Positions 1 to 64,000 of a stretch of DNA of 64,000 nucleotides are shown here, in pieces. Every line of letters begins with the position of its first letter. Position 1 is the stretch's first letter. Made by a program: the position numbers and the translations under genes. This DNA is from Adineta vaga (taxonomy: Eukaryota; Animalia; Rotifera): assembly GCA_021613535.1 (NCBI GenBank), contig CP075492.1, forward strand, positions 434,001 through 498,000, written 5' to 3'. A model generated the notes under the pieces. It was not told the origin of the DNA, did no database searches, and saw only the letters and a list, made by a program, of their open reading frames with translations.

Positions 1-1120
1 CATCCTTTTAAATTCGAAAATGTTTCTTGATTTATATAATTAGTTAATATCCGAAGATTTTTATCTTTTTTTATCAGTCGTAATTGATAAATTCATTTGA
101 AAAAAAAATCGATTTGATTCATTTAATGTTTCAATATTATTGATTCGAAAGATTGTATATATTGAAAAGAAAATTTCCTCTTCTTTTACAGATGGATTTG
201 TTAATTTCGAAGGATCAATTTTGATAGTAAATAGAATTGTTACAAAATATAAATCATTTTTATTATTTTCATCAGAAGTATAAGAAACTTAAAAATCTTT
301 ATTAATCGATATAAAATAAATAAATTAATAATTTTTTCATTTAATGAATTTATATTTTGAGAACTTTTTAATATTAAATTGTAGTTTATATAATAAAATA
401 ATTTATGAATATTTCAATATGTTTATTTAATAATATTAAATCGATCAAGAACGAGTTATTAAAAATAATCTTATTAAATGAAAAATATTAATTCAAATTT
501 TTTCTTAATAATTTTATTATATTTTAATTATTTTATATGTACAACTATTCATAATGTATTTATATCAAATTCATATTAAATAGAACTTGAAATTTCTAAA
601 TTTATTTAATAATATTTTTATTAAATTAATATTGAATATCATTGATTATTTTAATATTTATATAAATAATTAAAATATAAATTTAATTTTTTGTTTATTT
701 GAATATAGAATTTAAAAAAGAATATTTTTATCTATTTTATCAAATAATGAAACAATCATATTATATGATATATATATTTTTTTCTTTTCATTCATTATAT
801 TAATAAAATAAATATGATTTTATACATTGAAATTTAATCTTCTTTGATGACTCGTTTATTCAAAAATATAATGAAATTTTTGATTAGTATGGAAAATTAA
901 AGAAAATAATTTGTATTTTTAATCATGTTAATCAGATCATTTTCTTATTTATATTTATAGAAATTATGTTTGTTCTTTTTAAAAGGATGTAGATGTACAT
1001 TTTTTCTTTCATTTATTGAAATTTTTAAGATTTATTGATTTTTATTTTGATAAAATTGAATAATTTGAAATATTTTCATAAGATAACAAAAATGATAAAT
1101 CGAACTACAATTAATAAATC

Positions 1121-1177
1121 CAAGGGGGGAAAAGCGGGATATAAATCACTAAATCATAAATCGCTTTTTTCCCCTTG
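1121..1177. mobile_element. Minimal MITE of the CAAGGGG(G)AAAAGCG terminal-inverted-repeat family (hAT-type)
   Basis: caaggggggaaaagcg ... cgcttttttccccttg; same termini as copies at 10216, 13634, 40257 and 41735; flanking 8-mers match only 5/8. Confidence 0.6.
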
Positions 1178-1531
1178 GATGAATGACTAGTCAATATCTC
1201 TACACAAACATAACATCACATCAGAACAAAACACATTCAAAAGTAGAAAAAAGGACATTTCAAAGCAAGAGAACAATCTATACCGTCGGTCTAACCATAC
1301 TATACATAACATTGAACAGAAACGAAAAGAAGAACGACAAATCAAACATACCATATACATATACCAGAAAGAAGAAGAAAAAGAATACCCATAGCACGAA
1401 AAGACACACACAAAATAACAACAACAAATTATTCATATTATCTAAAATTTCCTATCACCATATAAATGCATCATTCACAAAAAAAATAAATACTACATAC
1501 AAAATAACCAAAAAACGACCAATATAAAAAA

Positions 1532-2086
1532 ATAAGATCGAAAACTTCCATATTATATAATAAAACTTCATAAATTACTACATTTTTCCATTTATTTATT
1601 TATTAGATTAAAACAAATCTCAGGTTTTCATATATTTATCTTATTATTACATATTAAATTAAATTATATTAAATTAAGTAGAATTATTTACATGAGTTAT
1701 AAAAGTAAGTATATTAGGTATTTGGAATAGATTTATCAAAATAAACAACATCAAGTAAATCTATTAATGGTGACACAATCAAAATCTATGTCAATGGTTC
1801 ATGTTGTTGCAAGTTAATGTTGTTATATGGTTACGTTGATAGCTATCATAGAAATTAAATAATACTTATTCAAATGAATGAATTCAACATCAAATCTTCA
1901 TTTTCAACTCAATTTTTACTTTTCATTTCATTTTCGTGCTTTCATGTTCTGCTTTGTAACATCAATTGTATAAGCAAAAAAGATTTTTTGGCTGGTAACA
2001 GTCGTAACAAAGTAAGATCGAAAACTTCCATATCATAATAAAACTTCATAAATTACTACATTTCTTCATTCATTTATTTATTAGAT
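1532..2086 (+). repeat. ~75-80 bp direct duplication (about 1532-1608 and 2013-2086)
   Basis: taagatcgaaaacttccata...taaaacttcataaattactacattt...atttatttattagat occurs twice. Confidence 0.8.
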
Positions 2087-2187
2087 AAACAACGAATATA
2101 CTTTAGCATGTCAGAACTTATAGTGCGAGGCATTTCCAGTAGAGAAAGAAGAATCTAGTCATGATATATTATCCTTATTAAGATTAA

Positions 2188-4347
2188 TTACAAACACGAA
2201 TTGAGTAGTACAGCAACAGCATTGTTATCGTGTGTCGCGACAGCTAAATCAGCTTTGTGCTTATTGGTAAATGAACCGATAATCATTGCTGTCGGATTGA
2301 ATCCCATGCGATAACATAGCGGCTCCTGAAATGTTCCATCACCATTGCCTAAATAGAAAAAGATACTATTTTCATAGCTGTTGATCACACCTAGATCCAT
2401 TTGTGAATCATTGTTGATATCATCCGATAGAATCCATATGGGTCGATCACCGGTTGGAAGTTGAGTCTGATTTTGAAAAGTTCCATCACCATTGCCTAAG
2501 AGTAGACTGATGTCGTTGCTGGCAAAGTTCACAACGGCTAGATCGAGATGGCGGTCATTGTTGAAATCATCGGTAGTTATGTAAGAGGAATAGAGATCAC
2601 CTCTGTATTTAACTGGTTTCTCAAATGTACCATCTCCATTACCGAGAAGGACACCGACAGCATTATTCGGGTCAGTGCTCCAGAGTGATACTGCCAAATC
2701 CAAGTTTTTATCATGATTGAAATCCGCCACTGCTAAACCACTTGGATTACCACCCGCTGGAAACTGTTCCTCATGCTTGAATGTTCCATTACCGTGACCA
2801 AGAAGTATGCTAATACTACTATTATCAGTATTGGCGACCACTAAATCTAGATAATGATCGTGATTGAAATCATCTACAACGATGAAGATTGGACTACGAC
2901 CAACATCATACTTAGTTTGATGTCCAAAGGTTCCATCTCCATTACCAAAGAATAGAATGATGTTATTTGATCTTCTATTGACTATGGCTAAATCTAAGTT
3001 GCTATCTCTATTGAAATCACCGACGGCAACTGCTTCTGGACCGAATCCCATTTTATAACTCCCGTGTTGATAAAACTTTCCACGTGATGTACCGAGCAGT
3101 ATACTGATACCATTTGAATTGCAGATCGCTAAATCTTGTTTCATATCATTGTTAAAATCACCCGCTGCTAGAAATTTAGGTTGAGGACCAGCTTCATACT
3201 TGGTGTACGTTTTAAATGAACCGTTTCCATAGCCAAGCAACACATCCACATTGTTGCTACCAGCATTGGTAGCAGCAATATCTAAGTGATGATTGCCATC
3301 AAAATCACCTGCTGCTATCCCAATCGGATCAACACCAATACTGTAGGCTGTTCGATTAGTTAAGTTTCCATGTCCATCACCGAACAACACTTTCACGTTC
3401 CTATCACTGAAAAGAGTAACAGCTACATCCAGATTACAGTCGCCATTCACATCGCCTAGAGTGACCGATTGTGGATTAGCTCCCGCTTCATATTGAACTG
3501 TGTCGTGAAACGTTCCATTTCCATGACCGAGCAGGACACCGATAAAATGGCCGATAAAAATACTCACTACTAGGTCTTCTTTACCATCATGATTTAAGTC
3601 ACCAATAGCAATCGTCGATGGAGTATTTCCAACATAATAGTTTGCGAAATTTTGAAAACTTCCATTTCCAAAGCCGAGGAGTATAACCACATTGTTGTCG
3701 TAATTATCGGTTACCGCTAAATCAACGTGTCGGTCACGGTTGAAATCGCCAACAATAATAAAGATCGGTGACAGACCAGTGGTATAATTGTCTCCTGATC
3801 GAAACGTTCCATCACCATTGCCAAACATCAGATAAACACCACCATTGTGGCCATTGGTTGTAGCAATATCTAGAATATGATCATGGTTGAAATCACCAGC
3901 GGTAATGGCCAGCGATGGAGGAACAGCTGTTATGATTGATGGACTTTGAAATGTTCCATCACCATTGCCGAATAAAATGCATACACCTTTATCATTGGTG
4001 GTAGCGATGTCTACTTTCTTATCCCGATTGAAATCACCGGTTACCATAAAGCTTGCTCCACTACCTGTTAGATAGGTTTGTTGCTGTTCAAATGAACCAT
4101 TACCATGACCGAGAAATACATTAATACTGCCGTCATTGGCGTTCGATACGGCCATATCTAACTTTTTATCATAATTAAAATCATCTACTATAACATAGAG
4201 TGGATAATGACCGGCGGCATAAACGTCAGGTGGATTATACGGTATCGCACAAGTCTTTTGTACAACCGATGATGGTGCCCCAATGATCGAATCAACAACC
4301 AACAACCACACCACAGCATTTTGGATCAAAAATAATGTACCATACAT
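2188..4347 (-). CDS. Secreted FG-GAP/VCBS repeat protein (14 repeats, probably two 7-bladed beta-propellers), intronless
   Basis: 719-aa ORF with hydrophobic N-terminal signal; 14 repeats of (G/A/D)DFNxDxxxD(L/I)A...(L)GxG(D/N)GTF. Confidence 0.92.
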   Translation of the reverse strand: MYGTLFLIQNAVVWLLVVDSIIGAPSSVVQKTCAIPYNPPDVYAAGHYPLYVIVDDFNYDKKLDMAVSNANDGSINVFLGHGNGSFEQQQTYLTGSGASFMVTGDFNRDKKVDIATTNDKGVCILFGNGDGTFQSPSIITAVPPSLAITAGDFNHDHILDIATTNGHNGGVYLMFGNGDGTFRSGDNYTTGLSPIFIIVGDFNRDRHVDLAVTDNYDNNVVILLGFGNGSFQNFANYYVGNTPSTIAIGDLNHDGKEDLVVSIFIGHFIGVLLGHGNGTFHDTVQYEAGANPQSVTLGDVNGDCNLDVAVTLFSDRNVKVLFGDGHGNLTNRTAYSIGVDPIGIAAGDFDGNHHLDIAATNAGSNNVDVLLGYGNGSFKTYTKYEAGPQPKFLAAGDFNNDMKQDLAICNSNGISILLGTSRGKFYQHGSYKMGFGPEAVAVGDFNRDSNLDLAIVNRRSNNIILFFGNGDGTFGHQTKYDVGRSPIFIVVDDFNHDHYLDLVVANTDNSSISILLGHGNGTFKHEEQFPAGGNPSGLAVADFNHDKNLDLAVSLWSTDPNNAVGVLLGNGDGTFEKPVKYRGDLYSSYITTDDFNNDRHLDLAVVNFASNDISLLLGNGDGTFQNQTQLPTGDRPIWILSDDINNDSQMDLGVINSYENSIFFYLGNGDGTFQEPLCYRMGFNPTAMIIGSFTNKHKADLAVATHDNNAVAVLLNSCL

Positions 4348-4644
4348 TTCGAATAAGTATGCAAATGAAATGATAGTGACAGTAGACGAATTCCTCTCTC
4401 TTTTATACTTTCATAGATCGCTAATGTTTGTCTAAGAACAGCAAAAGATAAATATGATCTCAAACGACAAAATGTTCTACTTCTTTTTTAGATTTACTCG
4501 ACTTTACCTATGCATGTAGGACAAAGTAGAATGAGTTGCTCCAGATCTTGAACGTGTATCGAAATGATGATATGTCTTTTTCTCTTATTAGAAGATTTCG
4601 AAAAAGAAATCATGGGACGAGGGTGTGTGATGGTAAGCATAACT

Positions 4645-4689
4645 AGCCATAACGCGTTTCGACTCCTCTCAGAGTCTCACCAAATAGCT
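4645..4689 (-). ncRNA. Degenerate minimal type I hammerhead ribozyme motif
   Basis: Minus strand reads AGCTAT-TTGGTGA-GACTC-tgagag-GAGTC-GAAA-CGCG-TT-ATGGCT: 6-bp stem I, 5-bp stem II, GAAA, palindromic CGCG mini stem III. Core CTGATGA is altered to TTGGTGA. Confidence 0.6.
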
Positions 4690-4871
4690 TACAGTACCTA
4701 AATCGGGCAAAAAAGTCTCATTTCAATTAAATTCTTAACAAATTCAACTAAAGCAAGCACTTTTTAATCAAAGTTAAGTATAAATGTACTTTTTCGAGAC
4801 AAAATCTTATATTTAAAAAAAATTGAGCAAATAAAATACTCGCATGTTGACTAAAATTTATCCATATATCA

Positions 4872-5604
4872 ATGACTTCTTCTCACCAGATGTCTATTTA
4901 CTTTCTTTATATTGTAATCTTAATCTCTTTTCTCTACATGCAAAAACACAAATATCTTCAGACAATCGATGCGATCATATTCGAACATTTTCTAATGCTT
5001 AGTTCTCATTGCTGCGATGATATCTTTTCTAAAATTATTTTTCTTTCAGATTCTTCACCAATTCGATATCATCAATTGTGCGTTGAACATAAGAATCGTA
5101 TTTGTTTTCGAGACGATATGTATCTTTGTATTTGTACAGAGAATCATAGTCAAGTCGAGTGTTTTCTGTATGACAATGATCTTGATCGATGTTCTCATTG
5201 TCTCTCAAATGGTCGTTGTTTAAAAGGAGATCCTCGTCAAAGAATTGATTTCATCTGCCTTTGTCCAACATGTTCTTCGGGTCGACAATGTCAATTTAAT
5301 ACAAAATCTTTCTCATTTACTCTAGATCAACCTTTCTCCTTCGATTTTCTTTTCTTATATTCTTTTTATCTCTTCCAAATAATTTCTTCTCGTATGTTAC
5401 ACTTCGTCAACCGTCTTGTCAACGTTATGGTGTTGGTCATTATCTTCTCTGGATGAGTATTATCAATCAATTTACTCGTATTATTTTAATCGTTCGTTTA
5501 TTTCATTTGACAATCGGTATGACTTTTTCTCAATGGTCATCTCCGTTAATCAATGATTTGTTACGCAAACTTTTCAATTATTTCCTTATTTGTTTTACTT
5601 GTCT
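4872..5604 (+). pseudogene. Fragment of an EGF-like-domain plus GPCR-like transmembrane gene, frameshifted and cut by a pogo-like element
   Basis: Cys-rich CSHCLSNGRC...FICLCPTCSSGRQCQF followed by TM-like pieces in shifted frames (RYGVGHYLLWMSIINQ...); ends at the TA at 5605-5606. Confidence 0.6.
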
Positions 5605-5606
5605 TA

Positions 5607-6884
5607 CGAGGGAACCGGCCCAGGTGATTAACGGCTTTAGAGCTCATACTTTGGGTACATACAAGGTACCTCTAGATTAGAATAAACCTAAAAGGATTCT
5701 TCCCCATGGCCCTTTTCTCCTGAGATATTAAATATTCAAGTTATGGAATAATATACGGCTTTTAACTTGATGCCACACATATCGAAAAAAGCAAGTATGA
5801 TAAATACGAATAGTTTTATATTAGAATAATCATTTCAGAAGTGAATATATCTCAACTTTTCTGATTCTTCTCTCATCTTAGTTATTCATAGTAATTTTTA
5901 TCACTTTCTTTTGAGAATCGTGACAACGATTTGTTTTTGGTCGTATGGTCGATAAGAGGATGATATAATAATCGCTGTCGAAGTGAAATATTCGTTTTCT
6001 AGTAGTTCGTTCTTAACTTTCCTATGGGTGAAACAACGTTTGATCCTGCAAGAATCGCGAAGCTATTGGTTGATAAAGTTGGTTAAAGACAAAATGCAGA
6101 CCGTCGCCAATTATTTAGTGAAGATAATTGACGATGTTTCCAGCTGTGTCTCTTACGAAGTTGAATTAGAAACAACCCTCGATCACGATGATGACGAAAG
6201 TCTGGATCCTTACTTTGAAGAGACTGACGATGACAAACTGCCGACTAAAAACAACTTCAGTCTGGATTTCATGAAAAAGTTAGTTGAATTTTACGATGCC
6301 CGCGATTCGGCTGGAAGAAAAAAGCATACATGGAAGTCGACAAAATATCGACTCGGAGCTGTCCCTCATCAGCAATAGATTACTCGTTTTCGTCATTACA
6401 TTGAACAGCATAGTACAAAACGAGGAAAACTGCAGATCGTTGACGACTTTGCTTATGACAAGTTTGAGGAAGCTCGAGAACGTGTTCTTCCAGTCTACGA
6501 TCATGATTTCAGGCAGCGGACGCTTCAAAAGGCTGCTGGAAATTCGATTCTTAACTTTCAGGCATCGGAACACTGGTTGAAGAACTTTAAACATCGCCAC
6601 CGCATTGGCTCTAGAAAAATTACAAAATTAGTCACTCGCCATCAGATGGAAGATTCTGCCACTATCGCTGTCTCTGCTAATTCGTTTTTTACAAACGTGA
6701 AGCAAGAGATGAGTCTGTATGCACCAGAAGAAGTCCTCAATATTGATCAGATTTGTCTTGAACTTGAAATGCACTCGACCCGAACATTCTCATATCAAGG
6801 CGAAAAGATTACTTTGGCTCGGTTTAGATCAAGACACTCTACAACACATTCGTATACTATTCAACCGATGATATCTCTCGCAGG
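5607..6884 (+). mobile_element. Pogo/Tigger-like (Tc1/mariner superfamily) DNA transposon, 5' part with a stop-interrupted transposase (about 6094-6884), truncated by a hAT element
   Basis: TA|CGAGGGAACCGGCCCAGGTGATTAA end resembles the MITE end at 14876; CENP-B HTH-like FQASEHWLKNFKHRHRI and DDE_1-type VLNIDQ motifs; in-frame stop at 6376-6378. Confidence 0.7.
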
Positions 6885-9800
6885 TAGAGATATGCGTGAC
6901 TACGATTTTTAGTCACGGTCACGATATGGTCACGAAACATCTAGTCACGGTCACAGTCACGGTCACGGTCACGATCAGGATCATGCAAAACACTGTAACT
7001 ATAAGATATCACATGTTTTTAAAAGCTCCCAGTCTTGGTTTAAAATACAATGATGGTAAGTGACGATATCTATCAAATGAATATTACTATAGGCGTCTTT
7101 TTTCTGACTAATAGTATTTTTCAAGTATCCAATAAATACTATCAGTGATTTATAGTTCAACTGAAATTAAAAAAATGGTTTTGAATTTTCTTTGATCGAA
7201 TGTTTAATTAGACTCTCTTATTCTTGGTTTACACATTATGGTTTCGGAACCACTGACACGTACTCAACTTGAACTTCTTCTAAGAAATAATGACAAGTCG
7301 ATCAAATTGAAAAAAATTGAACAGACTGCTCGTGGTTCATCGTTTTTACCTGCATTTAGTCTCATTATTGTAAATGATGTTACTCAAGGTTTTGTTTTAT
7401 GTGATAAATGTCGATCAATCATCACCTATAAAACTGCAACTGGAACTGGAGGTTTGAAAAAACATTTAATATCTTGTGAAAAAAGTATATCATCATCATC
7501 AAATACAACACAATCAACTCTTACGACGTATTATCAAAAGAAGAAACCACAAGTTTTACCAGAAAAAATTAAGAAACAAATAACTGATGCTTATGTCGAT
7601 TTTGTCGCACTAGATGGTCGTCCATTTGAAATTCTATCTGGTGTTGGTTTCAAAAAATTTCTTCAAGTAATTTACAATGTAGGAAAATCATCACTAAATA
7701 CTCAATCAATTACTATTTCCGATTTTTTACCTCGTTCTTCAACAGTAAGTATATTGCTATGTCTTTGAAGTGATGTGATTTTATTTATGATCACCACAGG
7801 TTACTCGTCGAATAGATGGAATATATGAATTTAGAAAAAAACAACTTATTACTTGGTGTAAAACACTTCATAGTTATACAGTTGTTGTTGACATGTGGAC
7901 AGAAAAATTTAGTGGTAAGTTTTTCTTTAACAATAATTCTTATAATATTTTTAATCGAAATTTAGGTGTACATTTTTGTGGTGTTACTCTTCGTGCAATT
8001 GATTCTGACTTTCATTTACATAATTTTTGTCTTTGTTGTAAACCATACACATTAGAAAATCAAACAGCACCTAATGTCCGAAAATTTATTGATGAAATAT
8101 TGGTTGAATATGGTCTTTCATTGAATTCGAACTCATTCGTTGTGATAGATAATGAACCTAAAATGATTGCAGCTTTACGTGGTGCTAATCATGTAGGTTG
8201 TAGTGATCATTATATTAATAAAATACTAGAACATTCATTTACTATATCGAAGAATAATTGTGTTGAAGTAATTCAAACATTTGACATTATTAAAGGTCTT
8301 GTAGCAAATTTTCGTCGATGTCATCGACAAGTGAAGTTGTCAAGGAAACTTCAAACGTATAGTGCAACTCGTTTTAGTGGAGTTTATTACATGCTGGTGG
8401 GTTACGTGAATTAGAAATTCACTAATTACTAAGTATTGATTTATAAAATATTTTAGAATGTTTTCAATTTAACTTACAACGAACTTGTCGATGCTTTCGC
8501 TGGTTCTCATAATGATGATTTTGAATCGATTGATAAAGATTTATTATGTCAAATATGTGATTTTCTTAAAGTGTTTGATAAAATTATTACAATTTTAAGT
8601 GACGAAACTCAACCAACAATTCAAAAGGTTATACCTTCACGAATGGCTCTAATTGATCATTGTGCACCAAAACCAAATGATGCATTAAGTATCATTCAAT
8701 TAAAAGATTTTTTAAGTAAGTGCTTGTATGCCAGTACGTTCACTAATAGAGTCCTGTTATTTACATACGATTCATTCATAAATATTTTATACAAAAATAA
8801 AGTGATCTTTACAATAACCTAACATATACGATCGAAGTATATAATAGTCGACATTGTGTGAGATCCACAATCTATATAAATTTTCACTAAAATTATCTAA
8901 TTATTTATATATCCTACGCGGTAACTTGTAGTCGAATAATTAATTACCAGAATATTCTTTCTCATAGCTATTTTTCTAATTTTTATTATATAGAAAACGA
9001 AATTAAAACTGAATGGCATATTTTACCTGAACATTTACTTTCAACACTAATTTATCCTCATTTACGAGATTTTGGTGGTGATCAATGTTTAAAAAATCAA
9101 GCTATTCGATTATTAAAATCAGCTGTTGATTCTACAAATGGTTCATCCAATAATGATCTATCCACTTGTGATTCATCTTCTTCATTAAATGTTGATATAT
9201 TTACAACAAATACACAACGTGATATATTATCTGTATATTTTGATAAACCACGAGCTGCTAAAGCACCACTTGATGAAGTACAAGCATGGCTACAAAATGA
9301 TTTTGATTCTGAAATGGTCGATGATGATTTATTATCATTTTGGAGAAGAAAAAAAAAAATTTTCCAACTATAGCTATTATTGCTCAAAAGGTATTAGCCA
9401 TACCTGCATCTAATACTTCTGTTGAGAGGTTGTTTTCTTCAACCAAAGTCTTAATTGGTGATCGTAGAACACGGTTGAGTACAACAAAAATTGATAAACT
9501 TATATTTCTTCGAAAAAATTTAGCTACGTTCAAACAAATGTTTGATAAAGAAAATATTTCAACAACGAATATGTCGAAAAGAAAACTTAATGAAACATTC
9601 GAAACAGATATCGATGATAATGATGATCATACCACGAAGAAAATTCAAGTTGTTGAAGAGGAAGATGATGATTTATTCATTGATGATGATTATGAATTCG
9701 AAGAAGAAAATTTAGAAGAAGAATTAGAGTTGTAATTATAAACTATATCGATTTATGGTATAGTTACTTTAGCATTGCTTTTTTGTTGATTTTAATTCAG

Positions 9801-10002
9801 ATTAATAATAAATATGAACATAACAAGAGCATATTTTTAATCTCGTTATTGAGCCCTAACCGATCCAGTTTTGATGAACCACGTGACCATGGCTAAAATT
9901 ACTCGGTCACGGTCACGGCACGGTCTCCAGCTAGCTGGTCACGATCACGGTCACGCGTGACCGTGACCGTGACCGTGACCGTGACCATTTTGCAGATCAC
10001 TA
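6885..10002 (+). mobile_element. hAT (Ac/Hermes-like) DNA transposon with imperfect TIRs and subterminal GTCACG hexamer arrays
   Basis: Left TAGAGATATGC; right end reverse-complements to TAGTGATCTGC (9/11). (GGTCAC)n at 6912-6973 and inverted (GTGACC)n at 9956-9986. No 8-bp TSD. Confidence 0.85.
7238..9735 (+). pseudogene. Intron-containing hAT transposase (BED finger, DDE, dimerization domain), one frameshift in a poly-A run
   Basis: CDKC...HLISC BED finger; DMWT, DNEPKM, CSDH, TRFS and SNTSVERLFS motifs; GT-AG introns at 7745-7799, ~7915-7965, ~8396-8456 and ~8716-8993; frameshift in the A-run at 9349-9359. Confidence 0.85.
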
Positions 10003-10215
10003 GTTATAGCGTTTTCCCGGAAATCCAAAAAAACATTTTCCAGAAGTTTCAGATAGTTAAAGCAATTATTCTAAACTCAATAAATAGAATTCTCAGTGAG
10101 TCCAGCATACCATGATTCAGATTTCGACCTTGCTCAGGGATCTCATCAGATGGTTTAACTCTGCGATAGTTGTTCGAATAATTCCAAAGAATCATAAACA
10201 AACTACACTTATCTA

Positions 10216-11843
10216 CAAGGGGGAATAAGCGGACTTTAAGCACAAAAGTACTGAAAAGTGCAAAAGTAGTTTAAAATACGTTAAAGTAGGCTGAAGTACA
10301 TAAAAGTACTCGCAGTATCGTTAAACTGCTGTTAATCTAAGAAAAAGATCAGAATAATAGTATGGAAAATCCGACAAGATACCTTAAATTAGGATTCGAC
10401 TATTTTCCAAAAATATTCGCTTGTGCCTTAGACCAAGATAGATCTCGGTGAGCTCTATCGAATGGTCATTTTACTATTCCAGAAAGGCTCTTTCTTCAGC
10501 TAGAAAATCTCAAGATACTACCAAAAAAGTTAAAGAAACGCGAAAAACTCAGTAGAACCCACGAAGATTCGCCTGTTCGCTAGACTATTCGACGAAATTT
10601 TGCATATCGATAGATTTCGAGGGGTTCTATCGAATGCACACCACATTTGTTCTACTCTGTAAAAAGATTGGTGCTCTGCTGAGCCTCTAAAAAGGTTCCG
10701 TGGTTACGAGAAAGCCTCCAGACATGTTTACCACTTCAAAAATATAATGAAAAGTTATACGAAGCCAACAAAGGTACTTTTCGTACAAAGTCTTCTTTTA
10801 GGTTCAAAACGCCAAAAATATGTTTCCGATTAGAATACAACAACATTAGAGTTTCACATAAAAATCTAATGGTTTCTTACTAAAGACTAATGTTTTTATG
10901 AAGTTTTATACGAAACCCTAGAAGTTTTGTATTTGACGACAATAGATATTTTTTAGTGTTCCGAACTTAAAAAAGGTTTCGCAGGAAAAGGATCTACTCG
11001 CTGATCTGCAAGTAGATCCCATATTGTTTTCGTACAATTTTTGATTGGTTTTTGAAACCGTGAACATGTCCGGAGACTTTTTCGTAATGACAGAATCCTT
11101 TTTAGAGGTTCAGCAGAATACCAATTTGTTTACACTCTATTGGAGCAACTTATAAAAGGCAAAATGGTTTCGGGGTGTGGGTTTAGGTATCATTATACTC
11201 CTGTTCATGACCCAAGCTCTCATCCCATAACATCACCCTCAAAATCAATGATACATAATTCTAAACGTCAATTAATATCACAATCACAACAGTATTCTTG
11301 TTCAGAACGAAGTCGCGCATGAAAGTTTTTACTTCTCTGTTTTATCTTTTCGTGAAACACGATCTGAAAGAGTGTTGAAGTGTTTCAGAGCAGAAATTTT
11401 GTCCTACTCCTTCTCCGCTCCTTGGCCCACGATCACACCACACACCCTCGAAGCAGCGAAACTATATGAACGTTGCAGGATACATGAAGGTTCATTGTGT
11501 TTCACATTTTTAACTCTACAAAAATTGCGCTAACAGCTTTTTCTTATTCTGCTTACTATATTTTTTGTATCTCTGTCGATCTATTTTTACATGAATTTAT
11601 GAAATATTTACTCTACGTAATGATTACTGTTTATTATTTTATAATTTGATTGAAAAAATCAAACATCTCAAAATTAGACAGGCACAGTATACATTTCTGA
11701 ATATAGTGGATAAATAAAAAATGTGTAAAAATGGCGCAAAGTAGTCGAAGTACTGAAAGTACCATAAAGTACCGTAAAGTATCTCGAAGTAGCTAAAAGT
11801 ACGTGAGGTCACTTCAAGCACAAAAGTCCGCTTATTCCCCTTG
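10216..11843. mobile_element. Non-autonomous CAAGGGG-family (hAT-type) element enlarged by nested repeats, including a foldback at about 10655-11140
   Basis: TIRs caagggggaataagcggacttt / aaagtccgcttattccccttg; AAAGTAC-periodic subterminal repeats at both ends; internal inverted repeat (ctgctgagcctctaaaaagg / cctttttagaggttcagcag). Confidence 0.7.
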
Positions 11844-12182
11844 CTATCAATACATATGTTTGTTATTGTCATAATAACTATTGTAATACAACTGTTTCGA
11901 CCTCTAAATCAACGACTTATATTTTATCTGTATTTTAAATAATAATTTTTTTAATGAAAAATACATGAATTTTAATTAATAGTCTATACAATACACATGT
12001 GCAATATATCTGTCGCTCATATTGATATTCATTTACACTCATATATACTCAACATGATCTACAATAGTAAATGTGTAAAACGTTTAGAATATTCAAATGA
12101 TGATACAAAGTATGGAATTGTTTATTTAATACAAGAAAAAGGTTCTTGTGAAAAGTTTTGCTTTATTTTATAGTATTTATAA

Positions 12183-13081
12183 TCAACACATTGGATCCTT
12201 ACTATTGTTGTGAATTATTTCATATAATAAGGTTGGATGTATTGATAGATTAAATTCAATTTGAGTACAATTTTTCGGAATATCAAATATATTTGATGGA
12301 GGAGGACCATATGTAAAGTTAAAAAATTGAATATCAGCACCAACAGTATATAAATTCAAATCTATCGGTAAATTTTCTTTTACTGTTGCATAATAATAAA
12401 ATGGTGCTGGTGGGATCTAAACAAAAAAATGAATTAATAATATAATTATAGTACCATATAATCTATGTTATAGAAAATATTAAAAGTAGAATAAGAAGTT
12501 TTAATAGTATAAAATCGAACAAATCATTTCAAGATTTGATTATTCGATATATGTATTGAATATTATAATATTTTCTTGATTACCTCGTAATTATGACATC
12601 CACTCCATATATAACATGATATGTTATTGTATGTTATGTTTCCTTTAAAATCATAAGTTCGAAATGTTAACATAGGTTCGATTTTGCCAGGAATTTGTCC
12701 CCATGAACATGTATCTTTACAATAAAGTTTATGATTTATAATATATTTAGTTGAAAAAAAATAAATAAATATTACCTTGTGATAATTTATAGTATCGATA
12801 AGTTTGAAAATCTATAATTGTACTAAAAATTTGATCATCGTAGTCAAGTCTATCCCTAAATATAGTTGTGTCTACATAATACTTCGAACGTTGTCCATTC
12901 ACTAGAAGCAATGCCGAATACTATAGATAATAAATTGATTTTAATATTTATCTTTATTAACAAATTAAATTAAATAACATACTTGACTTGGTTGAGGTGG
13001 AACAGGACCCATATAATTACCATTAATTTTATATATAAATGTGATAAGAAAAGATAATATAAATAGAATATAATTCATCAT
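12183..13081 (-). CDS. Secreted ependymin-related (EPDR-like) protein, 4 exons, 202 aa
   Basis: Exons 13081-12983, 12920-12776, 12714-12584 and 12416-12183 join in frame (609 nt) with GT-AG introns; signal peptide, PVPPQPSQY, RLDYD, CYIWSG and a C-terminal FTYGPPPSNIFDIPKNC motif. Absent from the ORF track. Confidence 0.8.
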
Positions 13082-13633
13082 TCTAATAGCGAACTTTTTA
13101 ATTTTGTGAATTTCTTCGTTTTCAACTTTATAAAATAAAAATAAATTTATATGAAATAATTTATTGTCGTATTGCCTTTATTCATTAATATAAAAACTCA
13201 TGCTATTAAGAATTGCAGATGTTCATGATGATGAGAAACGTATAAACAAAAGAAAAAGATTTTTTGTAAAAGGTGTCATCTCGAAACTGGGCTTTTATTG
13301 CTTTTCTGTTACTGACGAAGGCATATATGATAAAAATGCATATACATCATTACACAACTACTGATATATATATATATTATTCTTGATTAGTCATGTGTTG
13401 TATTTCATTTTTGAAAACATACTTTGCACTATCATCCTGTTATAAAATATTGAATGATAAGGAAGACAAATATACATATTAAAGACGAAACTGAGTCGAA
13501 TGAAGTTGTTGATATTTGCTTCAATTTTTGAGATATAATCAAGGAGAAAAGAAGCAAGCTAAATTTATTAGCGTATGTTGAGAGTGTGAGTGTAGTGAAA
13601 CAGAGGAGTTACATCTACGACCACCATCTTGAG

Positions 13634-13798
13634 GAAGGGGTGAAAAGCGGATCTTTTCAGATCTTAGGATCTCAGAGATTCCCAGAGGGACCATAGGAAC
13701 TGAGAAAGTCCAAAAGGATCCATTAGAATCTACAAAATCCATCAGAAACTATAGGATACGAAGAAATCCAAGGATCCAGAATTCGCTTTTTCCCCTTG
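13634..13798. mobile_element. CAAGGGG-family MITE (degenerate)
   Basis: gaaggggtgaaaagcg ... cgctttttccccttg with ~10-bp periodic ggatc/gaatc interior. Confidence 0.55.
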
Positions 13799-14875
13799 AA
13801 GTAACAAAACACAAATATCGCTACACCTTCTATTCAAAGAACCGCTTCTTGAATGAAATTCAATGCCTATTCTGCAAAACTCTCCGTGGGTGAGCGTGAT
13901 GGTTGACCGAAGGGTAATCGAGGTCGAGGATCGCGAATGTAACGGCAGTTTTTGAAAAATATAATTAATTAGCTAATTAACTAATCAAAGAATCATCAGC
14001 TACTCTACTGTCGAGTAAAGGTTGACTGAAGGGTTTTGGGGGTCACGAATCGCGAATCTAATGTTAGATTTTTGTAAATCATTATTTCCTGTGATTGATT
14101 TTGACCCTTATCTTTCACGAAGCTATCGGTAAGAAGCGAGCACCACGAAACAAAGATTTATAGAAAAAATTTTCTAATCCTTTTCCTATAAATAAAAGTA
14201 ATACCGTTCGATGTAGAATTTATGTAGAAATACGATCAAAAGCTACCGATAGTGATCATTTTAAATCTGATAACAGTTCTTTCTGAATAACTACATCTGA
14301 AACTTTTGCCTTGCTCTTAGAGAAGAAATTGTGTGTGAATCTCTTTTTAAAATCATGACAGATGCTAATGAAAATTATGCTAGACGTTAGCTTAGAACAG
14401 TAATATTTTAGAATATGGACTTGGATGACTTTCACGTACTCTGTAAGCTACTTCGAAAAAACAAAAGTGACAACTTACGAAAGCGAATGTAACAGGTTTC
14501 AGTTTCAAGAAAATCGAGACAAAAACGGAAGTAACGTATAAAATCACACATTCATGCAGACGTTCTAAGTGTTTAACTGCGAATTAATCTACTATGATGA
14601 GCTTATTTTCTAAATAACAATCCGGTTGATTGAAGAGAAATAGGAAAAGAGTTGTAGATGTTTGTTTAAGCGGCTCAGATGGAGCACAGGACATATGGGG
14701 TAAAAAGATTGTGAGGGTGAAGGCGTTGAGACTCGGACTTCGATGGATCGACATCTATTCGATGTGCTTTACTGGGGATTGATGTTATTATTTAAAAAAA
14801 GGGTCAGTGAATTCAGGGGATGAGCCTTACTTGTTTTTACAGAGCTGTGCAAATTAGTGAGTTGGTAATGATTTA

Positions 14876-15352
14876 CGAGGCAGGTACCCAAAGTGGTTAA
14901 TCGATTTAGAGTTCATACCTTGGGCATATAGAGGTGGCATCTATAAGAAAAATGTTGACCCTATACTGTACATTCAAAACTCAAAAATATACTGTAATCA
15001 GGAAATTCTATGGTAAATGTACTATGTCACTAAAGACTAACATTTTATCACAAAAATGTATGGCAACAGCCGAACGGAAAGGGTTAAGTGCCTACGTTTA
15101 TAGTATGGTGCCATAAATTTTTGCGATAAAATGTTAGTCTTTAGTGACACAGTACATTTACCATAGAATTTCCTGATTACAGTATATTTTTGAGTTTTGA
15201 ATGTACAGTATAGGGTCGACATTTTTCTTATATTGTGAAACTTGAAAATTGAGTATCTCGACTTATACGAGCCATAGGCCCAAAGCATCTCAAAGTTATT
15301 GCTATTTAGATACTACTGCTAAATTGATTAATCACTTCGGGTACTTCTTTCA
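14876..15352. mobile_element. TA-flanked palindromic MITE related to the pogo-like element at 5607
   Basis: Terminal IRs (cgaggcaggtacccaaagtggttaatcgattta / taaattgattaatcacttcgggtacttctttca) plus a near-perfect ~125-bp internal IR (14941-15065 vs 15109-15231). Confidence 0.8.
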
Positions 15353-16527
15353 TAAGACTTGTCCGAATCGGGTTTAAAAGGTGTTCATTCGATAGAGCTC
15401 GTCGAGATCTATCGATCCTGAAAGTTTCACTGTTTGTTCCGATTGCTAGGTGAATCCATTTAGGTTTTACTTATTTTTTACCATTTTTTACCTAATTTTT
15501 ACTCGTTTTTAGACTTTTTTACTAGAAGGAAGGGTCTTTTCGAAAAAGTAAACACACCATTCGATAGAACTTGTCGAGCGGCATCATGGTCCGATGTTGG
15601 TCCCATTTGGTTTCATCATCAGGCGAATGCATTCAAGAAAAACTCGAATTCTATTCTAAGATAACCTACGTTACTGTCTGAGCAATTTTTCTTGGGAAGA
15701 GCAAGAAGATGTTAACGTTAACGTCTTAAAATTTGTTACTACGCTGAATACAAAAAGAGCTAAAAGTACCAATACGAATAGTATTGGTATTGTTACATCC
15801 CTAGTCGTTACTTATACAGCAGAAAAAGCTTTTACTGTATATTATTTTTATGTAGTCGTAATTTTTATTGTTCTCTTTTCTATAGGTTTCAACAATAAAA
15901 TGAACGCACAATTATCAGCTCATTCACATCTTTATCGACTGATTATATGGTTCCAAAAAGGAGATCTAATAGTACATCAAATAATTTCAAAAATTAATTA
16001 GAACACACCAATATATATGGGATTGATACAATGTAGGAAAATTTAATGTTGCAGACCTGCTGGAGGAGTCGTCAGAACGAGTGACAAAAAAACTTTAATA
16101 AGAAAATCAAACTGAGAAAGAGAATATTGCAACGTATTTACCATGTTTTCTAGTGCGACGCAGCCCTGAAAAAATAGACGAGATGGATTTTGTCTTTATT
16201 GTTTGTTTATTTAGATAAGTTTCTTTTGTATATCTGAACTTATTGCACATAAAATAGCTTTCCAACATATTTATTTTCGGAATTCCAAATATGAAACATG
16301 ATAATGCTATACGTCGTGTAAATGCGACATAAATAAGAGTGTGAATGAGAGTGAAATCAAGAAAACACACACACCCTCAAATCTCAACAACAAATATCTC
16401 TTAGTAATATATTTATTTAAATTATTGAATAAAAACAAGTATTACAAAAAAATATTGATTACGATATAATATTGTATGTCATTGATTATCTATAATACAT
16501 CCATAAAATATAACTTCTCATTTTTAT

Positions 16528-17960
16528 TTATTTTTGAATCATTATCTTGCATTGCACGTGTACCTTATGTGTTTTAGGATTAAAATATAGATGCGCTAAT
16601 TCACATCTTCTTCGGTTAGACATCATTGCTTCATATTGCCATTTTAATATGAGTTTCTTAGAATAGAAGTTATTGAGTAATTGAATCACCTTATTTAGAA
16701 TTTCATTAAATGGACTGTCTCTTAATTCCATAAAAGCATTTGTATCAGAAAAGAATTATTGACCTTTCTTTTCGAATTCATTTGCTGATCCAATATAAAA
16801 ATGATGTCCTTTATCAGTAAGACGAATAACCGGATGATATCGTTTAATCTTCTTTCGAATAGATGCAACAATTCGAGCATGTCTTTCTGTTTGTATTTTA
16901 TCTCGCTATGGTATTGATGAAAAATAACGTTGACGAATATAAACCAGAAGTTCTTGAGAATAATCTCGAAAGATAGGTACTATTCCGGGCATACGATGGA
17001 ATTCAATAAGATAATCTTGAACTTTAGTACAAATATCATGGTGTTCATTTCTTATTTCGATTTCTTGTTGTTTTTGTGAACGCAAAGCATTTTGATTTAA
17101 TCGAATAAATGATGGACCTCAAACGAAATTATTTGTCTTTCCAATGGAAATACAACATATCTTATGTAGTTTCAAATAATGCCATTCTTGTGCAGCAAAT
17201 GGATTTGATATTAGATCAAGATATGGTTCAGGAGAAACACCCATCATATTCTTTGCCGTTACTAAACGTTGACGATTTCGCTGAAGTTTCTTTTGAACAA
17301 CTAATAAACGATTAATAATATTTTGTTTTCATTTATTAGTAAAATATGACATATATCGTTCGATATCGTTAGTTGAAAAAGAATATACTTGATTTAAGAT
17401 AGCTTGATATTGGCGATCATATTCTTGTAATTTAATTTCATATGCAGTAATGAAAAGATGTAACCATTTTCGTTTAGCTTTTCGAATGGTTTGTAATCGT
17501 TCATTATTTAGTCGAATATTTCTTTGTTCATTATTTAATGACACATGCTTACTAGGTGAAATAAGTTTTTCAAGATGATCAAATTTTTGTGGTAAAAATT
17601 GATACAAAACTCGTGTTTCTAATATCATTTGTTCTTCTCATATTTCTGCTTGTTTTAATCAATTGATCAAGAATATGAGTAGCTGAAACGTTTGCAATTA
17701 TTGTCCCATATAATTTCTTTTCGTCTATATCATCTCTAAATTTAACTAATTGATTTTCATTCCGTTTGAAGAGATATTGTCGTTCAGAACGAACAAATTC
17801 TTTGAGACAACGATCAATTCAATCAAATGACACAGACATAATTGGACAAAAAGTCGATTGTTCAATTAATCGCATTTTATGTTGTTATATTAGTTGGTGA
17901 ATGTCTTTGATGTATTTGAGAAGATATTGTTGACAGATGTTATAATCAGTTGTTTGCGCC
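16528..17960 (-). pseudogene. Decayed Penelope-like retroelement ORF (coiled-coil region and N-terminal part of RT)
   Basis: VIRLTDKGHHFYIG (DKG motif) and LAHLYFNPKTHK (LYxxPKxHK motif) typical of the PLE RT N-terminus; multiple stops; RT core missing. Confidence 0.65.
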
Positions 17961-18173
17961 ATCAAATGGAATCGTTTCTTTCAGCATAAGTAAGACATGA
18001 ATTCGAATATAAAAGAGAAATGTTAATTTTGGATGCAACTGATCACCATTTATTACAAAAGTTTTTGGATGTTGAACCAAACAAAACACATGTAAATATG
18101 TTTCATGAGATATTTTATGAAATTGTGTAATTCCTTAATTTCAATTTATTTTAGATTATCTTAGCAAGACGTA

Positions 18174-19560
18174 AGGTATGTACAAAAAGTTCGCCAACAT
18201 TTTGTAATCGATATATCTCTGCAATCGCTCAAGCAATTTCAATAAGTAAATAGCCATTTTAAAGGACATTTGAAACTGTACTTATGGTATAAAAATGAAG
18301 GGGATAGGTCAAGGAATAAGAGAGATATGCATGTGACAATATGATGCACCTTTTTTCGGAAAATTTTTTACATTTCTTACAAAAATCCTTGTACTACATG
18401 TTTAGTCAGTTTTCTGTCATGTATAATTCATTCGAGAGAATCAAAAGTACCCTACTAGAATCAGCATTTGACGCATTTTCCAAATATATATGTTTAGGTT
18501 TATTAAGAACAAATCCTTGAAGGAACCAAAAGCGATTTTTCTACAAAATGTTCTGTTCAGAAATCTTTCAGGGTAGGAAATAATACGATTCCGACTCATA
18601 TTTCAAGATATATCGAATGAATTTTATACCAAATGAAAGCCCGTCAAAAATGGAATTTAGGAGTATGACTGCTCATTCATAAAAGAAGAATGAACTATAG
18701 AATTACAGCAAGTTTCATGTAGTTCGACACTCACATGGATGGGTAGTCAATGACAAAAGCATAAAGTTCCTAGAAACTTTTTTATCTATGTGGCTTTGTA
18801 GAGCTTTCTTTGCTGATCATTTTGTTAAAAAAGAATTTTTCAGTTTGGTCAATAAATAACAGCACTAAGATCAAAATACCCCAAAATATATTACCCGTAT
18901 TGAACGGAAGTCTGAAGTGTTCGGTATTTTGACCCTAGTACCGTTATTTATCGATCAAATTTGTAAATTTTTTTTACCAAAATGATCAGTGTAGAAAGCT
19001 CTACAAAGTTCAAAAGACAAAAACATTTTCCGACAGCTTTTTTTCTGGTTAACTGCCGGTGATAAGCCCAATTATACGACTAAAACTTGAAACTACCCGT
19101 ATTTCTATAGTTCATTCTTCTTTTATGAATGAGCAGTCATACTCCTAAATTCCGTTTTTAACGGGCTTTCATTTAGTATAAAATTCATTCGATATATCTT
19201 AAAATATGAGTCAGAATCATATTATTTCCTACCCTGAAAGATTTCTGAACAGAACATTTTGTAGAAAAATCGCTTTTGGTTCCTTCAAGGATTTGTTCTT
19301 AATAAACCTAACCATAAGTCAGAAAAAAAATCTAAACATATATATTTGGAAAGAGCGTCAAATGCTGATTCTAGTAGGGTACTTTTGATTCTCTCGAATG
19401 AATTATACATGACAGAAAACTGACTAAACATGTAGTACAAGGATTTTTGTAAGAAATGTAAAAAATTTTCCGAAAAAAGGTGCATCATATTGTCACATGC
19501 ATATCTCTCTTATTCCTTGACCTATCCCCTTCATTTTTACACCATAAGTACAGTTTCAAA
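18174..19560. mobile_element. Large foldback/palindromic element (~1.3-kb hairpin), right end truncated
   Basis: 18269-~18700 is a near-perfect reverse complement of ~19105-19560, with weaker symmetry to a centre near 18915; left end TA|AGGTATGTACAAAAAGT is mariner-like. Confidence 0.8.
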
Positions 19561-19675
19561 GGGAAAGCGAAAATTGATCGAACGAAAATTGATGGACGTT
19601 AATTGATCGATACGAAAATTAATCGATAGAGAAATTGATCGTTACGAAAATAAGTGTATAAGAAAATTAGTCGAC
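19561..19675. repeat. Degenerate tandem GAAAATTGATCG array, probable transposon terminus
   Basis: About six imperfect copies of (c)gaaaattgatcg at the junction between the foldback and the truncated GPCR. Confidence 0.5.
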
Positions 19676-19700
19676 TGAGTTATTTTTGAGAGAATTTATT

Positions 19701-20045
19701 CTATGAAGAACATCTACATTTACAAGAACACAAGAAACCTTTACAGATTAAAATATATGTTAAAGATTGACACATTGCAACTGAATATGTGAATATATCA
19801 ATATTATAGCCAACTTGAAGTAATTTAAGTGGAATATTCATATAGACAACAATACAGCCAGATAAAGTCGATGCCAAAAAATAGCATACACATGGATTTG
19901 AACGAAATATACGGCGTGTAAAAACATAAATACTTAAAGTATGACCTATTATACCAATGATGAAGAGACTAATGCCAAATATTTGAGTGGATATAACTGT
20001 ACTTTGCTTGATATTATTGATTGTAATTGATGATGATGATGACAT
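19701..20045 (-). pseudogene. 3'-truncated rhodopsin-like GPCR (TM1-TM3)
   Basis: FIIGIIGHTLSIYVF (TM1), RSNPCVCYFLAST (TM2), Cys before TM3; ORF ends prematurely. Confidence 0.7.
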
Positions 20046-20488
20046 TGCACAAAATTGATAGAATTAATCAATAACTATAAAATTTCCTTTTGTTTTATTC
20101 TTAAAATTTTACTACAAATAACACACAGTAAGAATAGTTTATGTTTCTTCTTTGCTTTCCTTTCTCGAGAGATTTTATTTCTTTATTAATTAATTTTCTA
20201 TTTTATTCTTCATCAGTGAAATGTCACCTCCATGCTTGTCTAATACAGAAGATAAAATAGAGCTGTCTCAAACTTACTAATAAGATAAAATAATATGATG
20301 CGTAATAGAATTAATTAACAGGATTTTGTTTCGATTCTAACGGATCGTTAAGATATAAATTATTGAGTTTTAACTAGTCAGATTCTATTTTTTCATTCAA
20401 ACTAAACTTTTATTTGATATCTGTTTTAATGACATCAAGGAGATCTTTATCGAACATAATACAACGATACAAATTCTGTGTCATAATT

Positions 20489-20640
20489 ACAAGTAACGCT
20501 TGTCGTGCCGACTCACTTTACCCTCGACTGTGGAAGACAGGTATTTTTTCTGCGTGTTCGAATGGTGAGAAGAATTGACCTGGCGAATTTGTGTATTATG
20601 GACACCATGAAACGATTCAATCTTTTTGCTCAATAAATCC
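20489..20640. mobile_element. Terminal fragment of the Helentron/DINE-like family also found at 26590
   Basis: acaagtaacgcttgtcgtgccgactcactttaccctcgactgtggaagacaggta aligns with 26589-26642. Confidence 0.6.
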
Positions 20641-21891
20641 GTAAACTGAAGAGGCTTCGGAGCGGCTAGTCGTGAGTGACGCGTCATAGCGTCATCGAGG
20701 AGCGCCTAGCTGCTCCCCGTAGTGTTCATTTTGTTATGCCTCTGAAGAGATCGAGGCGGCTAGGTTCAAATCTGTAAAAGGTTCTGTGCTATCGTAGAGG
20801 ATTCACTGTTTGATTGATGAAAAACAGGCGTGTTTTATAATGTAACGATCAGAAAAATCCCTTTCAGCCGGTGGCTGTTCCATTGCGAGAGGTATTTTCA
20901 GTTAGAAACATTCAAGATTTCAGAGGACCATTCATCGAGTCGTAGTCGTGGAGCTCTGTTTAGATCATTATTTTTTCATTTACATAGAAATATTTAATCT
21001 TTTCATAATTGAAAAATATGATGTTGTTTCGATGCGTTTCAGTGTGCCTAATCCTATCAAATATCTACAGGTATCTAATTAATATTTGAATAAAAAGTAT
21101 TAGATTCAATGTTGTTCTATATTAGAATTTCAAATATACAAATAATCTTTGATAAAATTGTTAACTATACAAGATTTGAAATATAAATTTTTTGTGAATG
21201 TCAATGTGACTGTGACTAAGGATGAAAAATACATTCAAGATAGTTCGATATAATAATGAACATTTCTGGAAAGTGAAAAGATGTATAGAAGATAAATGTT
21301 ATTATAATTTAATAATTATTTAGATTTCGAAACAACAAGTATCGATAAACAATAATGATTTTATTATATATAGAAAAACATTCTATTTATTTCATGTACA
21401 AAAGTATTGATTTAAAAACAAATTAATTTTTCTATAGAAAGAAAAATAATTAAATATTGAAGCAAAAGATTTTCTATTAAATCAAGTTTTTTTTTTTATA
21501 GAAGATTTTTGTTTGTTCATATTGATCAGTATTAGAAATGGCAAGGATAAATAGCAGAGACAAAATGTACAGAACATTTGCTAAATTTGATGTATATGAT
21601 AATTTATACTTTAATTCAAGATTTTCAACAATCTAATTCTATCTTCAAGCACATCGTAAAACGAATATGTAAATATTTCATCTTAATGATAAACAACAAT
21701 GAACTTTTAAAAATATATTCTAAAATCAAGGAGATAATGTGAAATTCAAGCTTTTTTCTTTCTAAAAATTATATATATAAGAGTTTTAAAAGGATTAAAA
21801 AAATTACTTTTGAAATTAATTGTATCTTTGTAAAGAGTTATTGAATCACAAATAGTTTTCCGCGTCCTCACGTTGAAATCATTAAAATAGA

Positions 21892-22780
21892 TTAACGTAA
21901 ATTTTCACTTCTTGCATAAGCTATTGAATTTTGTTTTAAAATTCTTTCTTCTGCTTGTTTTGCTTCTTCACAATGAATAACAATAAAATCTTTTGATTCT
22001 GTTTCAAATCGAATAAAATTCTTATCTTTATTATTTTGTATTTTATCAATTATTTTTGCTAGATGTTTAATATTCTTGATTTGAACACCATTGACACATT
22101 TTAATACAGCATATTGAACCTTTGATTCTATTCCATAATTAACATCATCAGCAAGTATTCGATCAATAACAACAATTTCTTGATCTAGTTCTTGTAATTG
22201 ACCATTATCTGCTAAGTTAATTAAATGCTTTGGAGCAGTTTCAAACCAGTCTTCTATAGCCCATGTATGCAAATAAAAGCGAGTTAACACTGTGAATACA
22301 ATTCCAGCATAAATTAAATATTCTGGACGTTTATCATGTGCATGCGATGGAACAAGTGATGGAAGACAGTCAAATAAACTTGTTAATATTAATTCTTTTC
22401 CTAAAAAAATCAACGAAAAAAGTTTTAGATGAAGGAAATACAATGATCTGTTTTCATTCGCAATGCATGAAATTATTCAATTCTTTTTTCTCTAAAGAAT
22501 TCATCAAAATGAAAGACATGTTAGTTGTCACGTCTTTCAATAAGAATTGTTTCGAAGAAAAAAACATCGAATTATGTATTCCTTTGTTTTACATAATTTC
22601 CTAGATTTTTACTAAAATTCTTCATCGCGAATGAATTTTTGACATTCACTTCTTGAGTTGATAAATAACTTTGACGAAAATAAAATATTATTTCGATTAT
22701 TCTGAAAAGTCAAAATCTTATATTTTCTTACCTTGTCTTATAATCTTAAATGTAACTGTTTCACCAACAAATTTAGATAT
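21892..22780 (-). pseudogene. 5'-truncated Deg/HtrA (protease Do-like, Deg2/9/10 type) gene: PDZ regions only
   Basis: SKFVGETVTFKIIRQG spliced to KELILT...PEYLIYAGIVFTVLT...ILADDVNYG...VNGVQIKNIKHLA; no trypsin-like domain found upstream. Confidence 0.7.
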
Positions 22781-23592
22781 GATTTTATCAAGTATAAGAA
22801 TCCGGAAGAAGTTGTTAACGTTGGGAATAATGCTGATACATTTAAAATTTGTAATCATTCATTGAGTATTTCATTCTACGATAAAACTTATAGAGTTATG
22901 AACAAGAAACATATATAATGCAATCAAAATCTGAATAAATTCATAGTCTTGAAGTAAACAGAATAGAACTTTTTGTTTATTAAATAAATTTTATTTTATT
23001 TGACAAATGAAATCTTTTTTATAGTAAGTATAATTAATATAATACTCATTTCACATCAATGGTAATAATAGACTGAAAGTGATTCTTCTATGATGAAAAA
23101 TCAATTAAGACATTCGATACGATGAGACCCACCGCGGTGGATATCACTTTATTTTCTGAGAAAACTGCATCAAATCGAATATGTAAAAATGACACAATTG
23201 TAATGCAGTTTTCATTTCGATTTTCATTCTATAAAAAATCCATTAAAATCGACTTTTAGAAATTATTCAAAAATAGTGCATTTTTACTGGTTGAAAGTCT
23301 GATGAAAATCAGACTATAATCGTGACGTTTTAATCGCTTATTTGTCATACTATAAGAATCGATTCAAGTCGGGCTTTTCGCGATTTTCTTACACGAAATA
23401 TGGAAAAAAAAGGATTTGATATGTAATATCATTCAAATTCTCAGAATTTGTGCCTCGAATATTAGTATTAAAATAGATTTTCGTGTTTTCGCGGAAAATT
23501 ATAATCGATATGATTTCGTTCACATATATAAGATCTACAATTATTGATAGAATACATACTCATAAAAACGATCATCAAATCAATATACGAAA

Positions 23593-25409
23593 ATGCTTCT
23601 GCGATTTCTTATTTTATTACTTCTGTTTTCTAATGGTTTATCACAACTTCATGACAAACGTCAGCAGGTGATTCATCAGGTCAGAAATCGTCTTCGGACT
23701 TATGAATCCAACAGTAGAACAATTACAAGTGCTGATACGTTGCAGAATAGCAACAAGATTGGCTTGGGTTATGATCTGCTCGGTGGTTCACCCGTATGTT
23801 ATGAAGGTACATGTCAAATGAATGACTTTAAACGTGCAATTTTTAAACTTAAATTCACAAATTCTGTACTCGGTTCATGTACGGACAAATTAGTCCCGGA
23901 CCATATTGAATTAGATTGTCCTGGAGGAATTGTGAAATCCACCAATACTGAGATTATAGAAACAGTGCAACATGTACACACATCAATTTCTAATAGAGTT
24001 CAACTTTCCATCGGAGCGAAATATAAAGGCGTAGGATTTTCATATACACATTCACGGGAGACTCAATATATGGTAGATAATATTGTTAAAAATTATCAAA
24101 GTTCCCTTGTAAGTTAATATTTATATTTTTAATTAATGTTAATATAAAAATATTGTAGTTTACAACAGCTGAAGTCTCATATATCAAACTATCAATGTTT
24201 GAACCATTTATGGAACTATCTGATGCATTTCGATATGTCATAGAAAATATGCCTTGCTGTGAAGAAAATGATTCGGATATTGAAGAATATGTGAAAAATT
24301 TTATTTTTGATTATTTTTGATTTACTTATGTTAACAGTATACTTTTGGGTGGTATTGCACAACAAACTATTTTTATAAATAGAGAATCAAAAGAACACTT
24401 AGAAATGAATGGAATAAATGTTCAAAATCAAGCAACTCTCTCCTTTGATATGGCCATAGGAGGACATATTAGTACTGGTGTTAGTAATTCAAAAAATGAT
24501 TCTAAACATAATACATTTATGAAAGAAGTGCAGTCACTAAAAATAACTACTCTTGGAGGTGATCCTCATTTAATGAATTTATCTGATTGGTCAAAAACTG
24601 TTGCAACAAATCCTGTCATCATTAAATTTGTTATTAAAGATATCTTCAATCTCTTAAATCAACGTTTCTTTCCAAATGATTTATTGATTAAAAATAAGTC
24701 CAGCTTGATAGAAAAGATATTAGACCAACATTTGTCCAGTTCGATTTATTGTTACAAGAACTGTGGAGATAATGGTACTCGAGGAACTTGTGAACCTACT
24801 GGATATTTTCAGTTTGGTATTTGTAAATGCAAACCAGGATGGACTGGCTCTGATTGTGAAACAATAATAATAGAACCTCCAAAAATATTGCATGGTACTC
24901 TATGTGGATTGGATCGTTCATTTATTCGAGTTACCTGTAACGGTGTGCGTCCATGGAAAGGATGTCCGAAAGGCTGGACTTCTCATGTCTGGAAAACTGA
25001 CTTAACTGTTTGTTATAAGAATCAAACTGAAGTTGGTACTCCTGTTTATGGAACCCTTTGTGGACTTCATTCAAGTCATTCTGCGCCTTACAATTTTGCA
25101 CACGACATAGCTTGTAATGCCACTAGGAATGTGCAGTCAGGCACATGTCCATTAGGATACCATCGTTATGGAGTTAACAGGATCGATAGGACTACATTAC
25201 GATCGCTGATTAAAGCTAACGCTGTATGTGCAATTTTGGATGGAAAAGAACATTTATCAGGAACACTTTGTGGACTTCAAATTCAGGGTACTATCAATGG
25301 TCCCTCTTGTAATGGATTTAATCCTGGTTTGAGTCAATGTCCACCTGAATATTCTTTACAATATACAGCTTTCAATGATTATGGATATTTCGTTTGCGTG
25401 AAAAAATAA
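23593..25409 (+). CDS. Secreted MACPF (perforin-like) protein with EGF-like domain and three GTLCGL repeats; one in-frame TGA at 24318-24320
   Basis: Signal peptide, IGLGYDLLGGSP, intron 24109-24158, YF*FTYVNSILLGG at the MACPF signature position, LGGDP...WSKTVATNP, CKCKPGWTGSDC, then HGTLCGL/YGTLCGL/SGTLCGL. Confidence 0.82.
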
Positions 25410-25779
25410 AATTATTATGATTTTTTGAAATAAGAATTATGATAATCTTTCTATCATTCTAATAAATTTAGACTTCAAACAATTATTAACTATATCAGAT
25501 TCTCTTTCTTTTAATCTATGAGTTACAATAAACAGAAGTCATGTATCGATAAATCAAAAATGAATTGTTATTTATTCTATAATTTATTTTTAAATTCATT
25601 AGTAATCTATGATAATAAAATGTTTATTTTGTTAACAGAAACTAAATGAATAAAATAAAATTTCATAAAACTTGTAAATCATTTTTATTTTTTCAAAATA
25701 ATGAAGAAATTCGTTTTATAAAATTTAGCTAAAATTTTGTTTTGTCGATTGATCAATAAATGTTGTATCAAATGAAGCG

Positions 25780-26313
25780 ACTTTTTCTTCCACCGTAATA
25801 TCTTTTGAATTATATTTTACAAACAAATTTATTTCCATCAAGTTTATAATTTTGATTAATTATTTCATTATTCCAATAGTTTATCTTTGTATAAAACAAC
25901 ACTTATTTAAGCTTTTAATAAATCAATTAGATTTTTTTTTGTTAAATCTTCAAATAATTTAACATTATGCCTAACACCTAATTTTGATTCCATTCGATAT
26001 AAAGCTGTTTTTCCTTGAGTATCATAAATTGTAAATTCTTCACCTTTAAAACCACTAATTAAATCTTTTTATCAAATATGTTCGATTAACACATTGAAAA
26101 GAATATATCTTATATTTTAAATGAATTCTTTGTTTGAAATTTATTTTTTTTATTAAAAATAAAAAAAAAGAAGTTAGATCTTTAAGGCAAAAAGTGATAC
26201 AACAGCATTCATTGGTTCATTTTTGATACTTGATAAGATTGATAATCAATTGATAATTCAATAGTTTCATTAATAATTTTCTTGATTTGTTTATCATCCA
26301 GCTTTTCGTCCAT
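25780..26313 (-). pseudogene. Decayed gene, possibly LURP-one/scramblase-like
   Basis: Frame-broken pieces such as GFKGEEFTIYDTQGKTALYRMESKLG with stops. Confidence 0.3.
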
Positions 26314-26442
26314 TTTTTATTTGAAATGACACAGATATTTATCATTAGTATAAAAACAAAATTGAGTTATATTTTTTTATTTGACAATAACAATTGGAAC
26401 ATCATCATTATTATATCGAATATATCAATTAATTAAAAAGAA

Positions 26443-27411
26443 ATGTTTATTCTAAACTATAATATTAAACGATTAAATCTTGAATCAATGAAATGTTTAA
26501 CTGGTTTATGTTATAATATAACATTAGAATCAGATAAAAATATTGTTTTATTAATTGTATCTGATATTCGATCAGCGTTGGGAAATCAGAAGTACCGCTC
26601 GCCGTGCCCACGCACTTTACCCTGGACTGTAGAAGACAGGTAATTTCTGCGCGTGCGAATAGTTAGACCAATTGATTCAATTTCTTTTGCTCAACTATTT
26701 GTTAACTTTCGAAAACAAAAATTCTCAATTCTGTTTTTGGGCGACAAGAATCCCACATTGCTACTCACCGCCCATTATGAGCGACAAAAATCCCATGTGG
26801 ACAGCCACCGCCCACCAGGGCCAACCTTCGCCCACAAGGGTCAAACCCCGCCCACTTTCGCCAAGTCGCGCCCATCATGGCGAACCTTCACACACCTAAT
26901 ATGGGCCACTTTCAGTGTTTCTTTTTTGTTTTTTCGCATAAATGAAGTTTGAACTTTCATCCCGTGCAAACAGACAGACAAACTATTTTATTCCATATGA
27001 CCCTGCTTACAGTCGAGGGAAAATAATATTATTTCAGCACTTCTTCATGATTCATCTGGTGCAGCCATATTATCACAAAAAGATAATTTTATGAAATATA
27101 GATCTTTATTGTCAAATTCTTGGTCATACAGGTGGACCAAAAATATTTCGAGAAATAGAAGATTGTTTAAATTTAGATGATGAACAATTATATGCATCAT
27201 GGTATGTTACGTGTAATTATGGAAATGTTAGTGGATCAAGTAATATTTTGTTGTTGTAGAACATTTTATTCGATGGAAATATTCTCAAATAAAACCATCA
27301 AACGATAAAAATGTGATTTTTTCAAAAGATTTTAATCGTTATAAATATGTTGTTGGTCTTTCATTTGGACTTGGAATTGCTGTTGAATGTGTTTTATTTC
27401 AATTAAAATAA
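26443..27411 (+). pseudogene. Type III polyketide synthase (chalcone-synthase family) pseudogene split by a Helentron/DINE-like insertion
   Basis: IKRLNLESMKCLTG (Cys, 26494), VLLIVSDIRS, NIISALLHDSSGAAIL, HTGGPKIF (His, 27125), YGNVSGS (Asn, 27224; 33 residues after His, as in CHS), VVGLSFGLGIAVECVLF*; deletions and frameshifts. Confidence 0.8.
26590..27022. mobile_element. Helentron-associated non-autonomous (HINE/DINE-1-like) element
   Basis: AAGTA start, short GC-rich segment, subterminal taccctggactgt paired with terminal acagtcgaggg, and a CAGA microsatellite near the far end. Confidence 0.55.
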
Positions 27412-27779
27412 AAATATTTTGTAAAATAAATTTATTCAAGGTCAACATGCCTCTATAGCTCAGTTAGTTCATATACAAAGAAATCTCTTCTAAGTAAAGA
27501 GCGTCCTAGCGTCTTAGCGTCCATCTATATAAGGACGCTAGGACGCTTTGATTATAGGAGAAAAGTATATCCTATAAGCTATTGATACTAAATTCTCTCT
27601 ATAGGTATGAGCGTCCTGGCGTCTTCTCTATTGATAGAACGCTTTGATGTTCTTTGAAATAGTTACATGTCTGAAAAAACAATTTCATTGTTTACTTAAT
27701 TGTTCATTCTTTCTTTTAGTCACTCGATCAACACTGTGACTTCTCCGATAATAATGGTTTTCATTGTTATAATTCTGTA

Positions 27780-28545
27780 GTGGAATTTCTATGTGAACAT
27801 TGCACAAAAAAATTCTGCTACGATCATTTGACTGAACATGAACATATTGAAGAGAATAAAGAAAATGAAACAAAGTAAAAAAATTTGGATCAATTTCATG
27901 TAAAAAAATTATGTTAATTTAAGTTTGAACGCTCCATCTCCGGCTTTATATTTGGACGAAGAACAATTATATGATACACAAAAGTCATCGTCGACTATTT
28001 GTATTTCATCATCATCATTTTCTTGTTCTTGCTCTTCATGCACCTGTATTAATTCAAAAAACTCTACATTAATTAAATCAAATTTAATCTCAGGTTTATT
28101 ACACAGATTTCTTTCATCGTAGAATTTAAAAAAATAATTACTTCTAGGTGAAGCTTCATTGTATTTCCAACCGATCGCTGCATCAACACAAATTAGTTCA
28201 AATGATCATCACTCAATTATTGAATTAGATATGTTGGACGGCAATCATTATTTAATTGATGATGTTCCGTCTTTAACAACAAATAATGAAGAATATATTT
28301 CTCATGTGACGAAAAATGAACCAATGGATGCTTTACCGGCTGGAATTATTTCCAATGATTTCATCTCGACACTGGAATCTTCCATCAAAGAGAATTCAAC
28401 AACAAAAAAACGAAAAAGAACTTTACAAAATGAAAGTTCCATTAAAGAAAACGATGAAAGATTGAATCGAGTAAACTTTTTTTTGAAAGATATTCATACA
28501 TCTAAAACATATGTGGATATATTCGCTTCCATTGCAACTATGTAT
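27780..28545 (+). CDS. Partial multi-exon hypothetical gene with a C/H-rich zinc-binding-like motif, truncated by the hAT at 28546
   Basis: CEHCTKKFCYDHLTEH at ~27794-27841, followed by exon-like ORFs at 27925 and 28159. Confidence 0.35.
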
Positions 28546-29921
28546 CAGAGATGTCCACAGGGCAGGGCGTATTTTGAAATTTTGCCCTGCCCTGTTTTTT
28601 TGCAGGGCAGGGCATGATCGTTATGCCCTGCTATTTTTATGTAATATTTTCTTGTTTTATGATAAACAGAAATGGTGTTTTTTCCCCAATACATCACTGC
28701 GTAGAAAAAGAAAAGCGGCAGATGTCATTAGATGACACTATCTAGTGATGTTGTGTAATATCGATAGATGTTATATCCAATGAAAAACAGTTAAAACAGA
28801 AATTAATAATATTATTAAATCCATTTAAACATATAATGACACTTATTCAGTGCGGAAATGCACCATCCCTTCATCTTGTATCAATGTGCTTCATCACATT
28901 AAAAGAAACATTAAGTTCCTATGAAGTTGTGAAAAAATACAACAAAGAAAATGCTCAAGCTGGTGATGAAGGTATATTTTTAAGAAATTTATGTGTTGAT
29001 GATGATGTAGAACACGAATTGCCAGGTAACTGTTGTTCAAAATTCATTTTTATTTTTCAAAGTTTCTCATTGTATTTATTCAGGTATTGCTTGGTTTCGC
29101 GAGAGATTAATGGTATTATTGAAGGAAATGTTTGTCTTAGATGTTCGACATATAGTTGCAACACTACTTCATCCACGTTATAGATCATTAAAATGATTCC
29201 CTGATCATATTAAAAATCAATGTTATCGTTATGTTCGACGACAAATAAGGAATTTGCAAGGTACGGCTAATTCGAAAGAAAATTTTCAAGATAAATCACT
29301 AGAACCTGAACCAAAGAAATTGAAAAAAGATACAAATATTTTCAGCAGATTCGAATCAGAAAATGATGACGAAGATGTCAAGAATGATAATCATAGTAGT
29401 TCTGGAAGTGATGAGTATGATTTCGATATTAAAAAGAGTGATGAATTAGATCGATATTGATAAAAATACAGATACAACTGATCCATTGAAGTTTTGGAAA
29501 AATTACACAACTCAGCTACCATTCCTTTCTCAATATGCTCGATCTATCTTATCGATTTCTGCTAAAACGACTAATGTTGAACGAGAGTTTTCAACAACAG
29601 GATGGCTTCTGAACCACAGAAGAACAAATTTGAAACCAAGTGAAGTCGATAAAATTCTTTTTGTCAGATCAATGGAGAAACAAATGAAAAAAAATTGAAC
29701 ATTCTTTTTTGTTAATATTTTGTTAATTAAATCTTCATTTTCTTGTAAGAAACAATCTTTTTTGTTCATTATCTCAACTAATAAACTCGGCATTATGATT
29801 AGAAGATAAAGATCATTGTGATATTACAATTTTTATATCTGTTTGATTGATTTAAACATCTTCTTTTCAATTCTTAGTAAAAAGATTAATTCAATACTAG
29901 TTTGCCCTGTGGACATCTCTG
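28546..29921 (+). mobile_element. Internally deleted hAT transposon retaining the transposase C-terminus
   Basis: Perfect 19-bp TIR CAGAGATGTCCACAGGGCA; ATLLHPRY and FWKN...ILSISAKTTNVEREFS dimerization domain; intron ~29026-29083; no TSD. Confidence 0.85.
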
Positions 29922-29957
29922 ATTGGAACCGTTCAAAAGAAAATTTGTCAAAGATTG

Positions 29958-32900
29958 TTAGTGAATTAATGTGGTTGTTTCGACAGTCTTATTTGGATAA
30001 CATCGACCTTTATTCAGTAAAATAACCATGCCACCATATGTTACTCCCATAGCCAGTATGTCTTGATAACCATTACCATTAAAATCAGCGACTTTGGATA
30101 CTACTATACCATCTGTATCTAGAATCGTAGATACTAATTGCGACTGAAAATTTCCTTTTCCATCTCCAATAAAAATAGCCATAGTAAAATAACTATTGTC
30201 AACAGTAGCAATTATGTCTAGATGACCATCACCATTGAGATCACCAATAGAAACTACTGGATATCTAGTAACATTTGCTATGGGAAAAGTGACTTTTGGA
30301 CTCAATGTTCCATTAGCATATCCAAAGAATACAGAGACATTATGATTACCATAAATCTCGCTACCATCAGCATCAGCCAAATAGGTAAAAGCAATGTCAG
30401 GTCGACTGTCACTATTAAAATCGCCAATAGCGAAAAAATATGGACGATAAAAACCTCCAGTAAAATATGTCTGATGCAATTGAAATGATCCATTACCGAA
30501 GCCAAGTGATATACCAATAGTTCTGCTACCATCATTAATGACAGCAATGTCTATGTAACCATCAAGATTAAAGTCACTGACAGAGATCGATTTTGGGTTA
30601 CTATTACGTCCAGTAGAGACTGTCGTTTGAGCTGAAAAACTTCCATTACCATTTCCAAAAAATAAACCAATATTGTTATTATATATATTAGTAACAGCAA
30701 TATCTAAGTGACTGTCACCGTTAAAGTCAGCTGCAGCAATTCCTTCTGCATAACTTCCATATCCTGTTGACCATGTCTTTAATAATCCAAATGTCCCATT
30801 TCCATTTCCAAAGACAACATTCATTGTATTGGCGTATTGATCGGTAAAAGCGAGATCAGGTTTATCATCACTGTTAAAATCTCCAACAACAATTCTACGC
30901 AATATATTAGAGGTTCCTGTTTCAAGTGTCCACCCAACTCTAAATGTTCCATTTCCATTTCCGAGTAATACATTTACAGCATTAGGAGTTGCAGAGAGAT
31001 AAACGACATCAAGTTGACTATCATTGTTGAAATCAGCAACAATGGGTGATCGTCGAATAATAGTATTAGTCATATTTTTTGGATATATCACTATTGAGTC
31101 AAATGTTACATTACAGAACTGAATCTGAAAGGCTAAAGTAGTAAAAACGTATTAGTACTTTATCTGGAACTGATTGGGAAAGAAATTATGCGAGAAAGGG
31201 ATGGTATGAATTTTAATATTTTTAGAATAGTTGTGTGACCCTCTACAATCTATCTGATTGAATTAAATTATCAAATATTAGACTATAGGCACTTGTATTG
31301 ACATCAGAATTAGTACTATAATTTTCCATGCTATAATAAATATTTTCTAATCTCAACTCACGTCGTCAGTACGAAAAATTTTAACTTAATTATAAAGATT
31401 TCCACGGTCAAATAATCATTCGTATTAACAATTTTAAAGGATTGTTTTATCCATTAAGATGTATTGAATGTGATATTAAAAAATTATTTATGGTTAAAAG
31501 ACTCTTTGTATAAACTATGTGTTTGATTTTATATCAAGAGGAGAAATCAAAATGGTCGAGAAAGATTTCACAAAATATTATTAAAATTCTAAGAGAAAGT
31601 CTCATTCTGTAGAAAATAAAACTCTCTTTATGGTTTCTTTTCAGTCGAAAATACAAGTAGTTTCTATGAATTCATTTATTTGAAAGACTAGAGAAATATT
31701 GTATATATACTAACAAGTTGCTGTTGAACTTTTTGTTGATGTTGTTGTTAATGTTGTTGTTGTCATATTTATTTGTGTACTGATACTATTTGTTAAAGTT
31801 GTCGATGATTCTAAAAAAAAATATATATTAGAAATATTCAATTATACACATATCATAAATAGAATATTAAGAAATAGTCAAGATTTACTTTTACATCACC
31901 AAAACAGATTATCGTCGGCAATTAATGATCCATTGTTGAAAGTTTCTCAATCAAATTTTTAATACAAATGTCATTTTCAAAAAATATATTTTCATATAAG
32001 AAGAGTAGTTTTTTTTCTTTCTTCGTTAGAAAACACAAGACAGACGAAATTTAAACGAATGCTGAATTATTTTTATTATCCCAGGTCAAACAATCTTTGC
32101 CGTAGGACTCCGGTGAAATCCGACAGAATAACTATGGCAATTGATAGAAATTCGATCGGAACCGATACTCAGAATCCGACGCAACGATATTCACCTAGGA
32201 TCTTTTAATGCATTTCGTATAAAATCTCTCCCAGAAAACAATCGAGATTATACCCGATTACAATTGCGACTTTGTGGCACAAAAATCTGAATACAATACG
32301 GTATAATCTGCTATTTTTTCCCTGGTATTTGCTAGTCAATATTCATGATGACATCTAGAAAAATAATCATAAAATGATCCTACTTATTGATCCAACTTGA
32401 TTGGTTTTTTGTTGAGCGATATAAATGGAAAATACAATGAGGCCTATTATCACAAATATCATCAGTATGAATCCTAAAAGAGCTTTGAAAGAACATCGAA
32501 TTGATGAAACTAATTTTGTTCTAATAAAAAGAATTATTGATGATGAACAAAATGAAAACAAAGAATTACTGAAATGTTTTATTCACTGGTGTTGATTCAA
32601 TATCACAAGTTGAATTGTGGACATTCATGTTAATATTATCATCAGTCGTGATTTCAATCGAACTATTAGGTTGCACAACATTTATTCTCTTCTTTCGATG
32701 ATGATTTATCTTATCGAGAATTTGAATTATTTTGGGACAAATCAATTTGAGAACAATGGTGAGACCACCATGAAGACTAAGTAGAAGTGTCAAAGTATAC
32801 AGTGGATTAAATTGTTGACTGTATGTATAAGAACACAACAAGGGTAAACATTGTTGATAATAAGATGAATAATTAATTTTTGTTGACCATTCTGCGACAA

Positions 32901-34513
32901 AGAGATTATTTAGAAGTTCAAATACAGTTGCATTTATAGAGAATCCAATCGCTTGTGTTGAGAGAAGAATAGGAGATTTTGTTGAATTGTTAATATTTGT
33001 ATAATTTGTATATTTTTCAATGAGATCAATACATGATCGATCAAAGAAACATTCAAGAGTCGACAGATGAAAAGACTCACTTGGTGTACATCCGATCTTT
33101 AAACCTTTTAAAGGAACAATTTGAGAATAAGCCGCCATATCAATAAAATTTGCTTGACTTGTACAATTTGAATATATTCCACAGAAACAATTATCATCAT
33201 AGGTTAAAGCTTGAGTAGACAGATAAGAACCGAGGGTATACCAACGAGAAATATATACGAAATTGGTTCCATACGTTGACATATAAGCATTTCCATGATT
33301 GATACTTCGAGTTAAGAAAAAGAAATCAGAGAATTTTGTAGGAGTAGTTGATTGCCGCTGTTGAATTAGAAGATCAAGACTTCGATTAAAAGCTGTTTCT
33401 GGTAGAATTTGAGTAGTGATCATTAGTGAAGAAAGAAATTGATTCACAGAATTGTTCACTAATTCAATAGAAAGACGACATAATCCTTGAAGATATTGTA
33501 AATGAGCAGAGAGAAAACGACGATAATCTCTTTGTGAATATGTAGAAAGATTTGCAACGAGACCAGCTGTCAAATTCATTCGCCATTCATCCGAAGAAAA
33601 TGAACTTGAACAGATCTATAATCAATCAAAAAAAGAAAGGAATGAACTTCACTGTCAACTATTTTTCGAAACTTTCACGACGCAACTATTACAAAACGAA
33701 AATTTTCCCAATGAAATCGGCCTAGAATAATGTCTTCTTACCGGATGAAATACTGGTTCAATTTCGACAAATTGATCATATGTCGATGTAATCGATGAAC
33801 ATAAACATTTCAATTCATTTCCATATCGTCGACTGAGTTGATTGTATAAATCGAAAGATGGTTTATTATATATTTTTGTGATAGTTTCAGGTTGAACAAT
33901 GGTAAATAAAGCAAGAATAGTAAAACTGACGAGAAGTAGAACAATGTAAAGACGAGTGGACCATTGACCAAGTTTTGTAGCCCTTCTTCGCTCAATTTTA
34001 CTTCCAAAATCTCGCAAAAGAAATATATTTAAATCAGACAACGCAGTGTATATAAGAGAGAACAAATTTCGAACGGAATTTTTCAATTGATCGGACCATT
34101 TGATGCGAGCTATGAACATAAAAATAAATCTAGTATTCTTCTCCAATCATCAACTAAGCATAAATCTTGAACTATTCAGACAGGGTGCGAGTAAGATGTG
34201 GGTGTTGATATAAAGAATTGACACCCTTACCCACACCCACTCTCAAGATTCTTTCTGGATCACTCATTATGACCTAAGTGAGTCAGAAATGATCCTTTAC
34301 ATTTAAAATATTTATCCCCTTGTGAGATTTCTATATGAAAATTTCATTTAAGAAAACATTTGTAAGTGACTCTTTGGTAGATGCTAAAAGCTAGAGAAGA
34401 CTAATAAAATATATTCTTTCAGATGCTGGTTAAATGGTATATAAAATAGAATTTCCCTATGTAAAAATGATTATTTTCTAATTATGGATAGACAATTGAT
34501 CAACAATTACCCC

Positions 34514-34550
<37 letters not shown>

Positions 34551-37500
34551 TTGTCGTCTTTTATTGATGATTGTTAATAGGAAAATAATAAATTTGACAA
34601 TTTGAGGTGTAATAATACGTAGTGAAACAATCAGACCACCAATCATGGATATCAATGTTAATGTTACTTCAAAAATTGTTTTTGTACGAATTGTTTGAGA
34701 ATAAGTGCAATAACTCGGTGCACAGGATTCATAAAAGCTATTGTATGAACGAGATATATTCCATCTTTCAATCATCATATCTTGAAGTATTGTTTTAATT
34801 GAAATATTCGGAGGAAAACGACTCACTGCTGAGTCATAATTGAGAGGACGTGGATAAAACCACTGTGAATCTAGGACAGTTTCAACATATGTCTGTTCTA
34901 TGAACTTTATTACGCTCGAAAAACAATCAGAACCTGAATAGAAACATTCAAGTGTCGAAAGTTGAAGAGAATCAACAGGAGAACAACCATCGAACGATCC
35001 TGGAACTATATAAGCGATGTTATAGTCGATATCTATAGGGCCAACTTCCTCATTATAGTAGATGGTAACTTGTTCCTGACAATTAGAATTTGTAGCACAA
35101 ATACATTCAATATCAGTCGAATTGATATTCACAGGACCATTGAATGGAAATGACAACTAAAATAAAATGGATCTCTGTATGTTTTTAGTAGTTAATTTGA
35201 AAGAATCATTGTCTACTACAAAGTAAACAATCTTTCTGAATGATAAAATCTAGTAGAATATCGTTCTTATAAAAAGCCTTCTAAAAAGTCTTAATATGAT
35301 GAATTATGATATATGATTATGTAAGTAATTCAATTAGCGAAAATAACGCGCTATATAGTGACCTGCACGTCTGAATATTTTTACAACCTGCAACTTGTCC
35401 TTCGAAACTTTTGGTTACCTAATTGTGCCACGTATACTCTAGAAAAAGATACTTTAACGATCATTCGAAAATGTTCCTAGAAATGTACGTAGTCCAAAAG
35501 GTAAGTTTTCAGATTTTCGAAATCTTTAACGGATGTTTTCTCGAGCACAATCTCGGAGCTTTATAGTACAGGAGCGGATCTAGGAGTTTGGAAGAGGGTG
35601 GGGCGCGATTTCAGCTAAAAACAAGTTTTTGAGGACATTTGAAGTAGTATGATTTATTTTTTCGTTCGATTTCCCTGGGAAAAATCGAAAAATTTTGTCA
35701 TAAGGGGGAGGCGACTGTTCCCATTGTCGCCTTAAATCCGCCACTGTTCTAATACGAAACCTTTTTAAGTTTCATAGAGGAAAACAATTTAATAGTTGAT
35801 ATTTAAGCTGGGAGAAATTATAACAGCCTGTATAAGACATAAACACTGAAAATTCATTTCCATGTTTCAAACTACAATGAAAACTATGGTTATGATTGTC
35901 ATTATTAAACACACTCACGCACGACAATATTCTCAGTTAAGTGTCTTTCATCAGCCTTTAACTTCTTTCTTTTATTAATAAAATGTATAACTAGTTTTAT
36001 TTCAAAAGAACTCTGAAAACGAATATTTAAAGTTAGTAGATATACCTGTACTGGTGGGTAATTTGTCCTGTTTGCAATCGGTATACCACTCATATAATTT
36101 GTCGATTCATTTGAGATTAAATATACCTCAAAACTAGCACCATCAGTCGGCAGTGATGCCATAAAAGGCTGATCAACTTGCAGAAGAAGCTGTGCTGCAT
36201 TGATGGAAAATCCAAAAGAGGTGGTTGTTGATTGGAAAAATTCTTCTAAAGTTGTATTTAATTGTATATTGAAATTGATTTCTGTCAACACACTTGAAGC
36301 AATAAATGCTTGTAGAAGAAGACGATGAACAGCATCATCAACTGTTTTATTAGCCAATCGACAAAGCTCTGATAATAATGAAAATTGTGAGGCAGCTATA
36401 TTACGCCAATCAGTAGTAATCATTGAATTTGTGCCATCTTTCAATATTTTAAGCCAACGATCGTCAATCAAATCACTTGAACAAACTTGATGAAAGACTG
36501 GAGACAATGAGACGAATGTCTGATAAGGTATTATTATAGTTGAACAAGGACATCTGAGAGTATCTGAATACAGAATTTGCAAGTTATTGTAAGTGGTTAA
36601 TGTTGGAGTTAGGACAGTTATTGTAACTGTTTGAGTGCTCAGTGAAGTAAACAGGACAAGAACAATGATTGAACCTAATCATACAAACATAGATATATAT
36701 GTATTAATAAAAACATATTTTTAATAATTCGAATATAGTATGGGATTATACGTTTCTTAATCAGCTTAGTATAGAATTAGTTTTATATATGGGAGATATG
36801 GCTGAATCTAATTTGATTTTAAGTCCAATTTTATATAAACACCAAGAAACGATGAATAATTCGGTTTTTTCATGCAGTTTGTGCTGCTAAGATTCACATT
36901 AGTTGTTCGAGTGCGGCTTAGTTAGATGTTTATCTAAAAACTTCCCAGTTTTAAAAGACTTTCTACTGTGTGAGCAAGGAGCTTTCTTAACTAGATCGGT
37001 GTTTACATTAGACTGTATTCGCGACAAAATTTCATACTATATATGATAGTGTAAGTATCACGATTTTCCTACAAAAATGTCATTTATATCGGACAGGATT
37101 AAGCTAAATACGGTCACTTTAAATGTTGTAATTTTGATTAGCATAATTTACTATCAACATCTATATTCGTTTCTAGGAAAAATCACGTAAATGATGAAAC
37201 CATTTGATTTCGAATTGTAGACTTTTGTTTTTATAAATTAGTTTCAATATACAGATCTTCTAATCAGATAACGATTCTAACACTAGAATCGAAATCTATC
37301 TTTGTCATGTGACATATATTCTGCATCTTTTAAATTTTCAAATTTTCAGCTGATCATCTTCTAGAATTTAGAGTCAGAAAAAAGAGGCTATTGTAAGAAT
37401 ACAAGCTCGGTTTCCACTTTACCAGTACGTCAATGTACTTGATGCACTCTTTGCGATAGAAATAAATGATTTTGAAGTATAAATAAAGAGTAGATCAGTA

Positions 37501-40500
37501 AACTCATACTTTTATCTCTTACGATCGATAATAGTATTGGACAACTACATTTATATGACATTCGTTTATCCATAACAGAATAAAAGCTAATCATGCTTAA
37601 CTAATACATTTTTTTGTCGTTAGAAATCCTATAGAAGTATTCAGTAAAAGTAATCATACCAGCTAGCAAAACAAAATAGATACGTGTGACCATCATCTGT
37701 TGTTTGATACTGCTTTCTGTTCGATCATTAGCCACTTTAAATAAATTGAACCGCTTTAATGATTGAGAAAATCTGTTGAAACATGTGTTTCGAGAAGCTA
37801 TAAATCATGTAAGAAGCCTTAGGGTAACGCTATTTGCATTCTTTTCAATACATACTCAGATCAATATTTATGTTTCTTGAACGACGTTTGATTTTCACCA
37901 AAATTTTGATCAGAAATGGTACAAACAAACGAAATATAATAATGAGACCGCCATAGAGACTTATGAACAAAGTAACTGCATAAGATAAGTTAGTCTGATC
38001 TGTTGTTACGTATGTGCAGTATGATGGAGCACATTTTTTAAAATATTTTAAATAATTCATTTGTGTTGACCAACTCTCGATGAAAAGATTATTGAAATAA
38101 TCGTTCACAGATATATTTTCTTGTTTTGAAGTCAGGACTGAATCAGTCCAATTAATTTCCATCTAAATAAAACGGTTATTTAAATGATTGAACAGTATAT
38201 TATACACACTTGATTAAGAGCAGGAAAGTAGTTGAGCAATAATTGAAGACATATGGTATTGTATAAACAATCGAGTGTGCTTGGAAGAAGACTTTCAAGT
38301 GGACTACATCCTCCAAAAAATCCATCGACAATCGGAGTACCAGGAGAAGGCAAATACGAAAATCTAATGAACGTATATAAATACGTAGATAGATACTCCG
38401 GAAGAGCAGCTGGAGTTATTATATTTCCACTACCACAACTAGTACGAATACTACTCATACCACTAAGTGCGTCGTATGGACTATATGCTGTTGGATATGC
38501 ATAAAAATGAAACTGATTATAAATATTTGCCATTACCATCAGCGCATTTGTATTGAGAGCCGATATTAAGTTATTTGCTTGATTTGCAATTCTGAGATAA
38601 TTCAAAAATGAACTAATTCCAACAGATGCACTGCTTTTAGAGAATTCAACAGCAGCAGTCACTTCCGATTGAATTTGGGCTTCAGGAAGAAGAGATATCG
38701 TGAGGAAATCCTTATCGCCAATATCATTCTGGTTATGCAGAACTATTGATTGGGAAAGTGCACAAAGACTAGACAATAGTTCAAACTAAATCGACAAAAA
38801 AATCAATTAAAATAATTCTCTCTAACGATGGAACGATCCGAGCTGACGTCTCTTGTTTAATCTCATAGTGTAGATAGAAGCTCCAGAAGGATTCATAGCC
38901 AAACCTTGTTGTTGTTGATATATTAGATTCTTAAGATATCGAGACAAATGATTGCAGTGGTCCTTCTCAGATGCATCAAAAAAACTCATTTACAGATTTC
39001 TGCTTGAAACTTTGAATAGAGAGAGAGAGTAGTTTACTGTGAAACTTTCAGCTTTATCGAATGCTCCTAAATACAAATTAGAGTACCAGTACTAACCTCT
39101 GACGTTATAAATTATGATAGCTATATCTTTCAAGAGAAACAGAGAGTTGCTCTGAAACTTTCACAATAAACTACTCTGATGAAGAGTACTTTCTATCTAA
39201 AATTTGAAGCACGAATCCGAAAATAGTTTTTTTTGATGTATCTGAGAAGGACCATCGTAATCAGTTGTCTAGACATCTCAGGAATCCGATCTATCAACAA
39301 CAACAACAGGATTTCACGATGAACCCTTTTCGGACTTCTGTCCACACTTTGAACTCAAGCAGAAATTGCCACTTGAGAAGATTTCTTCATCAGTGTTGAT
39401 CAGGGAAAGGTGAAAAATTAACATTTCTCTCTTGTTTGTTCTTATAATATATCACGCAAGAGCTATTTTGTTTCTCAAAATTTATAAATTCGCCAAAAAA
39501 TAACTAACTTACAGTGAAATTTTCTTAAGAATGTTTCTTAGTAGTTTTTAATCTTGTTTTTTTAACATATAACTCCTATCGAGATTGACGTCAGTCGTGA
39601 TTGATAGATATATTGTGATTCTTTAAGATAATTTATTGTCATAGATTCGATTATAAATATACGCCATTTTTGAAGTTATAAAATAAGAAATTTCTTACCG
39701 AGAGTTATGGAATAACGCGTTCTAAAAACTAAAATAATTTATCTCGTTTTAAATCCTTAGCCTAATACATTCTATTTAATTTTTTTAATGAAAAATAAGG
39801 CTCACACAAGAACAGATATTTGACTTACTTGAGAACTAGCCGACGTTCGAAAATCTGTCATTCCATAATCACTTGCTTTGTCGAAATGCAACGCTGAAAT
39901 CCATTGTTGACTGACGAAAAGACTCGAACAGACAGGATGAAATGTGATTGTATTCGAAACGAAATCTTTATAAGGTATTGCATTTGTCGAACATGGACAT
40001 ATAAGAGTATCAGCGTGATCACGGTAAAGATCATTGAAAACGGCAGAAGTCACTTCTGAGATAGTGACTGTGTGGAATCCTGGTTTCATCAAAGCAGTGT
40101 AGAAAAGTACATAAAGTGACACTAAAAGCAGAGAAAAAGTAATCAAAATTCTGAGAGCATTTTCTTCTCAGTTATTTGTCATTTAACCATATTTTATGTT
40201 TTCCAAAAAATAGTTGAGCTCAAATCTAGTTCAGTCGAAGAATGTACTGCTGAGTCCAAGGGGGAAAAAGCGAAAAATCTGTATTCCAGTGTACTCATTG
40301 TACTCCAACTGGTGCACTATAACACTGGTCACTAGTGAACTTGAAAACACTGAAAAAAATCTCAAGGATAGCTATAATTCATCGAGGGAGTACAATGAGT
40401 ACACTGGAGCACCGACTTTTCGCTTTCTCCCTCTTGGCTGAGTCTAATAAGATGCAAAAAACCAATATAATATGAAAGTCTATTAACAACAAAATCGGAG

Positions 40501-43500
40501 AATAATAAAACACCATTTTCTCTTCATTTGCGTGGAATCAGCAAATAAATTTACTATTTAACAGTTTGAACAGTTGAGTCTTTTTGCTCGTAGACTTTTG
40601 ATTATACAACTTTTAATATGTGTCGAATCTATACTAGATTTTATGTATACGATGGTACGGACGTGGATGTGAATGTCAGTATTTTATATCTACATGCGCA
40701 CTCGCTTATACTCTCTGATTTTTCAAACTTATCTGATTTAAAATGTTTTTAAACGTTAAAAATGGCACAAGGAGTCGGTATCAGTATTTAAAAAAACATC
40801 GACTATTTATTTCTATCTCAATTATCGATAATGCCAAAGCTTTTTCGTACAAATGTTTTGATCAGAAGAGAACATATATGGGGTATTCCATGAGATCTCA
40901 ATCACTCTATCCACAAGTTTCTCTAGATCGCTTGAAATTTTCAGCGTTTGTAGACCCTAGTATCCTAGTAAAATCCTAAGCACCAGTTGTCTAAAATTCC
41001 TCAATACGGAGAAGTAATCAATTATGATATTTCTTTGGATCTTTAGGTAAAATTACGAAAACTTAATTTTTGCGAAAATCATGTTGTTGGAAAATCTCTT
41101 CAATTAGACACATAAAGTAGCAACTATCTCACATATTCTGAAAACTGATGACTTAAGCTACGTTTGGACTATAATATGTTAGTTTTTTCGTAAAAATGTT
41201 GGTTGCATTATCCCTTCATATGTGTTGCTCATTGACCGAAGACTGGAGTATAATTTTATAATAAAAAACTTTGAAAAAAATCTCATTCCTAAAAAGCATA
41301 GGCGGCGCGCCCTATATGCGAAGCGAAGCAATAACTTTCTATTGCTTCGCTTAATTTTTGATATTCTGATAGTTGTTAAAACTATCCCAGTGTATTACAA
41401 AACTTGTTTATGATCTCTGATCTCTGAAAGCACTATTTTACTAAGTGTACCTGACATATATCGTGATCATGGAACTTTAAGTCCGTTTTGATGATATGAA
41501 CGAAAAAATAAAGTCCAATGTTTTCGTCTTCCCTTCTGATACAGAAAGAAAATCTAACGGACTTCTTTCATTTGCTATTGCTCTCATCATTTTTGATTTT
41601 ATAGTTGAGTTCAAATATATTTTAGCATTGGCGGCGCACCACATAGGCGAAAGGGAGACAATTGCCTTCCTGGATATAACCACAAAGAAGGCTCGTCCGA
41701 AAATTCACTCAGCTCTTTCCCACAGTAATAATGTCAAGGGGAAAAGAGCGAAATCCTGATTTTCTGGAATTCTGACTTGTACATAGGGGCGTCAAAAAGT
41801 TCTCGTAACAGTTCTCTAAAATTTCGTTCTAATTGATTTTATTCCTCATATTGGCCTGTTCTAGTAGTGACATCTGTTATGTATTAAAATACCAATACGA
41901 AGTTTCATAAGTGTCTATCATGGCAAATTTTTAAAGAATTTTTTGAACACCTCTATTTTCATTTGGAAAAACAGTGTATACGCTCGTATATAAAAACTCG
42001 TTTATTATTAGGCTTAACAGCTACACAAATTCATAATGAATTAGCTGTTGTGTAAGGCCCAGATGTAGTTTCATATAGTATAGTTACTCAGTGGATTCAA
42101 CGATTTTTAAATAAGCGAGAGTCATTGGAAGATCATCCTCGAAGTGGCCGTCCGTTATCCGGCATCACTCAACAGAATATTGATGGAGCTAAAGACCTGG
42201 TGAATGATGATCCACATATTATTATTGATTATGTTACTGCCATCTTAGACACAGTTAACACATCACTTATTGTGGTGGATACTTGAAGATATTAGTAAAA
42301 AATTTAGATAAGAGAAAATCACCATCAACAGAAGATAGCATAAATTTACATTAAAAAAATGCAGTAGTAAGTATGGAAAATATTGTTCTTCATTTTAATT
42401 ATCTTCAAGAAGAAAAAATCAATGTTATGGCTCATCTACCATATTCACCTGACCTTGCACCTTCAGATTTTTGGTTGTTCAATTATTTGAAATGTGGCCT
42501 TGATACATGCCCAGATGTAATAAGTTTAGCTAAAATGTTATCCAGGGAGCTTCATTCAATACCTATTCACGAATATCAAAAGACATTTCAGAAATGGATT
42601 GAAAGGATGAAACTTTGTATAGAACATCGTGGGGACTACTGCGAATATTTACTGTAAAAAGATTACCAAAATGTTTTTTCTTTGAATAAATATTTGAAAG
42701 TCCGACAATTTATTGACTGACCTATGTAGAATTCGGTGGATTTTATGAGTTTTGGGAAATCCCACAGAGAATTTATGGCAATTCAAGAATCCAGATTCCG
42801 CTCTTTCTCCCTTAAATCATGTCTCCTAACTATCATCAAGCTTTTATTTCATTAAATTTAAAAAATCATGTTAGTTCGAGTTGCTCGGCTTTGACTACCT
42901 TTCTTCAAAGTTTGATGAAAAATAGCTGGATGTCGAAAACTTATTGTTACCGTCTCAAGTGACACGAGGGGTAAATTGCTGGGTCTGCATCGCCCCGATA
43001 ATCTTTGGAACTTTTGCTGTTTTTGCCTGCCAGTCTCACAAGTTTTCTTCAAACTTTTGAAAGTTTTTTTAACTCTGAAAAATCTTCGAAGATTTCCGAA
43101 AAAAATCTGAAAGACGAGTAAAAGCTCTTAAAATGTTTGAATATTTTTAAAATTTTGCAGAAAATTTTGCAACTATCAACGCTCTCTCAGTCTTTCGGGT
43201 TTCGGAACACGACACATTACCGCTGGTTTAAAAAAACTAATTGCTTCCTCTATAAGATTGAGCCTGCGTCGCCCATGCCAAAAAGACCATATATAGAGCT
43301 TTGTAGAGAATTAAATTCACTACAAGATGTATTACATTAGAGCTCCCGCTTTTTCTAACCAAAAACTGCTCAACAAATAGTCTGTTTTTGACATTCCTAG
43401 GATGAGAGAGCAACCATTAGGAGTACTATCTTTACTAAAAGTTATTTCCCCATCTACAGTAATATTATACGGTTCTTAGAGCTTTTAATTCAGAGTTTTT

Positions 43501-46370
43501 TTATATCAAAATATTGCCAGTTATCTTTTGTTCTTATAAAGATATGTTTAAAATACTTTTGATACTAAAAGAAACCTACTTTTCTATGTGATTTTCTTGT
43601 AAAACTGTGTTGACAAATGATTTTTCGCTGTTTTCTCTATGAGAACAAGGTGAAAACTTAAACCCGAAACCATAGTCAGATTCCTTGTGAAAAGGCGCAT
43701 CGAAATAGACTACAATTGTCTTATTTAATGCCGGATATGACGAAAATAATAAGAATCTACGAAAGAAAACAGATGAGAAGTCCTGGTAAAAATCACGGTA
43801 GATACAGTGTAGCTTCGTACTTTAACAGGATTTTGATTTGAACCTGCAAGAGTTTCGTGTTTCCTACGAAGCCATTTTTCGCTGTACGAAACTTTAAAAA
43901 AAGGTTCTGTAGGTGAGGGTTCGACTCGTGAGTTATATGTCGAACGATTAAAGGTTCTGTCCAATTTGTTGTTTTATTTTTTGAGACTTTCGACATGATT
44001 GGAAGCATTGAGACATATCTAGAAACTCTTTTTTTGAAAGTTCAGGAAAACTCCTTGTTTTCAAAATGGTACGCAACTCTCTTCTGAAATAAGGTTAATC
44101 TTAGAAATCGAGTACTGAGTAGTCGAAGCCTGACTTGAAACCGGATCGACCGATCCAGGCTCATCACTTAACCGGCGAAAAACCAGCCGGTTTGAATGTT
44201 TTGCTTTACCGACAAAAACCCGATACACTTCGTGCACCAATTAATCAATCAGCATGGTCGAATAACAGCCTGTTAGTTCAGTTTGACGGAAATATTCGAT
44301 GTCAAAGTCATAATTTGTGTAGTTTTTACTAGTAATAGCTCTCATTTTAGCCCGTCATGGTTCACGTGCCAACATTCAGAGCAAACAAAGGATTCCATCA
44401 GTGTTGTTTCACTGACAAACCACAGAGTTTGATATTAAACAACTTCTAACTATGTTTTGGCTGACATTTTTTCCAGTAGTAATATGGTTTCGTTACAGTT
44501 CACAAATTTGATCTATTTTTATTTGAAGTAACTATTTAATACGGTGGAAAAGTATTCCATCGCCAAAAGGATGATACTCCTAACAAAATGATAAAATGAG
44601 CCGACATGTACTGTCTTCATATTAGACTTCCTATTTAAGACCTCTCAATATCTAAGTATTTTCACAGTTACATGATGGCAGTTGTCAAAACGGTTTCTGC
44701 AATAGAACATAATCATCTTTAATATGTTGGCGTAAAAGCATAGCATAAAATCTATTAACCCTCGTACGGTGTCCTCAATTTTTCACACAGAAGGTGTTGT
44801 GTGGGTCCAGAAGGACCTAAATATAAATAAGTTAAGAAAGCTTGGTTTTTTTGTGTTCTCTGCAATAGATATGATGTATCAAGCCCTATGGTATGTTTTT
44901 ATCGAAACCCGAAGACATTAGTACGGAAGTGATGTATAAAATGATCGATTTTGCATAAATACAACGAAAGACGACAAGAGAAATATTTCGATAAACACAT
45001 AACAAAATCGTCAAAAAAAGATTAAAAAAACAAACGATTCACGATTGGCAGCGTTGTACTAACATATCTATGATAAATAAACTCTCAACATAATAGAAGG
45101 CAGATACTATATAGACGAAAACCATCTGTATAACATAAAAGTTGTCAGGGGGTCCGTGTGGACCCACCCTTCAGTTTTTCAGTGGTAGGACCTATATGTG
45201 AAATTTATTATGGTACTTATACACCGTCAGGGGACTAACGATTAGCGAAACGATGGGTCCGAACAGGATAGATCTTTGTGTAGAAAATATAAAAAAACAG
45301 TGCTGTGGATCCGACCGGACCCACACACAACGAACAACGGTTAACTATCGTCATTCTATTAGAATTAGTCCAAAATTAGTCCTGAAAAATGGCATCAAAA
45401 TTCGCAGATGAACTCTCTATAGTTTCGAGCGATTTTAATTTCTAACATATCAGTAGTTTTCGTGTATATAAAATATTTTATCCGATATACTCGGAAGTGC
45501 TGATCATAGGATCAGAAAATATTAGTGAATCTATAAAGTGGGAATTTTGGCGATGTGTAAAAGTTTATCAATTGGAAACTTCCAGGGACACACCTTTTGA
45601 TCGGTAAACAAAAGTAAACTCCAAAGTGTGTAAACTGAAAATTGGGAATTCACCTACGTTTTCCTGTTTTAAGAAACAATTCTTGACACTGCTGAACTTC
45701 ACTCCGTAAAACAGAACAAAACTACTCATTACCCGGAAGTGAAATTCCCATAAAAGAACAATTGTATTCTGTTTTTGAGAATCACTTCCAGGTTTTGAGT
45801 ACTTTGTTTCGTTTTGGGAACGACACTTCCGTTTTCAAAACATAGCTCTCATGAGGGTGAGGGTATACTTAAGTGGTGTGGTTCAGTAGGTTTATGCAAA
45901 ATATCATAAATTTGAATGCGTAGCTGAGCTCCAAATTTGGGGTTCACTTTTATTGACCCTTTATATCATTGGAAACATGAATATCGCTAAGAACTAGTAA
46001 AACAGGCAAATTTTAGTGCGCTAAAAAGTTTTCAGAAATGAAAAAAGGACCGACAAAATACAGGTGAAGACTGGCCGGTTTGAAAAGTTGGACCGGACTG
46101 GTTCCAGGTCTGCTCGGAGCGTCTTACCTCTACTCATAATGATACTGTGAAGCACCAAATTCTAAAAAAAGAAGTTTCAGCATCCAACTTACTGGTGAGA
46201 AGAAATACATATAACCAAGTACTATATTTTTGATGTTTCAGTTGAATTGCCGGATCTTCTTTTTGATCTTCGTTATCATCATCACTATATTCATTTTCTT
46301 CAGGCATAAATAGATTGTAATCGCTTGTGTACTCATAAAACCAATGGAATAGACCTTTCAGGCGCATCAT
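29958..46370 (-). CDS. 12-exon ~1862-aa membrane protein: three tandem 2-TM Cys-rich modules + TM + Thr-rich stalk + 7-repeat FG-GAP propeller
   Basis: Exons 46370-46193, 40121-39829, 38785-38210, 38162-37856, 37797-37660, 36674-36046, 35156-34511, 34109-33742, 33615-32570, 32520-32384, 31810-31715 and 31132-29958. All introns are GT-AG, all phases are compatible, total 5589 nt. Motifs CxCS, CSS, GCxP, STL(E/D)C, CxPxxCxY and GGL recur three times. Confidence 0.85.
34512..34553 (-). repeat. CAA microsatellite encoding poly-Gln in the linker between modules 2 and 3
   Basis: (ttg)n on the plus strand; QQQQQQQHQQQQQ in the translation. Confidence 0.9.
35569..35746. mobile_element. Intronic hAT-type MITE
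   Basis: caggagcggatctagg ... ccttaaatccgccactg; flanks ttatagta / ttctaata (6/8). Confidence 0.65.
38880..39335. mobile_element. Intronic foldback/MITE
   Basis: ttgttgttgttgata...tggtccttctcagatgcatcaaaaaaac pairs with gttttttttgatgtatctgagaaggacca...tatcaacaacaacaa. Confidence 0.7.
40257..40436. mobile_element. CAAGGGG-family hAT MITE with a perfect 8-bp TSD
   Basis: GCTGAGTC|caagggggaaaaagcgaaaa ... ttttcgctttctccctcttg|GCTGAGTC. Confidence 0.9.
41735..42814. mobile_element. CAAGGGG-family hAT MITE carrying a nested mariner
   Basis: caaggggaaaagagcg ... cgctctttctccctta; flanks aataatgt / aatcatgt (7/8). Confidence 0.8.
41782..42726 (+). mobile_element. Internally deleted mariner transposon (transposase pseudogene)
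   Basis: TA|catagg..gtcaa.aa TIRs|TA; HTH remnant IRSYIKTRLLLGLTATQIHNEL...LEDHPRSGRP with a stop; HLPYSPDLAPSDFWLF at 42373-42657. Confidence 0.88.
44759..45340. mobile_element. piggyBac-type MITE
   Basis: TTAA|ccctcgtacggtgt ... acaacgaacaacgg|TTAA; internal repeated GGGTCC-N-GGACCC palindromes. Confidence 0.7.
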
Positions 46371-46785
46371 ACAAAGTAAATCAAGTTGATCTAAAAAATT
46401 CTTTAGAGAATGAAAGTATGATTTGGTATTCTCGGAGATGATTCGAATATTTTGTTCTAGAAGGAAAAGTTGTTCCTAAATATTAATTAGCTTTAAAGTG
46501 GATATAAAAATTTCTAAGAAAATTGCACTATAGATAAACAAACAATATTTCAGATGAAAAGTGGACGTCAATTGAAGCTTCCAGTAGGATTCAATACTCG
46601 AAAAATAGGTATATTATTCAATCGCACCTGCTATCAAGATCTGCACGGAGATACAGCAACTTCTGACCAGTTCCTAAGTGAAAGATAAAGAGAAAAAATT
46701 AATGAATGGATACTGAAAGATCGAGACATAACAGAAGCGCATTTTCTTCGCGCGCAACGGCATCTCCAAATATTTCTTATGGAAA

Positions 46786-48705
46786 ATGGAAATATTGACT
46801 AGATTGTATAAGAAGCAACTTCACCATGGAGATCGGTACCCTGTGATCTCTATGCCGGTCACAAGCCCGGACAAACGAGGAGCGTTAGACGGAAGGGCTG
46901 CAGATACCGCCGTCTGTAAAAAGAAAAGACGAAAGAAACTAACCATGAACGACTTTAGCACGAAACCATACCGGCTCGAACGTCGCCCGGGAAAACAAGG
47001 TCCGCGTCCTCTGTCGAGTGACCAGGGCAGAGTCGGAAAATTGACTACTGGAAAGAACTCACATTTGAAATACGCGACAAAAAATACGCAAATACTCACA
47101 CCTGCCAAAAATAATCTGACAATAGGAACATGGAACGTGCAGACCCTTTGGGCTCCAGGAAAACTGAAATTACTTAGAAATGAAATGAAACGTTTCAAAT
47201 ATGACATCATTAGAATTTCTGAAGTGCGATGGACAGGAAAAGTGGAAACACTAAATGGTGATTTCATCTGGTCCAGGGAAGAGACCTTACATATGAAGGG
47301 TGTAGTTTTCTTACTGAGCGCACGGGCTAAAAAGGCTTTAATAGGATATAATCTAACAAGCTCACGAATCATTTCGGCGCGATTCGATGCTACTCCATTT
47401 AAAATCTCAGTCATACATGTATATGCACCAACTTCTGCATCGTCAGAAGAGGACATTGAAGCATTCTATAGCGATATTGAGGAAGTAATAACAAAGACAG
47501 ATAAGAAAGATGTAATCATTTTGACAGGAGATTGGAATGCAAAAATTGGTAATGATAATACAGATTGGGAATCCATTATGGGTAAATACGGTTATAGCGA
47601 CAGAAACGAACGCGAAGAATGCCTTCTAGAATTTGCAATATTGCACAGTTTCTACATATGTAACACAAGGTTTCAACATAAACCTAGTCGAAAATAGACT
47701 TGGGCGTCACCAGATGGCATCCACAAGAACATGATTGATCTGATTCTCATTCAAAGAAGATGGAAGACGTCGGTCATCAACTGTAGAACATTTCAGAGCG
47801 CAGACATAAGCTGAGATCACTAACTAGTCGTATATAACATCAAACTGCGACTCAAGAAAATGTTTAAAAAGCCGCAACAATCTTATACAGTTGATGTAAA
47901 CCCATTGAAAGATAAGAAAATAAGACAATCATACAGTACTACACTAATAAAAAACATAGAAAACGTAGAGCCAGCATGTAAATTGGAAGTCCATTCAAAT
48001 AAACTAAAACAGGCAATTCAAAATACAGTAGAGGCAACGATACCTGCAAAAAGAAAAACTAGGAAACCGTTGATTTCCAAAGTGACACTAAAACTTGCTG
48101 ATGAAAAACGTTTCCATAGAATACACAGCAATGCAAAGACTCATGTCGGAGAATCCAGAAATCCGCAAGACAGGACAAAGAACATTGGATACGAGACCAT
48201 TGTGAACAAGCTGAAAAAGGTCTAAACATTGGAAATACCAAAGAAGCATACAGCCTATTAAAAATGTTGAAAAAGGATTTTGACCTCGATTAAGTGCCAT
48301 ACGAAACAAAGAGGGTACGATGTCACAGTCAAAGGAAGATATAAAACAAAGATGGACACAATATTGTAGTAGTCTGTATAAAGATTCTGGTGGGGGAGAC
48401 AGGATGGTAAAAGAACCGAAAGAAGGAGATCTCAGCAAATGCTCGAACTACCGAACGATCTCTCTTATCAATCATACACGAAAAGTACTCTTAATAGTAC
48501 TACTAAATCGATTGAAAAACCAGCTGGATCCGTAACTCTCGGAAGAGCAGGCAGGATTCCGGAAAAACAGGAGCACCGTACATCAAATTCCGATACTAAG
48601 ATTATTGGCTGAAAAGGCAAAAAGACAGGGGAAAAGAATATATAATTGTTTCATAGACTTTCAAAAAGCATTCGATACGATTAAACATAAAATCATCTGG
48701 GTGTG
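46786..48705 (+). mobile_element. Degraded non-LTR retrotransposon (RTE-like LINE): APE endonuclease and partial reverse transcriptase
   Basis: IGTWNVQTL, SEVRW, VYAPT, GDWNAKIG, IDLIL; then YRTISLINH, QAGFRKNRST and FIDFQKAFD; several stops and frameshifts; 3' truncated. Confidence 0.9.
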
Positions 48706-48971
48706 CCAACATCAACCATAGTTATTAAGTCATGAAGAGAGTTCTACTTCACAATAAGACATGCGCTTAGAGAGAGAGAGATGAACAGAGAAGAATATAA
48801 TAGAGAGGTGAGAGGATAAAGAACAGAAAGAGATGATAATATTATTGTTACATCGATATAAAGACGGATCATTGAAATTAAGGTTGTTATTATTATCGGA
48901 TGTATCAATAGTACGACATATCAGTTAAAGTTGTTATTTCCCCTAATTATCGAGATATATCTTTGTCAGAA

Positions 48972-49799
48972 GGGGTAGTTGATCTTCGCCAATATTCCTC
49001 TTCGCCATCAGTAGTTTCGCCAATTGGCGAACTCGAATATCAGATTTGATTGTATATTTTTGGCGAATTTCAACTCCGATTTCGCCAATTACAAATAACA
49101 TTCTAACTCAAAACTATCTTACTAATAATTGCTTTTGAAACACTAAAATAATTCTTTTCTAAATATGAACAGACAATAAAAAAGCTTATATGATAGTTTT
49201 CTATATGATCGAAAACAATTGGTTATGTGTGTTGATATGGATAATTCCGAATATATGGATGAGAGATTTTTCCATTTATACATTACTTGAAAGACGAAGA
49301 ATCGTTGATATGGCACAGAATTACACATTTAGGTGGTGGTGCCGAAATAACTTCTAGCACATTAGTGTTTTCTCATCTTCATGCTGAGAAAAAGCAACTA
49401 CTACATTTAGAAGAATTATTTGATTCAGGGATTATCGGTGTGAAAGAATATCTAAAATCAGCTTCTTCAATGGTTGGGAAAATGTCAACTCACAAGTGCC
49501 ATGATGATGTAGCTGATAATGTTCAACCAACTACAAACCAAAATGAAGAAAATTTATCATAATTTAGCTTTTATTTCTTTTATCATATATACATTTCAGT
49601 TATGATTTCTTTCTTATTAAAAAAAAAGATGTTGAATTTAAGCTACATTTCGTATTATTGACTCACTTGACTAATAATTTTCATCAGGAAACTCGCCAAT
49701 TGGCGAACTCGAAGGTTAAAAAATTGTTTTTTATTGGCGAGTTTCTCCAAGAATTTCGCCAATTGGCGAAAAGGAATATTGGCGAAATTACATACACTC
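48972..49799. mobile_element. Non-autonomous element with TTCGCCAAT-repeat TIRs (Mutator-like), with an internal ORF remnant
   Basis: ttcgccaatattcctcttcgcca at left vs tggcgaaaaggaatattggcgaa at right; multiple ttcgccaattggcga palindromes. Confidence 0.6.
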
Positions 49800-52799
49800 A
49801 TCCTGCTAGAACCTTATAAATCCTTGTAGAATCTACAGGCACCGGTAAAACTTTTGAGGGGAATAGTAAGAACTGAATTATTTTATAGTTCACTTACGTG
49901 ATTTAGTGTATAGTCAAACCAAACCCAATCCTAAACGCAACGTTCGAGTCCAAACTCGAAATCATATTCAACACGCAATCAGTTTAGATTGTGGTTTGAG
50001 TTTGCTATAGGTGTAGTGATAGAACTAACTAGTACAATACCTAAGAAGATATCGTATGGTAATTATACACTTTGTCTAAATCTACACTGCTTCTGTTGAG
50101 TCAGCATTTCTTCTTTTCTTTGTTTCTGTGTTGATATAAACACTTACCTTAAAGACAACAGGAAACAAGGATACTGATGTAACACAATTTGCGAGCAAAG
50201 GGATGTTAAAATGTAATGTTATTTCTTCTAACTGCCTTTTTCACTTCTATATTCCACTAACACAAATTCTCACTGAGAACTCAATATTATATACCTGAGA
50301 GAGACAGAGAGAGACAGAGAGAAAAAAGAGAAGATTTTTTTTTGCTACTGGAGAAGGTGAGTATCCAACTGAGATTTGCATTTTGATGAGTAACAGATGT
50401 AAAATATGCAGTGAGAGTCAACAGCAACGCGAGAGAAAAGAAAATTGCCAGAAATTCCTGAATTTGGAAAGAAAATAATTAATATAATGTAGCAGAAAAT
50501 ATACTTTATCCTGTGTATTGACAACAGAAAAATGAAATAAAATGGAATTTTAGATATTTTTTTGGACGTTAAGTGTTGCCATCCTCATTTTAAATCTCTA
50601 ATTTTGAAGGTATAATTTAATCTTTGAATATAATTAGCTAAATATCAGTGAAGCTAAATGTTATATAGTAATAATAATCAAGTTCTACACCTGTAAGTGT
50701 CGAATAAGTATAGAACATGTGTATATGAGTTTGCAACGGAAAAAGGAAGAGTTAAACCGGCAAAGACTATTTTCAGTCGTGAATTTGAAGTTGGGTAGCA
50801 ATTGAATTGAAAAAAATCACAATTCGTGCATGGTTTGATCTGTCTATTGTCAAATGATCTATTAAATTGTTAACGAAATTCACAGATGATGAAGATTACC
50901 AATTTCTATCTTTAGTTTTATATTACATTAATGTAGCTGTAAATATTTGTTTACAAATATAAGTTTTTTTTCTTTTTCTACAAATAAATTAGATGAGTCT
51001 AAAGATCACGGCACTAAAAGATTACGTTGTTTTTCATTTGAAATGATATCTGTGGAAGTGGATTAGATATAGGTATGCTTCTAAATTAATTGGATGGATA
51101 GAATATTTCTTTTTTTCTTTTCTTCTCTAGCTGAAAAGTTGTTTCTCACTTGAAATAATGTTGGTAAAAGTAGATTGAATCTACGTATTCTTTATAATTA
51201 GATGTATGGATGGAAATGTAGTATTCGTATAAGAATATCTTTAAAATCTCTGCTACAGTCGTTTGTTTTCTTTTATTCTCGTCTTCAATGTTTTCGATAT
51301 TATCTCAGATACGTTTTTAAGGAACTTATATTTAACAATTGTTTGATGAATACAGGATAGTTTATTATGTATTACGAAAGTGACTGATTTTTCTGGTCGA
51401 AGAGAATAATTATAATGTATTTAAATAATCTTTTATGTTCACATTAATTGTAGTCAAAGATAATAATCATAGTTTAACTGTCTCAATTTAACATGTTTTT
51501 TTTGTTGCTATTTGTTGACGAACGTTTGTTTTAATCAGAGAATGTTATTTCATTCTTTTCTTTTTTTTTCAAATGATATTTTTTAACTTTTAATCATATG
51601 AAATGGCTTTCTCTGAGGAGAGAGAAATTGTATGCGGTTGGTTACCGATAATTTTCTCAAACAATCCACTTCCTTTTGCCCTGGTCTTTCATGGTAACTA
51701 CGTAGATATTTGTTTATATAGAAGTAATGGATGTATTCTTACTGTTTTAGCAATAAAAAGCAGAAAGATGATATTAACTGAAAACTAAATATAAATCAAT
51801 GAAATTACCTTCATTTTAGATCATTGAAAGTATTTATTTTCTTTACTTTTTCTTAAGTTATTAAAGAAAATGTTGATGAAAATTTTTGTTCATAAATAAA
51901 TTAGAAACTATATTTCTTCAAAGATGTTGATTAAAAAACATTTCTTCTTCTACGACTGTTATTTCTATGGAGAATAACATATTTGAGAAAAGAATTTCTT
52001 TTCAAAAGTAGATGAAACAAACGGAATATCATCTTCTCATACTTTTCAATTCTTTTTATCGATAGAATAAAGTCAAATAGTGAAACCTAGTGGAATGGTT
52101 TGACAGAAACTCTCTTGAGTGTTTTAGTATATTCATATCATTTTATTACAATGAGAAATGATTATTTCTATGTGAAAATAAAATCTAAAACATAAGTTTA
52201 TTACTTGATTATAAAGGATACCGTACAATAAGATCGTCAATCTATCACCTATCCGTATTCATTTTAAGAGACGTTTTATGACAGGAGGGACCAAATCTAC
52301 CAGAGCTGGCCGGAAACGGTTCGGGGATTTCGATGTTTTATATCTCGTTTGAAAGGTCAGAGTGGGTATATACAAAAGCCAAAATATCATGAATCAAAGT
52401 GAAGTTAATAGTGGAAAAATAAGGGATGCAAGTTTAGCACCCTAAAACGACCTATCAAATTTTGCCTGTTTTTGACGACTTTTTGTTTGATGAATATCTT
52501 CGTTAAATATTGACGAAACATACAAGTATTATATACCATTCGATAGTGCCAAATTTGCTCTACAAAATTCTTTAAATAACCATAATTCATTGAATGACTC
52601 GTAAGATCGAAAAACTTGAAAATACGAAGATCCATGATGAATTTTTACGAATTTAGGTCAAAAGTTCACTATTATCCATATGATGGGGATTATGATTTTG
52701 TAGCAAAATCATTTACTTTAAAAGCAAATGAATTTGTCGAAAATTAAGATTAACTGACATTATCACCATAGTGATCTTCGTGGTTGACATAATATAGAG

Positions 52800-53540
52800 A
52801 TACAATGGTACTGTACTCTTTGTAGTATATGTGGTATTGTGGTATAGTGATATTGTGGTATTGTGGTATAGTGGTATAGTGGTATAAGGGTATAGGTAGT
52901 ATATGTGGTATTGTGATTTAGTGGTATATATACCATTATACCACAATACCACATATACTACCTATAGCATTATACCACAATACCACATATACTACCTATA
53001 GCATTATACCACATATACTACCTATAGCATTATACCACAATACCACTATACCGGAATACCACATATGCTACCTATATTACAATACCTCAAAGACCATACA
53101 ATACCACTATACCGGAATACCACATATGCTACCTATATTACAATACCTCAAAGACCATACAATACCACTATACCGGAATACCACATATGCTACCTATATT
53201 ACAATACCTCAAAGACCATACAATACCACTATACCGGAATACCACATATGCTACCTATATTACAATACCTCAAAGACCATACAATACCACTATACCGGAA
53301 TACCACATATGCTACCTATATTACAATACCTCAAAGACCATACAATACCACTATACCGGAATACCACATATGCTACCTATATTACAATACCTCAAAGACC
53401 ATACAATACCACTATACCGGAATACCACATATGCTACCTATATTACAATACCTCAAAGACCATACAATACCACTATACCGGAATACCACATATGCTACCT
53501 ATATTACAATACCTCAAAGACCATACAATACGACTATACC
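52800..53540. repeat. 61-bp tandem minisatellite (~8 copies, 53040-53527) preceded by shorter TACCAC-rich units and an inverted arm (52820-52926)
   Basis: Unit ataccactataccggaataccacatatgctacctatattacaatacctcaaagaccataca; ORF starts spaced 61 bp apart. Confidence 0.95.
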
Positions 53541-53969
53541 GTGTGGGTTCCAAAAAGCAGGTTCATTTTGTATTTGTTCAATATTGTTACATTACGAATT
53601 TTTTTTCTCCTTCTTTGGCATAATGCTGGATGTATGATACATATGTATGTATTGTTTTCTTCCTATTGCTTTGTTTTATATGGTTATTACAACCACCAAG
53701 TGCAAATAACTTTGTTCTTTATAGATTTTTTTCTCCATATGTTAAAGATGAGAATGACCGTGCTTTTTTAACGGGCCCGGTATGCTACCTATACCACAAT
53801 ACCACATATACTATCTATATCACAAAACTAATACAATACCATACTACTACACAACTATACTGTAAAGACAACTATAGCACTTTGGCTTCTATAGTCTATG
53901 ACTTTTTCCTTTGCATATAAATTCTCATATAAGAGGAGCGTTAAGTCATTTACTTAGCGCGCTATTTAA

Positions 53970-56186
53970 CCCTTTCACTCCTGGTGGGATATATATTTCC
54001 CACCTAGTGAGAATTTATATTTCTCAAAGAATTTCGAAATTATTCGAGGTTTTTAAGATTTAGAAGGAATATTTTCATCTTTTATTCGTAGTTAGGATAT
54101 ATTTTGGAAGGTTTGCATAGATATTTTATGAATCTAATAACGTAGTTTGTCGTGTTTCTTTGATTTCACGCGGTTTTACTAAATATTCTATAGTTTATAC
54201 ATGGAAACAGTTATTCTATTCGTTGTTTTCGTGATAAAAGAATATACTATCACTATGCCATACTACAGCGACCTCTATAAATTACACTTTATGAATATCA
54301 GTAATTGGATAATTCTATTCGCAAATAAAACCAGCGGTGTAATATCCGAGCTTTGAATATTCTCAAAAACCTAACTGTTTTCTCAAGTATAATGGATTCA
54401 GATTCTGATGAAAGATTTTCCGATGGAAATGAAAGTGAGCTTGGTTCTGAAGAGCTTGAAAATAGTAGTTCTGATGATAATGAATCATTAATCGACGAGC
54501 TCGATCAAATTCCAGTAACAGATTGGAAATGGAAAGGTGATCACTCAAACTTTTCTACCAGTTTCAATTATTTTCATGGACATGCATTAGGAAATCAATC
54601 AATTCAACCAATAGATTCATTTTTCAAGTTTATGTCGCAAGATTTGATCAAGTTATTTGTCGACCAGACGAACATTTATGGAAAGCAACGTTGTGTTGCA
54701 AAAGGTGAAGATGAAACGAAATGAAAAGAAATTGATGAAAATGAAATACATGCATTTCTTGGCATATTATTGATTATGGGATTTCACAAGTTACCAAGAA
54801 TAGAAGATTATTGGAGTAAAGATAAAAATTTGTTTACACCAGCTGTTGCTGATACAATGACAAGAGACGAATTTCAACGACTTTTTTCCAACATTCATCT
54901 TGCTGATAATTCGAAAATGCCATCGAAAAACTCTTCTAACTATGATAAAATGTATAAAGTAAATGATTTTCTTAATATTTTGAAAAGAAATTTCCAGAGA
55001 AACTATTCACTTGGATCATGCATTTCCATCGATGAGGCGATGATAAAGTTCAAGGGTAGATCTAGTATAAAACAGTACCAGCCAATGAAACCAACTAAGA
55101 GAGGATATAAGGTATGGGTGTTAGCAGAATCGAGTACGGGGTATGTCTATAACTTTGAAATTTATACAGGAAAGACTACTGAACGATATTTGTCATTAGG
55201 AGAGCATGTAGTTTTATCGTTGATAGATGGAATAGATTTGAAGAATCGTCAATTATTTTTTGATAATTATTTTACCTCTTTAGTGTTACTTTACAAGCTA
55301 AGAAAAAAAAATATATCAGCTACCGGTACAATTCGATCCAATAGAAAATATTTCCCAATTGAACTGAAAAAAAATGATACATTGGAGAGAGGAGATTTTC
55401 GGTTCCTATCAGCAAACGGAATATCTGTGATAAAATGGATGGATAAGAAAGAAGTTCTAGTCGCATCAAATTACTTTGATCCAAAAGAATCAAGTGAAGT
55501 TACTCGACGCTGTAAGGATGGTAGTAGACAAAAAATTTCTTCTCCATTAGCAATTGTTGAATACAATAAAAACATGGGAGGAGTCGATCTATCAGATCAA
55601 AAAATAAAGTATTATACAATTGATCGAAAGTCGAAAAGAAATTGGATGAGAATATTTTTTCATTTTCTTGGTACATCAATAGTGAATTCATTTATCTATT
55701 ATAAAGATCTTTGTGGTAGTAGTAATATTAGTACAGTAAATTATATATCGTGTATTAGCACTGCATTAATAGGTAACTATTGCGGTAGAAAAAGAATAGG
55801 AAGACCTTCGGCAAGGAATAGTCAAAAGAGAATTCGCATCGAGGAAAGCAGTAGTGATTTGGAAGATTCTGAAAAAGTACGATTGTCAGCTCATTTGCCA
55901 GATGTTATTCCAACTTACCGTAGATGCGCTTATTGTAGTACAAAAGAAAAAGAAAAAAGAACGAATGTAATATGCATTTTTTGTGGTGTTTGTCTTTGTG
56001 TGAAAAAATGTTTTTCTTTGTATCATCAAAACTTTGTGTATCAACAATAAACTAAACACACGCGTACTCATAAAAAAACACAGTTTTTGCTATAACTTCA
56101 CCAGCAGTACCAGAATACTGCTGAGTCACTTACTACCATGTTTCTTCAAACATAAATCACATAAAAAAAAGTCAGGAGTCAAAGGG
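53970..56186 (+). mobile_element. Full-length piggyBac transposon
   Basis: TTAA|CCCTTTCACTCCTG ... CAGGAGTCAAAGGG|TTAA. Confidence 0.95.
54392..56050 (+). pseudogene. piggyBac (PGBD4-like) transposase with a single nonsense codon at 54722-54724
   Basis: Acidic N-terminus, SIDEAMI, FDNYFTS, MGGVDLSDQ and C-terminal Cys-rich domain; the two ORFs are in the same frame, with TGA where Trp is expected. Confidence 0.9.
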
Positions 56187-56192
56187 TTAAAT

Positions 56193-59100
56193 TCAAATGA
56201 TAAAACAGCTTTTTTCAAATTGATACTCTGAAACAAAAACGATTTCGTTAAAGTATCTAAAATGAGCTGGAATATTTACTTGTTCCTTTGTTTTTCGATC
56301 ATCTGGTGTAAGTTTTTCACTTGTATTAATTTTATCATCAATATGATCAATAATTAAATCGAGTGTATTGATAGTTTCTGGTAATGAACGACAAATAGCA
56401 CTAATTGATTCATAATTAGCGGACCATCGAGTAACTGATAAATTCTTTATGGTTACAGCTGATGACGATGAATTAATTTGAGTTCGAAATGTATGATAAC
56501 GATTGATACTGCTAGTTAGGAAATTATAGATTTCTTCGAGTAAATTGAAAAAACGAATGTATTCGGTTGAACACTCACAACCATGTTTTACACCGAGATT
56601 TGCTGAATGACCACCACATGGTACATGAATGACATCTCGTTTAAGTGTAATTTTCATACAATTTTGAACTCCACGTCTACAACCTGACATATTAGGCGCA
56701 TTATCATAACATTGACCAACTAAAGAATCAGTGGAAATTTGATAATCACGAAGTATAGTGAGAATAAAGTCACATATAGCTTGACCAGTTTTTGTTGGCA
56801 ACTCTTTCAATGCAATAACACGTTCATATATATTCAAATCATGATCAACATATCGAATGACTAATGAATAAATTTCTCGATGACTACAATCAGGAGTAGA
56901 ATCGGTCATGACCGAATAAAATGATGAATTTTGCACCTGTTGAATAATCAAACGAATAAGGTAAGTACCGATTTGTTCTATAAATTCATCTTGACTACGA
57001 GCACTCGTGTAGGTTACCTAAAAAACAATTTAGTAGATTAATTTGAATAGATACTATAACACTTACGTGATGACTTCTGAATTTTTTGTCATCAAACCAT
57101 GAATTTAGTAAAGGATTATGACGACGTAATAAGTTTATAAGTTGAATAAAATTACCTGTAAGAAAAAACATTAATAAAATGAAATATTACATAGCCAACA
57201 GAAGTACCATGTTCTTGAGGTTCTCGACGAAATGCAAGACCTTGTTTGGCCAAAAATAACGTACAGTCGAAGAATGTTTCAATGATTCTTTTATTGATGT
57301 GAAAGATTGATTCTTTTTTTTGACTTGCAAGTCTATGATTTGCATTCAGTAATTGTTCGACATTTAACTGTTTATTTCTGAAAGCAGATAAACGATACAT
57401 TGACGACATGTGGCTAGAAGATGTAAAATGTTGTTCCAAATTTCCTAGACAAGAGCAATGTTTTTCAAATTTAAAAGAGTTAATTGATTATAATACCTTT
57501 TCCTCCTATTCCTTTTCCTTTCATTTTTGACCAAGATTGAACCCCTGTTTTAATCCAAGCAAAATCCCCCTTTTCAGAACCAGGACCTACAGAAAAATGA
57601 TCAAATAATATTCATAGACCAATTACATACCTTTATGAAACAGACGAAAAGCAAAACAAAATGCTCTATCACTTGATTCACTATATTCCAACATTGGGTA
57701 TTCATTGAACCATTTTGCAACAAATTTGCACGTTGTTTTTTGTGCAACTAATGATGAGTTTTTTGGATAGTCGTTTAACACTGGTTGCATTGGGCCTTTA
57801 TGAACTAAATATCGAAGATCTTCTTCGGTAAACTTCCCATTGGTAGGCCAACAGGCTTTAAAAACCAATGTTTAAATTTGTCAACAATGATAATTTACTT
57901 ACCAGGATCTCTTGAAATAATATCATTTGATTTATGAGATTCGAATTCAACATTGGAAAACTGAACGTTAATTTTAGCAATTTGTTCATGACAAGTTGCA
58001 TCAAGTGGATCAAGAATGGTTTTTAATTCAAAAACAAATGATTGAGTCTTTTCAACAAATTCTTTATGTGGAATATCATTTCGAGTAGAATATTTGATTA
58101 AATTTTGACACGATTTGCGATGGAATTCAATTTGAAATAGATATGTAGCTAACATATCTCGTTGATTTATTTCGCTATTTTCAGGTACAGCATGTTGAAC
58201 TGAAGAAATGTAAATAAAATATAATATAATGTTAGGAAATCTATAGACAAGAGTTCAAAGATGAACAAAAGTTCGTATACTCACTTAGGTTGTGTTGAAG
58301 ATCATCAGATGATTCATTATCAATACCTGATTGTAAAGATACAACAGGCTCATCCGATTCATTTGATACAATTGAATCTGTACTTGTAATCGTAATGTTC
58401 TTGAAAGAATTACATAATGTTGTCTTTTCGCTATTCATTGATAAAGATGAAATTTTATCAACTAATGATGAAGTGTTGACGACGGATAATAAAGATTCAG
58501 ATGTGCTATTTGTTGGCACATTGTTGACGTATATTGATTGAATATTTAGTGTTTCAGATGTTGCTGATGACGATGAAGATGTTTTAGATGCAGTTGATGT
58601 TGCTGATGACGATGAAGATGTTTTAGATGCAGTTGATGTTGCTGATGACGATGAAGATGTTTTAGATGCAGTTGATGTTGCTGATGACGATGAAGATGTT
58701 TTAGATGCAGTTGATGTTGCTGATGACGATGAAGATGTTTTAGATGCAGTTGATGTTGCTGATGACGATGTTTTAGATGCAGTTGATGTTGCTGATGACG
58801 ATGAAGATGTTTTAGATGCAGTTGATGTTGCTGATGACGATGAAGATGTTTTAGATGCAGTTGATGTTGCTGATGACGATGAAGATGTTTTAGATGCAGT
58901 TGATGTTGCTGATGACGATGAAGATGTTTTAGATGCAGTTGATGTTGCTGATGACGATGAAGATGTTTTAGATGCAGTTGATGTTGCTGATGAAGATGTT
59001 TCATGTGTAGCTGGTGCAGTTGATGTTGTAGAAGGAGATGCTCTGGTTGTTGTTGGTGTTCTTAATGAAGATGATTTTGATGACGATGATGATAGTGATA

Positions 59101-59215
59101 ATGGAACTAATTGATTGACAAGTTCACTTAGTGGTTTAAAATATTTTGTGATACCTTCGACACTTCTTTCATGAGGAATAGCTCTTTTATTGTTTGGACT
59201 GGTGCACTTCGACAT
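56193..59215 (-). pseudogene. Multi-exon ZMYM1-like hAT transposase, C-terminus missing
   Basis: WFNEYPMLEYSESSDRAFCFAF (TTF finger), LAKQGLAFR, DSTPDCSHRE, CYDNAPNMSG, HVPCGGH and TRWS motifs across ORFs 58241, 57895, 57623, 57152 and 56193. Confidence 0.8.
58550..59000 (-). repeat. 39-bp coding minisatellite (~11 copies; SATSTASKTSSSS)
   Basis: Plus-strand unit gatgcagttgatgttgctgatgacgatgaagatgtttta; one unit is 6 bp shorter and stays in frame. Confidence 0.95.
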
Positions 59216-59774
59216 ATATGAATTGGAATGAATGGCTGTATTTACACTTTACGATAAACTGTTTTATCTAAAACACAATATCATACATGAATTTTAAATG
59301 GTAACAAAAGATGCCAGGAAACAATACTATTTAACCAAATACTTTCTCAATTATTTGAAATCAACGTTGGTGAAAGACGAAACATCCATCACGTCACATG
59401 AAGAAAATAAAGATTGATGATTGATGTACATTTATTGCTTAAAAATTACAATCTGAGATCATTGGTTATCCAACAGAACGAATACGAAAACATAAACTTC
59501 ATCTTATTAATCTTATAATCGGATCTCATTTCGATTTTATTTATAATATGATATGACATCTATAGAATATTTCTTACGACTTCGTGCATGGTGACGCTAA
59601 CATACTTCGCTTGTTTTATTTTTTCCGACATAATTTTATCTCACAAAATGTATCTGAAAAGGATTTTTTCTTAAAATAACGAAATGATGAATTATTTTTT
59701 AAAGCAATATTTTTCTATTATTGGGGGGGGGGGGGCGTCGCGCCCCCTACGCCCCCCTATCGGGACACCCCTGA

Positions 59775-59797
59775 NNNNNNNNNNNNNNNNNNNNNNN
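59775..59797. other. Assembly gap
   Basis: Run of N. Confidence 1.
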
Positions 59798-59876
59798 CCC
59801 ACACCCATCAATGTATAATATTCATTACATATCTATCTTTATTCGATTATATCTCACTCTTACAACGTGCAGAAAC

Positions 59877-60164
59877 ATGAGCAATATCAAGACTATTACT
59901 TATTTATAGTTTTTATTTGGACATTTCTGGCAGCATGTGCTAAAGCAAAAGTGATATATCAAGATTCTGAAGATTCTAGTCTTGAAAATGATCGTCGAAA
60001 TGCTGCATTCGATCGATTGCTCGAAACCTTTTTAAAAAGAAGTTGTCCTGCTTTTGGCCAATCCTGTAGTGGTCCTGATGTTAATACTGGTGCTGGTGGG
60101 GACAGTAACTGTTGCTCGAGCAATTGCAACGGTCGTCGTGACGGTCGCAAAAGTGGTTTTTGCG
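59877..60164 (+). CDS. Knottin (C-C-CC-C-C) prepropeptide; ATG is out of frame by 1 nt
   Basis: Signal peptide, acidic propeptide, KR site, then SCPAFGQSCSGPDVNTGAGGDSNCCSSNCNGRRDGRKSGFC; possible splice donor GTATGT at 60165. Confidence 0.65.
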
Positions 60165-60187
60165 GTATGTATAGCGGAGAGTATCGC

Positions 60188-60257
60188 CAGGGTGGTGGTG
60201 TGGGTGTGGGTATCTCTTCTTTATCTACACCCACACCCACACCCACACCCACACCCA
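60188..60257. repeat. Inverted TGTGGG / CCCACA hexamer repeats
   Basis: gtgtgggtgtgggt...(acaccc)5; degenerate relative at 34181-34246. Confidence 0.75.
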
Positions 60258-61238
60258 AGATGGCTTCCAGTATGTACAGAGTCTTGAAGTCCTATACGAG
60301 GGGGTGGTACCATTGGTCCCTCAAGTTCTACCGTATCATGGTACCCGTATGTCGTTTTGTACGTTAAATATCTAAATGCGCTGTGATGTAGAAGAGGCAA
60401 TTGTGAATCTAACTAGCGGAGGTTTCTTATGAGATCGGTAAAAGTGAGTGGTTTTGCTTTTGGTTCAGTTTTCCCTACTATACTTAGGCCAACCTGTAAG
60501 AAAGAGAAATGTCTTTGAAAAGTCATTCCATAATATGTTTCAAACGGACACATCTAGCAAATCTTTTGCGCTTTATAGCTTTTCATCGAAATGGAACTAA
60601 TAAAACATTAGAAACTAAATGCAGTTACTGCGCTTGAAATTGAACTACGAGAAAAGAATAGATCGTTAGGGAAACCTGGGAACGACTGGCCGTGAGTGGT
60701 CGACCGACCAGTCGTTTATTGAAAAACGTTTTTTTAAACTAAACGTCGAGTATGGACCCTAAACTGTTTCAGATGATTTTTCAAAATAACCGAATCGATT
60801 TTGTTCATGTGACGAATCCGGTAGGATATCCGATTCTCAAAACAAAACAGAAAATAAAGACAAACAAATCAATTAAAACATATAATTTGAACGTGTATGT
60901 ATGTACGATAGGTGAATGAGTGGTCTTCTGCTTTAATTGTAGTTCACGTTAGGCTGGTCACGAGAATAAGCTACGAATGGAAACAAATAGTCATGAGGTG
61001 CCAGAAGGAGAAAGACCGACGAACGGCTAAACGTTGATGTTAAGGGCATGATTAATGCAATGCGTTGAAGTTTCTATGCTTTCAATACTCTCGAATGACT
61101 AAAGCCAGAAGAAAAATAGTTTCTAATAAGAAATTGGACGTTAGAGCCGTGGTTTGTTTCGAGTATCCCTTGTTCACAAAAATATACATTTCCAAAGAAA
61201 AACTTTATAGGGAAAATAATGGATCAATTCCATATTTA

Positions 61239-61992
61239 ATCCTTCAGTCGAGGGTTAAGTGAGTCTGCCTCGACGAGCGTTACTAGTTTCTTTTCGGTGC
61301 AAAAAGGATTTGATATTTTTAAAGCATTTATCCTCTTGATATAATCATATTTATTTATTTGCGCTTGCTTATCTTTGACAAAATTAATAATTATCACCCA
61401 TAAAACAGTCTGCTGGATAATAAAAGGTGAGATCGAAGAAAAAACAACTTTCAAAGAGAAAAAAAGTCTTCTATTTGTTAAATACCATCTTTTTTTTATA
61501 AAGAATATCACAAAAAATGAAATATCAACATTACAATATGGAATCATCTTATTTTCTCGCTAGAACCGCCTGAAAGAAGTTAATATCTAACCGATAACTT
61601 AAAAAAATACGCCTAGAAATTATTTTTTTTTAAAACAACAGAAAAAAAATATATATTAAAGCTTGAGCATCATAATACAAGTGGAAGTCAACAAACAAAG
61701 AACTGATTCCACAGTTTTGATGCATTTTTAGACTTTAAAATTCAAATAACACCCGTAGAATTACACACTATCGTTCTTAAATATTCAAGAGTAAAAATGT
61801 TTTCTTGAACTATGTTTACAAGATAATCTGTTTTTATTAAACTTTCATCATTTGATGATCGAATATTTCATTCAAGAATTACTAATTCCAATCGAAAATA
61901 TTATTTTATACAAAATAATTCAACCTAGATGAGAATGATATTAATAAATAATGCTCGTCGAGGCAGACCCGCTTAGCCCTCAACTGAAGGAT
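61239..61992. mobile_element. MITE with ~45-bp TIRs
   Basis: atccttcagtcgagggttaagtgagtctgcctcgacgagc / gctcgtcgaggcagacccgcttagccctcaactgaaggat. Confidence 0.8.
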
Positions 61993-62729
61993 CGACAAAA
62001 TAGAATTTGAGGGTGAACGTAAGAGTAAGAGTAAGAGTCAAAAAGATATACTCTCGTCCACACCCTCGAAAAACCGTTCCAGAGGGTACTTGGTATTTGG
62101 GCTACAGTTCTTCGACAAGACGTCCTATGACTTTTGTCCAAGAACAAAAATTCTTAGAACTGATTAATACACAAGCCTTGAAGGTTTCAAACGATTTGGT
62201 GAATGTTGTGTATATCGTGTCACAAGTACCATGGAATCACGCATTATCATTGCATAAGAAATTTGCCTTTGAAAACGAAAGAGTTGTTACTGATAAAAGT
62301 TTTAGCTATGTCTCTTATTGTCATGATTATCGGAAAATATGCTGACGTATTCGTATTATTATACAGATCATTAAACTTTACTTTACTTGACGTCAAATCA
62401 TCTTACTTTAATATTCTTATTTTATGTATATTTTATAGGAGAAAATAATATCGAATGGCTGTGAATGTGAAAATAGTTTGATTATCAAACGATTATAATT
62501 ATTCAAAAAGCTTTATTTATATATTCAAGGAAAAAGAAAATCATTTTTCGATTTTTAATCTCTTTTCATCATATTCAGTTTTTTTTTCGTTATGAATATT
62601 ATCAATATATAATATTTTATACCCATAAGGATTTATGATAAGAATTTCGTCGAATAATTAAATTGGAAATTTCAAGTCAATAAATAGCGAGACAATGTGA
62701 GATTTTTATTCTATAAAAAAAATCTTCTA

Positions 62730-63389
62730 ATGATGAATACAATGAAAATGTATTTTTATTTTTTGTTTCTGTTTTTGGTTTTACAATGTAATGGAAATTT
62801 AAATTTACCAACAAATACAATTCAAATTCCTTCCAATCGAATGTATAATAATTTCATTCGATCTGAAAAATATTATGTTAAACAACAGTTACCAAGAGTC
62901 TTTACATTACATGGTCCATCAGAAACTTTTGTCAAATTACCTGGTTTAACAATACCTTTTTATCATACACAACCATTATTATATAAAATTAAATTCGAAG
63001 GAAAATGTTTTTCACCTCATTCGAAAGCAATTTGGTTGTATTTGCGTCTAATGATTGATGATTACTTGCTTTATATCAATCGAGTTTTACCAAATACTGC
63101 TGATCGATATAAATATATTGGTGAATACCCGGACAACGATGGCAATGATTATCTTGGTGGACTTTATTGGCATTCAAATTCAGTATCAGTCATAACATGC
63201 TCATTTAGTGATATTATATATTTAAATCCTGGTTTGCATGTTGTTGATGTAAGTGTCCGAGGTGGACTTGGTGATTCAGGTGCTTTTCCAACCTATGTTC
63301 ATGGTGGAGTGTTAACAGTTGAAATGATTGAATATGATCAGTATGCAGATATTGGTTTAACACCAATGAATGCTACTTTTTCAGGTTAA
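62730..63389 (+). CDS. Intronless secreted beta-rich protein of unknown function
   Basis: Signal peptide MYFYFLFLFLVLQCNG; FVKLPGLTIPF, LRLMIDD and IYLNPGLHVVDVSVR strands. Confidence 0.7.
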   Translation: MMNTMKMYFYFLFLFLVLQCNGNLNLPTNTIQIPSNRMYNNFIRSEKYYVKQQLPRVFTLHGPSETFVKLPGLTIPFYHTQPLLYKIKFEGKCFSPHSKAIWLYLRLMIDDYLLYINRVLPNTADRYKYIGEYPDNDGNDYLGGLYWHSNSVSVITCSFSDIIYLNPGLHVVDVSVRGGLGDSGAFPTYVHGGVLTVEMIEYDQYADIGLTPMNATFSG

Positions 63390-63763
63390 ATGAATATTTT
63401 TATTGATTAAACAAGAAAATCGTTTATTATTTTTGAATAATTGAGAAAAATTTCTGCATTCTATTTGATTTTATCATTATTCAAAATAAAGAGATTTCGT
63501 TCTATTAATTGAATAGAGATAACTATGAATATTATACTAGGATAATGTCAATATAAACAAGACTAAAATCTTCTTACAAAATATTATTTATATTCAACAT
63601 TTATCACGGAATATGCGTCTTCTGAGAAAGAGATAAATGTATATTCTATAGAAAATGCTACGTCTCCTGCTAGAGATAAAAATGCATCTCCAAAATATAC
63701 GATATGTAACACTATTCATTAATGAAACACAGTTTTAGAGTAAAAAGAACTATCATGTAAAAG

Positions 63764-64000
63764 TTAATTTTGTTTATTTGGACGTTGTGATAGTGGTAAC
63801 CATGGTTCACAAAGTATCTTTATGCCATCTCTCGATTGTTTGAGCTCGAAATTCGTCATGTTTTTATTGTGACTAATATCAAACGTTGTTAACGTCTGGT
63901 TGTTTTTTATTGCGTCAAGCAATATTGTTGCTCCTTGATTAGTAATAGAATTCGATCGGACTGAACAACTTTTCAATGTCTTGTTATTCTTAAGAAACAT
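63764..64000 (-). CDS. C-terminal fragment of an RI-like leucine-rich-repeat protein (runs off the window)
   Basis: LKNNKTLKSCSVRSNSITNQGATILLDAIKNNQTLTTFDISHN. Confidence 0.75.
   Translation of the reverse strand: MFLKNNKTLKSCSVRSNSITNQGATILLDAIKNNQTLTTFDISHNKNMTNFELKQSRDGIKILCEPWLPLSQRPNKQN

Follow-up and report, generated by a model that had tools for sequence, protein, structure and literature searches.

A subtelomeric gene of Adineta vaga encodes three two-helix membrane modules in one chain and belongs to a large family of bdelloid rotifers

The closest described systems to the protein reported here are the ASIC/ENaC/DEG (PF00858) and P2X (PF00864) channels and PAC/TMEM206. Trimeric stoichiometry is the rule for DEG/ENaC/ASIC and P2X, the palm and body of ASIC/P2X-type channels are beta-rich, and DEG/ENaC/ASIC channels carry a G-x-S (GAS) selectivity tract in the second transmembrane helix (TM2). 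All these systems resemble the bdelloid units described below in having a large, glycosylated ectodomain rich in disulfides between two transmembrane (TM) helices, short cytoplasmic ends, a stoichiometry of three, and Gly in TM2. Unlike the subunits of ASIC/ENaC/P2X, however, the bdelloid units are fused in one chain and diverged, and sequence or fold similarity is absent. Furthermore, compared to ASIC/ENaC, the bdelloid ectodomain contains a long helical hairpin and its TM2 lacks a GAS-type selectivity tract.

An intact, spliced gene of twelve exons

The window, i.e., the whole stretch of DNA that was analyzed, is 64,000 nucleotides of the Adineta vaga genome. In this window, 12 minus-strand exons run from 46370 to 29958 and sum to 5589 nt, which corresponds to 1862 codons plus a stop. 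All introns are GT-AG, the phases fit at 11 of 11 junctions, and internal stops are absent from every exon. The bdelloid rotifer gene at this locus is intact and spliced. An earlier note on this DNA had proposed 12 in-phase exons for a product of about 1862 amino acids; borders, phases, and sum placed all of them as proposed, and the length was exact. The three exons that the note had reported as absent from the open reading frame track are real (the acceptor at 37797 and the 37660/36674 junction are reproduced in spliced contigs), and the introns that it called TE filled are represented by intron 1, which holds dispersed repeats that are multicopy in the genome. The locus lies in a subtelomeric part of the chromosome. 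Its features are as follows.

Exon 1, 46193..46370, minus strand: start codon, then a cytoplasmic lead-in with the YNLF motif and the N-terminal half of the module 1 TM1
Intron 1, 40122..46192, minus strand: 6.07 kb, dispersed repeats (remnants of mariner-like ORFs, inverted pairs resembling MITEs)
Exon 2, 39829..40121, minus strand: C-terminal half of the module 1 TM1, followed by CPCS and HPVCSS motifs
Exon 3, 38210..38785, minus strand: ectodomain core of module 1 (long helical hairpin, GGCSPLESLLPSTLDC)
Exon 4, 37856..38162, minus strand: last part of the ectodomain of module 1 (W..Y..F..C.P..C.Y), followed by its TM2 with SLYGGL (about 37988-37932)
Exon 5, 37660..37797, minus strand: cytoplasmic linker, FNLF...TRIY lead-in, first part of TM1 of module 2
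Exon 6, 36046..36674, minus strand: rest of TM1 and N-terminal ectodomain half of module 2 (RCPCS, HQVCSS)
Exon 7, 34511..35156, minus strand: C-terminal ectodomain half of module 2, TM2 with SMIGGL (about 34676-34620)
Exon 8, 33742..34109, minus strand: LNIF...TRLY lead-in and module 3 TM1 (about 33951-33895), followed by KCLCSS
Exon 9, 32570..33615, minus strand: bulk of module 3 ectodomain, TM2 with SLHGGL (about 32793-32737), basic cytoplasmic tail
Exon 10, 32384..32520, minus strand: seventh TM helix (about 32480-32424), which brings the chain back outside
Exon 11, 31715..31810, minus strand: Thr/Ser-rich stalk
Exon 12, 29958..31132, minus strand: FG-GAP/VCBS beta-propeller, then the stop codon

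Exon 1 ends in the donor CCA/GTAAGT (phase 1), which pairs with the acceptor TTTTAG/TG at 40121 to yield a normal 20-residue TM1, and its translation is 46% identical to residues 1 to 55 of the homolog P0124. The repeats in intron 1 have many 66 to 92% identical copies elsewhere in the genome, and ORFs are listed at 42125-42657 inside this intron. Exon 7 also encodes a cytoplasmic poly-Q tract. The part of the module 3 ectodomain encoded by exon 9 contains 12 Cys and 13 N-glycosylation sequons, and the TM segment of exon 10 is also found in the homologs P0040 and P0125.

The earlier note had called for confirmation of the junctions by RNA, and this succeeded for two of them. RNA-like contig X1 record 5 joins 37856/37797 (exons 4 and 5), and X8 record 16 joins 37658/36672 (exons 5 and 6), the latter matching the 37660/36674 junction apart from a shift that an ambiguous GT accounts for; DNA run X3 is unbroken across both introns. 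Since these spliced contigs link exons 4-5 and 5-6, modules 1 and 2 are on one transcript. Pieces of exon 9 are also covered by RNA-like contigs, which are few and of low depth and come from runs whose RNA nature is a guess. Junctions 1-2 and 7-8 (module 2 to 3) lie outside the contigs and are based on splice-site phase and colinearity with homologs. As a lesson for annotation, intact genes in bdelloid subtelomeres are hidden by long TE-filled introns.

Architecture and conservation of the modules

The product is a 1862-aa seven-pass glycoprotein consisting of three diverged homologous N-in/C-in hairpin modules connected by short cytoplasmic linkers. In each module, a cytoplasmic LNxF...TRxY segment leads into TM1; the ectodomain that follows spans roughly 330 to 400 aa and has about 12 conserved Cys, and TM2 carries GLxGGL. 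The AF2 secondary structure, hydropathy, and the pattern of charge, Cys, and sequons all indicate a Cys-rich ectodomain between two TM helices and a cytoplasmic location of both ends; basic residues lie beside the cytoplasmic TM ends, and the loops contain the Cys and NxS/T sequons. The threefold module described in the earlier note is present with its motifs, which are those of the family consensus. All three copies in the window contain the LNxF...TRxY lead-in, CxCS, HxxCSS, GC...STLEC, and W...Y..Y...C.P..C.Y, and their TM2 variants are SLYGGL, SMIGGL, and SLHGGL. They conform to the conserved framework of LNxF...TRxY, CPC, HxxCSS, C146, CxC...C, GC...STLEC...C, W...C.P..C.Y, and GLxGGL in TM2; in module 1, a single Cys replaces the CxC...C trio, as it does in the counterpart in P0124.

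A hydropathy scan found seven hydrophobic segments, the number of TMs that had been expected, with two of the TM1 helices split over exon borders. Beyond the seventh TM helix, the chain is outside the cell, where it forms the Thr-rich stalk and then an FG-GAP propeller of seven blades. Exon 12 matches Pfam families PF13517 (E 8.6e-50, six stretches) and PF01839 (E 4.4e-26), and its translation contains seven Ca-binding-type loops of the D-x-N-x-D-x-x-x-D / DFN.D...D kind. The propeller is the C-terminal extension in 9 of 10 long relatives examined and is absent from most family members. FG-GAP and other repeat families have been described, as a general remark, as expanded in A. vaga (PMC3846280).

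Conservation was profiled across 110 modules with about 24% mean identity. First, the TM helices were the most conserved parts, at 2.19 bits for TM2 (consensus YIxTxLIGLxGGLxxxL) and 1.90 bits for TM1, compared to 1.52 bits overall and 0.62 bits for the cytoplasmic tail. Second, G378/G379 and T29/R30 were near-invariant. Third, the least conserved part was the loop and beta region at residues 209 to 277. Finally, the 110-module profile contained no conserved acidic or selectivity-type residues in the TM helices.

Size, range, and module count of the family

The family comprises 2072 representative clusters at 50% identity, and a first look at the 100.8-Mb genome gave at least 1272 candidate module matches. 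Exon 9 matches database proteins with E values down to 8.7e-182; all named matches are from the bdelloids Adineta, Rotaria, or Philodina, and the Atlas neighbors are rotifer clusters. This is a very large family, so far of bdelloid rotifers only, that has no name or Pfam entry. Its members sit toward chromosome ends. A literature search found no description of the family, and the homologs have no described function. One true homolog, P0240 (Philodina roseola ARX11414), has the GenBank name "telomere-associated protein"; the search found no paper explaining this name, which looks like a reference to telomeric location and not to a tested role.

The window gene is 33 to 52% identical per block to unnamed bdelloid homologs. 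P0124 (Adineta steineri CAF1042277, 1824 aa) is colinear in tblastn with every coding block of the window, and P0125 (A. ricciae CAF1524757) shares with it the same whole architecture, including TM7, stalk, and FG-GAP propeller. The order and N-terminus of the window gene agree with those of both proteins. At this level of identity, these homologs are orthologs or close paralogs of the window gene and not the same gene.

Most full-length matches show three matched stretches. In the survey of module counts that the earlier note had proposed, none of the 378 retrieved relatives had more than three modules, the maximum summed coverage being 2.85 module lengths. Among these sequences, three modules are found in every member that is complete enough, and this number is a constraint on the whole family. 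One paralog is an intronless 1256-aa ORF with all three modules and six TM segments, and such intronless three-module paralogs establish the one-chain design. Given the three modules in the window, the counts among the relatives, and the intronless paralog, we consider a single chain of exactly three two-TM Cys-rich modules highly probable.

Modules within one protein are 19 to 33% identical in most members and 59 to 65% identical in several, and three modules are kept even in the latter. A single ancient triplication with clean m1/m2/m3 clades was not supported; the FastTree tree needs 14 to 18 label changes per module position. These label changes and the 59 to 65% identical modules suggest that modules have been repeatedly homogenized or re-triplicated.

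Predicted fold, candidate function, and known membrane systems

Structure models were made from the homologs P0021 and P0192. AlphaFold gave a pLDDT of 92 and a pTM of 0.79 for a single module, with two 30- to 35-residue helices forming a hairpin in the middle of the ectodomain. A three-module homolog was predicted as one confident body (pLDDT 84.9, pTM 0.79 over 1200 residues), which implies that the modules are arranged in a definite way relative to one another and is equally compatible with a row or a ring. When modules 1 and 3 of P0192 were modeled as separate chains, the ipSAE was 0.59 compared to 0.00 for the best control (graded "weak support"), at least 83% of contacts were shared between runs, and the pLDDT of the partners was 78 or higher. 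Of 78 solved complexes, 51 passed the mark of this pair test, as did 2 of 108 mismatched pairs; scores of 0.60 or below were seen in only 5 of the 78 complexes and in all 4 mismatches that passed. A cousin module may pass for a true neighbor in this test, which does not distinguish between a ring and a row.

The fold of the module is predicted with confidence, and no known relative of it could be detected. In Pfam, 0 of 110 modules were matched, with PF00858 and PF00864 absent even at E up to 1, and the window exons gave no PF00858 match. The module profile had no match among PDB sequences. Foldseek of the whole-module model against the PDB returned nothing at E <1 and no ASIC, ENaC, or P2X chain; the best 50 VIA-align matches also contained no such chain and were to the TM hairpin only. 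The matches from both programs cover just 50 to 97 residues of this helical hairpin. The earlier note recognized no named family for the module, which agrees with Pfam (110 modules) and PDB sequences. Its suggested structural check against ENaC/ASIC/P2X came out negative, with nothing matched beyond the TM hairpin. Foldseek rows to Nav/Cav were noise (TM-score 0.05 to 0.06). Kinship with viral glycoproteins or fusogens was rejected, Foldseek against BFVD being empty at E <1.

The best overall explanation, which we hold only tentatively, is a channel-like sensor built from the three-module chain. The three hairpins would assemble as a compact six-helix membrane bundle under a three-part ectodomain crown. 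The simplest arrangement would be a closed pseudo-three-fold ring with TM2 buried at the bundle center; such a ring would explain the constant count of three, and on balance we lean toward a closed pseudo-trimer. The variable ectodomain, plus the propeller in the FG-GAP subfamily, would bind external ligands, and the conserved TM bundle would be the working output, a cytoplasmic domain for signaling being nearly absent. The protein could then be an ionotropic sensor resembling a ligand-gated channel, working like ASIC/P2X and unrelated to them, with a possible role in a diversified chemosensory or non-self recognition repertoire. Ion conduction is a doubtful prediction, and the GLxGGL face resembles a motif for tight packing of helices no less than it resembles a pore lining. 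Of the earlier note's interpretation, the single-chain triple architecture stood (family counts, intronless paralog, and pTM of 0.79) and the kinship with ENaC/ASIC/P2X fell.

Taken as a whole, it is unlikely that the family is a natural single-chain pseudo-heterotrimeric ligand-gated channel of unseen fold, invented or retained by bdelloids and encoded by hundreds of subtelomeric genes, that serves as their main ionotropic chemosensory or non-self-recognition repertoire with the FG-GAP propeller as a second ligand-capturing domain. If the best explanation given above holds, the family would form an entire class of multi-pass membrane proteins, defined by a new ectodomain fold and by a single chain with a fixed number of three repeats. 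An animal group of odd genome biology would carry hundreds of copies of it per genome, and it would be a natural case of subunit fusion in a three-fold membrane assembly. The family could supply the missing sensory or recognition receptors of rotifers and is a confidently modeled target for cryo-EM and electrophysiology.

Three alternatives were weighed. The first, which is possible though we would not call it probable, is a nonconducting surface recognition or adhesion glycoprotein whose modules and propeller bind ligands, matrix, or cells. The helices would then be a structured anchor or partner platform, as in tetraspanins or CD36-type receptors, and the family expansion would reflect diversified binding specificities. 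In its favor, FG-GAP propellers of the integrin type and NHL propellers typically serve in binding. The ectodomains are large and glycosylated, rich in disulfides, and most variable at residues 209 to 277, and the family is large and located toward chromosome ends. The small-residue GLxGGL face suits tight helix packing, and Foldseek, VIA-align, and Pfam found no channel similarity. However, mere anchors would not usually be the most conserved parts of a module, as the TM helices are here. The cytoplasmic parts are short and, except for LNxF...TRxY, show little conservation, so that a signaling route is not evident, and a number kept so strictly at three suggests a functional unit that is closed over a beads-on-a-string binder.

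The second, very unlikely, is a decaying or mis-joined subtelomeric copy in which the 12 pieces are not all one functional message; for example, the modules might be transcribed separately, or exon 1 might belong elsewhere. The neighborhood is TE rich, the 6-kb repeat-filled intron 1 is unusual in this genome, and the RNA-like contigs give very low coverage and do not span junctions 1-2 and 7-8. Against this, the exons are all open with fitting phases at eleven junctions, the conserved Cys and motifs are retained, and order and N-terminus are as in P0124/P0125. In addition, modules as separate genes are ruled out for modules 1 and 2 by the two linking junctions found spliced and family-wide by the intronless three-module ORF, paralogs of this kind showing the one-chain design. 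The third, a true but very diverged DEG/ENaC/ASIC or P2X member with three fused subunits, has equal topology, a Gly-Gly pair in TM2, and the trimer rule of those channels in its favor and is extremely improbable, as profile matches (0 of 110 modules at E up to 1), PDB sequence matches, and fold matches beyond 50 to 97 hairpin residues are all absent and the mid-ectodomain helical hairpin is unlike a beta-rich palm and body.

Returning to the channel-like sensor, its parts can be compared with other membrane systems. ERGIC/ERV41-46, Wzz/PCP co-polymerases, and CD36/LIMP-2 have a similar hairpin topology, and the Wzz outer domain is also long-helical; these look-alikes from the Atlas shape search were rejected, as their TM-scores by query were only 0.23 to 0.33, indicating a different fold or no detectable relation. 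The N-terminal FG-GAP/VCBS propellers of integrin alpha resemble exon 12 in their seven repeats and DxNxDxxxD loops, whereas the propeller here is tethered via its own TM helix and Thr-rich stalk to the C-terminal end of a six-TM body and not to an integrin leg. K2P, two-pore, and four-repeat Nav/Cav channels are built from two or four repeats, each a P-loop or 6-TM unit, and we know of no natural three-repeat chain of 2-TM units among known families. The principle is the same: internal repeats stand in for subunits, and in the K2P, two-pore, and Nav/Cav channels the number of repeats is set by the symmetry of the assembly.

Exons and splicing of the gene

Translation and reading of the border DNA in the AT-rich gene region (∼31 to 36% GC) showed long open frames in series on the minus strand from 46370 to 29958, which give 12 exons.

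Exons of the gene (each from its open frame and border DNA) and transposon-related ORFs of the window
46370-46193, minus strand, exon 1
40121-39829, minus strand, exon 2
38785-38210, minus strand, exon 3
38162-37856, minus strand, exon 4
37797-37660, minus strand, exon 5
36674-36046, minus strand, exon 6
35156-34511, minus strand, exon 7
34109-33742, minus strand, exon 8
33615-32570, minus strand, exon 9
32520-32384, minus strand, exon 10
31810-31715, minus strand, exon 11
31132-29958, minus strand, exon 12
46786-47697, plus strand, APE-type endonuclease ORF (non-LTR retroelement), ∼400 bp upstream of the start codon in exon 1
54770-56050, plus strand, piggyBac-like DDE transposase ORF (PF13843, E 6e-76)
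56193-56951, minus strand, hAT-like remnant ORF (DUF4371)

The exons total 5589 nt, or 1862 codons and a stop, the same length as claimed in the earlier note for a 12-exon gene. All 11 introns have GT-AG borders, the phases are compatible at every junction, and translation showed no internal stop in any of the 12 exons. At intron 1, the donor CCA/GTAAGT is paired with the acceptor TTTTAG/TG at 40121, and the first TM helix, which runs across the exon 1-2 junction, has a normal length of 20 residues, the same as in a homologue. Single exons or natural homologues were used as queries in the database searches. In tblastn against the window, P0124 (Adineta steineri CAF1042277, 1824 aa) matched every larger coding block in order at 33 to 52% identity; the two shortest exons, 10 and 11, had no match of their own. 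P0124 shares with P0125 (A. ricciae CAF1524757) the N-terminus and the three modules, and both proteins continue with a seventh TM helix and a Thr/Ser stalk to an FG-GAP domain at the C-terminus.

The junctions, for which the earlier note had proposed an RNA-seq check, were examined over 32560-38300 in Logan contigs of three small runs guessed to be RNA and one DNA run. Intron 4 was spliced out in record 5 of run X1, where 37856 is joined straight to 37797, and intron 5 in record 16 of run X8, where 37658 is joined to 36672, a shift of two ambiguous bases (G/GT...AG/GT). The DNA run, X3, was unbroken across both sites, and the remaining RNA-like contigs all fell within exons 4, 5, 6, and 9. 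Therefore, a single spliced message runs from the end of module 1 through the linker into the start of module 2; the RNA-like coverage was very thin and did not extend to junctions 1-2 and 7-8. Run X2, labeled with another organism code (organism B), contained pieces of exon 9 at 32905-33408 with 0 differences from the window, which puts the label or sample composition of that run in question.

Transposable elements are abundant in the window. The description of the introns as filled with them held for intron 1, which contains dispersed repeats and, at 42125-42657, mariner-like ORF remnants. Also in this intron, a ∼150-bp segment (40296-40443) has many copies genome-wide at 83 to 92% identity, often in close inverted pairs ∼100 bp apart with a MITE- or foldback-like look. 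A plus-strand ORF with a partial MAC/perforin (MACPF) domain (24345-25409; PF01823, E 2e-10) may be a fragment of a gene for a pore-forming protein, and a minus-strand ORF of 183 aa that matches PDZ_3 strongly (21892-22443; PF17815, E 1e-41) is probably a single exon from a larger gene.

Module architecture and family

Each module runs from a cytoplasmic LNxF...TRxY lead-in through TM1 and the ectodomain to TM2. The ectodomain has an invariant or near-invariant Cys framework (C-P-C, H-x-x-C-S-S, C146, C-x-C...C, G-C...S-T-L-E-C...C, and W...C-x-P-x-x-C-x-Y), and the TM2 motif of the family, G-L-x-G-G-L, reads SLYGGL, SMIGGL, and SLHGGL in the window; the motifs reported earlier are thus present in the translation and are those of the family. 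The cytoplasmic ends of TM1 and TM2 are flanked by basic residues, and the loops are enriched in Cys and NxS/T sequons (13 in exon 9 alone), which argues for an N-in/C-in orientation of each module. The predicted topology has six TM helices in the modules, and a seventh would put the stalk and propeller outside. This propeller, of FG-GAP/VCBS type, is exon 12 (Pfam PF13517, E 8.6e-50; PF01839, E 4.4e-26), in whose translation seven DFN.D...D-type loops are readable. The cytoplasmic parts are short, and there is no signaling domain. At the end of exon 7, a CAA/CAG repeat (34508-34571) codes for poly-Q (RRQQQQQQQHQQQQQR) in the cytoplasmic stretch that links module 2 to module 3; P0053, a relative from A. 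vaga, also has poly-Q at this linker position. Elsewhere in the window, a minus-strand 719-aa ORF (2188-4347) consists almost entirely of FG-GAP repeats (PF13517, E 6e-80, 12 stretches) and is roughly double the exon 12 propeller in size; tblastn with P0124 detected no 2-TM modules beside it in the window.

The earlier note recognized no named family for the module, and none was found: Pfam gave no family for the three modules among the window exons, 110 modules excised from relatives had no Pfam match at any E value up to 1, and the module profile matched no PDB sequence. An exhaustive HMMER search with exon 9 returned 2072 representative clusters (E ≤ 0.001), the full-length matches mostly showing three matched stretches. 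These full-length matches are ∼1200 to 1300 aa long, or 1700 to 2250 aa with a C-terminal extension. All named matches are bdelloid (Adineta vaga, A. steineri, A. ricciae, Rotaria species, and Philodina roseola), labeled "unnamed," "uncharacterized," "transmembrane protein," or, once, "telomere-associated protein"; ESM Atlas neighbors are rotifer clusters without Pfam families. No paper describing the module family was found in the literature.

Some trends were apparent. First, none of the 378 retrieved relatives had more than three modules (maximum summed profile coverage, 2.85 module lengths). Second, seeming two-module proteins of >800 aa had coverage of 2.1 to 2.7 module lengths, which would mean that an insertion divides the third module or that the model is truncated; of the arbitrary numbers (2, 4, or 5) envisaged earlier, 4 and 5 did not appear among the 378. 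Third, in the window's own genome (100,824,805 bases, six contigs), the module profile gave 1272 first-look candidates, and the 101 that were scored gave 109 matches, by their coordinates mostly toward both contig ends; the window lies 434 to 498 kb from one end of its contig. The paralogue at G000:C2:1012943-1016713 (L001 944-4714) has three complete modules and six hydrophobic helices in a single 1256-aa ORF without interruption. Therefore, the one-chain design needs no splicing inference, and this intronless paralogue is a handy construct for expression and structure work. Together with the spliced contigs joining modules 1 and 2, it speaks against modules transcribed as separate genes. Finally, the C-terminal extension was an FG-GAP propeller in 9 of 10 long relatives examined, one of the 9 also having NHL repeats. 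Support is good for the architecture, the family membership, and the extracellular display.

Divergence and predicted structure of the modules

Across the 110 modules (mean identity, 24%), conservation was highest in TM2 (2.19 bits), followed by TM1 (1.90 bits compared to 1.52 overall), the loop and beta region 209-277 (1.23 bits), and the cytoplasmic tail (0.62 bits); cytoplasmic parts were poorly conserved except for LNxF...TRxY. One helical face of TM2 carries T371, G375, and G378/G379, and the next L376, L380, and L384, a pattern that a helix buried between neighbors would show. Modules within one protein were usually 19 to 33% identical, and 5 of 35 proteins had at least one pair at 45 to 65%. 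At least one pair was 59 to 65% identical in the relatives P0166, P0240 (P. roseola), P0184, and P0174, as were all three pairs in P0166 and P0240. Clean clades by module position were absent from the module tree. This suggests that modules were sometimes homogenized, through gene conversion among them, or triplicated afresh, while their number stayed at three.

The single-module model (P0021, 430 aa, 56% identical to exon 9; alignment of 110 modules) had a pLDDT of 92.0 and a pTM of 0.79, and the three-module model (P0192 residues 1-1200; alignment of 46 sequences) had values of 84.9 and 0.79. The predicted order in the single module is TM1 as a long helix, then a small beta/alpha unit that contains the CxC motif; next come a two-helix hairpin (30 to 35 residues each) and a beta-rich part, and two beta hairpins close to the membrane precede TM2, again a long helix. 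Foldseek found nothing at E < 1 in PDB or BFVD. The Atlas shape search placed only rotifer clusters at the top (TM-score, 0.75 to 0.78), followed by ERV, Wzz, and CD36 (0.23 to 0.33). The ENaC/ASIC/P2X comparison proposed earlier came out negative, such chains appearing in none of these lists. Provisionally, the module, queried whole with its helices included, would have no known fold. In the P0192 model, the three modules must have a defined mutual arrangement to give a pTM of 0.79 over 1200 residues. Modules 1 and 3 of P0192 run as separate chains gave an ipSAE of 0.59 compared to 0.00 for the best control (verdict, "weak support"), with the runs agreeing in at least 83% of contacts and partner pLDDT of at least 78. 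Of 78 solved complexes, 51 reached the ipSAE mark, as did 2 of 108 mismatches; values ≤0.60 were seen in just 5 of those 78 complexes and in 4 of 4 passing mismatches. Because a cousin module may pass for a true neighbor, the pair test fits a ring and a row alike.

Possible mode of action

A like-with-like interface repeated between membrane units of the same topology would relate them by rotation about the membrane normal, and closure after exactly three units may be the simplest reason for the fixed module number. ASIC/P2X-type channels have this layout, in which a large variable ectodomain sits over a strongly conserved bundle of helices and very little of the protein is intracellular, and hundreds of diverged subtelomeric paralogues would fit a chemosensory or recognition repertoire. 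By this analogy, we tentatively propose an ionotropic sensor, ASIC- or P2X-like in action and unrelated in descent. A nonconducting recognition or adhesion protein is also a possible reading, to be held just as tentatively. A mis-joined or decaying locus is improbable, since the phases fit, internal stops are absent, P0124 is colinear, and introns 4 and 5 are spliced. A true ENaC or P2X relative is very improbable, given the structure lists and the lack of a Pfam match for the 110 modules.
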